In this document: positions 1 through 64,000 of the stretch, one piece after another
Layout of the letters: each line of letters begins with the position of its first letter
Position numbering within the stretch: position 1 is the stretch's first letter
Assembly (NCBI GenBank): GCA_965204375.1
Contig: OZ241986.1
Span: 5,088,001-5,152,000 of the forward strand
Direction: 5' to 3'
From: Candidatus Latescibacterota bacterium
GTDB taxonomy: Bacteria; Latescibacterota; UBA2968
DNA length: 64,000 nucleotides
Notes under the pieces: generated by a model
The model's database searches: none
What the model was told of the DNA's origin: nothing
What the model saw: the letters and a program-made list of their open reading frames with translations, nothing else
Made by a program: the position numbers and the translations under genes

Positions 1-146
1 CATACCGTCCTCACATTATTTTATACCCGGCTTCCCCAAAGCATACTCAGAATTGCGTATTCTTTCAAGTGCTTTTCTGGTGTGCGATCAAACTCTGGCT
101 CTTGAGAACAGAGACTCAGCGGATACCTGAAGAACGGTATTTGCGC

Positions 147-175
147 TTGACGGGTGCATGGAAGGCACGTAGATT
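147..175 (+). promoter_or_regulatory. putative sigma70 promoter for the carboxypeptidase operon
   Basis: TTGACG-17 nt-TAGATT upstream of RBS AGGAG (212-216) and ATG 222. Confidence 0.5.
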
Positions 176-221
176 TTGGCTTATCGTGTGTTGTATTGAA
201 ACATCATCACCAGGAGCAAAA

Positions 222-1736
222 ATGGCCGATGTCAAATCCACATATCAGAAATTGATTGCAGAAATAAAACAAATTGCCCTATTGGGATCCTGTGCCGGTG
301 TATTGGGCTGGGACAAACAAACCTACATGCCCAAAGGCGGAGCCGGGCATCGCGCCGAGCAACTCGCACTGCTCACCGGCATGATACACGAACGCGCAAC
401 CGCCCCTCAAATTGGCGACTATCTCGCAGAAATAGAAAACAGCGACCTGATCTCCAACCCACGCTCCGAAGCCGCAGTCAACGTACGAGAACTTCGCCGA
501 GACTATGATCGAGCTATCAAATTGCCCCGGTCTCTCGTCGAAGAACTCGCCCGCGTGGCCACCATCGCTCAGCAAGTATGGCGAGAAGCACGCGAAAAAT
601 CGGACTACGCCCTGTTCCAACCCCACCTCACAAAGATCCTCGATCTAAAACATCAAGAAGTAAATGCGCTGAACAGAGGCGAAACACCTTACGACACCCT
701 ATTAGACGACTATGAACCCGGCGAAACATCTGAAAACCTGACCCGGGTCTTCTCGGGCTTGCGCGACGAACTCGTCGAACTCGTGGGTGCAATCGCCGAA
801 TCCGGCAAAAAACCCGACGAAAACATCCTCACGCGCACATATCCCATAGACCAACAAGAAGCATTTGGAAAAACCGCAGCCGCACAAATCGGCTTCAACT
901 TTGACAACGGGCGTTTAGACATCACCACCCATCCATTTTGCAGCGGCATTGGACCGGGCGACACCCGCCTGACCACGCGGTATAACACAAACTTCTTTTC
1001 CGAATCATTCTTCAGCATCATGCACGAAGCGGGCCATGGCATTTACGACCAGGGCTTAAACGACGAACACTACGGAACCCCTATGGGAGATTCTATATCC
1101 CTGGGCATACACGAATCTCAATCCCGCATGTGGGAAAACTTCGTCGGCCGCAGTGAGGCATTTTGGACACACTTCTTCCCCAAAGTACAAGCCGCATTCC
1201 CAGACGCACTAAGCGATGTATCCGAACGCGACTTCTACGCAGCAATCAACGCCGTCGCTCCCTCATATATTCGCGTAGAAGCCGACGAAGCCACGTACAA
1301 TTTGCACATCATGCTGCGCTTTGAACTCGAACAAGCACTCATCAACGGCGGATTAAAAGCCGAAGACGTCCCCGGCGTCTGGAACGAAACATTTGAAAAA
1401 TATCTGGGACTCACCCCCCCGGACGATGCTCTGGGGTGTTTGCAAGACATACACTGGAGCGGAGGAGGGATAGGGTACTTTCCAACATACTCTTTGGGCA
1501 ATTTGTACGCCGCGCAATTCTTTGAACAAGCGCGCCAGGACGTGGGCGACCTGAATGCACAATTTGCCGAAGGCGTGTTTGAACCCCTGAAAAACTGGCT
1601 AACGGAAAAAATCTATTCGCAGGGCCAGCGCTACCGGGCAAATGAACTCATCGAAGTCGTAACCGGAAAACCCCTGAGCCATGAACCCTTAATGCGGCAT
1701 CTGAGGGCAAAGTACGAACCGTTGTATGGGATTTAG
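222..1736 (+). CDS. carboxypeptidase M32 (Taq-type)
   Basis: HEAGH (HEXXH), HESQ, HPF, IRVEADE, GCLQDIHW and YFPTY motifs; start set at ATG after AGGAG. Confidence 0.95.
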   Translation: MADVKSTYQKLIAEIKQIALLGSCAGVLGWDKQTYMPKGGAGHRAEQLALLTGMIHERATAPQIGDYLAEIENSDLISNPRSEAAVNVRELRRDYDRAIKLPRSLVEELARVATIAQQVWREAREKSDYALFQPHLTKILDLKHQEVNALNRGETPYDTLLDDYEPGETSENLTRVFSGLRDELVELVGAIAESGKKPDENILTRTYPIDQQEAFGKTAAAQIGFNFDNGRLDITTHPFCSGIGPGDTRLTTRYNTNFFSESFFSIMHEAGHGIYDQGLNDEHYGTPMGDSISLGIHESQSRMWENFVGRSEAFWTHFFPKVQAAFPDALSDVSERDFYAAINAVAPSYIRVEADEATYNLHIMLRFELEQALINGGLKAEDVPGVWNETFEKYLGLTPPDDALGCLQDIHWSGGGIGYFPTYSLGNLYAAQFFEQARQDVGDLNAQFAEGVFEPLKNWLTEKIYSQGQRYRANELIEVVTGKPLSHEPLMRHLRAKYEPLYGI

Positions 1737-1740
1737 CGAT

Positions 1741-2682
1741 ATGGCGACCACACAACCCGTAATTTTAGACACCGACCCCGGCGTGGATGACGCGCTGGCC
1801 ATCATGCTTGCTCTGGGATCCCCAGAACTCGATGTAATGGGCATCTGCACCGTAAGCGGCAATGTCCCTCTCGACACCGGCACGCGCAATGCACAGGGAT
1901 TATTGCAACTATTGGACCGCACAGAAATACCCGTCTTTGCGGGCGCAGACCAGCCCTTAAAACGCGACCCTGTATTTGCCACCGAAGTCCATGGCGAAAG
2001 CGGCATGGGACAAGCCGTATTGCCAGAACCCGCCCAGGACGTGCGTGGCAATGCGGTTGACTTCCTGGTGCAAACCCTATCCGATCAATCGGGCGAAATC
2101 ACAATAATAGCCGTCGGACCCCTGACGAATCTGGCACTGGCCGAACAACGCCAGCCGGGAACACTTAAAAAAGCCAAACAGGTCATTGTCATGGGCAGCG
2201 CCATTGCAGAAACCGGCAACTCAACACCCGTGGCAGAATTCAACTTTTACGCCGACCCTCACGCTGCACAAATAGTCGTTCACTCGGATGCAACACTTCT
2301 GATCGTACCATTAGATGCAACGCGTCAGGTAATATTATCCGAAACGGATATCGAAAACAAAATCGCCCCCCAGAAAACAGTCGCATCTCAATTCGTCGTC
2401 GATGCCGTACAGAACGTATTCGCCCTCTACCGACAACTCGGACGCGAGCCAATCGTGTACCTGCACGACCCGCTCGCTGTAGGCGCGGCTATCGCACCCG
2501 AACTCCTCCGCTCAGAAACCCTGTACATCGACATAGAAACATCGGGCGATCTCACCATAGGCCAGGTCGTCACAGACCGCCGCGGCCTGCCCCCACCCTA
2601 TCGTCTTGGAAAACCCGTCAACTGCGCGATGCACGTCAATGCCAAAGCATTTTTGTCCCTATTTCTGACGCGGGTTTTTTAA
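1741..2682 (+). CDS. inosine/uridine-preferring nucleoside hydrolase
   Basis: DTDPGVDDA, GPLTNLA, AEFNFYADP and LHDP motifs. Confidence 0.95.
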   Translation: MATTQPVILDTDPGVDDALAIMLALGSPELDVMGICTVSGNVPLDTGTRNAQGLLQLLDRTEIPVFAGADQPLKRDPVFATEVHGESGMGQAVLPEPAQDVRGNAVDFLVQTLSDQSGEITIIAVGPLTNLALAEQRQPGTLKKAKQVIVMGSAIAETGNSTPVAEFNFYADPHAAQIVVHSDATLLIVPLDATRQVILSETDIENKIAPQKTVASQFVVDAVQNVFALYRQLGREPIVYLHDPLAVGAAIAPELLRSETLYIDIETSGDLTIGQVVTDRRGLPPPYRLGKPVNCAMHVNAKAFLSLFLTRVF

Positions 2683-2686
2683 ACAT

Positions 2687-3652
2687 CTACGGCCTCTCTC
2701 GTAGCCTCAGATAGCTCTCATAGCGTTGAAGCGCGATATCGCCATTATCCACAGCAGCCCTCACCGCGCAACTGGGTTCGTGGACATGCGAGCAATCGCG
2801 AAACCGACAACCCCCGAGAAACGGGTGAAAATCTCGGAAAAGCAGGGGAATATCTTCGGGCTTTATATCGTACAGATAAAACTCCCGGACACCGGGCATA
2901 TCGCCGACAAACCCCCCCCTGTCGAGCGCGACCAATTCCGTATGGGTCGTCGTATGTATGCCCTCGCCCGTCGCTTTGCTAACAGGTCCTGTACGCAATT
3001 GCAACCCGGGTTGCAACCAATTGAGCAAACTCGACTTTCCAACGCCAGAAGCCCCCATAAAAAGGGTAATTTTCCCGCGCAGAAGATCGTAAAACGCCTC
3101 TTTACCCGCATCGGAAATAATACTGGTATAAACCACCGGATATCCCATCGCCTTGTACGGATGCATAACCCGATCTGCCCAGGCCTCATCGGCGAGATCG
3201 AGCTTATTGAGACACAGTGACACGGATATCTGCTGCCACTCTGCAATACCTATCATGCGATCCAGCAAAATCCAGTCCGGATCTGGCTCACCCGCAGACA
3301 CAATGGGAACAACCTGATCGATATTGGCAGCTAAAAGTTGCTCTCTATAAGACCCACCAGACGCGCGCCGGGAAACCTTGTTGCTGCGGGGACACACCTC
3401 GCGGATCATACCCCGATTATCCGCACCCTCAGAAAAAACCACGCGGTCTCCAACTGCAACCGGGTCAACCACGCGCACCCGCCTGACCGACTGCACGCGG
3501 CGGCGGCGCGAACCCGGCGCAGCTTCGGGATATTCGAGCTGTTTCCGCAAACGAGTCGAAAGCGCGCACATCACCACGCGATCGGCGGTCTGGACGACAT
3601 AATTGCCGAGATGATGGCGGATAACAGTACCTTCATTATCAGATTTAGACAT
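2687..3652 (-). CDS. rsgA: ribosome small subunit-dependent GTPase A
   Basis: Circularly permuted GTPase motifs NKLD, GASGVGKSS, HTTT, DMPG; C-terminal CRFRDCSHVHEPSC Zn finger. Confidence 0.95.
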   Translation of the reverse strand: MSKSDNEGTVIRHHLGNYVVQTADRVVMCALSTRLRKQLEYPEAAPGSRRRRVQSVRRVRVVDPVAVGDRVVFSEGADNRGMIREVCPRSNKVSRRASGGSYREQLLAANIDQVVPIVSAGEPDPDWILLDRMIGIAEWQQISVSLCLNKLDLADEAWADRVMHPYKAMGYPVVYTSIISDAGKEAFYDLLRGKITLFMGASGVGKSSLLNWLQPGLQLRTGPVSKATGEGIHTTTHTELVALDRGGFVGDMPGVREFYLYDIKPEDIPLLFRDFHPFLGGCRFRDCSHVHEPSCAVRAAVDNGDIALQRYESYLRLRERP

Positions 3653-3688
3653 ATCTATTCAGAGCCTTCCCACTGTGATGGATACCCC

Positions 3689-3770
3689 AAAATAACGCCG
3701 GCCAGATGTACTTGTCAAGCGATGTAGCCTTTGCAAACGGGTTGACATTTGGCGGGGTTTTCTTCATATT
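3689..3770. promoter_or_regulatory. back-to-back sigma70 promoters
   Basis: Plus strand TTGACA(3742-3747)-17-CATATT; minus strand TTGACA(3718-3713)-18-TATTTT. Confidence 0.5.
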
Positions 3771-3808
3771 TCCCCGACATTTACAGACTAACAAAAAAAG
3801 GGAAAATA

Positions 3809-4558
3809 ATGAAACGCGACCTCAGCCTATTTTTGTCGAACTGGGATTTTGACCCCACCGATATTTGTGTACGCAAAATTCAGGGCCTGGACGGACGGGA
3901 AAAATTGCAAGTACGCCTGGACCTGGGCGTCATGCAAATGGAATTAAATGATCGGCCTGACGGAACATGTCCGCACGGCCATTTTTCATTGCTCGAATAC
4001 TATTTAGACGAACTCGAAAACGAACAAGCGCAATCTGGCACAGATGAAAATTTTTACCTCGACAGAGACGCGTGCCTCGAATTGAGTCAAGAGGGATTGT
4101 TATTCTATCACCGCTATGTCTGTTTGATGCGATTGGGCGATTTTGAAGCAGTCGCGCGCGACACCGCTCACAATCTGGCACTACTGGATCTCGTGCGGGC
4201 TTATGCCAAAAATGAACAAGACCGAGAAATATTTGAACACTATCGACCTTACGTACTCCTGGTTTACACCCGTGCGCGGGGTGAAATTTGTTTGCAAAAA
4301 GGCGATCATTCCGGTGCCCTGAATCACATTGAAAACGGAATCGACAAAATTCAAACATGTGTGGTAAATTCCGGTGTTGAAGCAGACGAAGAGATCGAAG
4401 CCCTCTCGGAATGGGCCGAAGAAATAGAACGCGACCGTCCAATCACCTTACAAAAAAAACTGGCACAAAAACTCCAAAAAGCCATTTCCGAAGAGCGATA
4501 TGAACAAGCGGCTCGGTTGAGAGACAGGCTCAGTTCGCTGGAAAAAAACAATTTGTAA
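3809..4558 (+). CDS. UvrB/UvrC motif-containing protein
   Basis: C-terminal LQKAISEERYEQAARLRD UVR motif; N-terminal LQVRLDLGVMQME..RPDG. Confidence 0.8.
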   Translation: MKRDLSLFLSNWDFDPTDICVRKIQGLDGREKLQVRLDLGVMQMELNDRPDGTCPHGHFSLLEYYLDELENEQAQSGTDENFYLDRDACLELSQEGLLFYHRYVCLMRLGDFEAVARDTAHNLALLDLVRAYAKNEQDREIFEHYRPYVLLVYTRARGEICLQKGDHSGALNHIENGIDKIQTCVVNSGVEADEEIEALSEWAEEIERDRPITLQKKLAQKLQKAISEERYEQAARLRDRLSSLEKNNL

Positions 4559-4588
4559 AAGCCACAAACCGGGCATCACAATACAAAA

Positions 4589-4633
4589 CATCCTGATTCT
4601 AAACACCGATGTGTTTCTGGATCGGGATTTTTT
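4589..4633 (+). terminator. putative intrinsic terminator
   Basis: Imperfect hairpin (aaacac-cgat-gtgttt core) followed by a T tract. Confidence 0.5.
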
Positions 4634-4644
4634 GTATAAAGGCA

Positions 4645-4725
4645 GGGGCTGGAGACTGGGGACTGGGGGCTGGGCTGGTGGGTTGGGCGGTTTTCACACT
4701 TCACACTTCATACTTCATACTTCTC
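4645..4725. repeat. two heptamer tandem-repeat tracts (GGGGACT-like; TTCACAC/TTCATAC)
   Basis: ggagact-ggggact-gggggct, then ttcacac x2 and ttcatac x2 immediately before ATG 4726. Confidence 0.8.
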
Positions 4726-5961
4726 ATGGGCTATGAATGGATCATAATCAGACGACACCTCTTCAGCGTTGGTCGTCGCATGGGATTAACCACAATCATT
4801 GCCATCATAGGTGTCGGGCTGGGCGTTGGAGCACTCGTCATCACTCTATCGGTAATGAATGGCTATGCAGACATGATCTTTGACCGTCAGGTAGGCATAA
4901 ATCCCCATATAACCGTGCGGCGCCCGTACAGCGAACGCATAGAAAATTACGCACCCATCGTCCAATTGCTGGAAAAACATCCCGAAGTAGTCGGTGCCAA
5001 TCCCGTCATAGAAACAGAGGGTTATGTATTGAGCAGGGTCAAAGATGTGGGCACTGTCACATCGGGCGTATTGGTGCGGGGCGTAGATGGCATTGTGAAA
5101 AGCAGCGACATCGCCTATCACATAACCGAAGGGAAAATGGAATTAACCCGCATTGAAGGCAATAACTTTGGAATCGCAATTGGCAAAACACTCGCCGAAA
5201 AATTGGGTGCCTCCGTGGGATCAAAAATTCGCCTGCTGGCTGCTCCCAAAGACCTCACCACAGCCCGCATGCCCCCCCTTCGACAATATGTGATAACCGG
5301 CATTTTTGAAACGGGATTTTACGAATTTGACGCCTCACTAATCTACATATCTCTCGCGGCTGCACAACGGGACTTACAATGGGGCGACCTGGCAACAGGC
5401 ATTCAAGTACGCCTCGTCAATGCATTTGAAGCCAATCGCGTCAGCGTTGAATTGCGAGAGACTTTGGCGGCAACGTATTTCGATATGTTCCCCACATCGT
5501 GGATGTATGCCCAGGGCAATCTGTACGCATGGATCCAGTTGCAAAAATGGGCGAGTTTTGTGGTCTTGAGCTTGATCGTGGTCGTCGCGGGATTCAACAT
5601 CATCAGCATACTAACCATGGCCGTAAATGAGCGCAAACGCGAAATTGGCATCTTAAAAGCAATGGGAGCAGCACCCAAAAGCATCGCCCAAATTTTTTCC
5701 CGTGAAGGCCTGATAATCGGAGCGAGCGGCGTGTTATTTGGCAACATATTGGGCGGGGGCCTGTGCTGGATACAAAAAGTCTATGCACCCATATCGCTTT
5801 CCGGCGATGTTTATTTCATCAACGCCCTCCCCGTAACCATAAACATACTGGACTTCGCAATGATCTCTGCACTGGCGTTGTTACTATGCCTCGTATTTGC
5901 TCGCTGGCCCGCAAAACGAGCGGCAACACTGGACCCCGTAGAATCCATTAGATATGAATAA
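4726..5961 (+). CDS. LolC/E-family ABC transporter permease
   Basis: TM-periplasmic-3TM layout, SVMNG, REIGILKAMGA, VYFINALP, PAKRAATLDPVESIRYE. Confidence 0.9.
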   Translation: MGYEWIIIRRHLFSVGRRMGLTTIIAIIGVGLGVGALVITLSVMNGYADMIFDRQVGINPHITVRRPYSERIENYAPIVQLLEKHPEVVGANPVIETEGYVLSRVKDVGTVTSGVLVRGVDGIVKSSDIAYHITEGKMELTRIEGNNFGIAIGKTLAEKLGASVGSKIRLLAAPKDLTTARMPPLRQYVITGIFETGFYEFDASLIYISLAAAQRDLQWGDLATGIQVRLVNAFEANRVSVELRETLAATYFDMFPTSWMYAQGNLYAWIQLQKWASFVVLSLIVVVAGFNIISILTMAVNERKREIGILKAMGAAPKSIAQIFSREGLIIGASGVLFGNILGGGLCWIQKVYAPISLSGDVYFINALPVTINILDFAMISALALLLCLVFARWPAKRAATLDPVESIRYE

Positions 5962-5965
5962 AAAA

Positions 5966-6084
5966 AGAAGTTAGAAGTAGGAAGTTAGAAGTTAGAAGAC
6001 CCCGCCCAACTGCCCTAAAGCTGGTGCTTCATCACACTTCACACTTCACACTTCACACTTCACACTTCACACTTCACACTTCAT
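5966..6084. repeat. heptamer tandem repeats AGAAGTT (~4-5 units) and TCACACT (~7 units)
   Basis: Directly visible between the two permease genes; the two tracts are roughly complementary. Confidence 0.9.
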
Positions 6085-6085
6085 T

Positions 6086-7351
6086 ATGACCTACGAATTC
6101 TTCATCGCGCGGCGACTCATGCGCGCCATGCGCCAGCAGCGTCAGATATCGTTTACCGCAGCCATAGCTATTGCAGGCGTAACCATTGGGGTAGCCGCCC
6201 TCGTCATTGTTCTGTCCGTTTTCAACGGCTTTTCGGCATTATTGTGGGACAGCCTGTTGAGCGTAAGCCCGCATATCGTTGTGCAAAAACCCCATGCACA
6301 GCCCATGTCGCCCAACAAAGAACAAATCGAACAATTAGAAAAATTGGCCTCTGTACGCGCAGCAGCACCTTTTGTATCGACCGAAGGATTTGCGCTCCGG
6401 CGACCCCCTGGCGGCGAAATGATCCAGGCTGGCGTAGCCGTGCGGGGAATAGACGCCGCACAATTGGCAAAAATTACAGACCTGAATGCGTACTTATGGG
6501 CAGGTGACCTCGACCTGAATATTCAACCACCCGACCCCGATCAGGACGCGCGCTCTACCAGACGCGCCAAAGTATATGGCACGGCCATTGGTCGCGTACT
6601 CGCAGACCGGCTCGGCGCAGTAATCGGCACCGAAATCATGCTGGGATTGGTACCCAAAGAAGTCCTAATGGGACAACAACCGCAATTATGGCCCTACAAA
6701 GTAACCGCCATCTTTCACACCGGACTGGAAGAACTCGACTCCGCACTCGCATTTGTATCGCTCGAAGCGGCACAACGCGACCTGGGATGGCGCAATCAGA
6801 TATCGGGCATCCAGATTCGGCTCGCCGAGCCATTTGAAGCACACCGCATCGCGCCCACCCTTCCCATAGGAACGGATTTTGACGTCATAACCTGGATGGA
6901 CACACACCGCAACCTGTATGCATCCATCCGTCTGGAAAAATGGTTTAGTTCTCTGGTACTGTGTCTCATCGTAATGGTAGCCGGATTCAACATCGTCAGC
7001 ATTTTGACCATGACAGTAGGCGACAGACAGCGCGACATCGGCATATTAAAAGCAATGGGCGCAACGCCGCGTGCAATTGGCAAAATCTTCACACTCAAGG
7101 GTCTGGGCGTTGGCCTGACGGGCGTCGTCTTTGGCAACGCAATAGGCTATCTCCTGTGCTGGTCACAACAGACATTTGAATGGATCAAACTCCCCGGTCA
7201 AATTTACATCATCCAGGCACTGCCCGTAAAAATGCTCGCCATTGATTTTGCATACATCTCCCTCGCATCTGTAGGCCTGTGCTTTGCATTCGCGCTCTTG
7301 CCCGCCCGCAAAGCCGCCTCACTCGCGCCCGTTGTGGCATTGAGGGAATAA
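6086..7351 (+). CDS. LolC/E-family ABC transporter permease (paralog)
   Basis: SVFNGF, RDIGILKAMGA, IYIIQALP, PARKAASLAPVVALRE. Confidence 0.9.
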   Translation: MTYEFFIARRLMRAMRQQRQISFTAAIAIAGVTIGVAALVIVLSVFNGFSALLWDSLLSVSPHIVVQKPHAQPMSPNKEQIEQLEKLASVRAAAPFVSTEGFALRRPPGGEMIQAGVAVRGIDAAQLAKITDLNAYLWAGDLDLNIQPPDPDQDARSTRRAKVYGTAIGRVLADRLGAVIGTEIMLGLVPKEVLMGQQPQLWPYKVTAIFHTGLEELDSALAFVSLEAAQRDLGWRNQISGIQIRLAEPFEAHRIAPTLPIGTDFDVITWMDTHRNLYASIRLEKWFSSLVLCLIVMVAGFNIVSILTMTVGDRQRDIGILKAMGATPRAIGKIFTLKGLGVGLTGVVFGNAIGYLLCWSQQTFEWIKLPGQIYIIQALPVKMLAIDFAYISLASVGLCFAFALLPARKAASLAPVVALRE

Positions 7352-7357
7352 AAGTAA

Positions 7358-7413
7358 GGGCGGGTTGAACTGGCCTGAGAGACGGCCAGTTGTACCCCGC
7401 TCAAAACCCGCCC
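7358..7413. repeat. REP-like palindrome GGGCGGGTT...AACCCGCCC containing dispersed hairpin element copy A (7366-7402)
   Basis: Outer inverted repeat 7358-7366/7405-7413; inner stem aactggcc/ggccagtt. Confidence 0.75.
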
Positions 7414-7422
7414 CAACCAACC

Positions 7423-7905
7423 ATGCAAAAATTGAATTTCCCAACCTCATCCACTTATGACATCGCAAACCGCGACGGGAGCGAAATGATCTTAGACCCT
7501 CTGCGTCAAAAATACGTGGTATTAACCCCCGAAGAATGGGTGCGCCAGAACTTTGTGCGGTACTTGATCGAAGGACTCGGCTACCCACAGGGACGCACCG
7601 CAATCGAAACCGGATTTGTATTTCAGGGCATGCAGTGTCGCGCCGATGTACTCGTATATGACGCAAAAGGAAAAGCACTGTTAATGGCAGAATGCAAAGC
7701 CCCCGAAATAAAAATCACCCAACAGGTCTTTGACCAGATCGGGCGATACAATGCAGTCGTACAGGCCACCTACCTCATCGCAACAAATGGCCTGCAGCAT
7801 TATTGCTGTATGATTGATCGAAAAAACAACGCATATCGCTTTATAGACACACTACCGCGATACGAGGACATCGTAAAAAAAGCGCGAATAGACGGAGCGG
7901 TGTAA
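7423..7905 (+). CDS. stand-alone HsdR N-terminal-domain (HSDR_N_2-like) protein
   Basis: DPLRQKYVVLTPEEWVRQ, RADV, AECKAP, QIGRYN, ATNG. Confidence 0.85.
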   Translation: MQKLNFPTSSTYDIANRDGSEMILDPLRQKYVVLTPEEWVRQNFVRYLIEGLGYPQGRTAIETGFVFQGMQCRADVLVYDAKGKALLMAECKAPEIKITQQVFDQIGRYNAVVQATYLIATNGLQHYCCMIDRKNNAYRFIDTLPRYEDIVKKARIDGAV

Positions 7906-7931
7906 AACTGGTCGTTTCCCAGACCAGTTCA
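7895..7931 (-). repeat. dispersed hairpin element copy B
   Basis: Reverse complement matches copy A at 31/37 nt by manual alignment. Confidence 0.85.
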
Positions 7932-7982
7932 TAGACGAATAGACGAACCCCGCCCTACCCCCAAAGTTGTTACAAACTCCGT

Positions 7983-8050
7983 CGTAGATGAATTGCTGGC
8001 GCAGTTGTACCCCGTTCCGTAGATTCGTAGATTCGTAGATTCGTAGATTC
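7983..8050 (+). repeat. hairpin element copy C (7989-8017) within a CGTAGATT octamer tandem repeat
   Basis: tgaattgctggcgcagttgtaccccgttc followed by cgtagatt x4. Confidence 0.75.
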
Positions 8051-8063
8051 TCCAGGAGGTTAC

Positions 8064-9656
8064 ATGATTGATCTACTGAGCTTTACCGTCGTACTGTGCG
8101 TATTTCTTACCTGCACCACAACCGCGTGGGGAGAAGGAAACTACAGCAAACTGGTATATCCAGGACCTGATGGGCGACTGGTCTATGTGCCGGATGAAAA
8201 AGGCAATATAATCCCGGACTTCTCGCACTGCGGGTACATGGGGGGTGGTGTAGCACTGCCAGATGTCCCTGTCGTATTAACCGTTCAACCCCAGGCCGAA
8301 GGAGACGACACAGCGCGATTGCAAGCGGCAATTGACGACGTATCTGCGCGCACACCGGACGCCAATGGATTTCGGGGCACCCTGTTACTCGAACGCGGAA
8401 AATATCGGATTGGCGGAACCCTGCAGATTCGGGCAAGTGGCGTCGTACTCCGCGGTCAGGGCGCAGATGAAAACGGCACAGTATTGATCGCAACGGGAAA
8501 AGGAAAGCGCACATTGATCGAATTTAAAGGACGGGGACGCAGACCGCGAGAAATAGAAAACACGCGGCAGAAAATCGCAGATGACTATGTCCCCGTAGGC
8601 GCAAAAACATTTGCCATCGCAGACGCATCGGGTTTTGCACCAGGCGACGCGATCATCGTACATCGCCCCAGCACGGCAAAATGGATCGCAACCATAGGCA
8701 TGGACCGCATAGAAATGAAACATCCCGGAGTTAGGCAATGGAAACCCGGCTCCTACGACTTCCACTTTGACCGCACCATAACCGCCATAAATGGCAATCG
8801 CATAACAATCGACGCACCAATAGGCAACGCGATAGAACGCGAATACGGCGGCGGATCGATTTACAAATACGAATATCCCGGGCGCATTGAACAGGTCGGC
8901 ATTGAGAACCTCCGCGGCGTATCGGAATACGACAACCGCGAAAAAGATCCTCGGCGGGAGGGTGAGTTTATCGATGAAGACCACGCCTGGAACTTCGTCG
9001 TATTTTCCCAGGTACAAAATGCGTGGGCGCGCGATATAACCTCGATCTACTTTGGATATGCGTGTATAACCATTGGCAACCAGGCAAAATGGATGACCGT
9101 ACAGGATAGCCAATGCCTCGACCCCGTATCAAAAATCACCGGATCGCGGCGCTACTCCTTCCCCATCCACGGACAATTATCCCTCGTACAACGGTGTTAT
9201 ACCCGGCGGGGGCGTCACGATTATGTGCTACACGCCCGCGTACCCGGACCAAACGCATTTGTAGATTGCGTAGCGGACATCGCGCACTCCGACACCGGAC
9301 CCCATCACCGCTGGTCTGTTTGCACCCTGTTTGACAACGTAATCGTAAACGGCAACGCCATCAACGTACAGGACCGGCAAAGTTCGGGCACTGGCCACGG
9401 ATGGGCGGGCGCGCAAAAAGTATTGTGGAACTGCGAGGCAGAGAGCTTTATCTTACAAAAACCCCCAACATCGCAAAATTACGCCATTGGCTGCATCGGC
9501 GAGAAACGAGATGGACGATACAGACGCGAGGACGGATATTGGGATTCCCATGGGCAAAAAGTACATCCGCGCAGTCTGTATTTAAAACAACTCGAAGACC
9601 GCCTGGGCATAGAAGCCGTAAAAGCCATAGGCGCACAAATCGGAGAGGGAAATTAA
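8064..9656 (+). CDS. secreted pectin-lyase-like (beta-helix) carbohydrate-active protein
   Basis: Signal peptide, IPDFSHCGYMGGG, GDDTARLQAAID, GVVLRGQG, GHGWAGA; substrate unknown. Confidence 0.7.
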   Translation: MIDLLSFTVVLCVFLTCTTTAWGEGNYSKLVYPGPDGRLVYVPDEKGNIIPDFSHCGYMGGGVALPDVPVVLTVQPQAEGDDTARLQAAIDDVSARTPDANGFRGTLLLERGKYRIGGTLQIRASGVVLRGQGADENGTVLIATGKGKRTLIEFKGRGRRPREIENTRQKIADDYVPVGAKTFAIADASGFAPGDAIIVHRPSTAKWIATIGMDRIEMKHPGVRQWKPGSYDFHFDRTITAINGNRITIDAPIGNAIEREYGGGSIYKYEYPGRIEQVGIENLRGVSEYDNREKDPRREGEFIDEDHAWNFVVFSQVQNAWARDITSIYFGYACITIGNQAKWMTVQDSQCLDPVSKITGSRRYSFPIHGQLSLVQRCYTRRGRHDYVLHARVPGPNAFVDCVADIAHSDTGPHHRWSVCTLFDNVIVNGNAINVQDRQSSGTGHGWAGAQKVLWNCEAESFILQKPPTSQNYAIGCIGEKRDGRYRREDGYWDSHGQKVHPRSLYLKQLEDRLGIEAVKAIGAQIGEGN

Positions 9657-10397
9657 ATGGCAAAACGCAAACGACGACCACAAGCGGGACCGGAATTTAT
9701 GCGGCGCACGCAGTTCAAAAACTTAGGCCCAACCGGGCAGGCGCGCAGAGAACCACCGCCCATGCCCGAATTGCATTATCAGGGCGAAACAATAGACCTG
9801 CTCGACCCCGCGCAGATCGAAACAACGCAAATCGACCTGCGCCAGGCCATAGACGAGCGCAAAAGCGAGCGGGTATTCTTCGACGACCCCATCACACTGA
9901 ATGAGCTGACCTACTTACTCTGGGCAACGCAGGGCGTAAAGGAATTTGAACAGGGCGAAACATTTCGCACCGTACCATCGGCGGGTGCGCGCCACGCATT
10001 TGAAACCTATATTGTGGTAAACAACATAGAAGGATTGGACCGCGGGTTATATCGATACCTATCTATGGGACACAAACTGGGAATAATCGACCAATCAAAG
10101 GAAATTGCCGACAGAATTGCCAACACCACCTTGCAGCCTGAACTGATCCAGACAAGTGCCGCCACATTCTTATGGACAGCAGTAGCCACGCGAATGACCT
10201 GGCGCTACGGCGACCGGGGGTATCGCTACATCCACCTTGATGCCGGTCATGTAGGACAGAACCTGTATCTGGGCACCATGGCGGTAAATTGCCGCGCATG
10301 CACCAGTGCGGCATTCAATGACGACGAATTAAACCGGGCGCTCAAACTCGACGGCGTCGAACATTTTGCCGTGTATTTTGGCTCAGTGGGAAAATAA
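9657..10397 (+). CDS. SagB/ThcOx-family nitroreductase-like dehydrogenase
   Basis: RKSER, RTVPSAGA, WRYGDRGYRY, LDAGHVGQN. Confidence 0.9.
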   Translation: MAKRKRRPQAGPEFMRRTQFKNLGPTGQARREPPPMPELHYQGETIDLLDPAQIETTQIDLRQAIDERKSERVFFDDPITLNELTYLLWATQGVKEFEQGETFRTVPSAGARHAFETYIVVNNIEGLDRGLYRYLSMGHKLGIIDQSKEIADRIANTTLQPELIQTSAATFLWTAVATRMTWRYGDRGYRYIHLDAGHVGQNLYLGTMAVNCRACTSAAFNDDELNRALKLDGVEHFAVYFGSVGK

Positions 10398-10410
10398 GGA
10401 GGATAACGTC

Positions 10411-11580
10411 ATGAAAATTGAAGCAATCGACTTTCTGATCCTCAAAAGCGAACCTGTAACCCCGGAATGGCGACCATTGCGCACCATGCGGGAATATCCC
10501 GGCGCGCACAAAGTGCGATTCGGACACCGACTCTTTCAAGGCGATGGGATTCGGCTAACAAAAAGGCCGGCTTACCTCACCTTGCTTCGCATCCGCACAG
10601 ATGCAAACCTGGAAACCTGCGGTATTTTTTCCACCGGCTGGGCACAGGAAGACCTCGAATGGGCAGCGCGCACATTCAAAGTACAGTGGGAACCGGAAAT
10701 CGCAGGCACCGACGCGCTGGACCGGGAGTACATGTGGCACAAAATGTGGATGGCGCGGCGGTATTTCCACATGGCATCCACCGCCCCGCTCGCCCTCATC
10801 GACTCCCTCCTGTGGGACCTGGCGGGCCTTCACGCACAATTACCCGTCCACAAATTGCTCGGCGGATTTCGGAATCGCGTCCCTGCCTACCTCACCGAAA
10901 CCGGCATCCCCTACGAAGACACGCTAAAATCTGCCCAACGAGCTGTTGAGGAGGGATACAAAGGCTTCAAAGACCACTCCATGCTCGGCGTGGAAACCAA
11001 CCTCGCGCTCGCCAAAGACATCCGGGACCTCGTCGGCGACGACATGGTGCTCATGCACGATCCCGTACAACAATACTCCGTCGAAGATGCGATCGTCGTC
11101 GGACGTGGACTCGAAGAACTGAATTATCTCTGGATCGAAGAACCTCTGCAGGAATTCGACATCAACGGCCTGAAGCGGCTATCAGACGCAATCGATCTTC
11201 CAGTAATGGCATTGGAATCCATCCAGGGCAACCCCTATCTCGCCGCGCCGTACCTGTCAATCGGCGCCATCGACATCGTGCGTCAAACAGGACTGGGAAT
11301 CACCGGACAGATGAAATTGGCCAACCTTGCGGAAATGTTTGGGCTGAACTGTCACGGGGGAAATCCCCATGTCGTAGCCGCAGTCAGAAACGACGACTGG
11401 TGGGAAGTCTCGGCCTGGCCGCCCACGGGCGCAGACAGATCCCTCTCCGCGGCCTTTGCTGGCTTGATCGAAGAAACGACCGAAGTACGAGACGGCTACA
11501 TGTACGTGCCGCAAACGCCCGGACTCGGGCGAAACATCAACTGGGACCGAATCGAGGCGCAGACCGTGATCGAGATTTGA
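10411..11580 (+). CDS. mandelate racemase/muconate lactonising enzyme family protein
   Basis: LWDLAG, KLLGG, KGFKDH, MHD, WIEEP, PQTPGLG. Confidence 0.85.
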   Translation: MKIEAIDFLILKSEPVTPEWRPLRTMREYPGAHKVRFGHRLFQGDGIRLTKRPAYLTLLRIRTDANLETCGIFSTGWAQEDLEWAARTFKVQWEPEIAGTDALDREYMWHKMWMARRYFHMASTAPLALIDSLLWDLAGLHAQLPVHKLLGGFRNRVPAYLTETGIPYEDTLKSAQRAVEEGYKGFKDHSMLGVETNLALAKDIRDLVGDDMVLMHDPVQQYSVEDAIVVGRGLEELNYLWIEEPLQEFDINGLKRLSDAIDLPVMALESIQGNPYLAAPYLSIGAIDIVRQTGLGITGQMKLANLAEMFGLNCHGGNPHVVAAVRNDDWWEVSAWPPTGADRSLSAAFAGLIEETTEVRDGYMYVPQTPGLGRNINWDRIEAQTVIEI

Positions 11581-11882
11581 GCGGAACATATCTTTCAAAA
11601 TATCGCTCATTCATCGCTCAAAATATACACTCTCACCGCCAACGCTTGCACTCTTCCATCCCGCTTCAACAGGCGATCCATAAATTCAAGTTGTAAACAA
11701 GACCGCAATACTGCATATTGAGGGTATAATGAGATGCCTGAACTTCTCTTGAGCCTTTTTATCACTCAATTTTGTGATAATCGCATTTTTGGCCTGATAT
11801 TTGCTTGGGTTCTGACTGTTGTGTGTGTCCAAAAAACGGACAGCCCGGTTTGGACGTATAGCATATAACAAAAGGAGAATGC

Positions 11883-12098
11883 ATGAACGAAGTTACAGAA
11901 TTGAGAGGCAGGCAAACCGAACACGCGGAACGTCTGATCAAGTTGGAAACACTTATTGAGCGATATGACAAAGACCAGCGGGATTTTGTGAAACGTTATG
12001 AACAAGACCAGCGAGAAGCGCGAAGCTGGCAAAAGTGGACTGTCACCCTCATGTGCGGCAGTTGGATTACGCTCATGGCGGCTATCTTGTTGAAGTAA
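11883..12098 (+). CDS. small coiled-coil protein with C-terminal TM anchor
   Basis: RBS AAGGAG; RLIKLET stalk and KWTVTLMCGSWITLMAAILLK tail. Confidence 0.75.
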   Translation: MNEVTELRGRQTEHAERLIKLETLIERYDKDQRDFVKRYEQDQREARSWQKWTVTLMCGSWITLMAAILLK

Positions 12099-12109
12099 AA
12101 GGAGAATGT

Positions 12110-12346
12110 GTGAACGAAACTACAGAATTGAGAGACCGGCAAAGCCAACACGCGGAACGGCTGATCAGATTGGAAACGCTAATTGAGCAGAACCAGGAAC
12201 GTGTGAACCGTTATGAGGAAGACCAGAGGTCTTTTGTAAGCCGTTATGAGGAAGACCAGCGGGAAGCGCGAAGCTGGCAAAAGTGGACTGTCACCCTTAT
12301 GTGCGGGAGTTGGATTACCCTTATGGCGGCTATTTTGTTGAAGTAA
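12110..12346 (+). CDS. tandem paralog of the preceding coiled-coil/TM protein
   Basis: Same AAAAGGAGAATG context with GTG start; identical C-terminal ~29 aa; internal repeat with 33-bp period. Confidence 0.75.
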   Translation: MNETTELRDRQSQHAERLIRLETLIEQNQERVNRYEEDQRSFVSRYEEDQREARSWQKWTVTLMCGSWITLMAAILLK

Positions 12347-12360
12347 AGGACCACAGCGGA

Positions 12361-12388
12361 GAAAAAAGAAACGCCCCTTTCGGGGCGT
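12361..12388 (-). terminator. intrinsic terminator (minus strand)
   Basis: acgcccc-gaaa-ggggcgt followed by ttcttttttc. Confidence 0.75.
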
Positions 12389-12417
12389 CGAGCCAACGAT
12401 ACTATCGTTGGGGTGGT
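12361..12417 (-). ncRNA. putative ~57-nt small RNA divergent from the NYN gene
   Basis: Minus-strand TTGACA-16-TAGATT, then palindrome 12393-12411, GC stem with GAAA loop 12371-12388 and U tract; no ORF. Confidence 0.45.
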
Positions 12418-12423
12418 AAAAGA

Positions 12424-12451
12424 AATCTACCTAAATATGTTATTTTGTCAA
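12424..12451 (-). promoter_or_regulatory. putative sigma70 promoter for the sRNA
   Basis: TTGACA (12451-12446), 16-nt spacer, TAGATT (12429-12424). Confidence 0.5.
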
Positions 12452-12532
12452 GAAAGAATTTCTGTACACCTATGTGTAATTTCGTAATAAAAAAATACCT
12501 TATGTCCCATATTAGACAGGGAGAATCCATTG

Positions 12533-13150
12533 ATGCAGCGCGTATTGGTGTACGTTGATGGGTTCAATCTCTACTACGGCCTCAGATCCAAAGGCTGGCG
12601 GCGCTACTATTGGCTCGACATATATCGTCTGGCAGAGAAACTGCTACGCCCCGACCAGAGTTTGGTAGCTGTCAGGTATTTTACCGCCAGATTGCACAAG
12701 GCAACCGAGCCAGAGAAACAAGAGCGGCAGAAAATCTACCTGGAGGCATTGACTACACTCTCAGACCTATACATCCATTACGGATACTACATCCAGAAAG
12801 ACATGACCTGTCGGAAATGTAGCGCGACCTGGAAAACCTATGAGGAAAAGATGACCGACGTGAATATCGCGGTCGAATTTCTCGGCGACGCTCAAGATGA
12901 TGTCTTTGACACGGCAATCATCATCTCTGGCGACAGTGACCTGACTCGCCCTGTAATCTCTTTCCACAAACGCTATCCGGAAAAACGGGTGGTTATTGCA
13001 TTCCCACCGAGGCGTGTTTCTAAACATTTGCGTAATGTAGCGACTGCATATTTTACCATAGGCCGCAAGAAACTCAGTGACAGTCAGTTACCTGACCAGA
13101 TTACCAAAACCGATGGGTATATCCTTAGCAAGCCCTCAAAGTGGCGTTGA
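12533..13150 (+). CDS. NYN domain (PIN-like) ribonuclease
   Basis: VYVDGFNLYY, EEKMTDVNIA, ISGDSDL acidic motifs intact. Confidence 0.92.
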   Translation: MQRVLVYVDGFNLYYGLRSKGWRRYYWLDIYRLAEKLLRPDQSLVAVRYFTARLHKATEPEKQERQKIYLEALTTLSDLYIHYGYYIQKDMTCRKCSATWKTYEEKMTDVNIAVEFLGDAQDDVFDTAIIISGDSDLTRPVISFHKRYPEKRVVIAFPPRRVSKHLRNVATAYFTIGRKKLSDSQLPDQITKTDGYILSKPSKWR

Positions 13151-13254
13151 GTATCTTGAATAAGCGCGTCGATTTTCTTAAACGTGCTTTTGCTGGTCTG
13201 ATACCAATAGAGATAATTTTTCCAAGCACCGGCATGGAAACTGATGTTTCTCAT
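13084..13254 (-). pseudogene. yoeB: truncated Txe/YoeB toxin (N-terminal half only)
   Basis: Hand translation MRNISFHAGAWKNYLYWYQTSKSTFKKIDALIQDTQRHFEG, then similarity is lost where it overlaps the NYN 3' end; 56 aa, not in the ORF track. Confidence 0.75.
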
Positions 13255-13256
13255 TC

Positions 13257-13448
13257 TTAGATTAAGTCCTGAGAAACAAAATTGCGTTGACCATTTTGAA
13301 AATCTTTCAGTGCCTTTCGAAGATGAGCAGCGTTATTTGGCGAGGCGAGCAGGTAGTCCGTCTCGTCAGGCTCAGATTTGCCCTTTGGGTCAAGTCGAAC
13401 AGTAGAGTAATCGGGATGTTTGTCCCTATAAATCGTGATGTCGTCCAT
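13257..13448 (-). CDS. YefM-like antitoxin, C-terminal neutralising segment only
   Basis: ETDYLLASPNNAAHLRKAL matches the YefM C-terminal pattern; directly upstream of the yoeB remnant. Confidence 0.7.
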   Translation of the reverse strand: MDDITIYRDKHPDYSTVRLDPKGKSEPDETDYLLASPNNAAHLRKALKDFQNGQRNFVSQDLI

Positions 13449-13449
13449 T

Positions 13450-14865
13450 TCAGCCCCCTTTGTTGTCCACCGTATTTGTAATTATATTTTGAAATTTTTT
13501 TACAAACATATCACATTGCTTTTTCATATCGTTGTTAAATTGGTCATGACTGTCGTTTGGAATTGGCAAAAATACCACATAAAAAGGTATTTCTTTTTTT
13601 TGCTGACGCAGAATCACCGGGTCTAATTCCTTCAACTGATCATTGGGCATTGGGTAAATGAATCCACACCCTTTAATAGGGGCCTCATTCCCGTATTGCC
13701 CAATATAGGTATGCAACTGGAAAAGGTCCTCACGCTTTACGCCATATCGACGGTCGTATGTTTTGTATTTCACATCAAAAATATAAAAGCCACCGTTGCT
13801 TTCAATAACTATGTCGGGTTCAAGCCTGCGAGTGTAGGACCCCGAGGGAATCCTATGTATTTTCTCGGACTTGCTCAGTAATTGTATCCCACCTCTCAGA
13901 AGTAGCTTTCGGATAAAATATTCAAATAGCATGGAGACATCAAACAAGAAGGCACTGGTGTCTTTTTCTTCGCCAAAGGTCAATCCCCCACGTCGAATAA
14001 CCCGCTTTGAAAGGTCAATCAACACATTGTAATCGCTATAAAATGGATTAGAAAAATATTTCGTATTCAGAATCTCTTGTCTGGACCTTTTGAAACCCTG
14101 ATTGGCAGCTACAAATGAATTGTAAATATTTCGAGACTCATAGCAAAAAGTATTGTGTTTAATCGTTTCGTAGGCTTTAACAAATAAAGAAACCGCTGGA
14201 CTATTATAGCTGTGCTCTCTGTATGAACATAGATACTTGCCAGATGTTTTGTTCTGAAAGAAATCAACCGGGTCTATATATCCCCTTACTTTTGAAATGC
14301 GTTCATTCCTGGTTATGTAGGCTTTGGGAAGTCCCAGCCGATAAGCGCGTTTGAATTTTATATTCCAGAGGTACGCCAAAAGCCATTCGTACTCATCAGC
14401 ATTCTTTTTACCGCCAACATCTTTCAACTCAAGAAAACCATCCGCATCCGCAATGATATACTGTAAAAAACGGTCTCCGAAACGCGAGCTTATTTTTAGC
14501 GCATAATCTCCTCTTTTTATAAAACCTATCAAATTGCCCGTGTCCAGAGTAAAATTCGTTGCGGTACCGCTTACACTGATAAATCCATCATCTGTATTAT
14601 GCTCATACTCTTCATTATTAAACAAAACGAGGGCATCTGATCGTTTGTCTTTGTCCTTCAGGACCACTTCAATATCACGAGATACTGAATTGATAAAATT
14701 CCAAATCTTGTCTTCATAATGTTCGGGCTTTGTCCGCCTACCAGGCCGCGCATCAAATGTAATTCCTTCATCATCCAGCCGGGGATTTTGGACCTTTCGA
14801 TCAGAAAATAGGTAATGCTGATTATCTACCAGATATCCATCTTTTATGAAGTGGAATAATCGCAT
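13450..14865 (-). CDS. mcrC: McrC-like PD-(D/E)xK restriction subunit
   Basis: FLFDVSMLFEYF, EPDIV, FDVKYK, REDLFQLHTY; directly downstream of mcrB. Confidence 0.88.
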   Translation of the reverse strand: MRLFHFIKDGYLVDNQHYLFSDRKVQNPRLDDEGITFDARPGRRTKPEHYEDKIWNFINSVSRDIEVVLKDKDKRSDALVLFNNEEYEHNTDDGFISVSGTATNFTLDTGNLIGFIKRGDYALKISSRFGDRFLQYIIADADGFLELKDVGGKKNADEYEWLLAYLWNIKFKRAYRLGLPKAYITRNERISKVRGYIDPVDFFQNKTSGKYLCSYREHSYNSPAVSLFVKAYETIKHNTFCYESRNIYNSFVAANQGFKRSRQEILNTKYFSNPFYSDYNVLIDLSKRVIRRGGLTFGEEKDTSAFLFDVSMLFEYFIRKLLLRGGIQLLSKSEKIHRIPSGSYTRRLEPDIVIESNGGFYIFDVKYKTYDRRYGVKREDLFQLHTYIGQYGNEAPIKGCGFIYPMPNDQLKELDPVILRQQKKEIPFYVVFLPIPNDSHDQFNNDMKKQCDMFVKKFQNIITNTVDNKGG

Positions 14866-14876
14866 CGTTTATATTT

Positions 14877-16523
14877 TTACACTCCAAATGCTTTTCCAAA
14901 AGTCCCAATCAATTCTTCGCTACGGCCAGTCCCTCGCAAATACTCCTGCAACAAGGGGTGAATGTGATCATCCCAAATTTGTTTACGAACCTCAGAGATC
15001 GATAAACTGGTCGGATATTTCAGATTCATCAAATAAGCGTGACCGATTTGATAATCAGATCCAAGCAACGCTTCGTTCTCGATTTGCACATTCAGATTTT
15101 CAAGATTATCGGCTAATTCAGCCCATTTCTTATGATGTTCATTGAGGTCGTATTTAAGCAATGTATAATCTGGCGTTATCTCTTCCCATCTAAACCTTCT
15201 ACGAAGAGCCAGATCAAAGCTTTCAACACTCCGGTCAATGGTATTCATAGTTCCGATCAGGTAAACATTGGATGGAATAAAAAATTTGTATCCCTCACTT
15301 TTATCACGAAACATGCCTGTCTTCGGGTCATTCAAGTTGGCATATTGAGTTGTGATACGTCCTTTTACGCCGCGATATTCCAGGCAGTACATCAATTCAC
15401 CAAATACACGGGATAGCTCCGCTCTGTTGATTTCATCAATGATAAAAAAGAACGGCGGCACCGCATCAGCTACACGCCTGGAGGAATCCTGAAATTTTAA
15501 AATATGCTCCCAATGAGGGGCTGTGAGTTTGTCTTTATACCGGTCAAGCTCTTCGATAGTGAGTTTCTCCCAATCCGTACCAATCCCAAGTTTATGTACA
15601 TCGATTTCCCATTTACCCGCTCTTCGACAGAACTCCTTGAACACGCCATTTTGTAGCCTCAGTTGAGCCTCACCATTATGATCTAAGATAGGACGCAACC
15701 CTTCCATAAAATCCTCATAACCAAATGAGGGATGAAACTGAACGACCTCTCTTTGTGTGTCAATTTTGTACCGGTTACTATCCGGCGCAAACTCATCTTT
15801 CCAATTAGTGAAATACGATTTTGTTTGCTGAAGGGCTAAATATGTTTTGCCAGTACCCGGAGGACCGTATTTGACAACTTGTTTATTCAGTTTGAATGGA
15901 TTGGATAAATTCTCGTATAGTCCCCAAACGAACATACTCAAGTAAAACTCATCTGTTTCCCCATTGTTAAGCTTATCTTGAAACTCTTCTTTAAATTTGG
16001 AAAGCAAAAATTGATTTTTCGCAAACCAACTCTGGTCTTGATCCGCAGGATAGGAAGAGATTATGTCTTCTCTAATTAGCCAATTGAAGACCTGCTCAAA
16101 TTTACTGGCATCAGCAGTCGTAGATACGTCTCGAGTGCATGCTGCAGCCACTCGATTCACCAGAACAGGATTGTTCCCTCTCCTTTGAGCTTTCCATACA
16201 TTCTCGAACTTCTCGAACGATTCTTGAGTTGGAGAAACGATAAACTCACTGAGCGTTGATAAGAAATCATTATTACTTATAAATGCTTGAAAATTATCTT
16301 TACTCAAGACAGATTGACCACTATTAGCGATTCCATTGCTTTGTTTTCGTAATAATCTATCAAGAAATTCTTCGTCATTTTTATCCAGTTCTTGACCATT
16401 TTGAATACGCCGTCGCACTTCTTCTACTTCATCACAAAATTCCTTACAGGAGTCACGCCAGCGTTGCCATTGGTGTTTATGGTTATCAACAAGATCTTTA
16501 TAAAGATTCTTAAGCCTGCTCAC
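14877..16523 (-). CDS. mcrB: McrB-like AAA+ GTPase
   Basis: GPPGTGKT, QFHPSFGYEDF, IIDEINRA, MNTIDRS, ALRRRF, IGHAY. Confidence 0.92.
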   Translation of the reverse strand: MSRLKNLYKDLVDNHKHQWQRWRDSCKEFCDEVEEVRRRIQNGQELDKNDEEFLDRLLRKQSNGIANSGQSVLSKDNFQAFISNNDFLSTLSEFIVSPTQESFEKFENVWKAQRRGNNPVLVNRVAAACTRDVSTTADASKFEQVFNWLIREDIISSYPADQDQSWFAKNQFLLSKFKEEFQDKLNNGETDEFYLSMFVWGLYENLSNPFKLNKQVVKYGPPGTGKTYLALQQTKSYFTNWKDEFAPDSNRYKIDTQREVVQFHPSFGYEDFMEGLRPILDHNGEAQLRLQNGVFKEFCRRAGKWEIDVHKLGIGTDWEKLTIEELDRYKDKLTAPHWEHILKFQDSSRRVADAVPPFFFIIDEINRAELSRVFGELMYCLEYRGVKGRITTQYANLNDPKTGMFRDKSEGYKFFIPSNVYLIGTMNTIDRSVESFDLALRRRFRWEEITPDYTLLKYDLNEHHKKWAELADNLENLNVQIENEALLGSDYQIGHAYLMNLKYPTSLSISEVRKQIWDDHIHPLLQEYLRGTGRSEELIGTFGKAFGV

Positions 16524-16556
16524 TTTTGTTCCTTCTCCGCTATATTTAGAGATTCG

Positions 16557-17675
16557 CTACCCCAACCACCGCTTTCGTGGAAACCGCGCATATACGTACT
16601 GTTTATCGTACGTATCGTCCTCTGCGTAGGACGAATGCCCGCCCAGCAGATCACACGCATACCTCTCGATCTCTTCATCCACCAGATCAACGCCTAAGCC
16701 CGGACCCTCGGGAATCGCGATATAACTATCGACCACCTCGGGTTGCGGAGCCATCACCTCATACCGCGCCTGAACATCGCCCGTTCGATGTTCCCAGATC
16801 AAGAAATTTGGCAGCGTTGCACACAGATGGATAGACGCGATCTCCCCCACCGGACCCAGCGACCCATCGTGCGGCGCAAACTGGATATAGTGTGCCTCGG
16901 CCATACCCGCGAGCTTTTTCATCTGAGCCAGACCGCCAAACCGACCCGCATCCGGCTGGATAACATCCACGATCTCGCGCTCAATAAGCTCGCGAGCACC
17001 ATAGATGTATGCGAGCCGTTCTCCGGCAGCAAGGGGGATATTGATCGCTTCTGACACGCGCGCAAGCGCCTCCACATTCTCGGGCGCGACCGGTTCCTCG
17101 TAAAAAAACACCCCGAACTCCTCAAGTCTGCGACCCATAGAAATCGCATCGCGCGTCGTCATCCACGGCATACCGTGCAAATCGACCATAATATCGACAT
17201 CGTCCCCCACCTCATTGCGTATCGCCGTAATATCGCGGATACAGTGCTCGATCCCCCCCATCTTGAGACCGGTAAAGCCCTGATCCACGAGTTCCCGGGC
17301 GCGCTCGGCCGTATTCGCGTGCGTGTACACCCGCAATCGCTCGCGCATCCGACCGCCCAGCAATTGCCAGACCGGCATATTAAACGCCTTCCCCTTAATA
17401 TCCCACAGCGCCATCTCAATCGCCGAAATAGCACCCGCACCCACAATGCCCGACATCCCGTGGGTTTGTAAAAACATCTTGCTCCACAACCGCTCGATAT
17501 TAAAGGGATCCTCGCCAATAATCAAGCTCGCTTTGTGGTGAATCTCCGTCTGAATACTCGGCCATGCGGTCGCCTCTCCCACGCCATAGATCCCCTCATC
17601 CGTAAACACCCTGCAAAACAAGAAATTCCTGCCATCCTGTCCCGCAGTATAGGTCTTGACATCCGTAATTTTCAT
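16557..17675 (-). CDS. enolase-superfamily acid-sugar dehydratase (galactonate dehydratase-like)
   Basis: EMALWDIKGK, MVDLHG, FYEEP, AAGER, APH, PEGPGLG. Confidence 0.88.
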   Translation of the reverse strand: MKITDVKTYTAGQDGRNFLFCRVFTDEGIYGVGEATAWPSIQTEIHHKASLIIGEDPFNIERLWSKMFLQTHGMSGIVGAGAISAIEMALWDIKGKAFNMPVWQLLGGRMRERLRVYTHANTAERARELVDQGFTGLKMGGIEHCIRDITAIRNEVGDDVDIMVDLHGMPWMTTRDAISMGRRLEEFGVFFYEEPVAPENVEALARVSEAINIPLAAGERLAYIYGARELIEREIVDVIQPDAGRFGGLAQMKKLAGMAEAHYIQFAPHDGSLGPVGEIASIHLCATLPNFLIWEHRTGDVQARYEVMAPQPEVVDSYIAIPEGPGLGVDLVDEEIERYACDLLGGHSSYAEDDTYDKQYVYARFPRKRWLG

Positions 17676-17838
17676 GCCATCACTCCGCGTCATTTACCTG
17701 ATCCGTCATCCTGCCAACAGTGCAGGTTTCGATAGCTTTAATCTCCAGGCCGCATTCCCTACACACGCCTTCATCTGCGCCATCCGCGTCATCTGTTTAA
17801 GCGATGTACAACTGCGACAGCAGTTCATCCGTGATCGA

Positions 17839-19845
17839 TCAGGGATCGCAATGAATCTCGTGCCCCTCTCCGGGAAACCAGAAAACATCGACAAAAACCC
17901 CCAGAAAAACGCCCGCGATATAGCCCATAATCATCCCCAGGAAAAAGGGTGCATAGCGCCGATAGCGTTCCAAACCACCCAACTTCATAATAATCGTCTT
18001 CACACCCCACATCAGGAAAATACTAAAAGAATTATCCTGCATCTCGACCATGCCACAGATCGTAAAACCAATGGGATGGATTGGAAAACCCGGGAAGCGA
18101 TACCGCAGAAAGTAGAGCGTAGCCGTAAAAATGCCGCCTATACCCATAAACAAAAAGCGATTCCAGTCCGTAAACAGCACATCGCCCTGAATTCGAGATA
18201 CAGCCAGCCGACTAAACCCCGCCCCATTGAGAGATCCAATACCCTTAAATGTCGTCCGCCCAAAATTGGCACTGCCAATACCGTAATACCCCTGATAGAT
18301 GACGAAGATGATAACCACCGCCGCACCGAGCAAACAACCGATGAGCACAGTCGGCGCCACGGCTTTGCGGCTGCGCTTTGCCATCGCCATGCTCAACCGC
18401 GGAACATGCGCCATCTGCGTCGTCGCAAACGTCTTCCCATCGGCCACAAGACTCATCGTAAGCGTCAAAATAGAAGCGCCAGCAGGCCCCATATTCCCGA
18501 CGCCGACGGCATGCCATGTAAACCCCGGCGCCGTGAGGGGCACCCGAAGATAGACCAGACCGCTCTCCACCACAATTCGGGACATCCCCACAAACAAAAC
18601 GAGCATCGCAAACGACCAGGCGAGAATCGTCTCCGGCCCCATGCCCGCGCGCCAGAGCCAGAGAAAAACAAAACCGCAACACGTCAGCAAAAGCCAGACA
18701 GCCGTGCGATAGGACATAATCTCTTCGGAATCATCCACGCGCTCATCGCGCAAAAACGCCTTGCGAAAAACATCTCGAAAATGAGACCGCGCAATCCAGA
18801 ATCCCCACCCGACAAAAACGGCCATCCCCCCAAATGTCATCCAGCCAATCGCCGGATGGCTCGAACTCCACGGATCGTTCGGACCCAAATCCAGGCCAAA
18901 GCGGTTGAACAGCCCCACCACACAAATCTGAACCACATGGAAAAACCACAGGCTGAAAAGCACCTCCAGCTTGGTAAAATACCCCAGACAAAACGTGAGC
19001 AACACAAACGTCGTCACAATACTCGGAAAACCCGGCGCCACAGAAATCACATTCCGACCATATCGCCCCGCCAGAAAAGGAAACATCGGCAAATTGACCG
19101 AGAACCACGTGAACACATTCCACGCAATAATGGCAAACGTAAGCCCAAAACCCCATTGAAAAAGCCGATTGCGCACAAGCGTCCTCAGCGTACCCGTCGT
19201 ACCCGAAACACCCGTGAGTTCCAGCAACGCGGTAGCGACCGGAAAAGACAGCCGCTCGTATTCCATCCACTGTTTCCGCAGCAAAACGCTGAGACACAGG
19301 TGAATCGTCAAAATACTCGCAATCAGCGCACCCCACCAGAAAAGCACCGAAAACCACTCGCCCCACGGAAACGCTGCACCGGGCACCTGTCCCTCGTAAA
19401 ATCCGCGCACCGCATCGCGATTGGTAATCGTCGTCCAACTCGGCATATAGGGCAGAAGAAGCTCGTCGAACCGATTCTCTGGCGACGCGTAATACGCAGG
19501 CATCGTCAGCATCTGCAAAAACCACACCGTGAGCCACTCGCCCTGCATAGTAGATGCGACAAAACCGATACAGCAAACCGTGAGCAATTCCGTTGGAGAA
19601 AACCCGATACCGCGCCGCTCGAGAAAAGCGTTCAGAATCAGAAGCCCCACAAAAGGAATGAGCATCGCCATCGAAAGATGCGAATGGTCAGCCCGCGTTG
19701 AATTCACCACAAAGCTGGTATAAGTCGGCCACAGGGGCATGAGCACAGCCATACCCAGCCCAATCAGGAGGGATCGTTTGGTAATAACGGAAGAGCCTTC
19801 GGCCGTTTCGCCTTTGGACAGGCGTGGTTCTGGAGATGCGGACAT
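17839..19845 (-). CDS. multi-pass membrane protein (DUF6785/DUF6784-like putative transporter)
   Basis: Many TM segments, LRKQWMEYERLSFP, FPIHPIGF, PFFLGMIMG. Confidence 0.75.
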   Translation of the reverse strand: MSASPEPRLSKGETAEGSSVITKRSLLIGLGMAVLMPLWPTYTSFVVNSTRADHSHLSMAMLIPFVGLLILNAFLERRGIGFSPTELLTVCCIGFVASTMQGEWLTVWFLQMLTMPAYYASPENRFDELLLPYMPSWTTITNRDAVRGFYEGQVPGAAFPWGEWFSVLFWWGALIASILTIHLCLSVLLRKQWMEYERLSFPVATALLELTGVSGTTGTLRTLVRNRLFQWGFGLTFAIIAWNVFTWFSVNLPMFPFLAGRYGRNVISVAPGFPSIVTTFVLLTFCLGYFTKLEVLFSLWFFHVVQICVVGLFNRFGLDLGPNDPWSSSHPAIGWMTFGGMAVFVGWGFWIARSHFRDVFRKAFLRDERVDDSEEIMSYRTAVWLLLTCCGFVFLWLWRAGMGPETILAWSFAMLVLFVGMSRIVVESGLVYLRVPLTAPGFTWHAVGVGNMGPAGASILTLTMSLVADGKTFATTQMAHVPRLSMAMAKRSRKAVAPTVLIGCLLGAAVVIIFVIYQGYYGIGSANFGRTTFKGIGSLNGAGFSRLAVSRIQGDVLFTDWNRFLFMGIGGIFTATLYFLRYRFPGFPIHPIGFTICGMVEMQDNSFSIFLMWGVKTIIMKLGGLERYRRYAPFFLGMIMGYIAGVFLGVFVDVFWFPGEGHEIHCDP

Positions 19846-19848
19846 AGA

Positions 19849-20832
19849 CTACTCTTCATTAACCGCTTGCAGCAGCGCGTGGATATACCCATACGTGTAC
19901 GCAAAACCGACCTGCCTGGATTCAGGACCAGAAATACCCGGAACGTGATCGGGCATAATCATATATTCGTAGCCTACTTCTTTGAACGTCCGCAAGGCCT
20001 TGAGCATATCCACATCGCCCTCATCGGGGAACACCTCGACAAAATTGCGAAGACCGCCCTTGATATTGCGGAAATGCACATTGAAAATTTTCTTGCGCTC
20101 TCCAAAATAACGGATCACATCATAGGCGTCCGCACTGGGATCTTCCAGGCTCTCGGACATACAGCCCAGGCAGAAATTCAACCCATTGTACGGACTATCG
20201 TACAAATCGATAAACTTCTTAAACCCATCCACCATACCGAGCACGCGCGCGACCCCCCGATACGTCGTTCCATATCCGATACCCGGATCCGAAGGATGAC
20301 ACGCCATCTGGATCTTGTACTCCTCCGCCACGGGCATAATATTCTGCAGCCAGTGATCAATGCGCGCCCACATCTCATCTTCATCCGCAGCACCGCCTTC
20401 AAACTCGCCCAGAGACTGATCCAATTTGTCGTATTCAAACGACGACAACCTCGCACCCCCGCGTCCGTATCGGGGCTCTGTCCGCATATGCCCCAAAATC
20501 GTGATATTGTAATTGAGTCCTCGCAGTCCCGCTTCCGCCGCCATTCTAACCGTCTCGCACATGCGCTCAATGGCCCGGTCACGTTCATCGCTTGGCCCCA
20601 GGAAAATCGCGCCAGCTTCGTTTTGGAAAGCATTGCTGGAACCCAACGGAATGTGAATCATCTCGAGATTAATACCGTATTTATCATACCGATCGCGCAT
20701 GGACTTAATCACATCGGCAGTCCACTCCGCCCAGGGTCCCTCCGGCGTCTGATCGACATTAAAAACCCCGAGTTGCGCGAGAACCTCGATATCCGTGTCG
20801 TCTCGACAACCCACCTGCGTTCCGATATACAT
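19849..20832 (-). CDS. mannonate dehydratase (UxuA)-family protein
   Basis: PVAEEYKIQMACHPSDP, NGLNFCLG, VHFRN, MPDHVP; RBS GGAGG. Confidence 0.85.
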   Translation of the reverse strand: MYIGTQVGCRDDTDIEVLAQLGVFNVDQTPEGPWAEWTADVIKSMRDRYDKYGINLEMIHIPLGSSNAFQNEAGAIFLGPSDERDRAIERMCETVRMAAEAGLRGLNYNITILGHMRTEPRYGRGGARLSSFEYDKLDQSLGEFEGGAADEDEMWARIDHWLQNIMPVAEEYKIQMACHPSDPGIGYGTTYRGVARVLGMVDGFKKFIDLYDSPYNGLNFCLGCMSESLEDPSADAYDVIRYFGERKKIFNVHFRNIKGGLRNFVEVFPDEGDVDMLKALRTFKEVGYEYMIMPDHVPGISGPESRQVGFAYTYGYIHALLQAVNEE

Positions 20833-20881
20833 GGTAACCTCCAATTTGTGAAGTTAGAACTGCAATAATGCGTTAAATGCC

Positions 20882-20910
20882 AAAATAAGTTCCGATTCTC
20901 TCAATGTCAA
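20882..20910 (-). promoter_or_regulatory. putative sigma70 promoter
   Basis: TTGACA-17-TATTTT on the minus strand upstream of the UxuA-like gene. Confidence 0.5.
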
Positions 20911-20932
20911 TGTGTATGATTTGAAGCCCGAT

Positions 20933-20972
20933 AATAAAAGCCCTGGAGCAATAAGCTATAGGGCTTTTATTT
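20933..20972. terminator. probable bidirectional terminator
   Basis: aataaaagccct...agggcttttatt inverted repeat with A/T tracts. Confidence 0.65.
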
Positions 20973-21073
20973 TTTGTAACGATCAGCGGTCAGCTAAAAA
21001 TTTTTTGGATCGCGGCTCAAGCATGTCCCCGCATGATGTTGAGCAGGGAATCCTGCCGCGATGACAACCTTCC

Positions 21074-21105
21074 TTCACACTTCTCACTTCCTACTTCACA
21101 CTTCT
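21074..21105. repeat. heptamer tandem repeat (TTCACAC-like)
   Basis: ttcacac ttctcac ttcctac ttcacac ttct next to the stop codon of the Ldh_2 gene. Confidence 0.75.
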
Positions 21106-22106
21106 CAATCCCAGGGCAGCGGCACCCCCAGACGCGCGCCAACCTCGCGTGCGTTTTCCTGTTCCATCTCGCCATAGCGAATACCCTCGGCCCGATGGAT
21201 CGCCATGCGCTCTTCTTCAATCGCCCCCGGCAGCAACGCGCGGTCATGTCCCGGCATCGGCTCGTACGTCTCGCGCACCGTTCTCACCATGTGATCTGAC
21301 TCAGCCCGGAAAACCTCTTCGGAAACCGCCTGATCAACGCGGATCGCAAGAACACAACCACCCGCACCTGACGAGGGCCATTTTTCTTTCATCTCGTGAG
21401 AAGACGGAAGACTGGCACCCGCCAATCCACCCCCCATAATCGAAGCCACAGCCGTGTACCCAATACTCTTAAAAAACGCCGCCGGAATCATCTCGAACAA
21501 AGCCTCATACTCCGGACCCCGCTGGTAATCGGCCAAAATACAGGTCGCCGCATCCAGAACAATCGGAGGCTCATCCCCAGAGGGAATCGCAAAACATATT
21601 GGCGGATTGCCAAAATAGCCGAGAAGCGGTCCCCTGCCATCCCTCTTTGCATTGCCCTGCTGTCTGCCCTGTACGCAAAAACCAATACACCCCGCCTCGG
21701 AACACATCCTCGCATAATGACCCGCCGAACCAATATGTCCCACATGTCGCGCCAGCCCCATACCCATACCGACCTCCTGAGCCTTGCGAATCGCGTGCTC
21801 TGCTGCGCGCACCATCGGGAGATACCCCACCGTACCATCCCCATCAATAACAGCACACGTCGGCGTCTCGCCGATTACCCGCACATTGGGACGCGGATTG
21901 AGACTCCCATTTTCAAAACTCTTGCAATAGCCATTAACCGTGCGCGTACCGTGGCTGCGAACACCTCGCAGATCGCTATTGACCAGAAGGCGGCTGATCA
22001 CCCGCGCGTGCTCGGTCTCAAGCCCCGCCTTTTCAAAACAAGCTGTGGCAAAATCGAGAAGGCGATCTTCCTGGACCTGAACAAATGATTCGGGAGGTTG
22101 ATTCAT
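21105..22106 (-). CDS. Ldh_2-family (malate/L-lactate/sulfolactate-type) oxidoreductase
   Basis: SDLRGVRSHG, HIGSAGHYA, GNPPICFAIP, VLDAAT; the ORF-track N-extension overlaps the next gene and was trimmed. Confidence 0.85.
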   Translation of the reverse strand: MNQPPESFVQVQEDRLLDFATACFEKAGLETEHARVISRLLVNSDLRGVRSHGTRTVNGYCKSFENGSLNPRPNVRVIGETPTCAVIDGDGTVGYLPMVRAAEHAIRKAQEVGMGMGLARHVGHIGSAGHYARMCSEAGCIGFCVQGRQQGNAKRDGRGPLLGYFGNPPICFAIPSGDEPPIVLDAATCILADYQRGPEYEALFEMIPAAFFKSIGYTAVASIMGGGLAGASLPSSHEMKEKWPSSGAGGCVLAIRVDQAVSEEVFRAESDHMVRTVRETYEPMPGHDRALLPGAIEEERMAIHRAEGIRYGEMEQENAREVGARLGVPLPWD

Positions 22107-22143
22107 AGGAATAATCCAAAAGTAAAAAGTGAAAGAACGACCT

Positions 22144-22977
22144 CTAAGACCACAAATAAACCTCGGGATCGTCCTCAGACATGCCGATAAACGACGCCAG
22201 CACAACGCGGGGTTGAGAGCCGACGACAAAAGGAACTTCGTGAATCGTCTCAGAATAAAAAAAGTAGAGATCCCCCGGCTCCAGATTGATCTGCACGCGC
22301 GCAATCCCCTCCTCCTCCGCGTACTCGCGAAACCGCCTCTCCTCGAGAGGGCGTTGAAACGCTGGCGACATAGGTGCCCTGTACAGAATACCCTCGCCGC
22401 TATCCCCCCGATCCTCGCTATTCTGAAAACAGAGCACGCCTGCAAACTGATGTCTAAACCGGGAAACCGTGAAATTATAGCGTTTGGACCGCTTGGACAC
22501 GGAATCGTAATGCGGATAATGCCCCACACCCTCGTGATAAGTTCTAAAAATAGAGGGACCGTAAAGACGCCCATCAACGCTCCGAGCCGTCATAACCCGC
22601 TTGTCTGGAAGCATCCTGGCAAGCGCGTCGTACAGCGTCTTCACGGGATCCTCATACCCATCAAACAAATATGAGAAAAGATCGAGCGTCTGACGAGAAT
22701 GTTCGTAAAAAGCATCTGGATCATTCCCGTGGTGACCCAGACTCGTACCGATATCAACCCGCCGAGGACTGCCATCACCCACCTTGCGCGGATCGTAGAG
22801 CAAATCGCGTTCATAGAACCGCTCAATAAGTTTCGCACAGTGATCCGATGGAAACGCGCAACGCACGATAACAGCGGGAATCTCGCTCGCCATCATCGCA
22901 TCGAACGGCCGCGGAACCTGCGCGAGAATCTCATCAACCGTGCCCTCGACAGGGGACCAGATCGCTGTTTGAGACAT
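22144..22977 (-). CDS. putative 2OG-Fe(II) oxygenase
   Basis: HYD...PGDLYFF...IHEV...R facial-triad pattern. Confidence 0.65.
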   Translation of the reverse strand: MSQTAIWSPVEGTVDEILAQVPRPFDAMMASEIPAVIVRCAFPSDHCAKLIERFYERDLLYDPRKVGDGSPRRVDIGTSLGHHGNDPDAFYEHSRQTLDLFSYLFDGYEDPVKTLYDALARMLPDKRVMTARSVDGRLYGPSIFRTYHEGVGHYPHYDSVSKRSKRYNFTVSRFRHQFAGVLCFQNSEDRGDSGEGILYRAPMSPAFQRPLEERRFREYAEEEGIARVQINLEPGDLYFFYSETIHEVPFVVGSQPRVVLASFIGMSEDDPEVYLWS

Positions 22978-22998
22978 CGTAATTTCTCCTTACACAGC

Positions 22999-24093
22999 TT
23001 AAGACACAGAACTCAAAGGCTCTGAAATCGCGGCAATTTTCTCCTCATCCAATTCCATCCCCAACCCCGGACCTTCAGGTACAATCACATAACCATTCTC
23101 GTATTGTATGCGCTCCTTAACCACATCGCTCTCGTACAGCAACCCACCTGTTGGATCGCCCGGATAATCGAGATTCTCCACCACAGAACCAAACGTCGCC
23201 TGAGCCGCCACGCCAATGGACAACTCCTGCGTCGTACCCACCAGACACGACAGACCAGCCGCATCGGCCACCTGCGCGATATGCAGCGCATTTGTGAACC
23301 CGCCCGCACCCGACAAACTGATATTAAAAATATCGACATACCGGTGCCGGGCAAACTGATAGGCCTGATCCAGTGAACTGACGTGCTCACTAATCGGCAA
23401 ATCAATGCGCTTGCGCACCTCGTATTGGCCCTCCAGATCTCTCCGGTCAGAAACGGATTCCAGATGAAAAGGCCTGTAGTACCTCAGCAAAACATCCAGC
23501 GCCTGCACCACCCGTTTCCACTTGTGTGCGCCGCTAAAGTCGAGAGACTTCAACACAAACTGATCGCCCCAGGACGACTTCACCCCATCCAAAAAAATCT
23601 CATCTGCCGCCACATTGCCCCCGTGATACAGCCGAAACAGATCCTGACCCTCTTTCATCCTGCGATTGACCCGCGCGATATTCGCCTCGGCATCTTCCCT
23701 GGAATAATTCCTGAAAATCGGATAACACACGCGCCACTTATCCCTCAGCGCCCCGCCAAACACACCCGCAACCGACTGCCCCTGAATCTTGCCGATCAAA
23801 TCAAAAAGACCGATCTCAAACCCCGCTCGAATCGCCCCACCCATTCGGAACCGAGACCTCGCTTCAATGGTGATCGTACGCCACGCCAGCGGATCCTTTC
23901 CCACGAGCAACGACTCGTAGGCACCCTTGACATCATTGAGATCGTACATCACGCCCCAATCGCCCACATCGGACATCTCTCCCAGACCGATCAATCCCTC
24001 ATCCGTATGCATGCGAATAATGACGTGGCGAGACAAATGCCCCGTCTCACGCCTCGATGCAACAGGGGTCAAATCAACACTCGTGATCTTCAT
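22999..24093 (-). CDS. mandelate racemase/muconate cycloisomerase family protein
   Basis: GLIGLGE, LFDLIGK, PEGPGLGMELDEE; divergent catalytic positions. Confidence 0.8.
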   Translation of the reverse strand: MKITSVDLTPVASRRETGHLSRHVIIRMHTDEGLIGLGEMSDVGDWGVMYDLNDVKGAYESLLVGKDPLAWRTITIEARSRFRMGGAIRAGFEIGLFDLIGKIQGQSVAGVFGGALRDKWRVCYPIFRNYSREDAEANIARVNRRMKEGQDLFRLYHGGNVAADEIFLDGVKSSWGDQFVLKSLDFSGAHKWKRVVQALDVLLRYYRPFHLESVSDRRDLEGQYEVRKRIDLPISEHVSSLDQAYQFARHRYVDIFNISLSGAGGFTNALHIAQVADAAGLSCLVGTTQELSIGVAAQATFGSVVENLDYPGDPTGGLLYESDVVKERIQYENGYVIVPEGPGLGMELDEEKIAAISEPLSSVS

Positions 24094-24262
24094 AATAATC
24101 CTCCTCTGGTCAATACCAGCCAAGGGGTGTACAACACCGCCAAAAATTCATCCACATGACGCATAAACAGCGTCCTGGCGTCTCAACCTCAAACTAACGC
24201 ATTTTTCAGGCAATATCAAGTAATACTGGAGATTAGGGACTGGGGCTGGTTGGGCTACCGCT

Positions 24263-25087
24263 TCAATACTTTCGCGCCAGCGGATCTGCACCGAGAACAT
24301 TGGGATGGGCAATTGCATTGCGGAGGGCTGTATAGAGGGGATGGAGACACTCGACATTTTGCGCGAGGGATCGTATCACAAAAAGATCGGGTCTGGGGGA
24401 AGCAAAGGAAAGCAAGAGCGAATCCCGCGAGGGTTTCAACAAAGGAGCGAGCGATTGGGAAAGACTTTCAACCAGACAGCTAAAACGCGCGGAAATACCC
24501 GCAACAAAAATATTAAAAACAACATTATAGGCCCCAAACGCACCCGTATATGCCGGCGACAACATCTCCGGCGCGGAATAATAGCGCTCCAATAGAACCG
24601 GGCGTTCGGCCGTATGCACAGTAATATCAGACCGGTAACTCGTGTACCCAAAACACTCCCCAAAAGCCATGCGTCCAGCCGTATGACCATCGGCGAGCAC
24701 CAGACATGCGTCAGACCCCAGATGCCACGTCTGCTCCTGCTCAAAAACACTTCGCGCATAAGGGACAACGGGATCGGGCAAAACAACGGCAAGGCCCCCG
24801 GCTTCCACCTCACCGATAATTATTTGTTTACACGGAATACCATTAGGACTCTTATAAACTTTGGTAAACGCCTGAGTCCCCAGATAAAGAGCCGCCCCCT
24901 CACCACAACGCACACACAGCGTCGTCGCATCCCCCTCGACCATACCGCCCCCATAACTGGAAAGCACAACAGCGCAATAATCGCCCTGTGCGGCGGGATT
25001 GAGCAACTTCAAAGGCGCGACTGAGCGACAGGCAGTAAGGACAGAACGGGAACCATTACGGGTCACTTCAATTTGGGAAGGAAGCAA
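24263..25087 (-). CDS. ureD: urease accessory protein UreD
   Basis: PLKLLNP, SYGGGMVEGD, TQAFTKVYK, PDPVVPY; start codon uncertain. Confidence 0.88.
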   Translation of the reverse strand: MLPSQIEVTRNGSRSVLTACRSVAPLKLLNPAAQGDYCAVVLSSYGGGMVEGDATTLCVRCGEGAALYLGTQAFTKVYKSPNGIPCKQIIIGEVEAGGLAVVLPDPVVPYARSVFEQEQTWHLGSDACLVLADGHTAGRMAFGECFGYTSYRSDITVHTAERPVLLERYYSAPEMLSPAYTGAFGAYNVVFNIFVAGISARFSCLVESLSQSLAPLLKPSRDSLLLSFASPRPDLFVIRSLAQNVECLHPLYTALRNAIAHPNVLGADPLARKY

Positions 25088-25169
25088 TTCTTAATTCTCA
25101 ATTTTTAATTTTTAATTCACAGAACAGACTTGCGTGCGTGGGGAATATGCATACGCCTTTCATCCGCGT

Positions 25170-25898
25170 TCATCTGCGTTCATCTGCGGATACAACAGAC
25201 CTGCGCGCATGGAGAACATGCTCAATAATCTCATCGAGACCAGACCCGTGTTTCAAACAGGCAAAAATCGTGGGACCATCTCCGCGCATCTTCTTTGCAT
25301 CCCGCGCCATAACCCCCAGATCTGCGCCAATGAGACCGGCGAGATCGGTCTTATTGATAACCAACAAATCCGATTGCGTAATCCCCGGACCCCCTTTTCG
25401 GGGAATCTTATCCCCAGCGGACACATCAATCACATAAATCGCGTAATCGACAAGCTCCTTGCTAAAATGCGCCGCCAGATTATCGCCACCACTCTCCACA
25501 AAAAGCAGATCGATATCGCACGCAAATCGGAACATCAGATCCTCAAGCGCGTTCAAATTCAGCGAAATATCTTCCCGAATAGCTGCATGCGGGCATCCGC
25601 CCGTCTCAACCCCAATAATGCGATTCGCCTCAAGCGCCTTGTGACGCAAGAGAAACTCGGCATCCTCCCGCGTAAAAATATCATTCGTAACCACACCGAG
25701 ACTATAGCGTTCACGCAGAGCTTCGCACAGCACGCGAACAAGAGCCGTCTTCCCCGTCCCCACCGGACCACCAACCCCCACGGTAAACGCGCGCTGTGAA
25801 AAATCGCGATCGCCGAGAACCGACTCGCGCAGGGCAAAGTCACCCGGAGATTCAAAAGGCTCATGAGAATGATCGTGATGATGATTGTGATTATGCAT
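25170..25898 (-). CDS. ureG: urease accessory GTPase UreG with His-rich N-terminus
   Basis: [27 protein letters not shown]. Confidence 0.95.
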
Positions 25899-25908
25899 AG
25901 CAAATCCC

Positions 25909-26577
25909 CTAACTCTGAAACAACCGCGAATACAGATACTCGTGCATACCCTGTGCAATATCCCATTGGGGTGCACAGCGCGTCGCACGCGTATAATCTG
26001 CCTGCGCGACAGAAGTCATAGCTCTAATCGCTGTCTTGTGATGGCGTTTTTGCAACCGCGCGGCTTCGAGGGGACCGATCTGCCCCAGGCGAACAGCCGC
26101 ACTGACCTGATCGCGCAAAAACTGATACATAAAAATCCGGCATGTATGCCCGCGTTTAAGACCCGCAATCCGAAATGTCGTACCAAAAACAATCGTATAA
26201 TGAGCCGGCACAGGTTGCGAAAGTAATATTTTGTGCAACCTCGCCATCGCATCGGAAAAATACAAATCGCGCATCAAACGCAACAAATTGCGTCCCTGCA
26301 CCTCACTCCCGCGGACAATCGCCGGAGCCGTAAGCATCGCGTCGTAAGTCAGCAGAATATTGGTCAAATCTGCGGGAATCGGATCACCCTTAAAACACGC
26401 ATTAATAAACGGAACCTCACTTCTCGCCGTCGCGTGAATCACCGTTTGCAGATACGCATCCAGATCATCAGAAGACCGCAACAACCCCATCTGTTTGGTC
26501 GCCTCCAGACCATTGGAAAATGCGTATCCACCCGTAGGGAAATTGCTATCGGCAAGTGTGAGAAGATCGAATAACAT
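25909..26577 (-). CDS. ureF: urease accessory protein UreF
   Basis: [24 protein letters not shown]-terminal YSRLFQS. Confidence 0.92.
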
Positions 26578-26630
26578 AATTAAAGGCGGTGAGACGTAAA
26601 ACGTGAGACGACCACCCAACCAGCCCCTTT

Positions 26631-26662
26631 TCATCTGCGTTCATCTGCGTTCATCTGCGGAT
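26631..26662. repeat. decamer tandem repeat TTCATCTGCG x3 (related tracts near 25160-25190, 17771-17796, 31791-31809)
   Basis: Directly visible. Confidence 0.8.
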
Positions 26663-26680
26663 ACTTTTAGCCTTATCCCA

Positions 26681-28384
26681 TCAAAACAAATTATAAAGCT
26701 GTGCCAGCGGCAATTTCTCCGCCGCCTCACAGGTAAGTAACTCGCCATCAACCGTAACGCTATAAGTCTCCGGATCGATATGAATATCGGGAATAAAATC
26801 ATTGAGCTTCATATCCCTCTTCCCAATACCCCGACAATTGGACACTGCAACAACGCCTTTGGACAAATTGTAAGACGCAACGGTCTCCAGCGAAGCCCGG
26901 GAGACAAAAGCGAGAGACGCAGAACCCACGGCATTGCCATAAGCGCCGAACATAGGACGCGGATACACGGGTTGCGGCGTGGGAATCGAGGCATTGGGAT
27001 CGCCCATCTGTGAATACGCAATTATGCCCCCCTTAATCACCATCTCGGGTTTTGCACCAAAAAAAGCAGGCTTCCAGAGCGCGAGGTCCGCGAGTTTACC
27101 CACCTCAACCGAACCGATATGATCGCTCAAACCATGAGCCGTCGCGGGATTAATCGTGTACTTGGCGATATACCGCTTCACGCGCCCATTATCATTTCCC
27201 CCATCGCCGTTCAATGCACCGCGCTGCTCGCGCATCTTATGGGCAGTCTGCCATGTGCGACAAATAACCTCCCCCACGCGCCCCATCGCCTGACTATCCG
27301 ATGCAATAATCGACAGCGCCCCCATATCGTGCAAAATATCTTCTGCCGCAATCGTCTCCTGCCGGATCCGACTCTCGGCAAAAGCCACATCCTCGGGTAT
27401 ATTCTTATCCAGATGATGGCACACCATGAGCATATCGAGATGCTCGTCAATCGTATTCGCCGTAAAAGGCCGCGTGGGATTCGTAGATGAAGGCAAAACA
27501 TTCGCCTCGCCACAAAGACGCATAATATCCGGCGCGTGTCCCCCACCCGCACCCTCCGTGTGATACGTGTGAATCGTGCGCCCCTTAAAAGCCGCACAAC
27601 TCTGTTCCACAAAACCCGACTCATTGAGCGTATCGGTGTGGATCGCCACCTGAACATCGTATTCTTCGGCAACCGAGAGACAGGAATCAATAGCCGCAGG
27701 CGTCGTACCCCAGTCCTCGTGGAGTTTGAGACCACAAGCCCCACCCTCAATCTGTTCAATAAGCCCTTGCGGAAGCGAAGAATTGCCCTTGCCCAAAAAT
27801 CCAAAATTGAGGGGAAAGGCATCACTCGACTCCAGCATCATGCGAATGTGATGCGTCCCCGGTGTACACGTCGTGGCATTGGTCCCCGTCGCCGGACCCG
27901 TGCCGCCACCGAGCATCGTCGTAATACCCGAAGCAATCGCCTCCTCAACTTGCTGAGGACAAATAAAATGGACATGCACATCGAGCGCACCAGCCGTGAG
28001 TATATGACCTTCGCCCGCGATAACCTCGGTCGTAACCCCCACGATGAGATCGGGATTAACACCCGACATAATATCGGGATTACCCGCTTTGCCAATACCG
28101 GCGATACGCCCGTCTTTAATCCCAATATCCGCTTTGTATATCCCCGTATAATCAACGACAAGCGCATTCGTAATCACGAGATCCAGCGCCTTATCCTGCG
28201 ACACGCCCGTAGCCTGGCCCATGCCATCGCGCAGCACCTTACCCCCGCCAAACTTGCATTCATCGCCGTAAATCGTATAATCGTTTTCCACTTCAACGAC
28301 AAGATGGGTATCGCCCAATTGAACGCGGTCTCCCGTAGTGGGACCGTACATACTGGCATAAGCGATTCGATCAATTTGAGACAT
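26681..28384 (-). CDS. ureC: urease alpha (catalytic) subunit
   Basis: [54 protein letters not shown]. Confidence 0.97.
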
Positions 28385-29135
28385 TTGGAATCCCCTTAAA
28401 TCCACCATCTCCCGCTCTTTGCAAAGCCTCCGCCTTATTCTCATCGATCTGCCCCGAAATAAGGCCATTTCCCCCATAGACCGTGCGGTTGCCGGCAATA
28501 GCCACGAGATTGACCGTCCTGCTCTCGCCGGGTTCAAAACGCACGGCAGTACCAGATGGAATATCGAGACGGAAGCCATAAGCTTTTTCGCGATCAAACG
28601 AAAGCGCGGGATTAACTTCAAAAAATGTATAATGCGAACCCACCTGTATCGGGCGATCACCGGTATTGGTCACAGAAAGAGAAATGGTCTCCCGGTCCGC
28701 ATTGAGAGTAATCGGATCCGCAGCCGTAGTCCCGGTACCCGGCATTTCTGAAACCGTATTATCCGGTGACCAGGGCGCGCGGACGCGCGTAAGCCCCGAA
28801 CCGTACAACGCGAGTTCAGAATCGCCTTCCACACGACAAATAGGATGGTGAACCGTCACAAGTTTCGTCCCGTCGGGAAACGTACCCTCCACCTGCACCT
28901 CGTGAACCATATCCGGAACACCGGGCAAAACATCTTCCGTACCCAACAACTGCTTGCCCTTGTCCATAAGCGTGGCAACGGACTCGCCATCGCGGATAAA
29001 TTCGAGAAGCTGTGCCGCGATAAGCGATACAGCTTCCGGGTAATTGAGACGCAAGCCCCGGGCATACCGCTTCTGCGCGAGAAAACCAGCGTTGTGAAGC
29101 ATCAATTTGTCAATTTCTTTAGGCGATAAATACAT
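28371..29135 (-). CDS. ureA: fused urease gamma-beta subunit
   Basis: Gamma motifs LNYPEA and [17 protein letters not shown]; beta motifs [13 protein letters not shown] and [15 protein letters not shown]. Confidence 0.95.
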
Positions 29136-29148
29136 GGAAAATCCCTGC

Positions 29149-29880
29149 TCAAAACGTAAGATACTGCTTAATACTCTCATCCGACAATTCATCCGCAGAA
29201 CCGCACAACGCAATCGTTCCGCGATCCATCAAATAAAAATAATCGGCAATCTGCCGGGCAAAATCAAAATACTGCTCCACCAGAATAATGGTGAGATTGC
29301 CTTTATCCTTCAGATGAATCAACACATTTTCTATATCGAGAATAATCGAAGGCTGAATACCCTCTGTAGGCTCGTCCAGAATGAGAATATCCGGATCGCC
29401 AACAAGCGCACGGGCAATGGCGAGTTGCTGTTGCTGTCCCCCACTGAGATTTCCACCCATTCGATCTTGCATATCGGCCAACACGGGAAAAAGATCGTAA
29501 ATCAGCTCCTCCGGTAGAGTTGCAAGGCCATCTGTGCGCGCTTCCAAACCAATTTGCAAATTCTCATTCACCGTGAGCCTGGGAAAAATCTCGCGCCCTT
29601 GCGGCACATAACTCAAACCCGCGCGCGCCCGCAAATCCGGTGTCTGTCCCGTTATATTCTCCCCGTTCAACAGAATATTCCCCCGCCGAGGACGCAGCAG
29701 ACCCATTATCGTCTTGATAAGCGTCGTCTTCCCAACGCCATTGCGCCCCATAACTGCCACAATAGCCCCTCTGGGGATATCCATATCAATATCGCGCAAG
29801 ATGAGACTCTCGCCGTAATAAACATCCAGACCTCGAACGGCAAGCGCGGTGTCTGTAATTGTCGTAGTCGTGGCGGTCAT
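29149..29880 (-). CDS. urtE: urea ABC transporter ATP-binding protein
   Basis: [35 protein letters not shown]. Confidence 0.93.
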
Positions 29881-30629
29881 AGCTGCGCACTACCCAGATA
29901 ACATTCAATAACCCGGGGATCATTTTGCACCTGATCCATCGGTCCTTCAACGAGCACCTTGCCCTCGTGGAGAACCGTAACAGTGCGGGCGATCTGTCTC
30001 ACAAATTCCATATCGTGCTCAATAACAATAATCGCGTGATTCATCGTCAGGCGTTCGAGAAGTTCTCCCGTCTTAACCGTTTCTTCATCCGTCATACCAG
30101 CAGCGGGTTCATCAATCAAAAAAAGCTCGGGATCTTGCAAAATGACCATCGCAATCTCGAGCCACTGTTTTTGCCCGTGCGAAAGCGCATCGGCAACAGT
30201 ATGCAAGTGATCGGCCAGACCCGTCTGTTCTGCAACAGCCTGGATGCGATCGCGATTTTTATCCGACAAACGCGAAACAAGCGAAAAGAGAACCGTGTGG
30301 TCGGTCTTGAGCGCCAGCATCAAATTCTCGTACACCGTAAGAGAAGTAAAAACAGACGGCGTTTGAAACTTGCGGCCAACACCTGCTTTGACAATCGCAT
30401 CTTCGCTCATCTGGGTAAGATCGAACTTTTCAAAACGCGCACTGCCGCGGTCGGGTTTGGTCTTCCCACACAAAACATCGAGAAACGTCGTTTTACCCGC
30501 ACCATTTGGACCGATAACGACGCGCAATTCCCGGTCGTGCAGGACAAACTCATCTATATCGAGCGCGACAAAACCATCAAAAGACACGCGCAAATTTTGA
30601 ACAGTCAGCAGAACCGGATCAAAAATCAT
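29877..30629 (-). CDS. urtD: urea ABC transporter ATP-binding protein
   Basis: GPNGAGKT, GRKFQTP, LSHGQKQWLEI. Confidence 0.93.
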   Translation of the reverse strand: MIFDPVLLTVQNLRVSFDGFVALDIDEFVLHDRELRVVIGPNGAGKTTFLDVLCGKTKPDRGSARFEKFDLTQMSEDAIVKAGVGRKFQTPSVFTSLTVYENLMLALKTDHTVLFSLVSRLSDKNRDRIQAVAEQTGLADHLHTVADALSHGQKQWLEIAMVILQDPELFLIDEPAAGMTDEETVKTGELLERLTMNHAIIVIEHDMEFVRQIARTVTVLHEGKVLVEGPMDQVQNDPRVIECYLGSAQL

Positions 30630-30630
30630 A

Positions 30631-31731
30631 TCAATCCTGACTTTCAGCGGCTACAGGCAAAGTCGTCCGCATACGTCTGGGCAAAAAACGCTTCAGACTA
30701 CTTATCTTTATCTTAGATCGCAAACCAATGAGACCATCGGGGAAAAAGAGCACAACGCCGATAAAGAGGAAGCCCAAAAAGTAGAGCCATGTACCGGGGA
30801 ACGCACCCGTCAAAAAACTGTAGAGAAGATTCACAAGCACCGCACCGATAATCGGACCAATCAGAGTCCCCCGCCCGCCAACAGCAACCCATATCACCAT
30901 CTCAATAGAAGCCTGCACATCCATGCGACCCGGTGTAATAATCCCGGTCTGAGGCACATAGAGCAATCCACCCAGAGCACCGAGCATACTGGCCATCACA
31001 AAGACAAATACCTTGTAGCTCATAACGCGATAGCCGATAAAACGCAGCCGATGTTCACTATCGCGAACCGCAATAAGCACGCGTCCGAGTTTGGATTTCA
31101 CCACAAAACGACACAAAAAATAGGAAACAAAAAGTGTGACAAAAGCAATGATATAAAGACCGCGTTTGCTCGCCGGATCGGCCAACTCAAAACCGAGCAA
31201 AGTTTTAAAATCCGTCAGACCATTGGTACCGCCGAGCATGGTCTCATTCCGCAAAAAAATGAGCCAGACCCCCAGGGCAAGAGCCTGCGTAATAATGGCA
31301 AAATAAACTCCTTGGAGACGGCTGCGAAAAGCGAGAAACCCAAAAATGAGCGCAATAAGTGCCGGAATCATAAGCGATAGGATAAATGCAAATGTAAAAG
31401 TGTGAAAAGGCTCCCAAAAAAGCGGCAATTGTTCCACGCGATTCCACACCATAAAATCGGGCAACGCACTCCCATAAACCCCTTGCGTACCCGTCTTGAG
31501 CAGCATGTGCATACCAATCGCATACCCGCCCAAACAAAAAAAGAACGCCTGACACAGCGAAAGAATACCCGTATATCCCCAGATCAGATCAATCCCCAGT
31601 GCGGCAATCGCAAAACAAAAATAACGGCCCCAGAGATTTAATGTCGTATCTGAAAGCAATCCCATCGCATTGAGCACGGGCGCGGCAATGCCAAAGAGAA
31701 GGAATACGATGATGGGACGGTAGTAAGTCAT
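30631..31731 (-). CDS. urtC: urea ABC transporter permease
   Basis: LPDFMVWN, GVYFAIITQAL, SIEMVIWVAVGGRG. Confidence 0.93.
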   Translation of the reverse strand: MTYYRPIIVFLLFGIAAPVLNAMGLLSDTTLNLWGRYFCFAIAALGIDLIWGYTGILSLCQAFFFCLGGYAIGMHMLLKTGTQGVYGSALPDFMVWNRVEQLPLFWEPFHTFTFAFILSLMIPALIALIFGFLAFRSRLQGVYFAIITQALALGVWLIFLRNETMLGGTNGLTDFKTLLGFELADPASKRGLYIIAFVTLFVSYFLCRFVVKSKLGRVLIAVRDSEHRLRFIGYRVMSYKVFVFVMASMLGALGGLLYVPQTGIITPGRMDVQASIEMVIWVAVGGRGTLIGPIIGAVLVNLLYSFLTGAFPGTWLYFLGFLFIGVVLFFPDGLIGLRSKIKISSLKRFLPRRMRTTLPVAAESQD

Positions 31732-31808
31732 AAAGCATATCCGTATTGTGGCAGTTCGTCTGCGTAAAACGCTCAAATTACTCGCGTTTTTTCTGCGTCA
31801 TCTGCGGA

Positions 31809-33482
31809 TTATTCATCCCTCCCCCTCGCGGGAAAAATGCCCGTGGGACGCAACTGTAAAAAGAGGATAATAAGGCCCAAAATGAGCACCTTGGCATACA
31901 CGGCTTCGGCGAAGGGTTCAATAACCTTATTGGAAACACCAATACCGAGACCCGCGACAATAGTCCCCAAAATTTTTCCAACACCGCCCACGACAACCAC
32001 GAGAAAAGCATCGACAATATAAGTCTGTCCCATATTTGGAACGACATTGCCAATAAGCGTCATAGCCCATCCCGCGATACCCGCGATACCTGTACCGATG
32101 AAAAACGCAATCGCATCCACGCGACGGGTGGGAATACCCATACAAGCACTCATCCCGCGATTTTGTGTAACAGCACGCAACCGAAGACCAAATCGGGTCT
32201 TAAAGAAAAACGCGACCAAACCAATCAGGATAACAGCGGTCAGACAGATGATAAAGATCCGGTTATACGGCAGCATAACCTGCGGTGCCAATTCAAAGCC
32301 CCCGCTGAGAATCTGGGGCAGCTTGACAGCCGTGAGATCTCCAAAAATTGTACGCGCGAGTTGCACCAGAATAAGACCAATCCCCCACGTAGCCAGCAAA
32401 CTCTCGAGCGGACGATTGTAAAGACGGCGAATAACCAGAGACTCCACCAGCAAACCCATACTGCCAGCCGCGAGAAATGCAACCGGCAAAGACAGCAGAA
32501 AAAACAGATCGATATAGGCAGCGGGCAGGACAATCATGCAAATATTCTGAACAATAAACGTAAAATAAGCCCCGACCATCATAAACTCGCCATGCGCCAT
32601 ATTGATAATACCGATTTGCCCGTATATAACTGCCAGGCCAAGCGCAATCAGAATCAAAATAGACCCCAGACTGAGACCGACAAAAGCAGTCTGGATCACA
32701 ACCATAATCTGGTTAAAAGTCTCAAGCCACTGAATCGCATCGCGGATCTCGTTCCGAACCGCGGGATCTGACTCGGCAATATTGCCACTGGCATCGGGTT
32801 CAACACGCGCGCGCAAAAAAGAAAGGACGAATGTATTATTGAGTTCGCCCAGCGCTTTGGCCGCATTGAGACGAACTTCGGGACTGGGATGTGTGAGTTC
32901 GAGCTTGCCCAGAGCAACGCGGATCAGGCTTTGAATACTGCTATCCGTTTCTTTTTCCAGAGCATCTCGCAGCATGGGGACCGCGCCCAGATCACCGCGA
33001 TTGCCCAGCGTTTCTACAGCAACGCGGCGCTTGCCGGGATCCGGATGAAAAATCTCCATCTGTGTGAGATAGGGTTGGATAAGGGCGCGGATGCGGCGGT
33101 TGCTATCAATCTCTTCGAGATCGATCAGCGGCGCAATAAGGGGCTTGCCCTCATCGTTCAGAATGGGATGGCGTTTGGGATAGGCGGTGTAGAGCGGGGC
33201 GAAGGTATCGCCATAATCGTCTTCTTGCATGTCGCCGATAATGACGAGATCGTTATTCTTCAGATAGAGTTCACCATTGAAAAGCGCGACCATCAGGGCG
33301 TAATAATTGACATCTTTTGCATCTGAAATAGCCCTGACCGCAGTAGTGATACTATCGCGGTTATTGCTGGTAATGCGCCCGAGTTGCAACTGGTGATCCA
33401 TCTGTGCCTGGACGGAAGATGCGCCCAAAATGAGAGCCAGCGCGCAGATAGAGCGCAAAAAATTGTGGCGTTTTATTTTCAT
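31809..33482 (-). CDS. urtB: urea ABC transporter permease with N-terminal HEAT-like periplasmic domain
   Basis: INMAHGEF, RPLESLLATWG, RAVTQNR; signal peptide and HEAT-like region. Confidence 0.92.
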   Translation of the reverse strand: MKIKRHNFLRSICALALILGASSVQAQMDHQLQLGRITSNNRDSITTAVRAISDAKDVNYYALMVALFNGELYLKNNDLVIIGDMQEDDYGDTFAPLYTAYPKRHPILNDEGKPLIAPLIDLEEIDSNRRIRALIQPYLTQMEIFHPDPGKRRVAVETLGNRGDLGAVPMLRDALEKETDSSIQSLIRVALGKLELTHPSPEVRLNAAKALGELNNTFVLSFLRARVEPDASGNIAESDPAVRNEIRDAIQWLETFNQIMVVIQTAFVGLSLGSILILIALGLAVIYGQIGIINMAHGEFMMVGAYFTFIVQNICMIVLPAAYIDLFFLLSLPVAFLAAGSMGLLVESLVIRRLYNRPLESLLATWGIGLILVQLARTIFGDLTAVKLPQILSGGFELAPQVMLPYNRIFIICLTAVILIGLVAFFFKTRFGLRLRAVTQNRGMSACMGIPTRRVDAIAFFIGTGIAGIAGWAMTLIGNVVPNMGQTYIVDAFLVVVVGGVGKILGTIVAGLGIGVSNKVIEPFAEAVYAKVLILGLIILFLQLRPTGIFPARGRDE

Positions 33483-33577
33483 GCGTTTAAGTCAACACCT
33501 CCACAGCGAGAGACACCGCCCACCTGGGAGAGGCCAGAGGAAAGCGGCATCCCTCTTTTGCGGAGAATTTTTTCAAG

Positions 33578-34477
33578 TTAAAACGTAAAAATAGATTCAA
33601 AAGCAAACAGGGTTACTTCTGAATCAATATCGCGGCGCAATTCGGCCAACACACCCCAGTTATCGGTAATCGTATAGCTGGGACTAAAGGTAATCTCCGT
33701 AAACTTTCCATCGGCATCTGTATCCAGACCACTGTAGCGCACAGTAGCACCGATCTTGTCGGACAAAGCCATATTGCCCATCAAAATCCAGCCATAGCCA
33801 CTATTGCCACTTTCCCCCCAGTTCGCCAGATAGTTGTATTCCGCAGCCAGTGTCACAGGACCCGTGGCATACATTCCCCAGGCATTGAGAAGTGACTGTT
33901 CAAAACTGCCCATATCTTCCCATATATACGCGATCTTGGCCGTAACTGCTTCAACAGGTGTAAAAGCAACCTGCGCTTCAAAACCCAGATCGTCAAAACT
34001 GGTATCGGACCCATCCCACACGCTGGAAACAACAGAGCCAAAAAAGCCGACTTTTCCGTTTCCAAAACCCACAGCAGCACCATTTTGATAACCACCATAG
34101 ACGAGTGTTGCAGAATAAGAGTACTGATACAGACCCGTCGGTTCTGCAGTCTCCCAACCCGAACAACTCAAAAACTTACCGCCCGTAATACTAAATCCAT
34201 TCGGTGCTTTGTAAGTCACAAAAGCCTGTTCGAGATCTACAGATCCACCACTGAGGCTATTGATATCGGCCTGGGCTGATAGCCCGCGTCCATAGTTGTA
34301 AATAAAGTCAACTTCAAACTGATCAAAAGACAGATTATTGGATTTGGATTCCGTGTCGTAGGTTGACGACATATCGAAAAATCCCGTAACCGTGAGGTTA
34401 TCTGTAATTTTGATCTGAGCGAATGACGAAGTGGCTGAAAAGGCCAGCAGCGCGAGAAGCAGCAACAATTTTTTCAT
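33578..34477 (-). CDS. outer-membrane beta-barrel porin (BBP2-like)
   Basis: Signal peptide, LEQAFV, GKFLS..GWE, amphipathic strands, C-terminal Phe. Confidence 0.75.
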   Translation of the reverse strand: MKKLLLLLALLAFSATSSFAQIKITDNLTVTGFFDMSSTYDTESKSNNLSFDQFEVDFIYNYGRGLSAQADINSLSGGSVDLEQAFVTYKAPNGFSITGGKFLSCSGWETAEPTGLYQYSYSATLVYGGYQNGAAVGFGNGKVGFFGSVVSSVWDGSDTSFDDLGFEAQVAFTPVEAVTAKIAYIWEDMGSFEQSLLNAWGMYATGPVTLAAEYNYLANWGESGNSGYGWILMGNMALSDKIGATVRYSGLDTDADGKFTEITFSPSYTITDNWGVLAELRRDIDSEVTLFAFESIFTF

Positions 34478-34528
34478 TTTTTTCTCCTATTTTGCGGGCG
34501 GAGCAATCGAATTACTCCGCCCAAGTTT

Positions 34529-35794
34529 TTACTGACCCAGCATATAGGTTCCCATGTGTTTGACATGATCGCAATCTTTGTCCGCACTCGTGATATCGTC
34601 CCAGGGATCGGGAGCGACGAGGCCATCGGTCTCATATACAATTTTGAATTGACCGTTCTTGCGGATCTCGCCAATCAGCACGGGCTTGTGCAAATGGTGG
34701 TTCACCAAATCCATCATCACCGTACCCCCCGGACCGTCAAACTTGAGACCGTAAAGCGCGGGACGCACAGCATCAACATCAAAAGAACCGGCTTCTTCCA
34801 CAGCGGCTTTCCAGAGATAAACACCCACATAAGACCACACGATGGGATCATCGGTCACGCGCTTGGCACCACCGGGCAACCCATTTGCCGCGCAATAATC
34901 CTTAAACTTCTTCACAAACGCGCGATTTTCGGAAGACGAAATAGATTGGAAGTAATTCCAGGCAGCCAGATGACCGACGAGAAACTCCGTATCCATCGAG
35001 CGCAACTCATCTTCAGCGACAGAAAATGCCATAATCGGACACATCGCCGACGTGAGACCCTGGTTGGCAAACTCCTTGTAAAACGGAACATTGGAATCGC
35101 CATTAATAGTAGATAGAACAGCCGCATCGCCATTGGCGGCAAAGCGCTTGATCTTCTGGACTATGGTCTGATAGTCCTGATGGTGAAAAGGCGTATATTC
35201 TTCAATAATATTTTTTTCGGGCACACCCTTGTGCAGCAAGAAAGCGCGGAGAATCTTATTCGCAGTACGCGGGAAAACATAATCCGTACCCAGCAAATAA
35301 AACTTCTTATAACTGCCACCCTCTTCACTCATCAGATATTCCGCAGCGGGAATCAGTTGCTGGTTGGGCGTGGCACCAGTATAAATAATATTGCGAGAAC
35401 ACTCCTCCCCTTCGTATTGAACGGGATAAAAAAGCAACCCGTTATTCTCTTCAAAAACTGGCAAAACAGACTTGCGCGAAACCGAAGTCCAGCAACCAAA
35501 AGTTACGTCAACCTTCTCTTCTCGAAGTAGCATTTTGGCTTTCTCGGCAAACAAGTCCCAGTCCGATGCCGGATCGACAACCACGGGTTCAATTTTCTTG
35601 CCCAGCACGCCGCCACTGGCATTGATTTCTTCAACAGCCATAAGCACGACATCGCGCAGTGAAACCTCAGAAATAGCCATGGTCCCGCTGAGAGAGTGCA
35701 ACACGCCGAGTTTAACAGTCTCCTCTGCCTGAACAGTAAGACCTGTGGTGCATAGCAGTGCAGCGGCAAACAACATATTCATAAACTTTTTCAT
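34529..35794 (-). CDS. urtA: urea ABC transporter substrate-binding protein
   Basis: LHSLSGTMAISE, FGCWTSVSRK, YPVQYEG, DYVFPR, NGDSN, AAWNYF. Confidence 0.95.
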   Translation of the reverse strand: MKKFMNMLFAAALLCTTGLTVQAEETVKLGVLHSLSGTMAISEVSLRDVVLMAVEEINASGGVLGKKIEPVVVDPASDWDLFAEKAKMLLREEKVDVTFGCWTSVSRKSVLPVFEENNGLLFYPVQYEGEECSRNIIYTGATPNQQLIPAAEYLMSEEGGSYKKFYLLGTDYVFPRTANKILRAFLLHKGVPEKNIIEEYTPFHHQDYQTIVQKIKRFAANGDAAVLSTINGDSNVPFYKEFANQGLTSAMCPIMAFSVAEDELRSMDTEFLVGHLAAWNYFQSISSSENRAFVKKFKDYCAANGLPGGAKRVTDDPIVWSYVGVYLWKAAVEEAGSFDVDAVRPALYGLKFDGPGGTVMMDLVNHHLHKPVLIGEIRKNGQFKIVYETDGLVAPDPWDDITSADKDCDHVKHMGTYMLGQ

Positions 35795-36101
35795 ACGTGT
35801 GATACCTCCATTGTTTGTATTTCCTCGAAAAAACAAAATCTTTTTAATAAATGGGTTAGCCAGAGAAAAGCCTCCTTTCAACAAGGCAATACCCGATAGA
35901 GTCATTGTGACGGGCAAAAAATTACATTTAAATTATTTCAGAAAGATTAAACAGAGATAAACTCGATATTTCTTTTATTTTTTATTTAGAACTGAAATTT
36001 TAAGACGGCACCTTATTTTCAACGTGGATTTTCTGCTGTATTTGGAATATCTTAAACATGACCATTGATCTTCTCAATACCATTAAATCAACGAGGTCTG
36101 C

Positions 36102-36509
36102 ATGACAATCCCAGAACGAATTGACAAATTTCTCAAGGGAAAAGCATTCGGTGTTGTCGGCGCATCGCGCGATCGGGCAAAATACGGCAACAAGATCTTG
36201 CGGTGTTATCTACAGCACGGATTGACAGCTTATCCCATCAATCCCAAAGAGACGGAAATCGAGGGACAACCCTGTTTTCCCGATATAGCTTCACTCCCTG
36301 AACCCGTTCACGGCATCTCAATCATCACACCACCGCCTGTGACAGAAGCCATAATCCCTCAAGCTCACGAAGCGGGCATTCAACACGTGTGGATGCAACC
36401 CGGCGCCGAAAGTGCAAAAGCAATAGCGACGGGAAAAAAATTGGGACTTTCGGTTATCGGCGATGGATCGTGTCTGCTCGTGGTATTGGGCTACCGAGAA
36501 GAGGAATGA
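36102..36509 (+). CDS. CoA-binding protein (YccU-like)
   Basis: VVGAS, YPINP, VWMQPGAES. Confidence 0.9.
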   Translation: MTIPERIDKFLKGKAFGVVGASRDRAKYGNKILRCYLQHGLTAYPINPKETEIEGQPCFPDIASLPEPVHGISIITPPPVTEAIIPQAHEAGIQHVWMQPGAESAKAIATGKKLGLSVIGDGSCLLVVLGYREEE

Positions 36510-36510
36510 G

Positions 36511-37650
36511 ATGAAAATATCCGTACTTTTATGCTCTTGTCTATTCGCTATTGGACTTTGTGAAGCCAACGACGGGATTGAGGCAGCCAAAAGGCAAACA
36601 TATCAAGCCATTGACCTGCACCCATTGCGAGATGGGATGAGTCACTGGCGCAAGCGATATGGACGCGACCGCAACGACCCGATGTACGATCCCTCGCAGA
36701 TTGTCCACATAGCTGAAAACATGCTCGTTTACCAGAATACAGATGGGGGCTGGCCCAACAATATAGATTGGCAGGCGCAGATCGACCCCGATACAGTCAG
36801 AGCGATTAAAGGCGAACGCCGGATGGTCAGCACATTTGACAATCACAACACGTTCTCACAGATCGATTATCTGGCAAAGGTGTACATCGCGACTGACCTA
36901 ACGCGATATCGCAATGCAGTCGAAAGGGGTCTGGACTATATATTCCGCGAGCAACATCCCACGGGTGGATGGCGCGGTTGGGATGTAGATGCCATTACAT
37001 ATAATGATGGCGTAATGATTGGCATAATGATCCTGTTGAAAGATCTCGCAGACCGCAAGCCTCAGTTTGCATGGGCAAGCGATGAACTACACGCCAAAGC
37101 CAAAGCCGCACTGGACCGGGCAATTGATGTAACCCTGAAATGTCAAATTGTCGTCCAGGGCAAAAAGACGGGATGGTGTCAGCAACACGATCATATAACT
37201 TATAAACCCGTAAAAGCGCGCACTTATGAACTGCCGTCCATTACGGCGGGACAAACAGCGAAGATCGTGTATTTTTTAATGCGTATTGAAAATCCGAGCC
37301 TCGAGATAATAGATGCAATCGAAAGTGCGGTACAATGGTTTCACGATGCAAAAATAGAAGGCATTCGACTCAAACGCGTCGAAATAGACCCCGCGCGTTT
37401 TAGAAATCACACGGCGACCACAGACCTGGTCGTTGTCAAAGACCCGGACGCACCGCCTTTGTGGGCGCGTTTTCACGAAATTGGCACAAACCGCCCCTTT
37501 ATGGCAAACCGAGACGGCAACAAAGTCTATTCCCTATTAGAAGTCGCACTGGAAAGGCGCACCGGATATGCATGGTACGGATACTGGCCCGCGCGAATTT
37601 TGGAAAAAGATTATCCCATGTGGAAAAATACAAACAGGAGACAACAATGA
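36511..37650 (+). CDS. pectate lyase, PL10 (PelA/Pel-15E) family
   Basis: Signal peptide, GGWPNN, STFDN, ITYND, WCQQHD, ARTYELPS, WARF, ERRTGYAWY. Confidence 0.9.
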   Translation: MKISVLLCSCLFAIGLCEANDGIEAAKRQTYQAIDLHPLRDGMSHWRKRYGRDRNDPMYDPSQIVHIAENMLVYQNTDGGWPNNIDWQAQIDPDTVRAIKGERRMVSTFDNHNTFSQIDYLAKVYIATDLTRYRNAVERGLDYIFREQHPTGGWRGWDVDAITYNDGVMIGIMILLKDLADRKPQFAWASDELHAKAKAALDRAIDVTLKCQIVVQGKKTGWCQQHDHITYKPVKARTYELPSITAGQTAKIVYFLMRIENPSLEIIDAIESAVQWFHDAKIEGIRLKRVEIDPARFRNHTATTDLVVVKDPDAPPLWARFHEIGTNRPFMANRDGNKVYSLLEVALERRTGYAWYGYWPARILEKDYPMWKNTNRRQQ

Positions 37651-38591
37651 TCTATCGAACATTTGGCAAAACCGGATGGCGCGTTTCCGTCGTAGGATTG
37701 GGAACGTGGAACCTGGGCAATCAGTGGGGCGAGTTGAGCGACCGAGAAGCAACCGATATTATATTAGCCGCGATTGACAATGGCATGAACCTGCTGGACG
37801 CCGCCGAATCTTACGGCATCCCCAACGGCATGAGCGAATTGCGCATCGGCAAAACTCTGACACCCTCAATGCGCGACAAACTGATTATCGTGAGCAAAAT
37901 AGGCAACTGGGGAAGTCGCACCGGGGCACCTGTGCCAAAGACGGGCACTGATGCCATTCGCCTGTGCGGACACGCCTGCTTGGGACGCATGCAAACCGAC
38001 CGGATCGACGTCATGTTGTGCCATGAAGGTAGCATTGAAGACCCCTCTGTTTACATTGAAGGTTTTGATACCCTGTGTGAAGAGGGATTTGTCCGCACCT
38101 ATGGCATTTCAACAAATAGCCTGGATGTGCTGAAAAACTTCTACGAACTATCAAACGGCGTCTGCGCCGTAGTAGAAGTGGATTACTCTCTGATCAACCG
38201 CAAACCAGAAGCGGGATTTCTCGACTATTGCACAGAGAAAAATCTGGGTATCCTCGTGCGAGGCCCATTGGCCAAAGGCGTTTTATCCGGCAAATACAAC
38301 CGCGAAAGCGTATTTGGCGACACCGTGCGTGACGACTGGAACCCGGGACAATCCGATCGCGAAGAATACGAGGAAATGTTGGACAGTCTGGAGACGATCA
38401 GAGAGGCCATTGGAGACGACTCAAAACTCGTGGAAACCGCTCTCCGGTATGTCATTTCGCACAAATCCAATCCCATCGTCATTCCCGGCGCAACAAAGGT
38501 CCAGCAAGTAATAGACAATGCCCGGGCAGGTGCCGCCTTGCTGGATGAGGACCTGTATCGGAAATTGGGGGATATGGGAGGAAACATCTAA
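37647..38591 (+). CDS. aldo/keto reductase
   Basis: GLGTW, DAAESYG, SK, PLAKGVLSGK, IPGA. Confidence 0.92.
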   Translation: MIYRTFGKTGWRVSVVGLGTWNLGNQWGELSDREATDIILAAIDNGMNLLDAAESYGIPNGMSELRIGKTLTPSMRDKLIIVSKIGNWGSRTGAPVPKTGTDAIRLCGHACLGRMQTDRIDVMLCHEGSIEDPSVYIEGFDTLCEEGFVRTYGISTNSLDVLKNFYELSNGVCAVVEVDYSLINRKPEAGFLDYCTEKNLGILVRGPLAKGVLSGKYNRESVFGDTVRDDWNPGQSDREEYEEMLDSLETIREAIGDDSKLVETALRYVISHKSNPIVIPGATKVQQVIDNARAGAALLDEDLYRKLGDMGGNI

Positions 38592-39580
38592 TGCAAACAC
38601 GGGTTCCTTTTGAAAAATTAAAAGACGCATTTATCGCGGCACTCCTGAAAGCAGAATTATCACAGGAACGCGCGGAATTATGCGGGCGATTATTCGCAGA
38701 AAATCAGCGCGACGGCGTCTATTCCCATGGACTGAACCGATTTCCCGGACTACTGGCAAAACTGCGCGAAGGCCGATTAGACGGCACAGCCGAACCCGAA
38801 TGCGTAAAAGCACTCGGCGTCGTAGAACAATGGGATGGCAAAATGGGAATAGGACTGGTCAATGCACATCTCGCCATGGGACGCGCAATAGAAATCGCAA
38901 AAGCAAACGGCATGGGATGCATAGGCTTGCGCAACACAAACCACTGGATGCGCGCCGGAGCTTATGGCCTGCAAGCCGCCGACGCGGGATGCATCGGCAT
39001 GTGCTGGACAAATACCACCCCACTCATGCCACCCTGGGGCGCAACGGAAAAACGCATTGGCAACAATCCAATGACAATGGCGATCCCCAGAAAAGAGGGA
39101 CATATCCTCCTGGACATGGCGATGAGCCAGTATTCCAATGGTAAATTAGAAGTCTTGCAAGCACGAGGAGAAACCCTGCCTATCGCCGGAGGATTTGATA
39201 CAGAGGGCAATCTGACATGCGACCCCGGCGCCATCCTCGATTCAAAACGCGCCCTTCCAATCGGCTACTGGAAAGGATCGGCACTCGCAATCGTACTCGA
39301 TACCCTGGCCGCGCTATTATCCGCCGGTCAAACAACGCACGACATCGGCGCACAGGGCGATGAACACGCCGTATCCCAAACCTATATTGCAATCGACGTC
39401 ACATCATTAAACGGACAAGAATTGTGTGAACGCATTGTAAACGGCATCATTGACGACCTGCATGGCGTTCACGAATCCGCGCGTTACCCAGGCGAAGGCA
39501 TGCTGCGGATAAGACGCGAGAGTCTGGAGAAAGGGGTGGTGGTAGAGGAGGATCAGTGGAAGGAATTATTGAGGATATAA
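38591..39580 (+). CDS. yiaK: 3-dehydro-L-gulonate 2-dehydrogenase
   Basis: DGVYSHGLNRFP, NTNHWMR, MPPWG, LDMAMSQYS, GYWKGS. Confidence 0.9.
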   Translation: MQTRVPFEKLKDAFIAALLKAELSQERAELCGRLFAENQRDGVYSHGLNRFPGLLAKLREGRLDGTAEPECVKALGVVEQWDGKMGIGLVNAHLAMGRAIEIAKANGMGCIGLRNTNHWMRAGAYGLQAADAGCIGMCWTNTTPLMPPWGATEKRIGNNPMTMAIPRKEGHILLDMAMSQYSNGKLEVLQARGETLPIAGGFDTEGNLTCDPGAILDSKRALPIGYWKGSALAIVLDTLAALLSAGQTTHDIGAQGDEHAVSQTYIAIDVTSLNGQELCERIVNGIIDDLHGVHESARYPGEGMLRIRRESLEKGVVVEEDQWKELLRI

Positions 39581-39601
39581 CCATTTCTCAGGAGCATTTT
39601 T

Positions 39602-40450
39602 ATGTCTAACCCATTATTACCCACGACCAATGCCGACGGCTTGCCCGTCGTGCCCATGAGTGAAGAGCAGAAATACACATTTGACCTCAAGGGATGGATC
39701 TGTTTGCCCGGCTTGCTCACCGAAGAAGAACTCATACCCGTGCGCGAACACCAGATGAAATTCCTGAACGAAGGCGAAACACTGCCCCCCGATGAACGCG
39801 ACAATCACGGCGGCGCATCGCAAATACTACTTGACCACCCGGTTGTGGTCGGCGTATTAAACGAAATCATCTCACATCAGGCACTGGCAACCGAAGACTG
39901 CTACGGATTTCGGTTCGACCATACGTACACCAGCCATCGACGAGTCGGTCACGACAACTTTCGCCCCCATGGCGGGGGTGGATACTTCAACTTCTGCGGC
40001 AACTCGCACATCTATCAAATGCAACCCGGGAAAATTCACGCGGGATTGATCCGCGTCGTCTGGGAATTGAACGAAGTACGAGAGGGCGACGGCACCATGT
40101 TCTTATCGGGTAGTCACAAAGCCGCATTCCCGCGCCCCGAAGCCCTGAGCGGACGCAAAAGCGACCTGTGGGACACGTATTCCTGCGTTGCGGGATCCGC
40201 AGTAATCTTCACCGAAGCCCTGTGTCATACGGGCACAACATGGGGCAACGAAGAATGGAATCGGTTGAGCCTATTCACCTGTTACAACACCGTAAATGCA
40301 AAATGGGGCAAAAAATGCCCGCCGCCCGAAGTCATTGCCGCCATGCCCCCAAAGCGACAAACCCTGTTCCGCGGCGTCTGGCACGGCATGCGCGAAATAC
40401 CGAATGTGAATAAGTACTACGACGAAGCTAATATCGGGCGCTACGTCTAA
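39602..40450 (+). CDS. phytanoyl-CoA dioxygenase (PhyH)-like protein
   Basis: QKYTFDLKGW, PHGG, GSHKA, AGSAVIFTEALCH. Confidence 0.75.
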   Translation: MSNPLLPTTNADGLPVVPMSEEQKYTFDLKGWICLPGLLTEEELIPVREHQMKFLNEGETLPPDERDNHGGASQILLDHPVVVGVLNEIISHQALATEDCYGFRFDHTYTSHRRVGHDNFRPHGGGGYFNFCGNSHIYQMQPGKIHAGLIRVVWELNEVREGDGTMFLSGSHKAAFPRPEALSGRKSDLWDTYSCVAGSAVIFTEALCHTGTTWGNEEWNRLSLFTCYNTVNAKWGKKCPPPEVIAAMPPKRQTLFRGVWHGMREIPNVNKYYDEANIGRYV

Positions 40451-40468
40451 TAAAAACAGGAGTAACCC

Positions 40469-41113
40469 ATGAACGTATTGATCACCTCGGGCAAAACAGC
40501 ATTGGCCCGGGCACTATCAGCGGATCTGGCAAACGAACACAAGGTCGTCCTGACAGATCTCGTGGAAGTAGAAACAGATTGCGACTTTGTTAAATGCGGA
40601 CTCGGACACGAAGGAGAAACCGAAGCCCTCGTACAGGGAATGGACGCCATTGTACACCTCGCGGAACTGCCCGAAGAACTAAAAAATGATGAACGGGAAA
40701 TAGACTTTCAGACCCGGTGTACTTATAACATCATGCACGCAGCCAAAGAAGAGAACGTACCCCATGTCATCTATATCAGTTCCCTCAGCTTATTCGCGTC
40801 ATGCGACCCCAACTGGAACGTCACAGAAGTCTGGGCACCGCGACCCACAACAGAATCGGGCCCTATGGCGCGCTACCTGGGTGAATTTACCTGTCGAGAA
40901 TTTGCGCGAGAGCATTCAGTCCGCGTAACCTGCTTGCGATTTGGAGATATAGACGGCGATGGCGACACCGCATTGACAATAGAAGACGCGGTAAAAGCCA
41001 TCGGCAAGGCACTCGTGACAGGCGGACCTATGTGGCAGGTATTGCACATGCAATCAGACGTTGAAAATGCACGGTTCTCTACAAACCAGGCAAAGCAAGC
41101 ATTGGGCCTTTAA
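40469..41113 (+). CDS. NAD-dependent epimerase/dehydratase family protein (degenerate)
   Basis: DAIVHLA, TYN, YISS, CLRFG; glycine-rich and YxxxK motifs are altered. Confidence 0.7.
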   Translation: MNVLITSGKTALARALSADLANEHKVVLTDLVEVETDCDFVKCGLGHEGETEALVQGMDAIVHLAELPEELKNDEREIDFQTRCTYNIMHAAKEENVPHVIYISSLSLFASCDPNWNVTEVWAPRPTTESGPMARYLGEFTCREFAREHSVRVTCLRFGDIDGDGDTALTIEDAVKAIGKALVTGGPMWQVLHMQSDVENARFSTNQAKQALGL

Positions 41114-41126
41114 TGACGAGGTAAAC

Positions 41127-41846
41127 ATGAAAGTCGTAATCTACGGAAGCAATGGCCAGTTGGGACCCCACGTAGTCAAAGCTCTGGAAGGACACGTAGA
41201 ACTGCGCTTGACGGACCTTGAGCCATTTGACACCCCGCACGAAATGATGATCGTAGATGTATCAGACCCTGATGCGGTCACGCGCGCGGCAGAGGGAATG
41301 GACGCGATCATCAACCTATCGGTCTTGCGCCCCCACCGACAGATCGCCTTTGACGTGAACACAATGGGATGTTACAACATCATGCGTGCAGCAGTCGCAC
41401 ACGGAATCCCGCGGGTCATCAACACAGGACCCCACTTCACCGTACAGGGCGCACCCTACGAGGCATTGGATTACCACATCGGTCCCGATGTCCCACCCAA
41501 ACCCAGCACAAATCTATACGCCCTATCCAAGGGCCTGGGACAAGAAATCTGCCGAATCTTTGCCGAGCAGAGCGACGTCTATGTATTGTGTTATCTATTC
41601 TACATCTTCTGCTATCACGACGACCTGTCAAGACCCGGACTGAACCGTCCATTTCTCGTAACATGGCGAGATGCGTCAGCGGCATTCTTGCCGGGCCTGA
41701 CCATCGACCTCAAAACACTGCCCTCGCAATGCGAAGTCTTCAACATCTTTGCAAATCGACCACACCAGAAGTTCTCAAACGAAAAAGCAAAGCGCATCCT
41801 GGGATGGCAGCCGAAAGATGACTTAGAGCATACGTATCTCAAATAG
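41127..41846 (+). CDS. NAD-dependent epimerase/dehydrogenase (uronate dehydrogenase-like)
   Basis: GSNGQLG, YALSK, AKRILGWQP. Confidence 0.82.
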   Translation: MKVVIYGSNGQLGPHVVKALEGHVELRLTDLEPFDTPHEMMIVDVSDPDAVTRAAEGMDAIINLSVLRPHRQIAFDVNTMGCYNIMRAAVAHGIPRVINTGPHFTVQGAPYEALDYHIGPDVPPKPSTNLYALSKGLGQEICRIFAEQSDVYVLCYLFYIFCYHDDLSRPGLNRPFLVTWRDASAAFLPGLTIDLKTLPSQCEVFNIFANRPHQKFSNEKAKRILGWQPKDDLEHTYLK

Positions 41847-41866
41847 GGGACTTTTTTCTTTGGTCA

Positions 41867-41891
41867 ATTCTGCAGACAGTGTCTGCAGAAT
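41867..41891. repeat. perfect 12-bp inverted repeat with 1-nt spacer
   Basis: attctgcagaca-g-tgtctgcagaat, further flanked by ttggtca/tgaccaa. Confidence 0.8.
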
Positions 41892-41965
41892 CTTCCCTGA
41901 CCAATATCGCCAAGATGTTGTCAAATGGTGTGGATAAAGTCAGAGCGCATCATTGAATTAAAGCG

Positions 41966-41996
41966 TGAACTGGCCTGGACCAGTTGTACCCCGTCC
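41966..41996 (+). repeat. dispersed hairpin element copy D
   Basis: tgaactggcctggaccagttgtaccccgtcc shares both ends with copy A. Confidence 0.8.
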
Positions 41997-42117
41997 CAAT
42001 GCAGATTCTTGCCGATTATACCCCGATGCTGTAATTTGTTAAAAAGGCCGCAAATGCCTATAATACGGAAACCCGAATTGATTGATAATTATATGATAGT
42101 CGATAGCGGAGACATAC

Positions 42118-43827
42118 ATGGCACTTCATAGTGCTGAGCAAAATGTCGCAAACAAGCAACTGTTGAATGCTCTGGTGGCGGATCCTACTCACCCCGAAAT
42201 TTCGCGGATCAATCCTCGCCGTCTCCTGGGGGCGTACTACACCCCCGACGCGCTTGCAAGCATTTTGGCAACCTGGGCACTCGCGCCTGGGAGAGGCAAT
42301 GTCCTGGACCCGAGCTTTGGCGGGTGTGCGTTCCTTAATGCAGCGACGACTATCTTGGCTTCCAGAGGGATTTCAGAACCCGGTGAGCGGGTCTTCGGTG
42401 TTGATGTGGACCCGTCATGTATGGAGTATGTACGCAAGGATCGGAATCTCGTCGAAAAGAACTGCATTATTCAAGACTTTCTCAGCTTGTCTCCGAAGGA
42501 TATATCCGGGGCACCGTTTCACGCCATAATCGGCAATCCCCCCTATGTGCGTCACCACTGGTTCAATGGAGCGACCCGAAAGGCAGGCCGGGTAGCCATG
42601 GCTGCCGCAGGAGTGACACTTCCCGAAACTGCGAGTGCCTGGGCATATTTTTTAATTCATACACTGAGCTTTATCGCGAAGAACGGCCGGCTCGCAATGC
42701 TCGTTCCGGAAGCAATCCTTCAGGCTGATTACGCCACTGTCGTCAGGGACTTGCTCACATCCCGTTTTGATCATGTTTGTCTGGTTCACATTCGCGACCG
42801 TCTATTTGAAGGTACAGACGAAGCCGTGGTCGCAGTCGCTGCTTCACAATATGGCGGTAAAAAAGGATCCTTGCGCGTTGAAGCTGTCGAGCGGTCTGAG
42901 GACTTAGAAGCTATCCTGAACACCCCAAAAGGCAGGATTTCTACTTCCCATTTGACAACCCAAAAAGGACGCCGCATTGACCCGCTGACTGTCCAATTGC
43001 TCGGCGAATTGGAGCAACATTCTGCAGTCAAGAAGATCTCCGATGTCGCAACCGTAAGCATTGGTTTGGTCACCGGTGCTAACAAACACTTCATCCGTAA
43101 TGCCAAAAACTTGAAACAACTTGGTATTCCTCACGAGTCTTGTGTACGACTAATTTCTCGTACGCGATGGCTATCAGGACTGGATTTTACTAAAGAGGAT
43201 CTCCAGAAACTCGTTGACGCTGACCAACAAGCCATCCTGGTTCAGCCCACGCCAGCGTGCGAAAATGCTCCCGGCATCAAGCAGTGGATTGCCGAGGGGA
43301 GGGAGGCCAGTATTCACGAACGATATAAATGCACCATACGCGATCCCTGGTTTCGTGTCGATCCAAAGCCCGTACCGGACGCCTTCGCTACATGCGCCCG
43401 TATGGGTGCTCCCTTGCTCGTCCTTAACCAGGCCGGTTGCCAATGTACCAATGCCCTCCATGCGATGTATTTGAATTGCAAAAGCGTTGCCTCTCTACCA
43501 GCCATCGCTGTGGGGTTCCTAACGAGTGTCGTGAGTGTCTGGGCCGAACTCCACGGACGTCGGTACGGAGGAGGCGTCTTGAAGATAGAACCCGGCACGC
43601 TGAATAGAACGCCGGTACCGATGGTTCAGCGTGCGGAAGACGCCTTTAATGAATTGAATAAACTCATTCGAGATGGGCAAGAAGCCGAAGCAAGAAAACG
43701 GGCGGACGATCTCGTTCTTGGAGATCAATTGGGCTTGCCAAAGAAAGATATTCAGCGGCTACAGCAGGCACACATCCAGTTGATGACCCAACGCCGTCCC
43801 ACCAGGAATGGAACCAGCCATGGCTAA
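42118..43827 (+). CDS. N6-adenine-type DNA methyltransferase (Eco57I/gamma-class-like)
   Basis: GAYYTP, LDPSFGGCAFL (motif I), GVDVD, GNPPY (motif IV), IGLVTGAN, GRRYGGGVLKIEP. Confidence 0.9.
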   Translation: MALHSAEQNVANKQLLNALVADPTHPEISRINPRRLLGAYYTPDALASILATWALAPGRGNVLDPSFGGCAFLNAATTILASRGISEPGERVFGVDVDPSCMEYVRKDRNLVEKNCIIQDFLSLSPKDISGAPFHAIIGNPPYVRHHWFNGATRKAGRVAMAAAGVTLPETASAWAYFLIHTLSFIAKNGRLAMLVPEAILQADYATVVRDLLTSRFDHVCLVHIRDRLFEGTDEAVVAVAASQYGGKKGSLRVEAVERSEDLEAILNTPKGRISTSHLTTQKGRRIDPLTVQLLGELEQHSAVKKISDVATVSIGLVTGANKHFIRNAKNLKQLGIPHESCVRLISRTRWLSGLDFTKEDLQKLVDADQQAILVQPTPACENAPGIKQWIAEGREASIHERYKCTIRDPWFRVDPKPVPDAFATCARMGAPLLVLNQAGCQCTNALHAMYLNCKSVASLPAIAVGFLTSVVSVWAELHGRRYGGGVLKIEPGTLNRTPVPMVQRAEDAFNELNKLIRDGQEAEARKRADDLVLGDQLGLPKKDIQRLQQAHIQLMTQRRPTRNGTSHG

Positions 43828-46141
43828 GTTCACTGTTGACACCCACTTGTTCCGAGAACTTGGGGAACTACTGGTCGGGCGCGACTCCACAGCCTTGATC
43901 GAACTGATCAAGAACGCCTATGACGCAGATGCGACCGAAGTCACTGTATATGGTGAGCGACTCGATAATCCAGAAGAGGGACATATCCTGGTAACGGACA
44001 ACGGCGTGGGCATGAATACGGAAGCGTTCACGAAAGGTTTTCTGAGAGTTGCTTCGCGTCTGAAGGAACTGGGCGAGCGGCGGTCCATCCTGTTTCAACG
44101 CCGTTACACCGGTGCGAAAGGAATTGGCCGGCTCGCTGCTCATAAGCTTGCGAAAAAACTCGAAATTGATAGCGTGCCACGGCTCTCTGAATTGAATGGG
44201 ACTCGAGAAGCCCTGAATGCCACAATAGATTGGGACGCGATTGAGCAGTACGAAACCCTGGATGAACTTGACTCTACCGATGCGATTCTTCTGAAAACGA
44301 AGCCTATACTCGAGAACACACATTCAGGAACGGCACTCCTTCTATCGCGGTTGCGACGAGCCTGGACCGAGACTGAGCGTGCCAGATTTTTGGCTGAGGT
44401 CCAATCATTTGATCCTCCGTCATTTCTGTGTGAGCCACTCCCGCGATCAATTATCGAAGAGCCATTGCTGTTCGACACACCAGTTGTACGAGACCAGGGT
44501 TCCGATGCCGAAACCTCTTCATTCCGGGTGAACCTTGAAGGGGACTTTGCCGCAGGTGAGGACTACTGGATGCTTATCGCAGAAATGGCTAATTGGATAC
44601 TGGAAATCCGGACGGATCCCAATAACGGACACATAGGCTTTGCAATTGCTCCTACGAAGAGTAAACTGAGGGAAAATCCCAAGATTGAGGCATTCTATCA
44701 CTCCATACCTCATCCTGCACCCGAGCGTGGCCCGCACTTCAATGCGCGTATTTTTGTGAGAGAGGGAGCTCCAAAACTTACCCGAGATCAGCGGGTATGG
44801 GCTACGAACACCAGTGGCGTTCGAGTTTATCTGGAAGGGTTTCGCGTCCTGCCGTATGGAGAATCGAAAGACGATTGGCTCTCCATTGACGCGGACTATA
44901 CGAGACGCCCACGGCAGCTCGAAATGCTCAAGGATATTGGACTCGGCACGGAAGTTTCCGACCCTGATATTGGGCTTGTTCGTGTACCGAGCAACAATTA
45001 CTTCGGTGCGATTTTTCTCACCCAAAACCGCTGTCCTGACATGCGAATCCTGGTGAATCGAGAAGGATTTGTCCCAGAGGCGAGTTTCGAAACCCTGGTG
45101 CAGTTGGTGCGAATGGGCATAGACTTCCTGACTCGCGAGCGTGCAGCAGAGTCCTACGAACGTCGCCAACAACGAAGGGAAAAACGGCGTAGGGGTTCTA
45201 TAAAGGACGATCCCCCTCAGAGTTCCACCGATATAAGTCAGGTGACCAGCGAAAATATTGAAGCACCTGTGTTTTTGGAGCGAATTCAGGAAGCAACACA
45301 TTTAGTAAAAAAAGCTGGTGAACACCTTACCGGCGATGACAAAGACGCGACTAATGCGGCTATGCAGAAGTTGGATGAGGTGAAAATACTCGCTGAAGAT
45401 TATGAAGATTTGATTTCAGAACACATGCTCTTGTATGTCCTCGCATCTGTGGGAACTCAGATGGCCGCGTTCGTACATGAGATCAACGCCTTACTCGGAG
45501 CATCACAAACCATTGAGCTGGTACTTGAAGGGGTACTTGCTGAGGATGGTCTATCGCTTGATGAAAGGCGCAGATTCAGGCGTACCTTAAATGTTGCGAC
45601 AGAACTCAAACGCAGTCTGGAACGTCAAGCCTCTTATTTGATGGATGTCGTGACTGTTGATGCACGCCGCCGCCGGTCTCGCCAACGTTTATGTGAACGA
45701 TTCGATGCTGCGGTTCGCCTTGTGCAGCATCAAGCAGAACGCCGAGGCATCAAAATTGACAATCGAATTCCTTCCGAATTGCGGTCTCCCCCGATGTTTC
45801 CCGCCGAGATTACAGCGATATTCGCCAATCTTCTGACAAATGCGGTTAAAGCCGCTGGAGAGGATGGACATATCTTCGCTTCAGCATCCAGTGGAGATGA
45901 TCAAGTTCGAATTCGCATCCAGAATACTGGTACTGCCGTCCAACTTGACGAGGCTGAGCGTTGGTTCAAACCCTTCCAGTCAACGACATCTGAAGTAAAC
46001 CCCGTGCTAGGCCAAGGGATGGGACTGGGACTGACCATTACACGGAACCTGTTGGAGAACTATGGAGCAGTTGTGAAATTCATCCAGCCAGATAGCCCGT
46101 TTGCAACTGCGGTCGAAATAGCCTTGCCAAGTAGGAGTTAG
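43820..46141 (+). CDS. MORC/MutL-like GHKL ATPase fused to a histidine kinase
   Basis: N-terminal ELIKNAYDADA, DNGVGM, GAKGIGRLA; C-terminal FVHEIN (H-box), NLLTNAVK, FQSTT, GMGLGL. Confidence 0.88.
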   Translation: MAKFTVDTHLFRELGELLVGRDSTALIELIKNAYDADATEVTVYGERLDNPEEGHILVTDNGVGMNTEAFTKGFLRVASRLKELGERRSILFQRRYTGAKGIGRLAAHKLAKKLEIDSVPRLSELNGTREALNATIDWDAIEQYETLDELDSTDAILLKTKPILENTHSGTALLLSRLRRAWTETERARFLAEVQSFDPPSFLCEPLPRSIIEEPLLFDTPVVRDQGSDAETSSFRVNLEGDFAAGEDYWMLIAEMANWILEIRTDPNNGHIGFAIAPTKSKLRENPKIEAFYHSIPHPAPERGPHFNARIFVREGAPKLTRDQRVWATNTSGVRVYLEGFRVLPYGESKDDWLSIDADYTRRPRQLEMLKDIGLGTEVSDPDIGLVRVPSNNYFGAIFLTQNRCPDMRILVNREGFVPEASFETLVQLVRMGIDFLTRERAAESYERRQQRREKRRRGSIKDDPPQSSTDISQVTSENIEAPVFLERIQEATHLVKKAGEHLTGDDKDATNAAMQKLDEVKILAEDYEDLISEHMLLYVLASVGTQMAAFVHEINALLGASQTIELVLEGVLAEDGLSLDERRRFRRTLNVATELKRSLERQASYLMDVVTVDARRRRSRQRLCERFDAAVRLVQHQAERRGIKIDNRIPSELRSPPMFPAEITAIFANLLTNAVKAAGEDGHIFASASSGDDQVRIRIQNTGTAVQLDEAERWFKPFQSTTSEVNPVLGQGMGLGLTITRNLLENYGAVVKFIQPDSPFATAVEIALPSRS

Positions 46142-46143
46142 CC

Positions 46144-47283
46144 TTGATTACAAAAAATAGTGAGAAGCCGTCCATTCTTGTCATTGATGATGAACCTGAC
46201 AAACTGCGCGATAAAGTCGCTATAGATGTAAAAGGCCGTGCAGTGACCGATGTATTCCATCCTCACGACATCGAAATCTCGGACTTGGAGAGTGCTGATA
46301 TAGTTTTAGTAGACTATAGGCTGGAAAATTGGCCAGAGCGAGACGCGCAGGTAGTATCACTCAGTCCCCCAAACGGAATAGCACTTGCGGTTGCGTTGCG
46401 AGAGAAGATGGACCAATCAAAAAAAGACAAATTAACGGCATTTGCGTTACATACGGGTCATATTGAAGATATTCAGGGGCGACTTCCATTAGCGACTGCC
46501 CAGCATGTTCGTGCACAACTGAACAATCTGGAATGGGTGTTTATGAAGAATGAGCCCCATCGTTACGACCAAATGCTCCTTCTTGCGGACGCTGTTCGGC
46601 AACTTCCTGCCCAATGGCCTGAGGATTCGCATAGCTCGGCTTCAATGGTGCAAAAGTTTCTCGATATGGATGAGGACGATAACTCGTTTGAACGCTGCTG
46701 GCGCGACGTTAAAGATTGCCGAGTGCCTGTTGAGGAGTTGTTCATGAAAGGGCACAGCATCCTATTTATTCGATGGTTGCTCCATCAAATACTGCCGTAT
46801 CCATGCTTTCTGTGGGCAAAGCACTGGGTTGCGGCGCGCTTTGGGATTACCGTTAAGGCTCTGGACAAAGTAGTTGAGGGGAATAGCCTTCTGGCGAAAG
46901 ACTTGGAGTCCATGCGCTATTCTGGGATTCTCGCGGGATTTTTAGGAGATAGGTGGTGGCGTGGTGCTATTGAGGACTACGCCTGGAATTTAGTAGAAGG
47001 ACACACAGCTAATGTACAGCAGTTGCGAGATGCTTTAGCCGAGCGTGCAGGTATGGATTTGGATCCAATCAAAGTCACTCCTGCAGTAGTTTGCGTAGAT
47101 ACGGACTGGCAGCCCGCCGCCGAGTTTCTATCGCCAATGACTGCCATAACCCTCCACCCCGACCACTGGCCCCCGTTTGCCGATTCAGCCTATATGGACA
47201 TCAAAATCGTTCGGGATGATTCTATTCTGAAATCAATGGTGGACCCACTTGACCAGCATCGCATTGATAGTGACATAGAATAG
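46144..47283 (+). CDS. receiver-domain protein with unknown C-terminal domain
   Basis: ILVIDDE, IVLVDY, NGIAL, LHTG, FMK; TTG start 2 nt after the kinase stop. Confidence 0.75.
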   Translation: MITKNSEKPSILVIDDEPDKLRDKVAIDVKGRAVTDVFHPHDIEISDLESADIVLVDYRLENWPERDAQVVSLSPPNGIALAVALREKMDQSKKDKLTAFALHTGHIEDIQGRLPLATAQHVRAQLNNLEWVFMKNEPHRYDQMLLLADAVRQLPAQWPEDSHSSASMVQKFLDMDEDDNSFERCWRDVKDCRVPVEELFMKGHSILFIRWLLHQILPYPCFLWAKHWVAARFGITVKALDKVVEGNSLLAKDLESMRYSGILAGFLGDRWWRGAIEDYAWNLVEGHTANVQQLRDALAERAGMDLDPIKVTPAVVCVDTDWQPAAEFLSPMTAITLHPDHWPPFADSAYMDIKIVRDDSILKSMVDPLDQHRIDSDIE

Positions 47284-47293
47284 GACGACGAGA

Positions 47294-48022
47294 ATGGCTG
47301 GGTTTCGCTTTCTTTCTGCTGAACTAATCCAAGAGACCGAAGTGCTGACGACCTTGTCAAGGAAGTTCCTTGAACCGAATAGTAGGGAGAAGGTTTTCCC
47401 CAGTTTCCTGAGCAATCTCCGAAACATTGGTGGAAAACCCGAAGAAAGAGTTTATTCTTTAACGCTTCAATGCCTTCGCACAATACCAAGCGATCAGTAC
47501 GACAGGAACCCAGGTAAAGAGATATATGCGGTTATTTCAGGAACTTGGGATTTGCGAAGATTAGGGAAGCGAGAGATAGAATTTTGTGGGATCGCTTCGA
47601 CGAGGATCGAGTTGTACGCTTCGGAAAATCCTGATAAACGCCTGGCAATGTGGCGTCTGGAACTGGGTGCTGAGGACAGCCCGGGCTGCTATGTCCACGC
47701 TCATATTCTGGGAGACTCCGCTGATCCTCCATTTCCGAAGTGGGTGCCCATTCCCAGATTGCCCAGCATCTTCATTACTCCGATGAGTGCTATTGAGTTC
47801 GTCCTGAGTGAACTCTTTCAACGCGATTGGGCTCAAGTGATAGCCAGTCGTAATAAAAATGTAAACCGTTGGCGTAACATTCAAACAGATCGGCTTCAGA
47901 AGTTGTTCTCATGGTACAATGACCAAATGGAAAACGCGGATTCCTCTCCGTGGATGGCATTAAAGGAGGCGAAGCCAAAAAGCGACATATTTCTTCCACA
48001 ATCCGGAAGACGAAGATCGTGA
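47294..48022 (+). CDS. hypothetical protein with HxH motif (DUF2290-like pattern)
   Basis: WRLE...HAHILG...PRLP...TP...EFVL...W; last gene before the terminator. Confidence 0.65.
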   Translation: MAGFRFLSAELIQETEVLTTLSRKFLEPNSREKVFPSFLSNLRNIGGKPEERVYSLTLQCLRTIPSDQYDRNPGKEIYAVISGTWDLRRLGKREIEFCGIASTRIELYASENPDKRLAMWRLELGAEDSPGCYVHAHILGDSADPPFPKWVPIPRLPSIFITPMSAIEFVLSELFQRDWAQVIASRNKNVNRWRNIQTDRLQKLFSWYNDQMENADSSPWMALKEAKPKSDIFLPQSGRRRS

Positions 48023-48053
48023 CAAATTAGTTAGAGCCACATCTTGTCGCACA

Positions 48054-48093
48054 AAGACCAATCAAGATCATTGTTTGATTGGTCTTATTTTTT
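48054..48093 (+). terminator. intrinsic terminator closing the four-gene operon
   Basis: aagaccaatcaa/ttgattggtctt 12-bp stem followed by atttttt. Confidence 0.7.
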
Positions 48094-48236
48094 GAATAAA
48101 TAATCTTATACGCAAAAATGCCATTGCAAACCCCTGTTTTCACCCTTAAATTGCAGACATTTTTTAGTTCGTATCTCCGCACATCTGCTGCCATTTCTCA
48201 CCAATAGTCACAACTCCCGTAATAAGGAGAACAAAA

Positions 48237-49466
48237 ATGAAAATCCGACCCGACCTCGTTCCCGAGACCGAGGGGAACAACCTCGAAGTCATCCAACTCA
48301 CGGATGAATCGGTCCCCTCATCACACATTTACATGGAAGCGCAGATCTTCACGCCCGACTCCCAGCGGCTAATCATTCACCGGTCTGCACATCCCCACGG
48401 CTCTGACCCAAAAGACCCCGAGCACCAGTTCCTCGTCTGCAACATAGAAGACCATTGCAGCTTAACGCCAATCACCACCGAACTCGGAACCACGGGACCA
48501 TCCATCTCCCCAGACGGCGAATGGCTATACTACTTCGTCAACGAAACAGAACCCGGGGGCGGACGCCTAACGCTCAAACGCGTCAAAATGGACGGAACGG
48601 AACGCGACACCATCTATGTCTTGGACCACGACATACCCGACACCAGTTTCAGATTGAGCCGACCGTATCCCCTCTCAACCATCTCATCCGACGGCAAGCG
48701 CATCGCCATCTCGGGATTCCTTGGCGACGGCAAAACCGCAGGCGCGCCCTGGGGCCTCCTCGTCTTTGAAATTGAGGAACCATCTGTACGCCTGATCTTC
48801 CACGGCCCCTCCTGGTGCAATATCCACCCACAATACACGCGCCAAACAGACCCTGTCGCCTCCCATGACATTATGATCCAGGAAAACCACGGCAACACCG
48901 CATCGCCCGACGGCAGCGTAGAAACGCTCGTCAGCGGGCGGGGTGCAGACATCCACCTGATCCGGGACGACGGCACGGCACTGCGCGACTTTCCCTGGGG
49001 ACGGGATGGAAATGAATTCTGCCAGGGACATCAATGCTGGCAGGGACAAAGCGACATCGCCATCACCAGCACGAGTACACGCGAACCCGCTGAAAGACAA
49101 CTCATCTCGGGACGCGCCGTGGCTCACGTCGGAGATGAAGGCATCAACACCCCGGGCGGATGGCGAAACGACCTGTCCCGCTCCTTCGACACACCCGACT
49201 TCTGCCACTTTGCAACAGACATCGACGGGAAACGGCTGATTACGGACGCAGGTCCGATAGATGCGGGCGGAGCCGTCTGGCTATTCGACCTTCCCGAAGA
49301 AGAGGAAGGCGCGCTCGCAAATGCGCGCAAAGTCGCAGACCCCGGATCCTCCTGGCAAAAACACACGCACATCCATCCCTTCCTCTCCCCGGATGGACGA
49401 TCGGGCTTCTTCAACTCCGATGAAAGCGGCATACTACAGGCGTATATGGTGCGCGGTTGGTCTTAA
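48237..49466 (+). CDS. beta-propeller protein (oligogalacturonate lyase/TolB-like)
   Basis: HIYME..FTPD, ISPDG, GHQCW, HIHPFLSPDG, FNSD. Confidence 0.7.
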   Translation: MKIRPDLVPETEGNNLEVIQLTDESVPSSHIYMEAQIFTPDSQRLIIHRSAHPHGSDPKDPEHQFLVCNIEDHCSLTPITTELGTTGPSISPDGEWLYYFVNETEPGGGRLTLKRVKMDGTERDTIYVLDHDIPDTSFRLSRPYPLSTISSDGKRIAISGFLGDGKTAGAPWGLLVFEIEEPSVRLIFHGPSWCNIHPQYTRQTDPVASHDIMIQENHGNTASPDGSVETLVSGRGADIHLIRDDGTALRDFPWGRDGNEFCQGHQCWQGQSDIAITSTSTREPAERQLISGRAVAHVGDEGINTPGGWRNDLSRSFDTPDFCHFATDIDGKRLITDAGPIDAGGAVWLFDLPEEEEGALANARKVADPGSSWQKHTHIHPFLSPDGRSGFFNSDESGILQAYMVRGWS

Positions 49467-49490
49467 ACAAAACTGAAAGGAGATACCAAA

Positions 49491-51422
49491 TTGATTCCCC
49501 GACAAGTGTTATTTGGCAACCCAGAAAAATCCATGGCTCGGATCAGTCCCGACGGCGCGTACCTGAGCTACCTCGCGCCAGTGGAGGGCGTTTTGAACGT
49601 CTGGATCGCCACAGTAGATGATCCCGACTCAGCCAGGCCGATCACCAAAGACGAAGAACGCGGCATCCGCTACTACGACTGGACCTATGATAGGCAGCAC
49701 ATCCTGTACTACCAGGATGCAAAGGGCGATGAAGATTGGCATGTGTACGCGACGAATATCGCTACGGGCGAGACCCGAGACCTGACGCCCTTTGAAAAAG
49801 TCAACTCACAGATTCTTTCGGTCAATGAAAAGACGCCCAACGAGATCCTGGTCGGCATCAACAACCGCAATCCGCAGTTGCACGACGTCTATCGCATCGC
49901 GCTTTCCAATGGCGAGCGGACTCTGGTCGAAGAGAATCCGGGCTTTGTCTCTTACCTGTTTGACAACGACGACCGCACGCGTTTTGCCATGACGTTTTCG
50001 CCGACCGGGGGACAAGAGATCCTCCAACGGGACGAGAGCAACCAGTGGCAACCCTTCCTGGAAGTCCCCAACACCGATGCCATGACGACCTATCTGACCG
50101 GCTTCGACAAGTCAAACCAGATTCTCTATATGATCGACAGCCGCAAGCGAAACACGGCCGCCTTGTTCACTCTTGATCTGGCATCCGGCAAACAAGAACT
50201 GGTGGCCGAGGACGGTCGCGCGGATGTGGGCGGGATGCTGGTTCATCCGACAGAGAAACACGCGCAGGCCGTGTCGTTCACTTACGACCGCAACCACTGG
50301 CACGTGCTGGACCCGGCGATTCAAGAGGACATGGATTACTTGCACTCGGTGGAAGACGGCGAATTGTCCATCACCAGCCGCACACTCGACGACCGCTTGT
50401 GGACAGCGGCCTATGTCCTGGACAACGGGCCAGTTAAATACTACCTGTACGACCGCACCGGGAAACAGGCGAATTATTTGTTCAGCAACCGCACGGACCT
50501 GGACGAGTATCAACTGGCCAGGATGCATTCGCTGACCATCAAATCCCGCGACGGGTGGAATCTGGTCAGCTATCTGACGCTTCCCCCCGGCAGCGCCTCC
50601 GACGGAGACGCTCGGCCGAGCAATCCGGTACCGCTGGTTTTACTGGTTCACGGGGGTCCCTGGGGACGCGACATCTGGGGCTACGATCCGCATCATCAAT
50701 GGCTGTCGAACCGCGGTTACGCCGTGCTGAGTGTCAACTTCCGCGGCTCAACCGGTTTCGGCAAAGAGTTCACCAACGCTGGCAATGGCGAGTGGGCCGG
50801 CAAAATGCACGACGACCTGATCGACGCTGTCAACTGGGCAGTCCGGGAAAAGATCACGCAGCGCGACCAGGTGGCGATTATGGGCGGCAGCTACGGTGGA
50901 TACGCGACCCTGGTCGGATTGACCTTCACGCCCGAGACATTCGTCTGCGGCGTCGATATCGTCGGCCCAAGCAACCTCGTCACACTACTACAAAACGTGC
51001 CGCCTTATTGGGTTCCGATCCTGCCGGTGATGAAAGACCGCGTAGGTGACTGGACGACAGAAGAGGGCCAGAAATTCTTGCTGGCCAAATCGCCGCTTGC
51101 GTGCGTAGATCAGATCCAGTGCCCGCTGCTGATCGGCCAGGGCGCCAACGACCCGCGCGTCAAGCAAGTCGAATCCGATCAAATCGTCGAGGCGATGAAG
51201 CAAAAAAACATCCCTGTGACCTACGTGCTTTATCCGGACGAAGGGCACGGATTCGCACGGCCGGAAAACCGCTTGTCGTTTTACGCCGTCGCTGAGGCGT
51301 TCTTGTCCGAGCACCTGGGCGGACGGTTTGAACCGGTCGGAGAAGACTTTCAAGGATCGAAAATTCAGGTACCAGAGGGCGCGGACCAGGTCCCTGGACT
51401 CCAGGCGGCTCTGGAGCAATGA
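49491..51422 (+). CDS. S9 family peptidase (dipeptidyl aminopeptidase/acylaminoacyl peptidase)
   Basis: VHGGPW, GGSYGGY, GANDPRV, DEGHG catalytic triad; TTG start after AAGGAG. Confidence 0.95.
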   Translation: MIPRQVLFGNPEKSMARISPDGAYLSYLAPVEGVLNVWIATVDDPDSARPITKDEERGIRYYDWTYDRQHILYYQDAKGDEDWHVYATNIATGETRDLTPFEKVNSQILSVNEKTPNEILVGINNRNPQLHDVYRIALSNGERTLVEENPGFVSYLFDNDDRTRFAMTFSPTGGQEILQRDESNQWQPFLEVPNTDAMTTYLTGFDKSNQILYMIDSRKRNTAALFTLDLASGKQELVAEDGRADVGGMLVHPTEKHAQAVSFTYDRNHWHVLDPAIQEDMDYLHSVEDGELSITSRTLDDRLWTAAYVLDNGPVKYYLYDRTGKQANYLFSNRTDLDEYQLARMHSLTIKSRDGWNLVSYLTLPPGSASDGDARPSNPVPLVLLVHGGPWGRDIWGYDPHHQWLSNRGYAVLSVNFRGSTGFGKEFTNAGNGEWAGKMHDDLIDAVNWAVREKITQRDQVAIMGGSYGGYATLVGLTFTPETFVCGVDIVGPSNLVTLLQNVPPYWVPILPVMKDRVGDWTTEEGQKFLLAKSPLACVDQIQCPLLIGQGANDPRVKQVESDQIVEAMKQKNIPVTYVLYPDEGHGFARPENRLSFYAVAEAFLSEHLGGRFEPVGEDFQGSKIQVPEGADQVPGLQAALEQ

Positions 51423-51429
51423 GAACCAC

Positions 51430-52401
51430 ATGACAATCTCCCTCGACCCCATCCGCGATGAATTGATCGCTTGGGCAGAATCCCTCTACCTCCCGGACAC
51501 GGGTGCCTTCCGCAATGGCGACGCACCCGCGCCCAGCCTTCCCAGCACCCTCTTTATCACCTATATCCTGTACAGCATAAACGCGCTCGACGCAGTCGCG
51601 CTTGACCGCGCAAAATGGATCGCTTGGATCCAGTCGCAACAGAGCGAACAGGACGGATCCTTCACCTTCCCACCTACAGACAGGCGGGGGATCGCATTTT
51701 GGAACGCAGTTCGCGCACTCAACATCCTCGGCGCTCAGGTCCTGCGATTCCCTGACGACCAGCGCAACGCAACAACCATCGCTGAACTTCGCCAATGGTT
51801 CAAAACGTGGAAAGCATCCGGCGACACCCATCACGAAGTACTCGCGCGCGTCCCCATGCTCGTCAGCCATCCAGACCCCGCGTGGGTCCAGGCATTCTTC
51901 GACGAACTCGCCGCACAACAGCACCCCACACTGGGAACATGGCCCGGTGAAGGTCCCACCAACATCAGCCGCACATTTGCCTACAGCCTGATCTACACGG
52001 GCATGGACAAACTCCCGCCCCAAGCTGAGAAAATCGTAGATGCCATGCTAAATCTCCAGGAAGAGAATGGCTTCTGGCACGGAAGTCCAAATTTTTCAAC
52101 CATGGACGCGGTCTATCTGCTATCGCGACTGCCAAAATCCACCGAATGGCGCGAGACAGATGCAACCGACGCGCTACACCGCACAGCAGACGCGCTCATC
52201 CCCTATTACAAAGCGCATGCAGAACGCGACAAACAGGACACCCATCAATTCGCAGCCACTGTACAAACTTATGCCCTGCTATACGAAGCATTGCCCCAGC
52301 GATTTACAACATCGCACCCGTGGCGCTTCGGATGGAGCAACCGGGCGTTTTGGCAATGCCGCGTGATTGAAGAAGCATTGGCTGATCAGGGTAAGGCATA
52401 G
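51430..52401 (+). CDS. hypothetical protein, prenyltransferase/squalene-oxidase-repeat-like toroid
   Basis: Repeated Q..DG-aromatic motifs (QQSEQDGSF, QQHPTLGTW, LQEENGFW). Confidence 0.6.
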   Translation: MTISLDPIRDELIAWAESLYLPDTGAFRNGDAPAPSLPSTLFITYILYSINALDAVALDRAKWIAWIQSQQSEQDGSFTFPPTDRRGIAFWNAVRALNILGAQVLRFPDDQRNATTIAELRQWFKTWKASGDTHHEVLARVPMLVSHPDPAWVQAFFDELAAQQHPTLGTWPGEGPTNISRTFAYSLIYTGMDKLPPQAEKIVDAMLNLQEENGFWHGSPNFSTMDAVYLLSRLPKSTEWRETDATDALHRTADALIPYYKAHAERDKQDTHQFAATVQTYALLYEALPQRFTTSHPWRFGWSNRAFWQCRVIEEALADQGKA

Positions 52402-52590
52402 GAACAGCCTGAACATATATTTTTCCTCACACCATAACACTATATGCCTATTGATATTCACTCCGCCATAAAATATATTGCGATTAAGTGATATAATAGA
52501 GAGGGACACTGGGGAAATTATGAGGTGGAGGTCATGGAGGCCTACGTTGTGCTACGGCACCAGGCCCCCTCGCCGTCAGGGAGTCTCAAC

Positions 52591-54192
52591 ATGACGACAA
52601 CAGCCATGCGTTTCTTCAACACCGCCGGCCCCATCAAGGCAGAGATGCACTACCACATTCCGCCCCTGGCCCGGCTCGACGTCAATGACCTCCTGATGCT
52701 CATCCAGCAGGAAAAGTACTTCGTCCTGCACGCGCCTCGCCAGACCGGCAAGACCTCCGCGCTCCTATCACTAAGGGACGACCTCAATGCCAGCGACGAG
52801 TTCCGCTGTGCGTACGTCAATGTCGAAATCGGACAAGCGGCACGGGAAGACGTGGGCGCGGCCATGCGGGCGATTCTCAGCGCGCTGGGTCGTGCTGCAC
52901 GCCACACGCTGGACGACCTGTTTGTCTCTCAAGTCTGGCCCAGCATTCTCGATAGCGCCGGTCCCAACGACGCGCTGGGGGAGACCCTTGCACGCTGGGC
53001 CGAATCGGACGCCAGACCGCTGGTGCTCATGATCGACGAGATTGACGCGCTGATCGGCGACACCCTGCTGTCCGTGCTGCGACAATTGCGCGCAGGCTAC
53101 CCGGATCGCCCGCGTCGGTTTCCACAGAGCGTGATCCTGTGTGGTGTGCGCGATGTGCGCGATTACCGCATCCAATCTTCCGCCGAGAATGCCATCATCG
53201 CCGGGGGCAGCGCGTTCAATATTCGCGCCGAGTCCCTGCGGCTTGGAGACTTCTCCCGCGACGACGTCGAATCACTGCTGGAGCAACACACCGCAGAGAC
53301 CGGACAGGCATTCGCCGAGGAGGCGCGCGCCGTGGTCTGGGAACTGACCCAGGGCCAACCGTGGCTGGTCAACGCCCTGGCCTACGAAGCCTGCTTCAAG
53401 AACAAGGCCGGACGCGACCGCAGCCAGTCAATCACCGCCGACGCCATCCAGGACGCCCGCGAACAATTGATTCGCCGCCGCGAGACACACCTGGATCAAC
53501 TCACCGACAAGCTCCAGGAGGAACGGGTGCGCCGGGTAATCGAACCGCTACTAAAAGGATCCGATGAAGCTGGCTCGTTTGCCGACGACGACCTGCAGTA
53601 CGTACGCGACCTGGGCCTCGTGCGCACCGACAATCCAATTGCCATTGCCAACCCAATTTATCGCGAGGTAATCCCGCGCGACCTCACCTACACCACCCAG
53701 GCGGGGTTTCACCATGACCCGACCTGGTACATTGATGCTAACGGCATCCTGCAAGTAGGCAAGCTGCTGGCCGCGTTCCAGGCGTTTTTCCGCGAGCACT
53801 CCGAGCACTGGATAGAGCGGTTCCAGTACAAGGAAGCCGGTCCGCAGTTGTTGCTACAGGCATTTTTGCAGCGCATCGTCAACAGCGGTGGGCGGATTGA
53901 ACGCGAATATGGCCTGGGTCGGATGCGGACGGATTTGCTGGTGGTATGGCCGGTGGGCGGGGATTCCAGCAGGATACAGAAGGTCGTCATTGAGTGCAAG
54001 CTGCTGCACCGGAGTCTGGAACAGACATTGCGCGACGGGCTTGAGCAAACACGCGCCTACATGGACCGCTGCGCGACGGTGGAAGGACACCTCGTGCTCT
54101 TTGACCGCACCGAGGACAAGTCGTGGGACGACAAGGTGTACCGCCGCGACGAAACCGAAGGCGGCGCACCGGTCACGGTGTGGGGGATATGA
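52591..54192 (+). CDS. AAA-like ATPase with C-terminal PD-(D/E)xK-like domain
   Basis: RFFNTAGP, APRQTGKT, MIDEID, REYGLGRMRTD...IECK. Confidence 0.85.
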   Translation: MTTTAMRFFNTAGPIKAEMHYHIPPLARLDVNDLLMLIQQEKYFVLHAPRQTGKTSALLSLRDDLNASDEFRCAYVNVEIGQAAREDVGAAMRAILSALGRAARHTLDDLFVSQVWPSILDSAGPNDALGETLARWAESDARPLVLMIDEIDALIGDTLLSVLRQLRAGYPDRPRRFPQSVILCGVRDVRDYRIQSSAENAIIAGGSAFNIRAESLRLGDFSRDDVESLLEQHTAETGQAFAEEARAVVWELTQGQPWLVNALAYEACFKNKAGRDRSQSITADAIQDAREQLIRRRETHLDQLTDKLQEERVRRVIEPLLKGSDEAGSFADDDLQYVRDLGLVRTDNPIAIANPIYREVIPRDLTYTTQAGFHHDPTWYIDANGILQVGKLLAAFQAFFREHSEHWIERFQYKEAGPQLLLQAFLQRIVNSGGRIEREYGLGRMRTDLLVVWPVGGDSSRIQKVVIECKLLHRSLEQTLRDGLEQTRAYMDRCATVEGHLVLFDRTEDKSWDDKVYRRDETEGGAPVTVWGI

Positions 54193-54204
54193 AAAGAGAT
54201 CGAA

Positions 54205-54600
54205 ATGGGAGCAATGCACGTCACCGTTACGATACGGAACCCCGCCGAACCAGATAGAACCTGGGAAGGTCTCTTTCTAATTGATATGGGAGCGACCGAT
54301 TCTCTCGTATCAAGACCACATCTGGAATCCATCGGTCTCATCCCCAAAGGTCAGCGCGTGTATGAACTGGCCGACGGTAGTGAGATCAGAATGGATATTA
54401 CGACCGCAGACATCGAATTTATGGGAGAGATCGTCGGTGGAACGATCTTATTTGGGGAAGCAAATGCCGAACCGCTGCTCGGGGTGACCGCCCTAGAGTC
54501 CGTGGGCATCGAAGTTGACCCAATTAACCAGCGACTAAAACGACTACCCGCCGTACGCCTCAAGAGCTTGTGGACGAGATCGAGATTTGAGAAAGGATAA
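54205..54600 (+). CDS. clan AA aspartic protease-like protein
   Basis: LID(M)GA, ELADGS, PLLGVTALE; DTG motif reads DMG. Confidence 0.8.
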   Translation: MGAMHVTVTIRNPAEPDRTWEGLFLIDMGATDSLVSRPHLESIGLIPKGQRVYELADGSEIRMDITTADIEFMGEIVGGTILFGEANAEPLLGVTALESVGIEVDPINQRLKRLPAVRLKSLWTRSRFEKG

Positions 54601-54602
54601 CG

Positions 54603-54855
54603 GCATGAAAGTACGACAGCCGCGTTATAGAAAAGAGGTGTTCGCCCGGCGTGGTCAGACAATCTACGAACAACACGTGAGGACACAGGTGGAAGAAGGC
54701 AACCGTGACAGGATCGTGGCAATTGATATTGAAACAGGCGAGTTCGAGGTGGCGGACGACCCACTTGCCGCATCTGACCAACTTTTTGCGCGTTGTCCAG
54801 ATGCGCAGCCGTGGCTGATCCGCATCGGTCACCGTGCGCTACATCGGTTCGGGCA
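54603..54855 (+). repeat. 253-bp direct repeat, copy 1
   Basis: Collinear and nearly identical to 58072-58324. Confidence 0.9.
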
Positions 54856-54916
54856 TATCCCGACGCTACAAGTGGTTGATTGGAATGTCATGGCAATGGA
54901 GAAACCGATATGCTAA
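54605..54916 (+). CDS. small DUF5678-like protein (usual partner of clan AA proteases)
   Basis: ARRGQTIYE...IVAIDIETGEFEV...RIG. Confidence 0.7.
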   Translation: MKVRQPRYRKEVFARRGQTIYEQHVRTQVEEGNRDRIVAIDIETGEFEVADDPLAASDQLFARCPDAQPWLIRIGHRALHRFGHIPTLQVVDWNVMAMEKPIC

Positions 54917-56226
54917 AGCGTATTCATATCCAGGGTTACAAGTCTCTCGAAGATATAGAAGTGTCTCTGTCTCAGCTTGTGGTCCTGCTCGGACCAAATG
55001 GAGCTGGTAAGAGCAATTTGCTTGATGCTTTACAACTGCTATCAAAGCTGGGGACGAGTCGGACACTCAAAGAAGCCTTTGATCCACCCTATCGCGGCAA
55101 GCCGCTCGAATCCTTTACCATAGGGCAAAAAGGCATCAAAGGCCTGCTTGAACAAGAGAGACTGTCGTTCTCAATTGAAGCTGACCTGAGCTTGTCGGAC
55201 GCGGTCATTAACGCTGTCAATCGACAGATACGAGAAATGCGTCGTACACACAGCGGAGTCAAATCTAAAGAGAGAAGTAAGACTCCCAACCAGGTCCGCG
55301 AACGCGACTTGCGCTACCGCATTGAGATTGAAATGCTGCCCAAGTCAGGTATCCTGCGCGTAGCTGATGAATATCTGGCCGCCTTAAATGCCAATGGAGA
55401 ACCCACCGGCAGGCGTAAGCCATTTCTCGAACGGCAGGGTGAAAGTATCCACCTGTGGCCCGAAGGACAGGAGCACCCCACCTATTACTATTATGACCGT
55501 TACCTGGACCACAGCATCCTCTCTATGCCCCTTTATCAGCCACACTATCCCCACCTTGCGGCGGCCCGGCGCGAACTGGAGAGTTGGCTGTTCTTCTACT
55601 TCGAGCCGCGCGAACGCATGCGCGCCGCCAATCCAGTAAAGGAAGTCCGCCATATCGGTTTGATGGGCGAAGAACTCGCCGCCTTCCTCAATACTCTGAA
55701 AGCAACCGATGCTGGACAGTTCAAGGGGATCGAAAAGGCGTTACACGCGCTGATGCCGGAAATCGACGGCATTGAAGTGGAAGTGAGCGATCTCGGCGAG
55801 GTCGAGCTTCATTTCAAGGAAAACGGTGTGGCGATACCGGCCCGCATTCTCTCCGAAGGTACGTTGCGTATGCTCGGACTCCTGGCCTTGACCGGAGTTG
55901 CCGAAGCTCCTGCATTGGTCGGATTTGAGGAACCAGAAAACGGCATTCACCCGCGCCGCATCCAATTGATCGCGGAATTCCTGAAAACACAGGAGATGCT
56001 GAGACAGACGCAGTACATTGTCACCACGCACTCGCCGATCCTCCCCGACCTGCTATCGGATAGTTCCCTGTTTGTCGTAAACCGAATCAACCACAAAACA
56101 CGAATTGAGCCGTTTTCTACCTGGGGACCATTGGGACGGAATAGTGATATTGCTCAAGCACTCTCGGACAATCAGGAGGCACTTTCCATATCCGAGCGCA
56201 TTTTGAGAGGGGATTTTGATGCGTGA
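54910..56226 (+). CDS. ABC-type (AAA_21/AAA_15-like) ATPase
   Basis: GYKSL, GPNGAGKSN, LSEGT, FEEPENGIHP, TTHSP. Confidence 0.9.
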   Translation: MLKRIHIQGYKSLEDIEVSLSQLVVLLGPNGAGKSNLLDALQLLSKLGTSRTLKEAFDPPYRGKPLESFTIGQKGIKGLLEQERLSFSIEADLSLSDAVINAVNRQIREMRRTHSGVKSKERSKTPNQVRERDLRYRIEIEMLPKSGILRVADEYLAALNANGEPTGRRKPFLERQGESIHLWPEGQEHPTYYYYDRYLDHSILSMPLYQPHYPHLAAARRELESWLFFYFEPRERMRAANPVKEVRHIGLMGEELAAFLNTLKATDAGQFKGIEKALHALMPEIDGIEVEVSDLGEVELHFKENGVAIPARILSEGTLRMLGLLALTGVAEAPALVGFEEPENGIHPRRIQLIAEFLKTQEMLRQTQYIVTTHSPILPDLLSDSSLFVVNRINHKTRIEPFSTWGPLGRNSDIAQALSDNQEALSISERILRGDFDA

Positions 56227-56794
56227 GATTGCGCTCTTCGTTGAGGACTACGCGCATCAACAAGTTATCGGTGCTCTCGTGTGTCGGATGGCCCTGGAAT
56301 ACAATATCCCTATACGACTCGACTGGCGCAACGCAGTAGGTGGTCACGGCAAAGTCATCGCAGAACTTGACGATTATCTGCGCGACCTAAAGTGGCAGGG
56401 GAGTCCCTGGCCAGACTTGATCGTTGTCGCCACCGACGCCAATTGCAAAGGACTGAATGAGCGTACGCGAGAGATCGTCCGTCGGGATGCCCCTGCACCG
56501 ATAATCTTGGCCATTCCCGATCCGCATATTGAGCGTTGGCTGTTGCTCGACGGCGCAGCCTTCAGGGCAGTGTTGGGTAAAGGCTGCGATGCACCTGATC
56601 AGAAATGTGCTCGATATCGCTATAAACAACTGCTGATTGAGGCCATTTATGCCACGGGAACAACACCCAGAATCGGCGGTATCGAATATGCAGAAGATAT
56701 TATCCAAAAAATAAATATCAACCGCGCCGCACGAGCGGATAGATCTTTCAATCGCTTTGTGACGGATTTGCGCAACGCATTTCGAGGAGCCTGA
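56216..56794 (+). CDS. DUF4276/RloB-like TOPRIM-fold protein
   Basis: LFVED, VATDAN, PHIERWLL, SFNRF; overlaps the ATPase stop. Confidence 0.65.
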   Translation: MMREIALFVEDYAHQQVIGALVCRMALEYNIPIRLDWRNAVGGHGKVIAELDDYLRDLKWQGSPWPDLIVVATDANCKGLNERTREIVRRDAPAPIILAIPDPHIERWLLLDGAAFRAVLGKGCDAPDQKCARYRYKQLLIEAIYATGTTPRIGGIEYAEDIIQKININRAARADRSFNRFVTDLRNAFRGA

Positions 56795-56873
56795 CCACCA
56801 ACGACAAACGCTTCTCCTTTCCGCATTGGAACTTAATAACGATAGAACACACCAGCACAGGAGCACATCAACC

Positions 56874-57998
56874 ATGAAAATCACCGATGTAGAAACCATC
56901 GTAATCCAAAACATCCAGCCCTATCGCGGGGGAAGATACTGGCTCTTTATTCAACTCATCACCGACGAAGGCATTGTAGGACTGGGCGAGCGCCCCTCGG
57001 GAAATGCCACCAATTTGGACTCTCAAATCAGCCTCATCAAGAACCTGTGTCAGCAATTCGCCATCGGCACAAGCCCCTTTGACATCGAAAGCCTGTGGCA
57101 GCGCATCTTTGCGGCCCGGCACGACTATCGCCACCCCGGCCTCGACGCAACACCCGCCTTGAGCGCCATCGAAATGGCGTGTTGGGACATCGTCGGCAAA
57201 GCATTGAACCAGCCCATCTACAATCTGCTCGGCGGCAGGGTCCACGACAAACTCAGGGCTTATGCCTATATGCCGACCGACGGCATCTGGGAAAATCCAG
57301 AACGCGCGGGCGAAATCGCAACCCGTCTGGTCGCGGATGGAAACACCGCCTGCAAATTCGATCCTTTCCACCCAATCTTTCCCAATCCGCGCGACTTCTC
57401 ACTCAAAACCATCCGTCACGTCGCCAAAATATTCAAAAGCATCCGGGACGCAGTCGGCGACGAATTGGAAATCGGCATTGGCACCCACGGACAGTTCAGC
57501 ACATCTGGCGCAATCCGCGTGGCAAAAGAACTGGAAGAATTCAGCCCCTTCTGGTTCGAGGAACCCGTCCCCCCAGAAAACATCGACGAAATGGCCCGCG
57601 TCGCCGCCCACACCAGCATCCCAATAGCCACGGGCGAACGACTCGTCACCAAATACGAATTTGCCGAACTCCTCAAAAAACAGGCCGCACAGATCCTGCA
57701 ATTAGACGTGGGACAATGCGGCGGAATATTGGAATCCAAAAAAATCGCCAGCATGGCCGAAGCCCACTACGCCCTCATCGCACCCCACATGTATTGCGGA
57801 CCCGTCGCCGCAGCCGCCGCAGTGCAACTCGACACATGCTCGCCGAATTTCTTAATCCAGGAATTCAACGCCAACGACCTCCACAGCGAAATATTCAAAG
57901 AGCCAATCCTATTTGAAAACGGCTATATCACCCCACCAACAGGACCTGGTCTGGGCATCGAACTCGACGAATCAGTGGTTGCGAAACACCGCGCGTAA
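56874..57998 (+). CDS. enolase-superfamily acid-sugar dehydratase
   Basis: EMACWDIVGK, KFDPF, GTHG, WFEEP, ATGER, APH. Confidence 0.88.
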   Translation: MKITDVETIVIQNIQPYRGGRYWLFIQLITDEGIVGLGERPSGNATNLDSQISLIKNLCQQFAIGTSPFDIESLWQRIFAARHDYRHPGLDATPALSAIEMACWDIVGKALNQPIYNLLGGRVHDKLRAYAYMPTDGIWENPERAGEIATRLVADGNTACKFDPFHPIFPNPRDFSLKTIRHVAKIFKSIRDAVGDELEIGIGTHGQFSTSGAIRVAKELEEFSPFWFEEPVPPENIDEMARVAAHTSIPIATGERLVTKYEFAELLKKQAAQILQLDVGQCGGILESKKIASMAEAHYALIAPHMYCGPVAAAAAVQLDTCSPNFLIQEFNANDLHSEIFKEPILFENGYITPPTGPGLGIELDESVVAKHRA

Positions 57999-58000
57999 GG

Positions 58001-58029
58001 TTGCGTAAAATTGTGTTATCGGCTATAAT
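58001..58029 (+). promoter_or_regulatory. putative sigma70 promoter
   Basis: TTGCGT-17-TATAAT upstream of AAGGAG and ATG 58074. Confidence 0.55.
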
Positions 58030-58071
58030 CTATTGTTGCCATGTCATCATTATGAGACGCTAAGGAGAACA

Positions 58072-58324
58072 GCATGAAAGTACGACAACCGCGTTATAGC
58101 AAAGAGGAGTTCGCCCGACGTGGTCAGACAATCTACGAGCAACAAGTGAGACAGCAGGTGGAAGAAGGCAACAGTGGCAGGATCGTGGCGATTGATATTG
58201 AGACGGGTGAGTTCGAGGTAGCGGACGACCCACTTGCCGCCTCTGACCAACTTTTTGCGCGTTGTCCAGATGCACAGCCGTGGTTGATCCGCATCGGGCA
58301 CCGTGCGCTACATCGCTTCGGGCA
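58072..58324 (+). repeat. 253-bp direct repeat, copy 2
   Basis: See copy 1. Confidence 0.9.
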
Positions 58325-58349
58325 CTCTCAGGCCGGAAGCGCGATATGA
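58074..58349 (+). CDS. small DUF5678-like protein (second copy)
   Basis: Near-identical to 54605-54916 up to HRFGH. Confidence 0.75.
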   Translation: MKVRQPRYSKEEFARRGQTIYEQQVRQQVEEGNSGRIVAIDIETGEFEVADDPLAASDQLFARCPDAQPWLIRIGHRALHRFGHSQAGSAI

Positions 58350-58365
58350 TTGAAGGTGCCCAGCG

Positions 58366-58566
58366 ATGATTCGGAATAACCGTGAACTTGAGGCAACCAA
58401 GGAGCGCATTAGATACTTTCAACAACAGGTTGAAAAACTGCGACAGACTAAAACCAATCCCCATAATTATCAGTTATCGGCAGGAGGATTTATTGCCGAA
58501 ATTGACCGGATGAATATCGAGGTAAGAGAGTTTCTTTCATTGCATCCCTGTCAATTAAAGGAATAG
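58366..58566 (+). CDS. small helical hypothetical protein
   Basis: Protein-like helical-hairpin sequence MIRNNRELEATKERI...IAEIDRMNIEVREFL. Confidence 0.6.
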   Translation: MIRNNRELEATKERIRYFQQQVEKLRQTKTNPHNYQLSAGGFIAEIDRMNIEVREFLSLHPCQLKE

Positions 58567-59015
58567 GTCCCCTGAGGATATTGCACGCTTTGAAAAGCGA
58601 AGCCTGAAACTTCCAATATTTAAGATGAGGAAACTAAACTACAGCGAAAGCGTCAAAGATAACACTGGACACAAGGTTTGCCATGAGCAAATTTTTCGCA
58701 TATCCTTTACTTTATTAGTTTTATTTTTTCTTGACGGTGTTAAATTTGACAGTGTTAAGTATTTTCATCATGCCTCGTATTCATGGCTCAAAACTTGTAC
58801 TTTTATCTCAGTTCAGTTCAGTATTTATCCCAAAAGGTGGTATTTAAACCCAAGGTGTGAACTGTGTGCAAAGTATATAAGGATCACAACTTAGGTTATT
58901 TAAGCTCTGATCAATCCAATTTTTAGTTCCATTTTTTTTTAAGAATTTCATTTTTTTGGCTTGCTTTTTGCTTATATTGACGTTGGGGAGAATCCACCTT
59001 AAAATAGGAGAAAAA

Positions 59016-59255
59016 ATGGCCTCTTTAAAAACAGTACTCGATGATGAACTTACTGACTTTTTAGACAGTATTGGGGTTTTAAGTGATATTGTAGCTGGTC
59101 GGCTAAAGTGTAAGTTTTGTGGAGAGGTTGTGACGCTGGAGAATTTTCACGCGATTTTTCCAGATAGTGGCAATATCTCCGTTGTTTGTTCAAATCTTGC
59201 GTGTTCAAAGGCTCTGAGTGAATACATTTACGAACAAAAGGCCCAAGTCGCATGA
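59016..59255 (+). CDS. small Cys4 zinc-finger protein
   Basis: RBS AGGAG; CKFC...CSNLAC. Confidence 0.75.
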   Translation: MASLKTVLDDELTDFLDSIGVLSDIVAGRLKCKFCGEVVTLENFHAIFPDSGNISVVCSNLACSKALSEYIYEQKAQVA

Positions 59256-60316
59256 TTGACAAGTTTGTTCTTGAGTTGATAGGTTTTCTTACGCCAGCAG
59301 TGGCCCTGCTGGCGTTATTGCTTTTTTTTCCGGAGAAGATCGAAAAATGGTCTGCACTCGCCTGGAAAGCAATTGGATGGTTTGGTATCCTCGGTAGGAA
59401 GGCAAAAAAGAAATATATCAAACACGATCTCCAAGGACGTATGAATGATTTTGTGAAACTTCTTCGCAAGAGCACCCCCGAGTTGCCTAAAGAAAAGCTC
59501 GTCATTGAATGGGTGGATACTGACATAGGGAGGAAAAGTTTTATTGCGGATGGCAATGTCGTGTTGCGGCTCCACAGTTCTGATCGTAAGGACCACAATT
59601 TTGTTCACGCAGCGTATCTATATATTTCAACTGCCCTTTTGTATAAGGCCAAACGATATTTATCGCCCATACAAAGAGAAGCGATTGACCTTTATATGTG
59701 TGCGGAATTGCTAAAAAAAGAAAAACCATCTACGGTTGATTTCTTTCTTCAAAAATATCTGCACCCTCAAGCGAAAAAGAAGAAATTCAGGCTTACAAAT
59801 TATTTAGATGATTTTGTCCAGATAGATCATAACAACCTGTTTGCTCACATCTTGTTAAAGGAATTACATTATCTTGGAGACAAAGTATTTGGACGCAGAC
59901 AAGATGACCAGATCATCAAAGAGGTCAACGGACTGATCAATTTTTTAAAGCAAATTTCAAATCGGATGATCGGAGATGAGAACGACACGGACTTCAACGG
60001 AGTTTATTGCAAATTTGGGATTATCATAATTGGTCGTCGAGAAAAACTCGTTAATTCAATTAAACCTTACATCAACTTCATACGCGGAAATTTTGTGAAA
60101 AAAAGCATTGAGACCATATACTTACTATCAAGACGGGAAAACGCACACTATCTCAAAGAAATTATACAACCATTTCTGAATGATTATTCATTAGTCAGAA
60201 ATGTTAGATTAAACCAAGTGTTCCGATATGATAATGACCGACGAGAACAAGTAAAGTGTTGTTTGATGGTTTTGCGTCTAAAGGACATAAAGATGATAGT
60301 CCCTTCGAGATTTTAA
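59252..60316 (+). CDS. hypothetical protein with N-terminal membrane anchor
   Basis: 354-aa AT-rich ORF, ATGA overlap with the Zn-finger gene, hydrophobic N-terminus. Confidence 0.75.
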   Translation: MIDKFVLELIGFLTPAVALLALLLFFPEKIEKWSALAWKAIGWFGILGRKAKKKYIKHDLQGRMNDFVKLLRKSTPELPKEKLVIEWVDTDIGRKSFIADGNVVLRLHSSDRKDHNFVHAAYLYISTALLYKAKRYLSPIQREAIDLYMCAELLKKEKPSTVDFFLQKYLHPQAKKKKFRLTNYLDDFVQIDHNNLFAHILLKELHYLGDKVFGRRQDDQIIKEVNGLINFLKQISNRMIGDENDTDFNGVYCKFGIIIIGRREKLVNSIKPYINFIRGNFVKKSIETIYLLSRRENAHYLKEIIQPFLNDYSLVRNVRLNQVFRYDNDRREQVKCCLMVLRLKDIKMIVPSRF

Positions 60317-60508
60317 TTGCTGCCCAATTTCTTCATAAAATCCGACCATTCATTTTTTTATCCCAATACCCGCATCAACCTTCGCTTCTGCTTCACGCAA
60401 TTCTTCTACAAATTCTTCACGCAGTTCCAGTCCCTCATCAGGATCGCCGGTCTCCTCTTGAGTCACGGTACGAGCCTCCTCTATATCCTCAGGTCGTTTA
60501 ACAGGCAT
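60313..60508 (-). pseudogene. orphan acidic antitoxin-like gene, apparently frameshifted
   Basis: Hand translation MPVKRPEDIEE...GDPDEGLELREEFVEELRE...GIKK* (stop 60350); removing one A from the A7 run gives ...WSDFMKKLGSN*; RBS AGGAG. Confidence 0.55.
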
Positions 60509-60568
60509 CCCAGTCTCCTAAAGTAAAAAATTTTGCAATGGGTCTGTCAACACGCCTCGCGGAATCGT

Positions 60569-62365
60569 TCACCGAAACGCGATGCGATAAGTCAAAGCAT
60601 TTTCAGCGTTGATGTGCGCCGTCACGACCTGACGATCGCCGGACTTGAGATCGGTATCGGAAAAAGTGACCGCATTTTCGGTTTCAATGTAAAAAGAAAC
60701 ATCACCGCGCGTGAGAACCGACCCGTTCTTTATTGTATCCAGTTCTCCCTTCAGAAGCGGGATAACCTCTGCAAATACACCGGGGTAATTGACAGAAACA
60801 GTGATTGCATTGCTGGCAAATAGGATCGTCTTGCTGCCGGTTTCACCCAGAGGATAGGTGATCTCGAGATCGCCATCGGGCAGGTCGCGGATACCGGGTC
60901 GCGGTATTAGCGGATTGCCATTAATCCGAAAAGCAGCGGCAATATCGGACTTTTCGCAGAGCGTATGATTGACAATCGTCCCCCAGGCAGCATGATCTGT
61001 ATCCGTTTGAGACTGGAGAATAGCACCAGCGCGAGGATGCCAGAGCAATCCCAGTCCATACCGTTGTTGGGCACTGAGTACAGGTCCCGTATTAAAAGCG
61101 GCGTAATAGGTTGGACGACGGACAAACGTAAAAACCACCGGGTGACGACTGTCAACCCGCTGGTGTGTGAAGTGGTCTCGTGCGATATAGGGCAACATCG
61201 CAGTGGCCGCTTTTTTTTGTTCCAGCGTGGGATACCATGTAATGTGATCCCGGTGCAAAAACGCATAAGGCGTGAAAGCCCAAAATTCACCGACCTCAAG
61301 CGGTGCAACAGTGGGCCAATTGGCTTCAAGGTGGGCGCGCGCATCTGCAATATCCCGTGCATGTGCTTCAGCCGTGCGCCCATAAGCGCGGGGTAACTCG
61401 AGTACTTCACCGAGTGCAGTCGTGTCGATATCGCCAGAATTAGACCTCTCGGCACCGCCGAGATTGGCGCGATACTCGGTGAGAAAAGCTCTCTGCTGGC
61501 GGGTTTCAATGGCGCGGTTGAGCGCGTACCCCGTACCATCGGGTTCGCGCACGGCATTGTAGGAAAACCAATCGTACCAGCGCCGCTCTTTCTCTATAAA
61601 AAAAGACGCCCGATCCGTGCTGCGAGCATAGTGATACGCAACGTGGATATCGCTGTGGTGAGTACCGAGAAAATAGCCCCAATCGGGACCGCTGCGCTCG
61701 TAAAAATAACCGGCTGGACTCTGAAATTCCGTCAAACTCTCTTCAAGACGCTGATCGAGCAAATACTCGAGTTCTGAATCGGGAAAGAGGTCGAGATACG
61801 CCAGCGCGCCGCCCCAGGCATTGGCGTACTGATTGGTAAAGTTGCGACCGTGGGTTTGTAATTCATCTATAGTAAAAGTGGCGTAGAGTGCTTTGCGGTC
61901 GGCGGCTATGACGTGCTCGTGCAGGGCTGAATCAATGGCCGGACCACTGTCGAGGAGGTGGAGGGTTTGCCCCATAAATTTTGTGGCAAAAGCAGTGGCG
62001 GCGAGATTCCACTTGCCGGGACCGTACTCGCTGAAACGCCCATCTCCGTTTTGAATGCCACACCAGAAATCGAGCGCAGCCTCAAGACGCTGGCGCAGGT
62101 CGGGCTGTGCGTAAAACACATTCCAGGGGCGGTCGGTGCAAAAAAAGAAAGCCAGCGCGAGAATATTTTCCATAATACGCGCATTGTGCGGTTTGTTGTC
62201 CTTCGGATTTCGCCAGACCGAAATATTGATAAAGCCGCGATTGGGGCCATCCATCTCAACGACATTGGCAATCCGATGAAAATGCGACAAATAATAGGGC
62301 AAATCGAGTTCGCCATCGGCAAAGTCGGCTGGTGAAAAATCAGCAACAGGCGCGGGATTAAGCAT
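60569..62365 (-). CDS. hypothetical protein (possible alpha-toroid plus beta-sandwich carbohydrate-active enzyme)
   Basis: 598-aa ORF with RBS AAGGAG; QNGDGRFSEY and QSPAGYFYE repeats; function not assignable. Confidence 0.65.
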   Translation of the reverse strand: MLNPAPVADFSPADFADGELDLPYYLSHFHRIANVVEMDGPNRGFINISVWRNPKDNKPHNARIMENILALAFFFCTDRPWNVFYAQPDLRQRLEAALDFWCGIQNGDGRFSEYGPGKWNLAATAFATKFMGQTLHLLDSGPAIDSALHEHVIAADRKALYATFTIDELQTHGRNFTNQYANAWGGALAYLDLFPDSELEYLLDQRLEESLTEFQSPAGYFYERSGPDWGYFLGTHHSDIHVAYHYARSTDRASFFIEKERRWYDWFSYNAVREPDGTGYALNRAIETRQQRAFLTEYRANLGGAERSNSGDIDTTALGEVLELPRAYGRTAEAHARDIADARAHLEANWPTVAPLEVGEFWAFTPYAFLHRDHITWYPTLEQKKAATAMLPYIARDHFTHQRVDSRHPVVFTFVRRPTYYAAFNTGPVLSAQQRYGLGLLWHPRAGAILQSQTDTDHAAWGTIVNHTLCEKSDIAAAFRINGNPLIPRPGIRDLPDGDLEITYPLGETGSKTILFASNAITVSVNYPGVFAEVIPLLKGELDTIKNGSVLTRGDVSFYIETENAVTFSDTDLKSGDRQVVTAHINAENALTYRIAFR

Positions 62366-62418
62366 GAATCAACTCCTTTGGATAAACAATTCGTCTAAGA
62401 GAGCAAACTATAAAAAAT

Positions 62419-62452
62419 AAAAAAGCGGTGATCCGAAGACCACCGCTTTTTT
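62419..62452. terminator. bidirectional intrinsic terminator
   Basis: aaaaaagcggtg-loop-caccgctttttt. Confidence 0.75.
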
Positions 62453-62469
62453 GCGTTTATCGCGAACGC

Positions 62470-63588
62470 TTATTTATTGCGATGTAAAATTTGTTGCAAA
62501 CGCCCGACCTCGCGTTGCAGATAATTGATATGCTGATAAACCGCTGCCTCTACAGGCTCTATCAGAGGCTCTGGACGCAAAGCGACCAGAGCAGCGCTAT
62601 CCATCTGATCCAGTTCGACCTGTATCGCCACCACCTGTCCCTCGCGCCGAATCCCCAGCGTTGCGGTCTCGCCCGGCGTACTTTCCAGCACCATCCGCTT
62701 CAAATGCACCGGACCACCAATGGCACGCCCGCGATATGAAAGCACCACATCGCCCGGCTGGATTCCGCCCTCAGTTGCGGGACTATTGGGCTGCACATTG
62801 ACCACCACCACCTCGTTGCCCCGTTGTGCAACCTCCACACCCAGTTTGCCATACGCCACCTGCCCATGTGCAACCAGGGCGCGTGCCACCCGCATCGCGC
62901 GATTGATCGGAATGACAAAAACCGACGACGGCAGGGGGGTCCATCCAAATAGAGAACCATCGTCTTGTGTAACGGTGCGAATCGGGTCTTCATAGCGCCA
63001 CACCATGCCCCCAACCCGTCCATTACCGCAAAACACAGGTGCCCCGCCATAACTGCTCTGCACGCGGGCCGACACCTGAAACAAATCCCTATCCCGATAG
63101 ATTCCGTACACCATCCCAACAGAAGGCACCAGATTGCCAAAGTCATTGCCCAACAAAAGGGCGTAATGCCCAATTTTAATATGCTGTGAATCTCCCATCA
63201 CAACCGTGGGCAAATTTTCTGCCTCAACGCGAATAACAGCAATTCCCGAAACCGGGTCTGCCCCCACGAGCGAAGCCCGCACTTGTACGCCAGAAGCGAG
63301 CGTCACCCGAATCTCATCGGCATCTGCAATAGCAGCTTCGATCGTTAAAATATAACCCTGGGGATCAAAAATAAACCCCGTGCCGTGGGTAAACACCGAA
63401 CCAAACGGCCCGCTATCTGCCCGCGCACGGGGAGGATAGAGCGTGTGAATTCTCACCACACTCTGCCGATTATCTTCCAAAATTGCTGCAATTTCCTCTT
63501 CAAGCGCGCACAACAGGCTGCGTTCTTCCGTCCATCCCCTGCCCACAACGATCAGACACAACGCCATTGCGCAACACAAAGATCTCAT
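62470..63588 (-). CDS. HtrA/DegP-like trypsin-fold plus PDZ protein, catalytic triad absent
   Basis: GTGFIF, GYILT, IPIN, LGV, SPA..GIQPGDVV; His, Asp and Ser positions substituted. Confidence 0.82.
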   Translation of the reverse strand: MRSLCCAMALCLIVVGRGWTEERSLLCALEEEIAAILEDNRQSVVRIHTLYPPRARADSGPFGSVFTHGTGFIFDPQGYILTIEAAIADADEIRVTLASGVQVRASLVGADPVSGIAVIRVEAENLPTVVMGDSQHIKIGHYALLLGNDFGNLVPSVGMVYGIYRDRDLFQVSARVQSSYGGAPVFCGNGRVGGMVWRYEDPIRTVTQDDGSLFGWTPLPSSVFVIPINRAMRVARALVAHGQVAYGKLGVEVAQRGNEVVVVNVQPNSPATEGGIQPGDVVLSYRGRAIGGPVHLKRMVLESTPGETATLGIRREGQVVAIQVELDQMDSAALVALRPEPLIEPVEAAVYQHINYLQREVGRLQQILHRNK

Positions 63589-63620
63589 GATCCCGCCTCT
63601 CTCCACTTGTCGAGTCAACG

Positions 63621-63998
63621 TCAAAATGAATACGAAACGGGAACCTGTTTTACGCGGCGCAAATCGCGCATATCCGATGGCAGTTGCTTCAACCGCGATG
63701 CGGAATCCACACGCGCCGAATCCCGATAATGACGAGAATCCAGACTATAAGACTCCTTGGACAAACGCTCCAATTCCAGAGCACCGACATCAACACTCGG
63801 CAATCTCTCGCCCGGCACGAGCGGAATTTCCTGGCGCTCTACTGCCATTTGTGAGGTAGGTGTTGTATCGCTATGAAAAACCACCTGAGTCAACCCCAGG
63901 CCGATCACCACCGCCGCCGCCAGTGTTGTAATCGTCCGCGAGACAGAAGAAAATATTGCGCGACGCGCCCTGTTCAAAGGGTGTTTTTCTTTTGCCAT
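63621..63998 (-). CDS. single-TM protein, possibly the C-terminal part of an anti-sigma factor (may extend beyond the window)
   Basis: TM segment TLAAAVVIGLGL upstream of the HtrA-like gene; anti-sigma identity is inferred from context only. Confidence 0.4.
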   Translation of the reverse strand: MAKEKHPLNRARRAIFSSVSRTITTLAAAVVIGLGLTQVVFHSDTTPTSQMAVERQEIPLVPGERLPSVDVGALELERLSKESYSLDSRHYRDSARVDSASRLKQLPSDMRDLRRVKQVPVSYSF

Positions 63999-64000
63999 AG

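Follow-up and report, generated by a model that had tools for sequence, protein, structure and literature searches.

Four co-directional and tightly packed genes (g1-g4), followed by a terminator at their 3' end, occupy positions 42118-48022 of the window, that is, of the whole 64,000-nucleotide stretch of Latescibacterota DNA analysed here. They probably make up a single defence cassette, self-contained and capable of horizontal movement, which belongs to the "RM-like plus two-component" kind and has Ambrosia as its validated example. An earlier note, made from the sequence, had the gene content, coupling and phosphorelay architecture right, as judged by domain matches and conserved residues, and the defence role it proposed appears plausible, since Ambrosia, of the same general build, is reported to block phages. 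Its label "uncharacterised" is out of date: according to the published accounts, an in-silico study of 2021 (PMC8011034) described methylase-linked pairs of GHKL kinase and receiver, and a relative was validated in 2025 (bioRxiv 10.1101/2025.09.30.679545), and the cassette is a variant of this class with a putative effector.

The cassette is an island inserted among catabolic genes

The tight coupling described earlier was borne out by the coordinates, with an 8-nt overlap between g1 and g2 (g2 ATG at 43820), a 2-nt gap between g2 and g3 and a 10-nt gap between g3 and g4. An intrinsic-terminator-like hairpin on the + strand (48054-48086; 13-pair stem, 7-nt loop, then the T-run ATTTTTTG) closes the operon; the terminator scan overall was not enriched (8 found, 8.4 expected from shuffles). 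Upstream of g1, a consensus scan returned a sigma-70-like promoter on the + strand (TTGTTA-17-TATAAT, 42036-42064, 10/12 matches), which we treat as a candidate only, because the promoter scan did not exceed shuffles (8 found, 7.1 expected). An XRE gene is missing from the cassette, no ORF of at least 80 aa lying within 280 bp upstream of g1, and the ORF list contains neither a further ORF in the island besides g1-g4 nor an integrase of its own.

Together with its own non-coding DNA on both sides, the cassette makes up an inserted island of 6.39 kb (41838-48228, unstranded). The exact spot is empty in three genomes of the same genus (G015, G004 and G008), in which the left flank (window 39600-41837) is separated from the right flank (from about 48225-48229 on) by 3-6 bp, with flanks 91-93% identical to the window at the nucleotide level. 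In an RNA-library contig, 41837 is followed by 11 different letters and then by 48234, and the aligned island junctions gave no clear target duplication. Pectate lyase, aldo-keto reductase, Ldh_2 and epimerase genes lie to the left and PD40 and S9 peptidase genes to the right, and these flank families, with the empty site in congeners, agree with the insertion among catabolic genes reported in the earlier note.

Domain architecture of the methylase, kinase and receiver proteins

The first gene, g1 (42118-43827, + strand, 569 aa), encodes an N6-adenine DNA methyltransferase of the Eco57I type, with matches in Pfam (N6_Mtase 1e-16, Eco57I 7.2e-8, M_Eco57I_C 7.4e-21) and PADLOC (MTase_II 2.9e-94). 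Its motifs follow the gamma-class order of motif I, NPPY (residue 140) and target-recognition domain, and GGAG stands 8 nt 5' of the ATG.

For g2 (43820-46141, + strand, 773 aa) we used the ATG at 43820, which is common to relatives (consensus MAxFTVD), while the ORF from 43808 would give 777 aa. The protein comprises a MutL/MORC-like GHKL ATPase, a middle region, a DHp domain carrying H557 and a kinase CA domain, with Pfam matches to HATPase_c_3 at 28-151 (8.3e-18) and HATPase_c at 668-774 (1.3e-20). Profile comparison with PDB sequences returned ZraS over DHp and CA (1.1e-16), MutL (9.5e-6), MORC2 (5.6e-5) and also PMS2, the last three being the nearest solved sequences for the N-terminal GHKL. 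The ATP-binding motifs E32/N36, D64-G66-G68 and G102-K104-G105-G107 are invariant, as in an intact GHKL; the invariant residues of the whole protein include N36, D64, G66, G68, H557, E558, N678 and G735-G741. The H-box FVHEIN aligns with that of ZraS and its H557/E558 are invariant in 28 sequences, the kinase G1 box reads NxG, like that of the ThkA sensor-kinase chain 3a0t, and residues ~190-540 are strongly conserved (e.g. G337-G351 and N417-F421). No transmembrane segment was indicated in g2 (top 19-residue hydropathy 1.33). The two GHKL modules, intact H-box and lack of a membrane anchor described earlier were thus confirmed, and g2, as read from its sequence, is a cytoplasmic kinase with a MutL/MORC-type GHKL ATPase module as sensor.

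The third gene, g3 (46144-47283, + strand), starts with TTG, has AGGAG 6 nt upstream and encodes a response-regulator-like protein of 379 aa with a receiver (~7-160) and an HTH-like, Trp-rich C-terminal region (~160-379). Its predicted structure has a receiver fold with the phospho-acceptor residues D15/D16/D57/K135 all present, matching the receiver positions named earlier, and D57 is invariant among relatives. No Pfam, NCBIfam or PADLOC family matched g3 and its C-terminus matched no effector family. A conserved AARLxI...L segment and weak matches to DUF4423 (9/64 g3 members, best E 0.004) and MarR_2 suggest a C-terminal HTH; residues 189-220 of the model have pLDDT <50.

The fourth protein is a candidate effector

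The last gene, g4 (47294-48022, + strand), encodes a 242-aa protein of unrecognised fold that sits where Ambrosia has an HNH nuclease, and from position and conservation alone we infer that it is the effector. Of the checks proposed in the earlier note, PADLOC gave no family for either g3 or g4, and structure comparison gave a receiver fold for g3 and no fold match for g4, whose model is confident (pLDDT 88). With no nuclease among the fold matches, no Pfam family at E<=10 (HNH models included) and none in NCBIfam, g4 conforms to the earlier observation that no PD-(D/E)xK or HNH nuclease is evident. The "HxH effector" of the note did not hold up: the window's g4 has H135-A-H137, but most relatives carry Q at position 137 and HxH is not a conserved motif. 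What the superfamily keeps is an acidic residue, His135 and Arg155, the core residues of the window's g4 being E123, H135 and R155.

Clustered at 50% identity, the g4 family falls into 559 clusters, and in most distant cassettes the genes for kinase and receiver are followed by cousins that profiles can detect. We tentatively raise the possibility, which we hold to be less than even, that this family represents an enzyme fold not seen before, with a conserved acidic-His-Arg (+ Gln) core, and is the usual effector of a very large methylase-linked MORC-kinase phosphorelay superfamily, of which HNH-bearing Ambrosia would be a side branch.

Conservation, mobility and divergence

The note had asked whether the four-gene order is conserved across homologues: g2-g3-g4 are collinear in 36/38 related loci, which by record title represent about a dozen groups at phylum level, and an Eco57I-type methylase adjoins in 36/38, its position being variable. 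The methylase lies upstream in 24 loci by tblastn and in L036 by Pfam, downstream in 10, with gene ends that meet or overlap (as at 8534/8534 in L029), and on the other strand in L038, which is rearranged. The four genes are inherited together across phyla and are inserted as one unit, and g4 is obligate.

Of 600 stretches scanned, at least 584 encode relatives of g2. Where tblastn detected no g3/g4 (48 loci), ORFs of ~340-440 aa and ~194-286 aa still come after the kinase in 37, and by profile the distant ORFs in third-gene position match g3 (99.3%, E 1.7e-20, 334 columns) and the distant last ORFs match the g4 core (95.5%, E 1.4e-8). Because these distant kinase-adjoining ORFs are homologous by profile, the g2-g3-g4 triad is part of a much larger superfamily.

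The cassette is present in 5/41 related genomes, the window's own included, and in 0/20 outside the genus. Homologous cassettes occur on plasmids, namely pTH2c of Rhizobium sp. TH2 (g3 E 1.5e-31, g4 E 3.3e-14) and pCCa of Clavibacter, and in a Paraburkholderia plasmid relative an HTH gene precedes the methylase; none were found in phage records or viral contigs. Compared with a congener, g1-g2 share 84-93% nucleotide identity, like the flanks, whereas g3-g4 share 66-82% and the drop sets in at the g2/g3 junction, a divergence that looks like an arms-race-like mosaic. The flanking genes are mostly ordinary (their 110 ORFs yielded 87 Pfam families, each in no more than 3) and revealed no consistent defence-island setting; some neighbours are defence genes, and a PADLOC tally of these 110 ORFs, not de-duplicated per ORF, gave Type I MTase 3, Type I specificity 2, AbrLi/AriA/mad3-like ATPases 3 and single matches besides.

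Comparison with known systems

Ambrosia (AbrR-AbrA-AbrB-AbrC-AbrD), described in Pseudomonas aeruginosa by van den Berg et al. (bioRxiv 10.1101/2025.09.30.679545), is reported to block phages with five genes encoding a HipB-like XRE protein (AbrR), an N6A MTase (AbrA), what is termed a histidine sensor kinase/HSP90-like ATPase (AbrB), a REC-wHTH protein (AbrC) and a type IV HNH endonuclease (AbrD). According to that preprint, defence needs every gene and the receiver Asp (D60A), expression is induced on infection, phages from AbrA-expressing cells stayed sensitive to Ambrosia, and its authors favour a two-component pair that induces RM-like genes transcriptionally during infection. Both systems are RM-like with a two-component pair and combine, in one operon, an N6-adenine methylase, a HATPase kinase, a receiver protein and one more protein; the essential receiver Asp of Ambrosia is paralleled by the invariant D57. 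The AbrA feature is present in the cassette (N6_Mtase, Eco57I, M_Eco57I_C; NPPY 140), that of AbrB is present in g2 at the domain level (two HATPase domains, DHp H557), and, as to AbrC, g3 has the receiver fold with D15/D16/D57/K135, while AARLxI...L and weak matches suggest that it may have a wHTH. In contrast, Ambrosia has the HNH nuclease AbrD where the cassette has the conserved 242-aa g4 with no family or fold match, its XRE gene AbrR is missing from the cassette, and its reported range is Gammaproteobacteria (76% Pseudomonadales), whereas the cassette clade occurs in Latescibacterota, Poribacteria, Chloroflexota, Acidobacteriota, Gemmatimonadota, Planctomycetota, Myxococcota, Actinomycetota and others. 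The apparent kinship of the two is by architecture only.

Bellieny-Rabelo, Pretorius and Moleleki (2021; PMC8011034) linked HEF_HK (PF19191)/Response_reg_2 (PF19192) pairs to R-M systems, in silico only. As reported there, these pairs resemble g2 in being soluble with HATPase_c_3, DHp and HATPase_c, and resemble the cassette in having a receiver-like neighbour without known output domain and ties to DNA methylases and paraMORCs; the class is mostly tied to C5 methylases and Vsr/HNH_2, whereas the cassette is tied to Eco57I-type adenine methylases and a conserved third protein. Even at E<=10, PF19191 did not match g2 and PF19192 did not match g3, PF19192 had no match in the window's whole genome, and among the g3 relatives it matched weakly in only 8/64 (best E 0.062, cut-off 27 bits); a Paraburkholderia relative gave a sub-threshold PF19191 match (E 0.0079). 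True PF19192 proteins, found in 3/400 gammaproteobacterial genomes at 555-617 aa, were not significantly similar to either g3 or g4 in profile comparison.

The prokaryotic MORC/paraMORC GHKL ATPases of R-M operons treated by Iyer, Abhiman and Aravind (2008; PMC2292703), proposed there as DNA-looping parts of R-M systems, share with g2 an N-terminal GHKL with intact ATP-binding motifs, an adjoining DNA methylase and lateral mobility. Unlike them, g2 continues into a fused histidine-kinase DHp+CA module and has a receiver protein as its partner, the word "receiver" occurring 0 times in PMC2292703, and compared with the operons as described there, the cassette has no helicase and no recognisable nuclease partner. 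Detocs (DtcA-DtcB-DtcC; Rousset et al., bioRxiv 10.1101/2023.01.24.525353) is a kinase-receiver pair that is itself reported as a defence system: it uses a kinase-to-receiver phosphorelay like that predicted for the cassette directly against phages, requires both the kinase His and the receiver Asp, and has modular effectors. As described, it employs a TPR sensor, a buffer receiver and a receiver-fused effector (usually an ATP nucleosidase), whereas the putative effector of the cassette is a separate protein, and it has neither the methylase nor the GHKL/MORC sensor that the cassette has. Of its features, the g3 C-terminus showed no effector family and the island no second receiver gene.

Proposed mechanism and alternatives

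As a defence cassette, the system would use the MORC-like module of g2 to detect that the cell is infected or that foreign DNA is present, with ATP-driven clamping as the probable means and perhaps with the translationally coupled methylase taking part. Detection would lead to autophosphorylation of g2 at H557 and transfer of the phosphate to D57 of g3, and phosphorylated g3 would, via its HTH-like region, bring about more expression (or activity) of the methylase and g4. As effector, g4 would most likely attack nucleic acid, since it stands in place of the Ambrosia HNH nuclease and has an acidic-His-Arg core, and it may do so in a methylation-dependent manner. Counted against a defence cassette are the want of a recognisable nuclease or effector domain, the lack of a fold match for g4, the weak matches behind the g3 HTH, the missing XRE gene, the mostly ordinary flanks and the failure to find it in phage records or viral contigs.

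The phosphorelay might instead act post-translationally, with the methylase protecting the host, the MORC-kinase sensing unmethylated sites and a pre-made g3/g4 restriction complex being activated directly with no transcription involved, as in classical restriction and along the lines of the earlier note, in which the MTase would mark self DNA. This is rather unlikely in our judgement. The methylase is nearly always adjacent with its gene overlapping or abutting, paraMORCs are the proposed looping parts noted above, and the N-terminal GHKL of g2 resembles the restriction enzymes BbrUII/HgiDII (NCBIfam 1.6e-21, residues 7-191; PADLOC REase_II 3.9e-16), but the BbrUII match spans only 176/659 profile positions and reaches 76.6 bits against a family cut-off of 550. 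Moreover, the reported failure of AbrA methylation to shield phages and the infection-induced Ambrosia genes argue against it, as does the HTH-like segment of g3, typical of transcription-activating regulators; and because g3-g4 diverge sharply from the congener while the methylase stays ~90% identical, a g3/g4 that reads the same DNA site as the methylase fits poorly.

A role outside immunity seems to us improbable, whether in addiction, as a selfish maintenance module carried by mobile DNA, or in epigenetic control of host or element genes through a methylation-sensing kinase and a DNA-binding regulator. It would suit the plasmid-borne relatives, the behaviour as an indel without its own integrase, the mostly housekeeping flanks, the lack of a recognisable nuclease and the regulator-like appearance of g3, yet a plain regulator would not require the strictly co-inherited g4, Ambrosia is reported as strongly protective against phages, and decayed copies (L024, L037/L038 and L041) disfavour strong addiction, while R-M-like addiction and defence are in any case compatible. 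Some relatives are rearranged, carry insertions or frame breaks or have an internal deletion, which also brings to mind a decaying or inactive remnant, for which we see very little chance in the window's genome: none of the four frames is broken, the catalytic and phospho-acceptor residues are all present, ribosome-binding sites and terminator are in place, and a 7,012-nt RNA-library contig, in which DNA carry-over is possible, spans a ~94%-identical copy of the cassette.

Significance

Phosphorelay-gated, methylase-linked systems have only just been counted among validated phage defences, and the class to which the cassette belongs extends far past Pseudomonas, reaching plasmids and many phyla that are uncultivated, with pTH2c of Rhizobium sp. 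TH2 providing a cultured, tractable carrier. Its core is the triad of MORC-like kinase, receiver-HTH protein and ~240-aa protein, and the MORC-like sensor ties the cassette to how plant and animal MORC ATPases recognise foreign or unmethylated DNA. If the tentative reading of the g4 fold is true, the activity of g4, e.g. as a methylation-dependent nuclease, would define the way in which invaders are killed or blocked throughout the class.

Gene organization and domain content of the cassette

An ORF scan showed that window 42118-48022 is filled by four ORFs in the same direction, encoding a DNA methylase (g1), a GHKL ATPase/histidine kinase (g2), a receiver protein (g3) and a smaller protein (g4). 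The conserved start of g2 at 43820 gives an 8-nt overlap, the later genes are spaced by 2 nt and 10 nt, and the operon has ribosome-binding sites and a terminator hairpin of 13 pairs, so that ORF coordinates and hairpin bear out the tight coupling and terminator described in an earlier note from sequence alone. Rfam gave no match over window 41500-48500. The methylase assignment was likewise upheld: the 569-aa product of g1 is an Eco57I-type N6-adenine DNA methylase with Pfam matches to N6_Mtase (1e-16), Eco57I (7.2e-8) and M_Eco57I_C (7.4e-21), a PADLOC match to MTase_II (2.9e-94) and NPPY at residue 140.

Pfam placed HATPase_c_3 at the N-terminus of g2 (residues 28-151) and HATPase_c at its C-terminus (668-774). 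A profile built from 28 relatives matched ZraS over DHp+CA at 1.1e-16, with H557 falling on the H-box, and at its N-terminus matched MutL, MORC2 and PMS2. The H-box and ATP-binding residues showed no variation in this alignment, and the G1 box of the kinase reads NxG, as in the sensor-kinase chain 3a0t of ThkA, which is an active kinase. No hydrophobic segment was found in g2, and its previously proposed make-up of two GHKL modules and an H-box with no TM segment thus agrees with Pfam, the ZraS alignment and the hydrophobicity result.

The g3 and g4 proteins match no family in Pfam, NCBIfam or PADLOC

Neither g3 (379 aa) nor g4 (242 aa) matched a family in Pfam, NCBIfam or PADLOC. The receiver positions that the earlier note had picked out in g3 are kept, with D15, D16, D57 and K135 invariant across 28 diverse relatives. 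Its C-terminal 220 residues are rich in Trp, with invariant R210-W211, P218-Y219-P220, W271-W272 and W342-P343, and include a conserved AARLxI...L segment with weak DUF4423/MarR_2 matches that, judged from sequence, looks like a helix-turn-helix. The HxH motif proposed for g4 did not hold, as H135 alone is conserved and position 137 is mostly Q in relatives.

Profiles of g3 and g4 compared with PDB sequences gave chance-level rows only (E 0.62 and 0.72), and a g3+g4 complex prediction scored 0.00 in two uncontrolled runs, which is evidence neither way. A protein atlas returned nothing for the g3 C-terminus; for g4 it offered DUF2290 (one cluster, 15% of members, score 0.87), which we rejected because it was matched by 0/59 family members and 0/5 divergent g4 ORFs. 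No fused form of g4 was found among 425-2000-aa proteins, which is weak evidence. The metagenome protein P0041 (363 aa, on a 2,020-bp contig), considered as a natural g2-g4 fusion, proved instead to be an in-frame internal deletion derivative in which residues 1-174 of the g2 GHKL N-terminus (90% identical) are directly joined to g4 residues 48-240 (69%); either a cassette has decayed here or the assembly is chimeric.

Gene order is conserved across distant lineages

Searching with a g4 alignment yielded 66 candidate stretches, among them 38 confirmed loci, which by record title fall in Latescibacterota, Poribacteria, Chloroflexota, Desulfobacterota-type lineages, Gammaproteobacteria, Binatia, Gemmatimonadota, Acidobacteriota, Rhodothermales, Myxococcota, Planctomycetota and Actinomycetota. 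Conservation of gene order, which the earlier note had set as a check, was evident: g2-g3-g4 were collinear in 36/38 loci, the rearranged exceptions being L037 and L038 from one genome, and a methylase adjoined the triad in 36/38. It lay upstream in 24/38 loci by tblastn, plus L036 by Pfam, and downstream in 10/38, where it was distant (23-36% identity to g1). The downstream methylase of the frame-broken locus L041 reached up to 52% identity to g1 in short pieces. In L038 the methylase was on the opposite strand, and none was found beside L034 and L037.

Several loci are decayed copies: L024 (Binatia MAG), in which g4 is interrupted by a ~2.1-kb insertion (5926-8000); L037 and L038, which are both rearranged and share one Vicinamibacterales MAG; and L041 (Solirubrobacteraceae MAG), a single copy with several frame breaks.

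We scanned the nearest pair of ORFs to the left and to the right at 34/37 loci, 110 of the 173 ORFs within 5 kb. The flanks proved heterogeneous from phylum to phylum: the scanned ORFs carried 87 Pfam families, each in no more than three ORFs, and no recurrent neighbour or defence-island setting emerged among them. Matches to defence models comprised Type I MTase (3), Type I S (2), AbiLi/AriA/mad3-like ATPases (3) and singles, with model overlaps unresolved in these counts. In the window itself, a plus-strand 555-aa ORF (52525-54192; AAA_22, AAA_35 and NPHP3_N, a STAND/NACHT-like ATPase) is found 4.3 kb past the island's downstream end and may be an unrelated defence-type NTPase.

Beyond these loci, 600 stretches were scanned, and at least 584 encode a full-length g2 relative. 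Among 79 new loci, tblastn detected g3 and g4 in 21, g3 alone in 10 and neither in 48; by our count, 37 of these 48 have the kinase followed by ORFs of ~340-440 aa and ~194-286 aa. Profile comparison using alignments from 31 such pairs showed that the divergent second ORFs are homologous to full-length g3 (99.3%, E 1.7e-20, 334 columns) and the third ORFs to the g4 core (95.5%, E 1.4e-8, 73 columns), both g4 groups keeping an acidic residue (E123), H135 and R155. No Pfam family was found in five third-gene and two second-gene products of divergent triads. A ~618-aa ORF downstream of one divergent triad is an Eco57I-type methylase, and the triad of Pseudomonas sp. 21 is followed by Vsr. The g4 family by itself comprises 559 clusters at 50% identity.

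Plasmid pTH2c of the cultured Rhizobium sp. TH2 carries a methylase, a kinase (40% identical), and homologues of g3 (E 1.5e-31) and g4 (E 3.3e-14). Its methylase is transcribed divergently from the triad, and a gene annotated as GIY-YIG nuclease family (L042 10121-11050) begins 13 nt after the triad; this cassette resembles a variant to which a recognisable nuclease has been added. Other cultured carriers are Clavibacter and Paraburkholderia, whose plasmids hold four-gene look-alikes; in Paraburkholderia an HTH gene comes before the four. A tblastn search of plasmids with g4 gave no match at 1e-3, the Rhizobium homologue being found later by profile comparison, and g3 had no match in phage records and viral contigs.

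The cassette is a polymorphic insertion

In three same-genus genomes the flanks lie 3-6 bp apart at 91-93% identity, an empty site that delimits the island to window 41838-48228. The empty join (41837 to 48234) also occurs in a contig from a sponge-metagenome RNA library (run X22), and the occupied form (window 41500-48050) in another library of the same study (run X7), indicating that natural populations are polymorphic for the insertion. The g3 gene was found in 5/41 related genomes, the window's own included, and in 0/20 outside the genus. Compared with a congener whose cassette occupies the same site, g1-g2 showed flank-like nucleotide identity (84-93%), while g3-g4 fell to 66-82%, with the drop at the g2/g3 junction; g3 and g4 therefore travel and diverge together, a sequence pattern that we read as a possible sign of conflict.

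The non-coding ends of the island (window 41861-41893, 41917-42000 and 48081-48157) hold short sequences with 1-3 other genome copies at 82-97% identity, one of them palindromic (TCTGCAGACAGTGTCTGCAGA region). Such sequences are found at many congener sites too, and resemble small dispersed intergenic repeats or terminator hairpins. Congeners with a same-site cassette have an extra 1.3-2.3 kb between left flank and methylase that is missing from the window (L005 1269-2563, L006 1046-2564 and L008 287-2581, their ORFs being 291, 451 and 196 aa long). The 291-aa ORF matched no Pfam family at E<=1e-5, and the segment may represent cargo or a mobility gene since lost.

A 7,012-nt RNA-library contig spans a ~94%-identical copy from the left flank through all four genes, and pieces of the cassette occur in two further RNA libraries, a weak hint of expression given that DNA carry-over is possible.

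Relation to known defence systems

ParaMORC GHKL ATPases have been placed in R-M operons (Iyer et al. 2008, PMC2292703), receivers being unmentioned in that paper, and a 2026 preprint still terms their defence roles 'proposed'. According to a purely in silico study, HATPase_c_3+HEF_HK+HATPase_c kinases adjoin Response_reg_2 proteins, with 91.6% linkage over 644 regions in which R-M genes are enriched (Bellieny-Rabelo et al. 2021, PMC8011034). The cassette shares this kinase architecture but matches neither the HEF_HK (PF19191) nor the Response_reg_2 (PF19192) model. True PF19192 proteins (555-617 aa) are not significantly similar to g3 or g4, which speaks against the idea that canonical Response_reg_2 corresponds to a fusion of the two (379 + 242 aa).

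The P. aeruginosa system Ambrosia encodes an XRE protein, an N6A methylase (AbrA), a HATPase kinase, a REC-wHTH protein and a type IV HNH nuclease; as described in the preprint, its defence requires all genes and D60, its expression goes up on infection, and AbrA methylation gives phages no protection (bioRxiv 10.1101/2025.09.30.679545). Likened by architecture alone, the cassette follows the same logic of methylase, MORC-like kinase and receiver regulator, but it lacks the XRE gene, and the HNH nuclease is replaced by g4, a conserved protein of unrecognised fold. Detocs is reported as a second validated defensive two-component system (bioRxiv 10.1101/2023.01.24.525353). We set aside MADS, since the methylase alone matches it (mad2, 2e-13), and MANTIS, whose preprint makes no mention of GHKL, a kinase sensor or a receiver.

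By analogy, the cassette is best filed with the Ambrosia/HEF_HK kind as a distinct variant, in which phosphorelay steps would run through the cassette, transcription would be gated and g4 would act as the effector.
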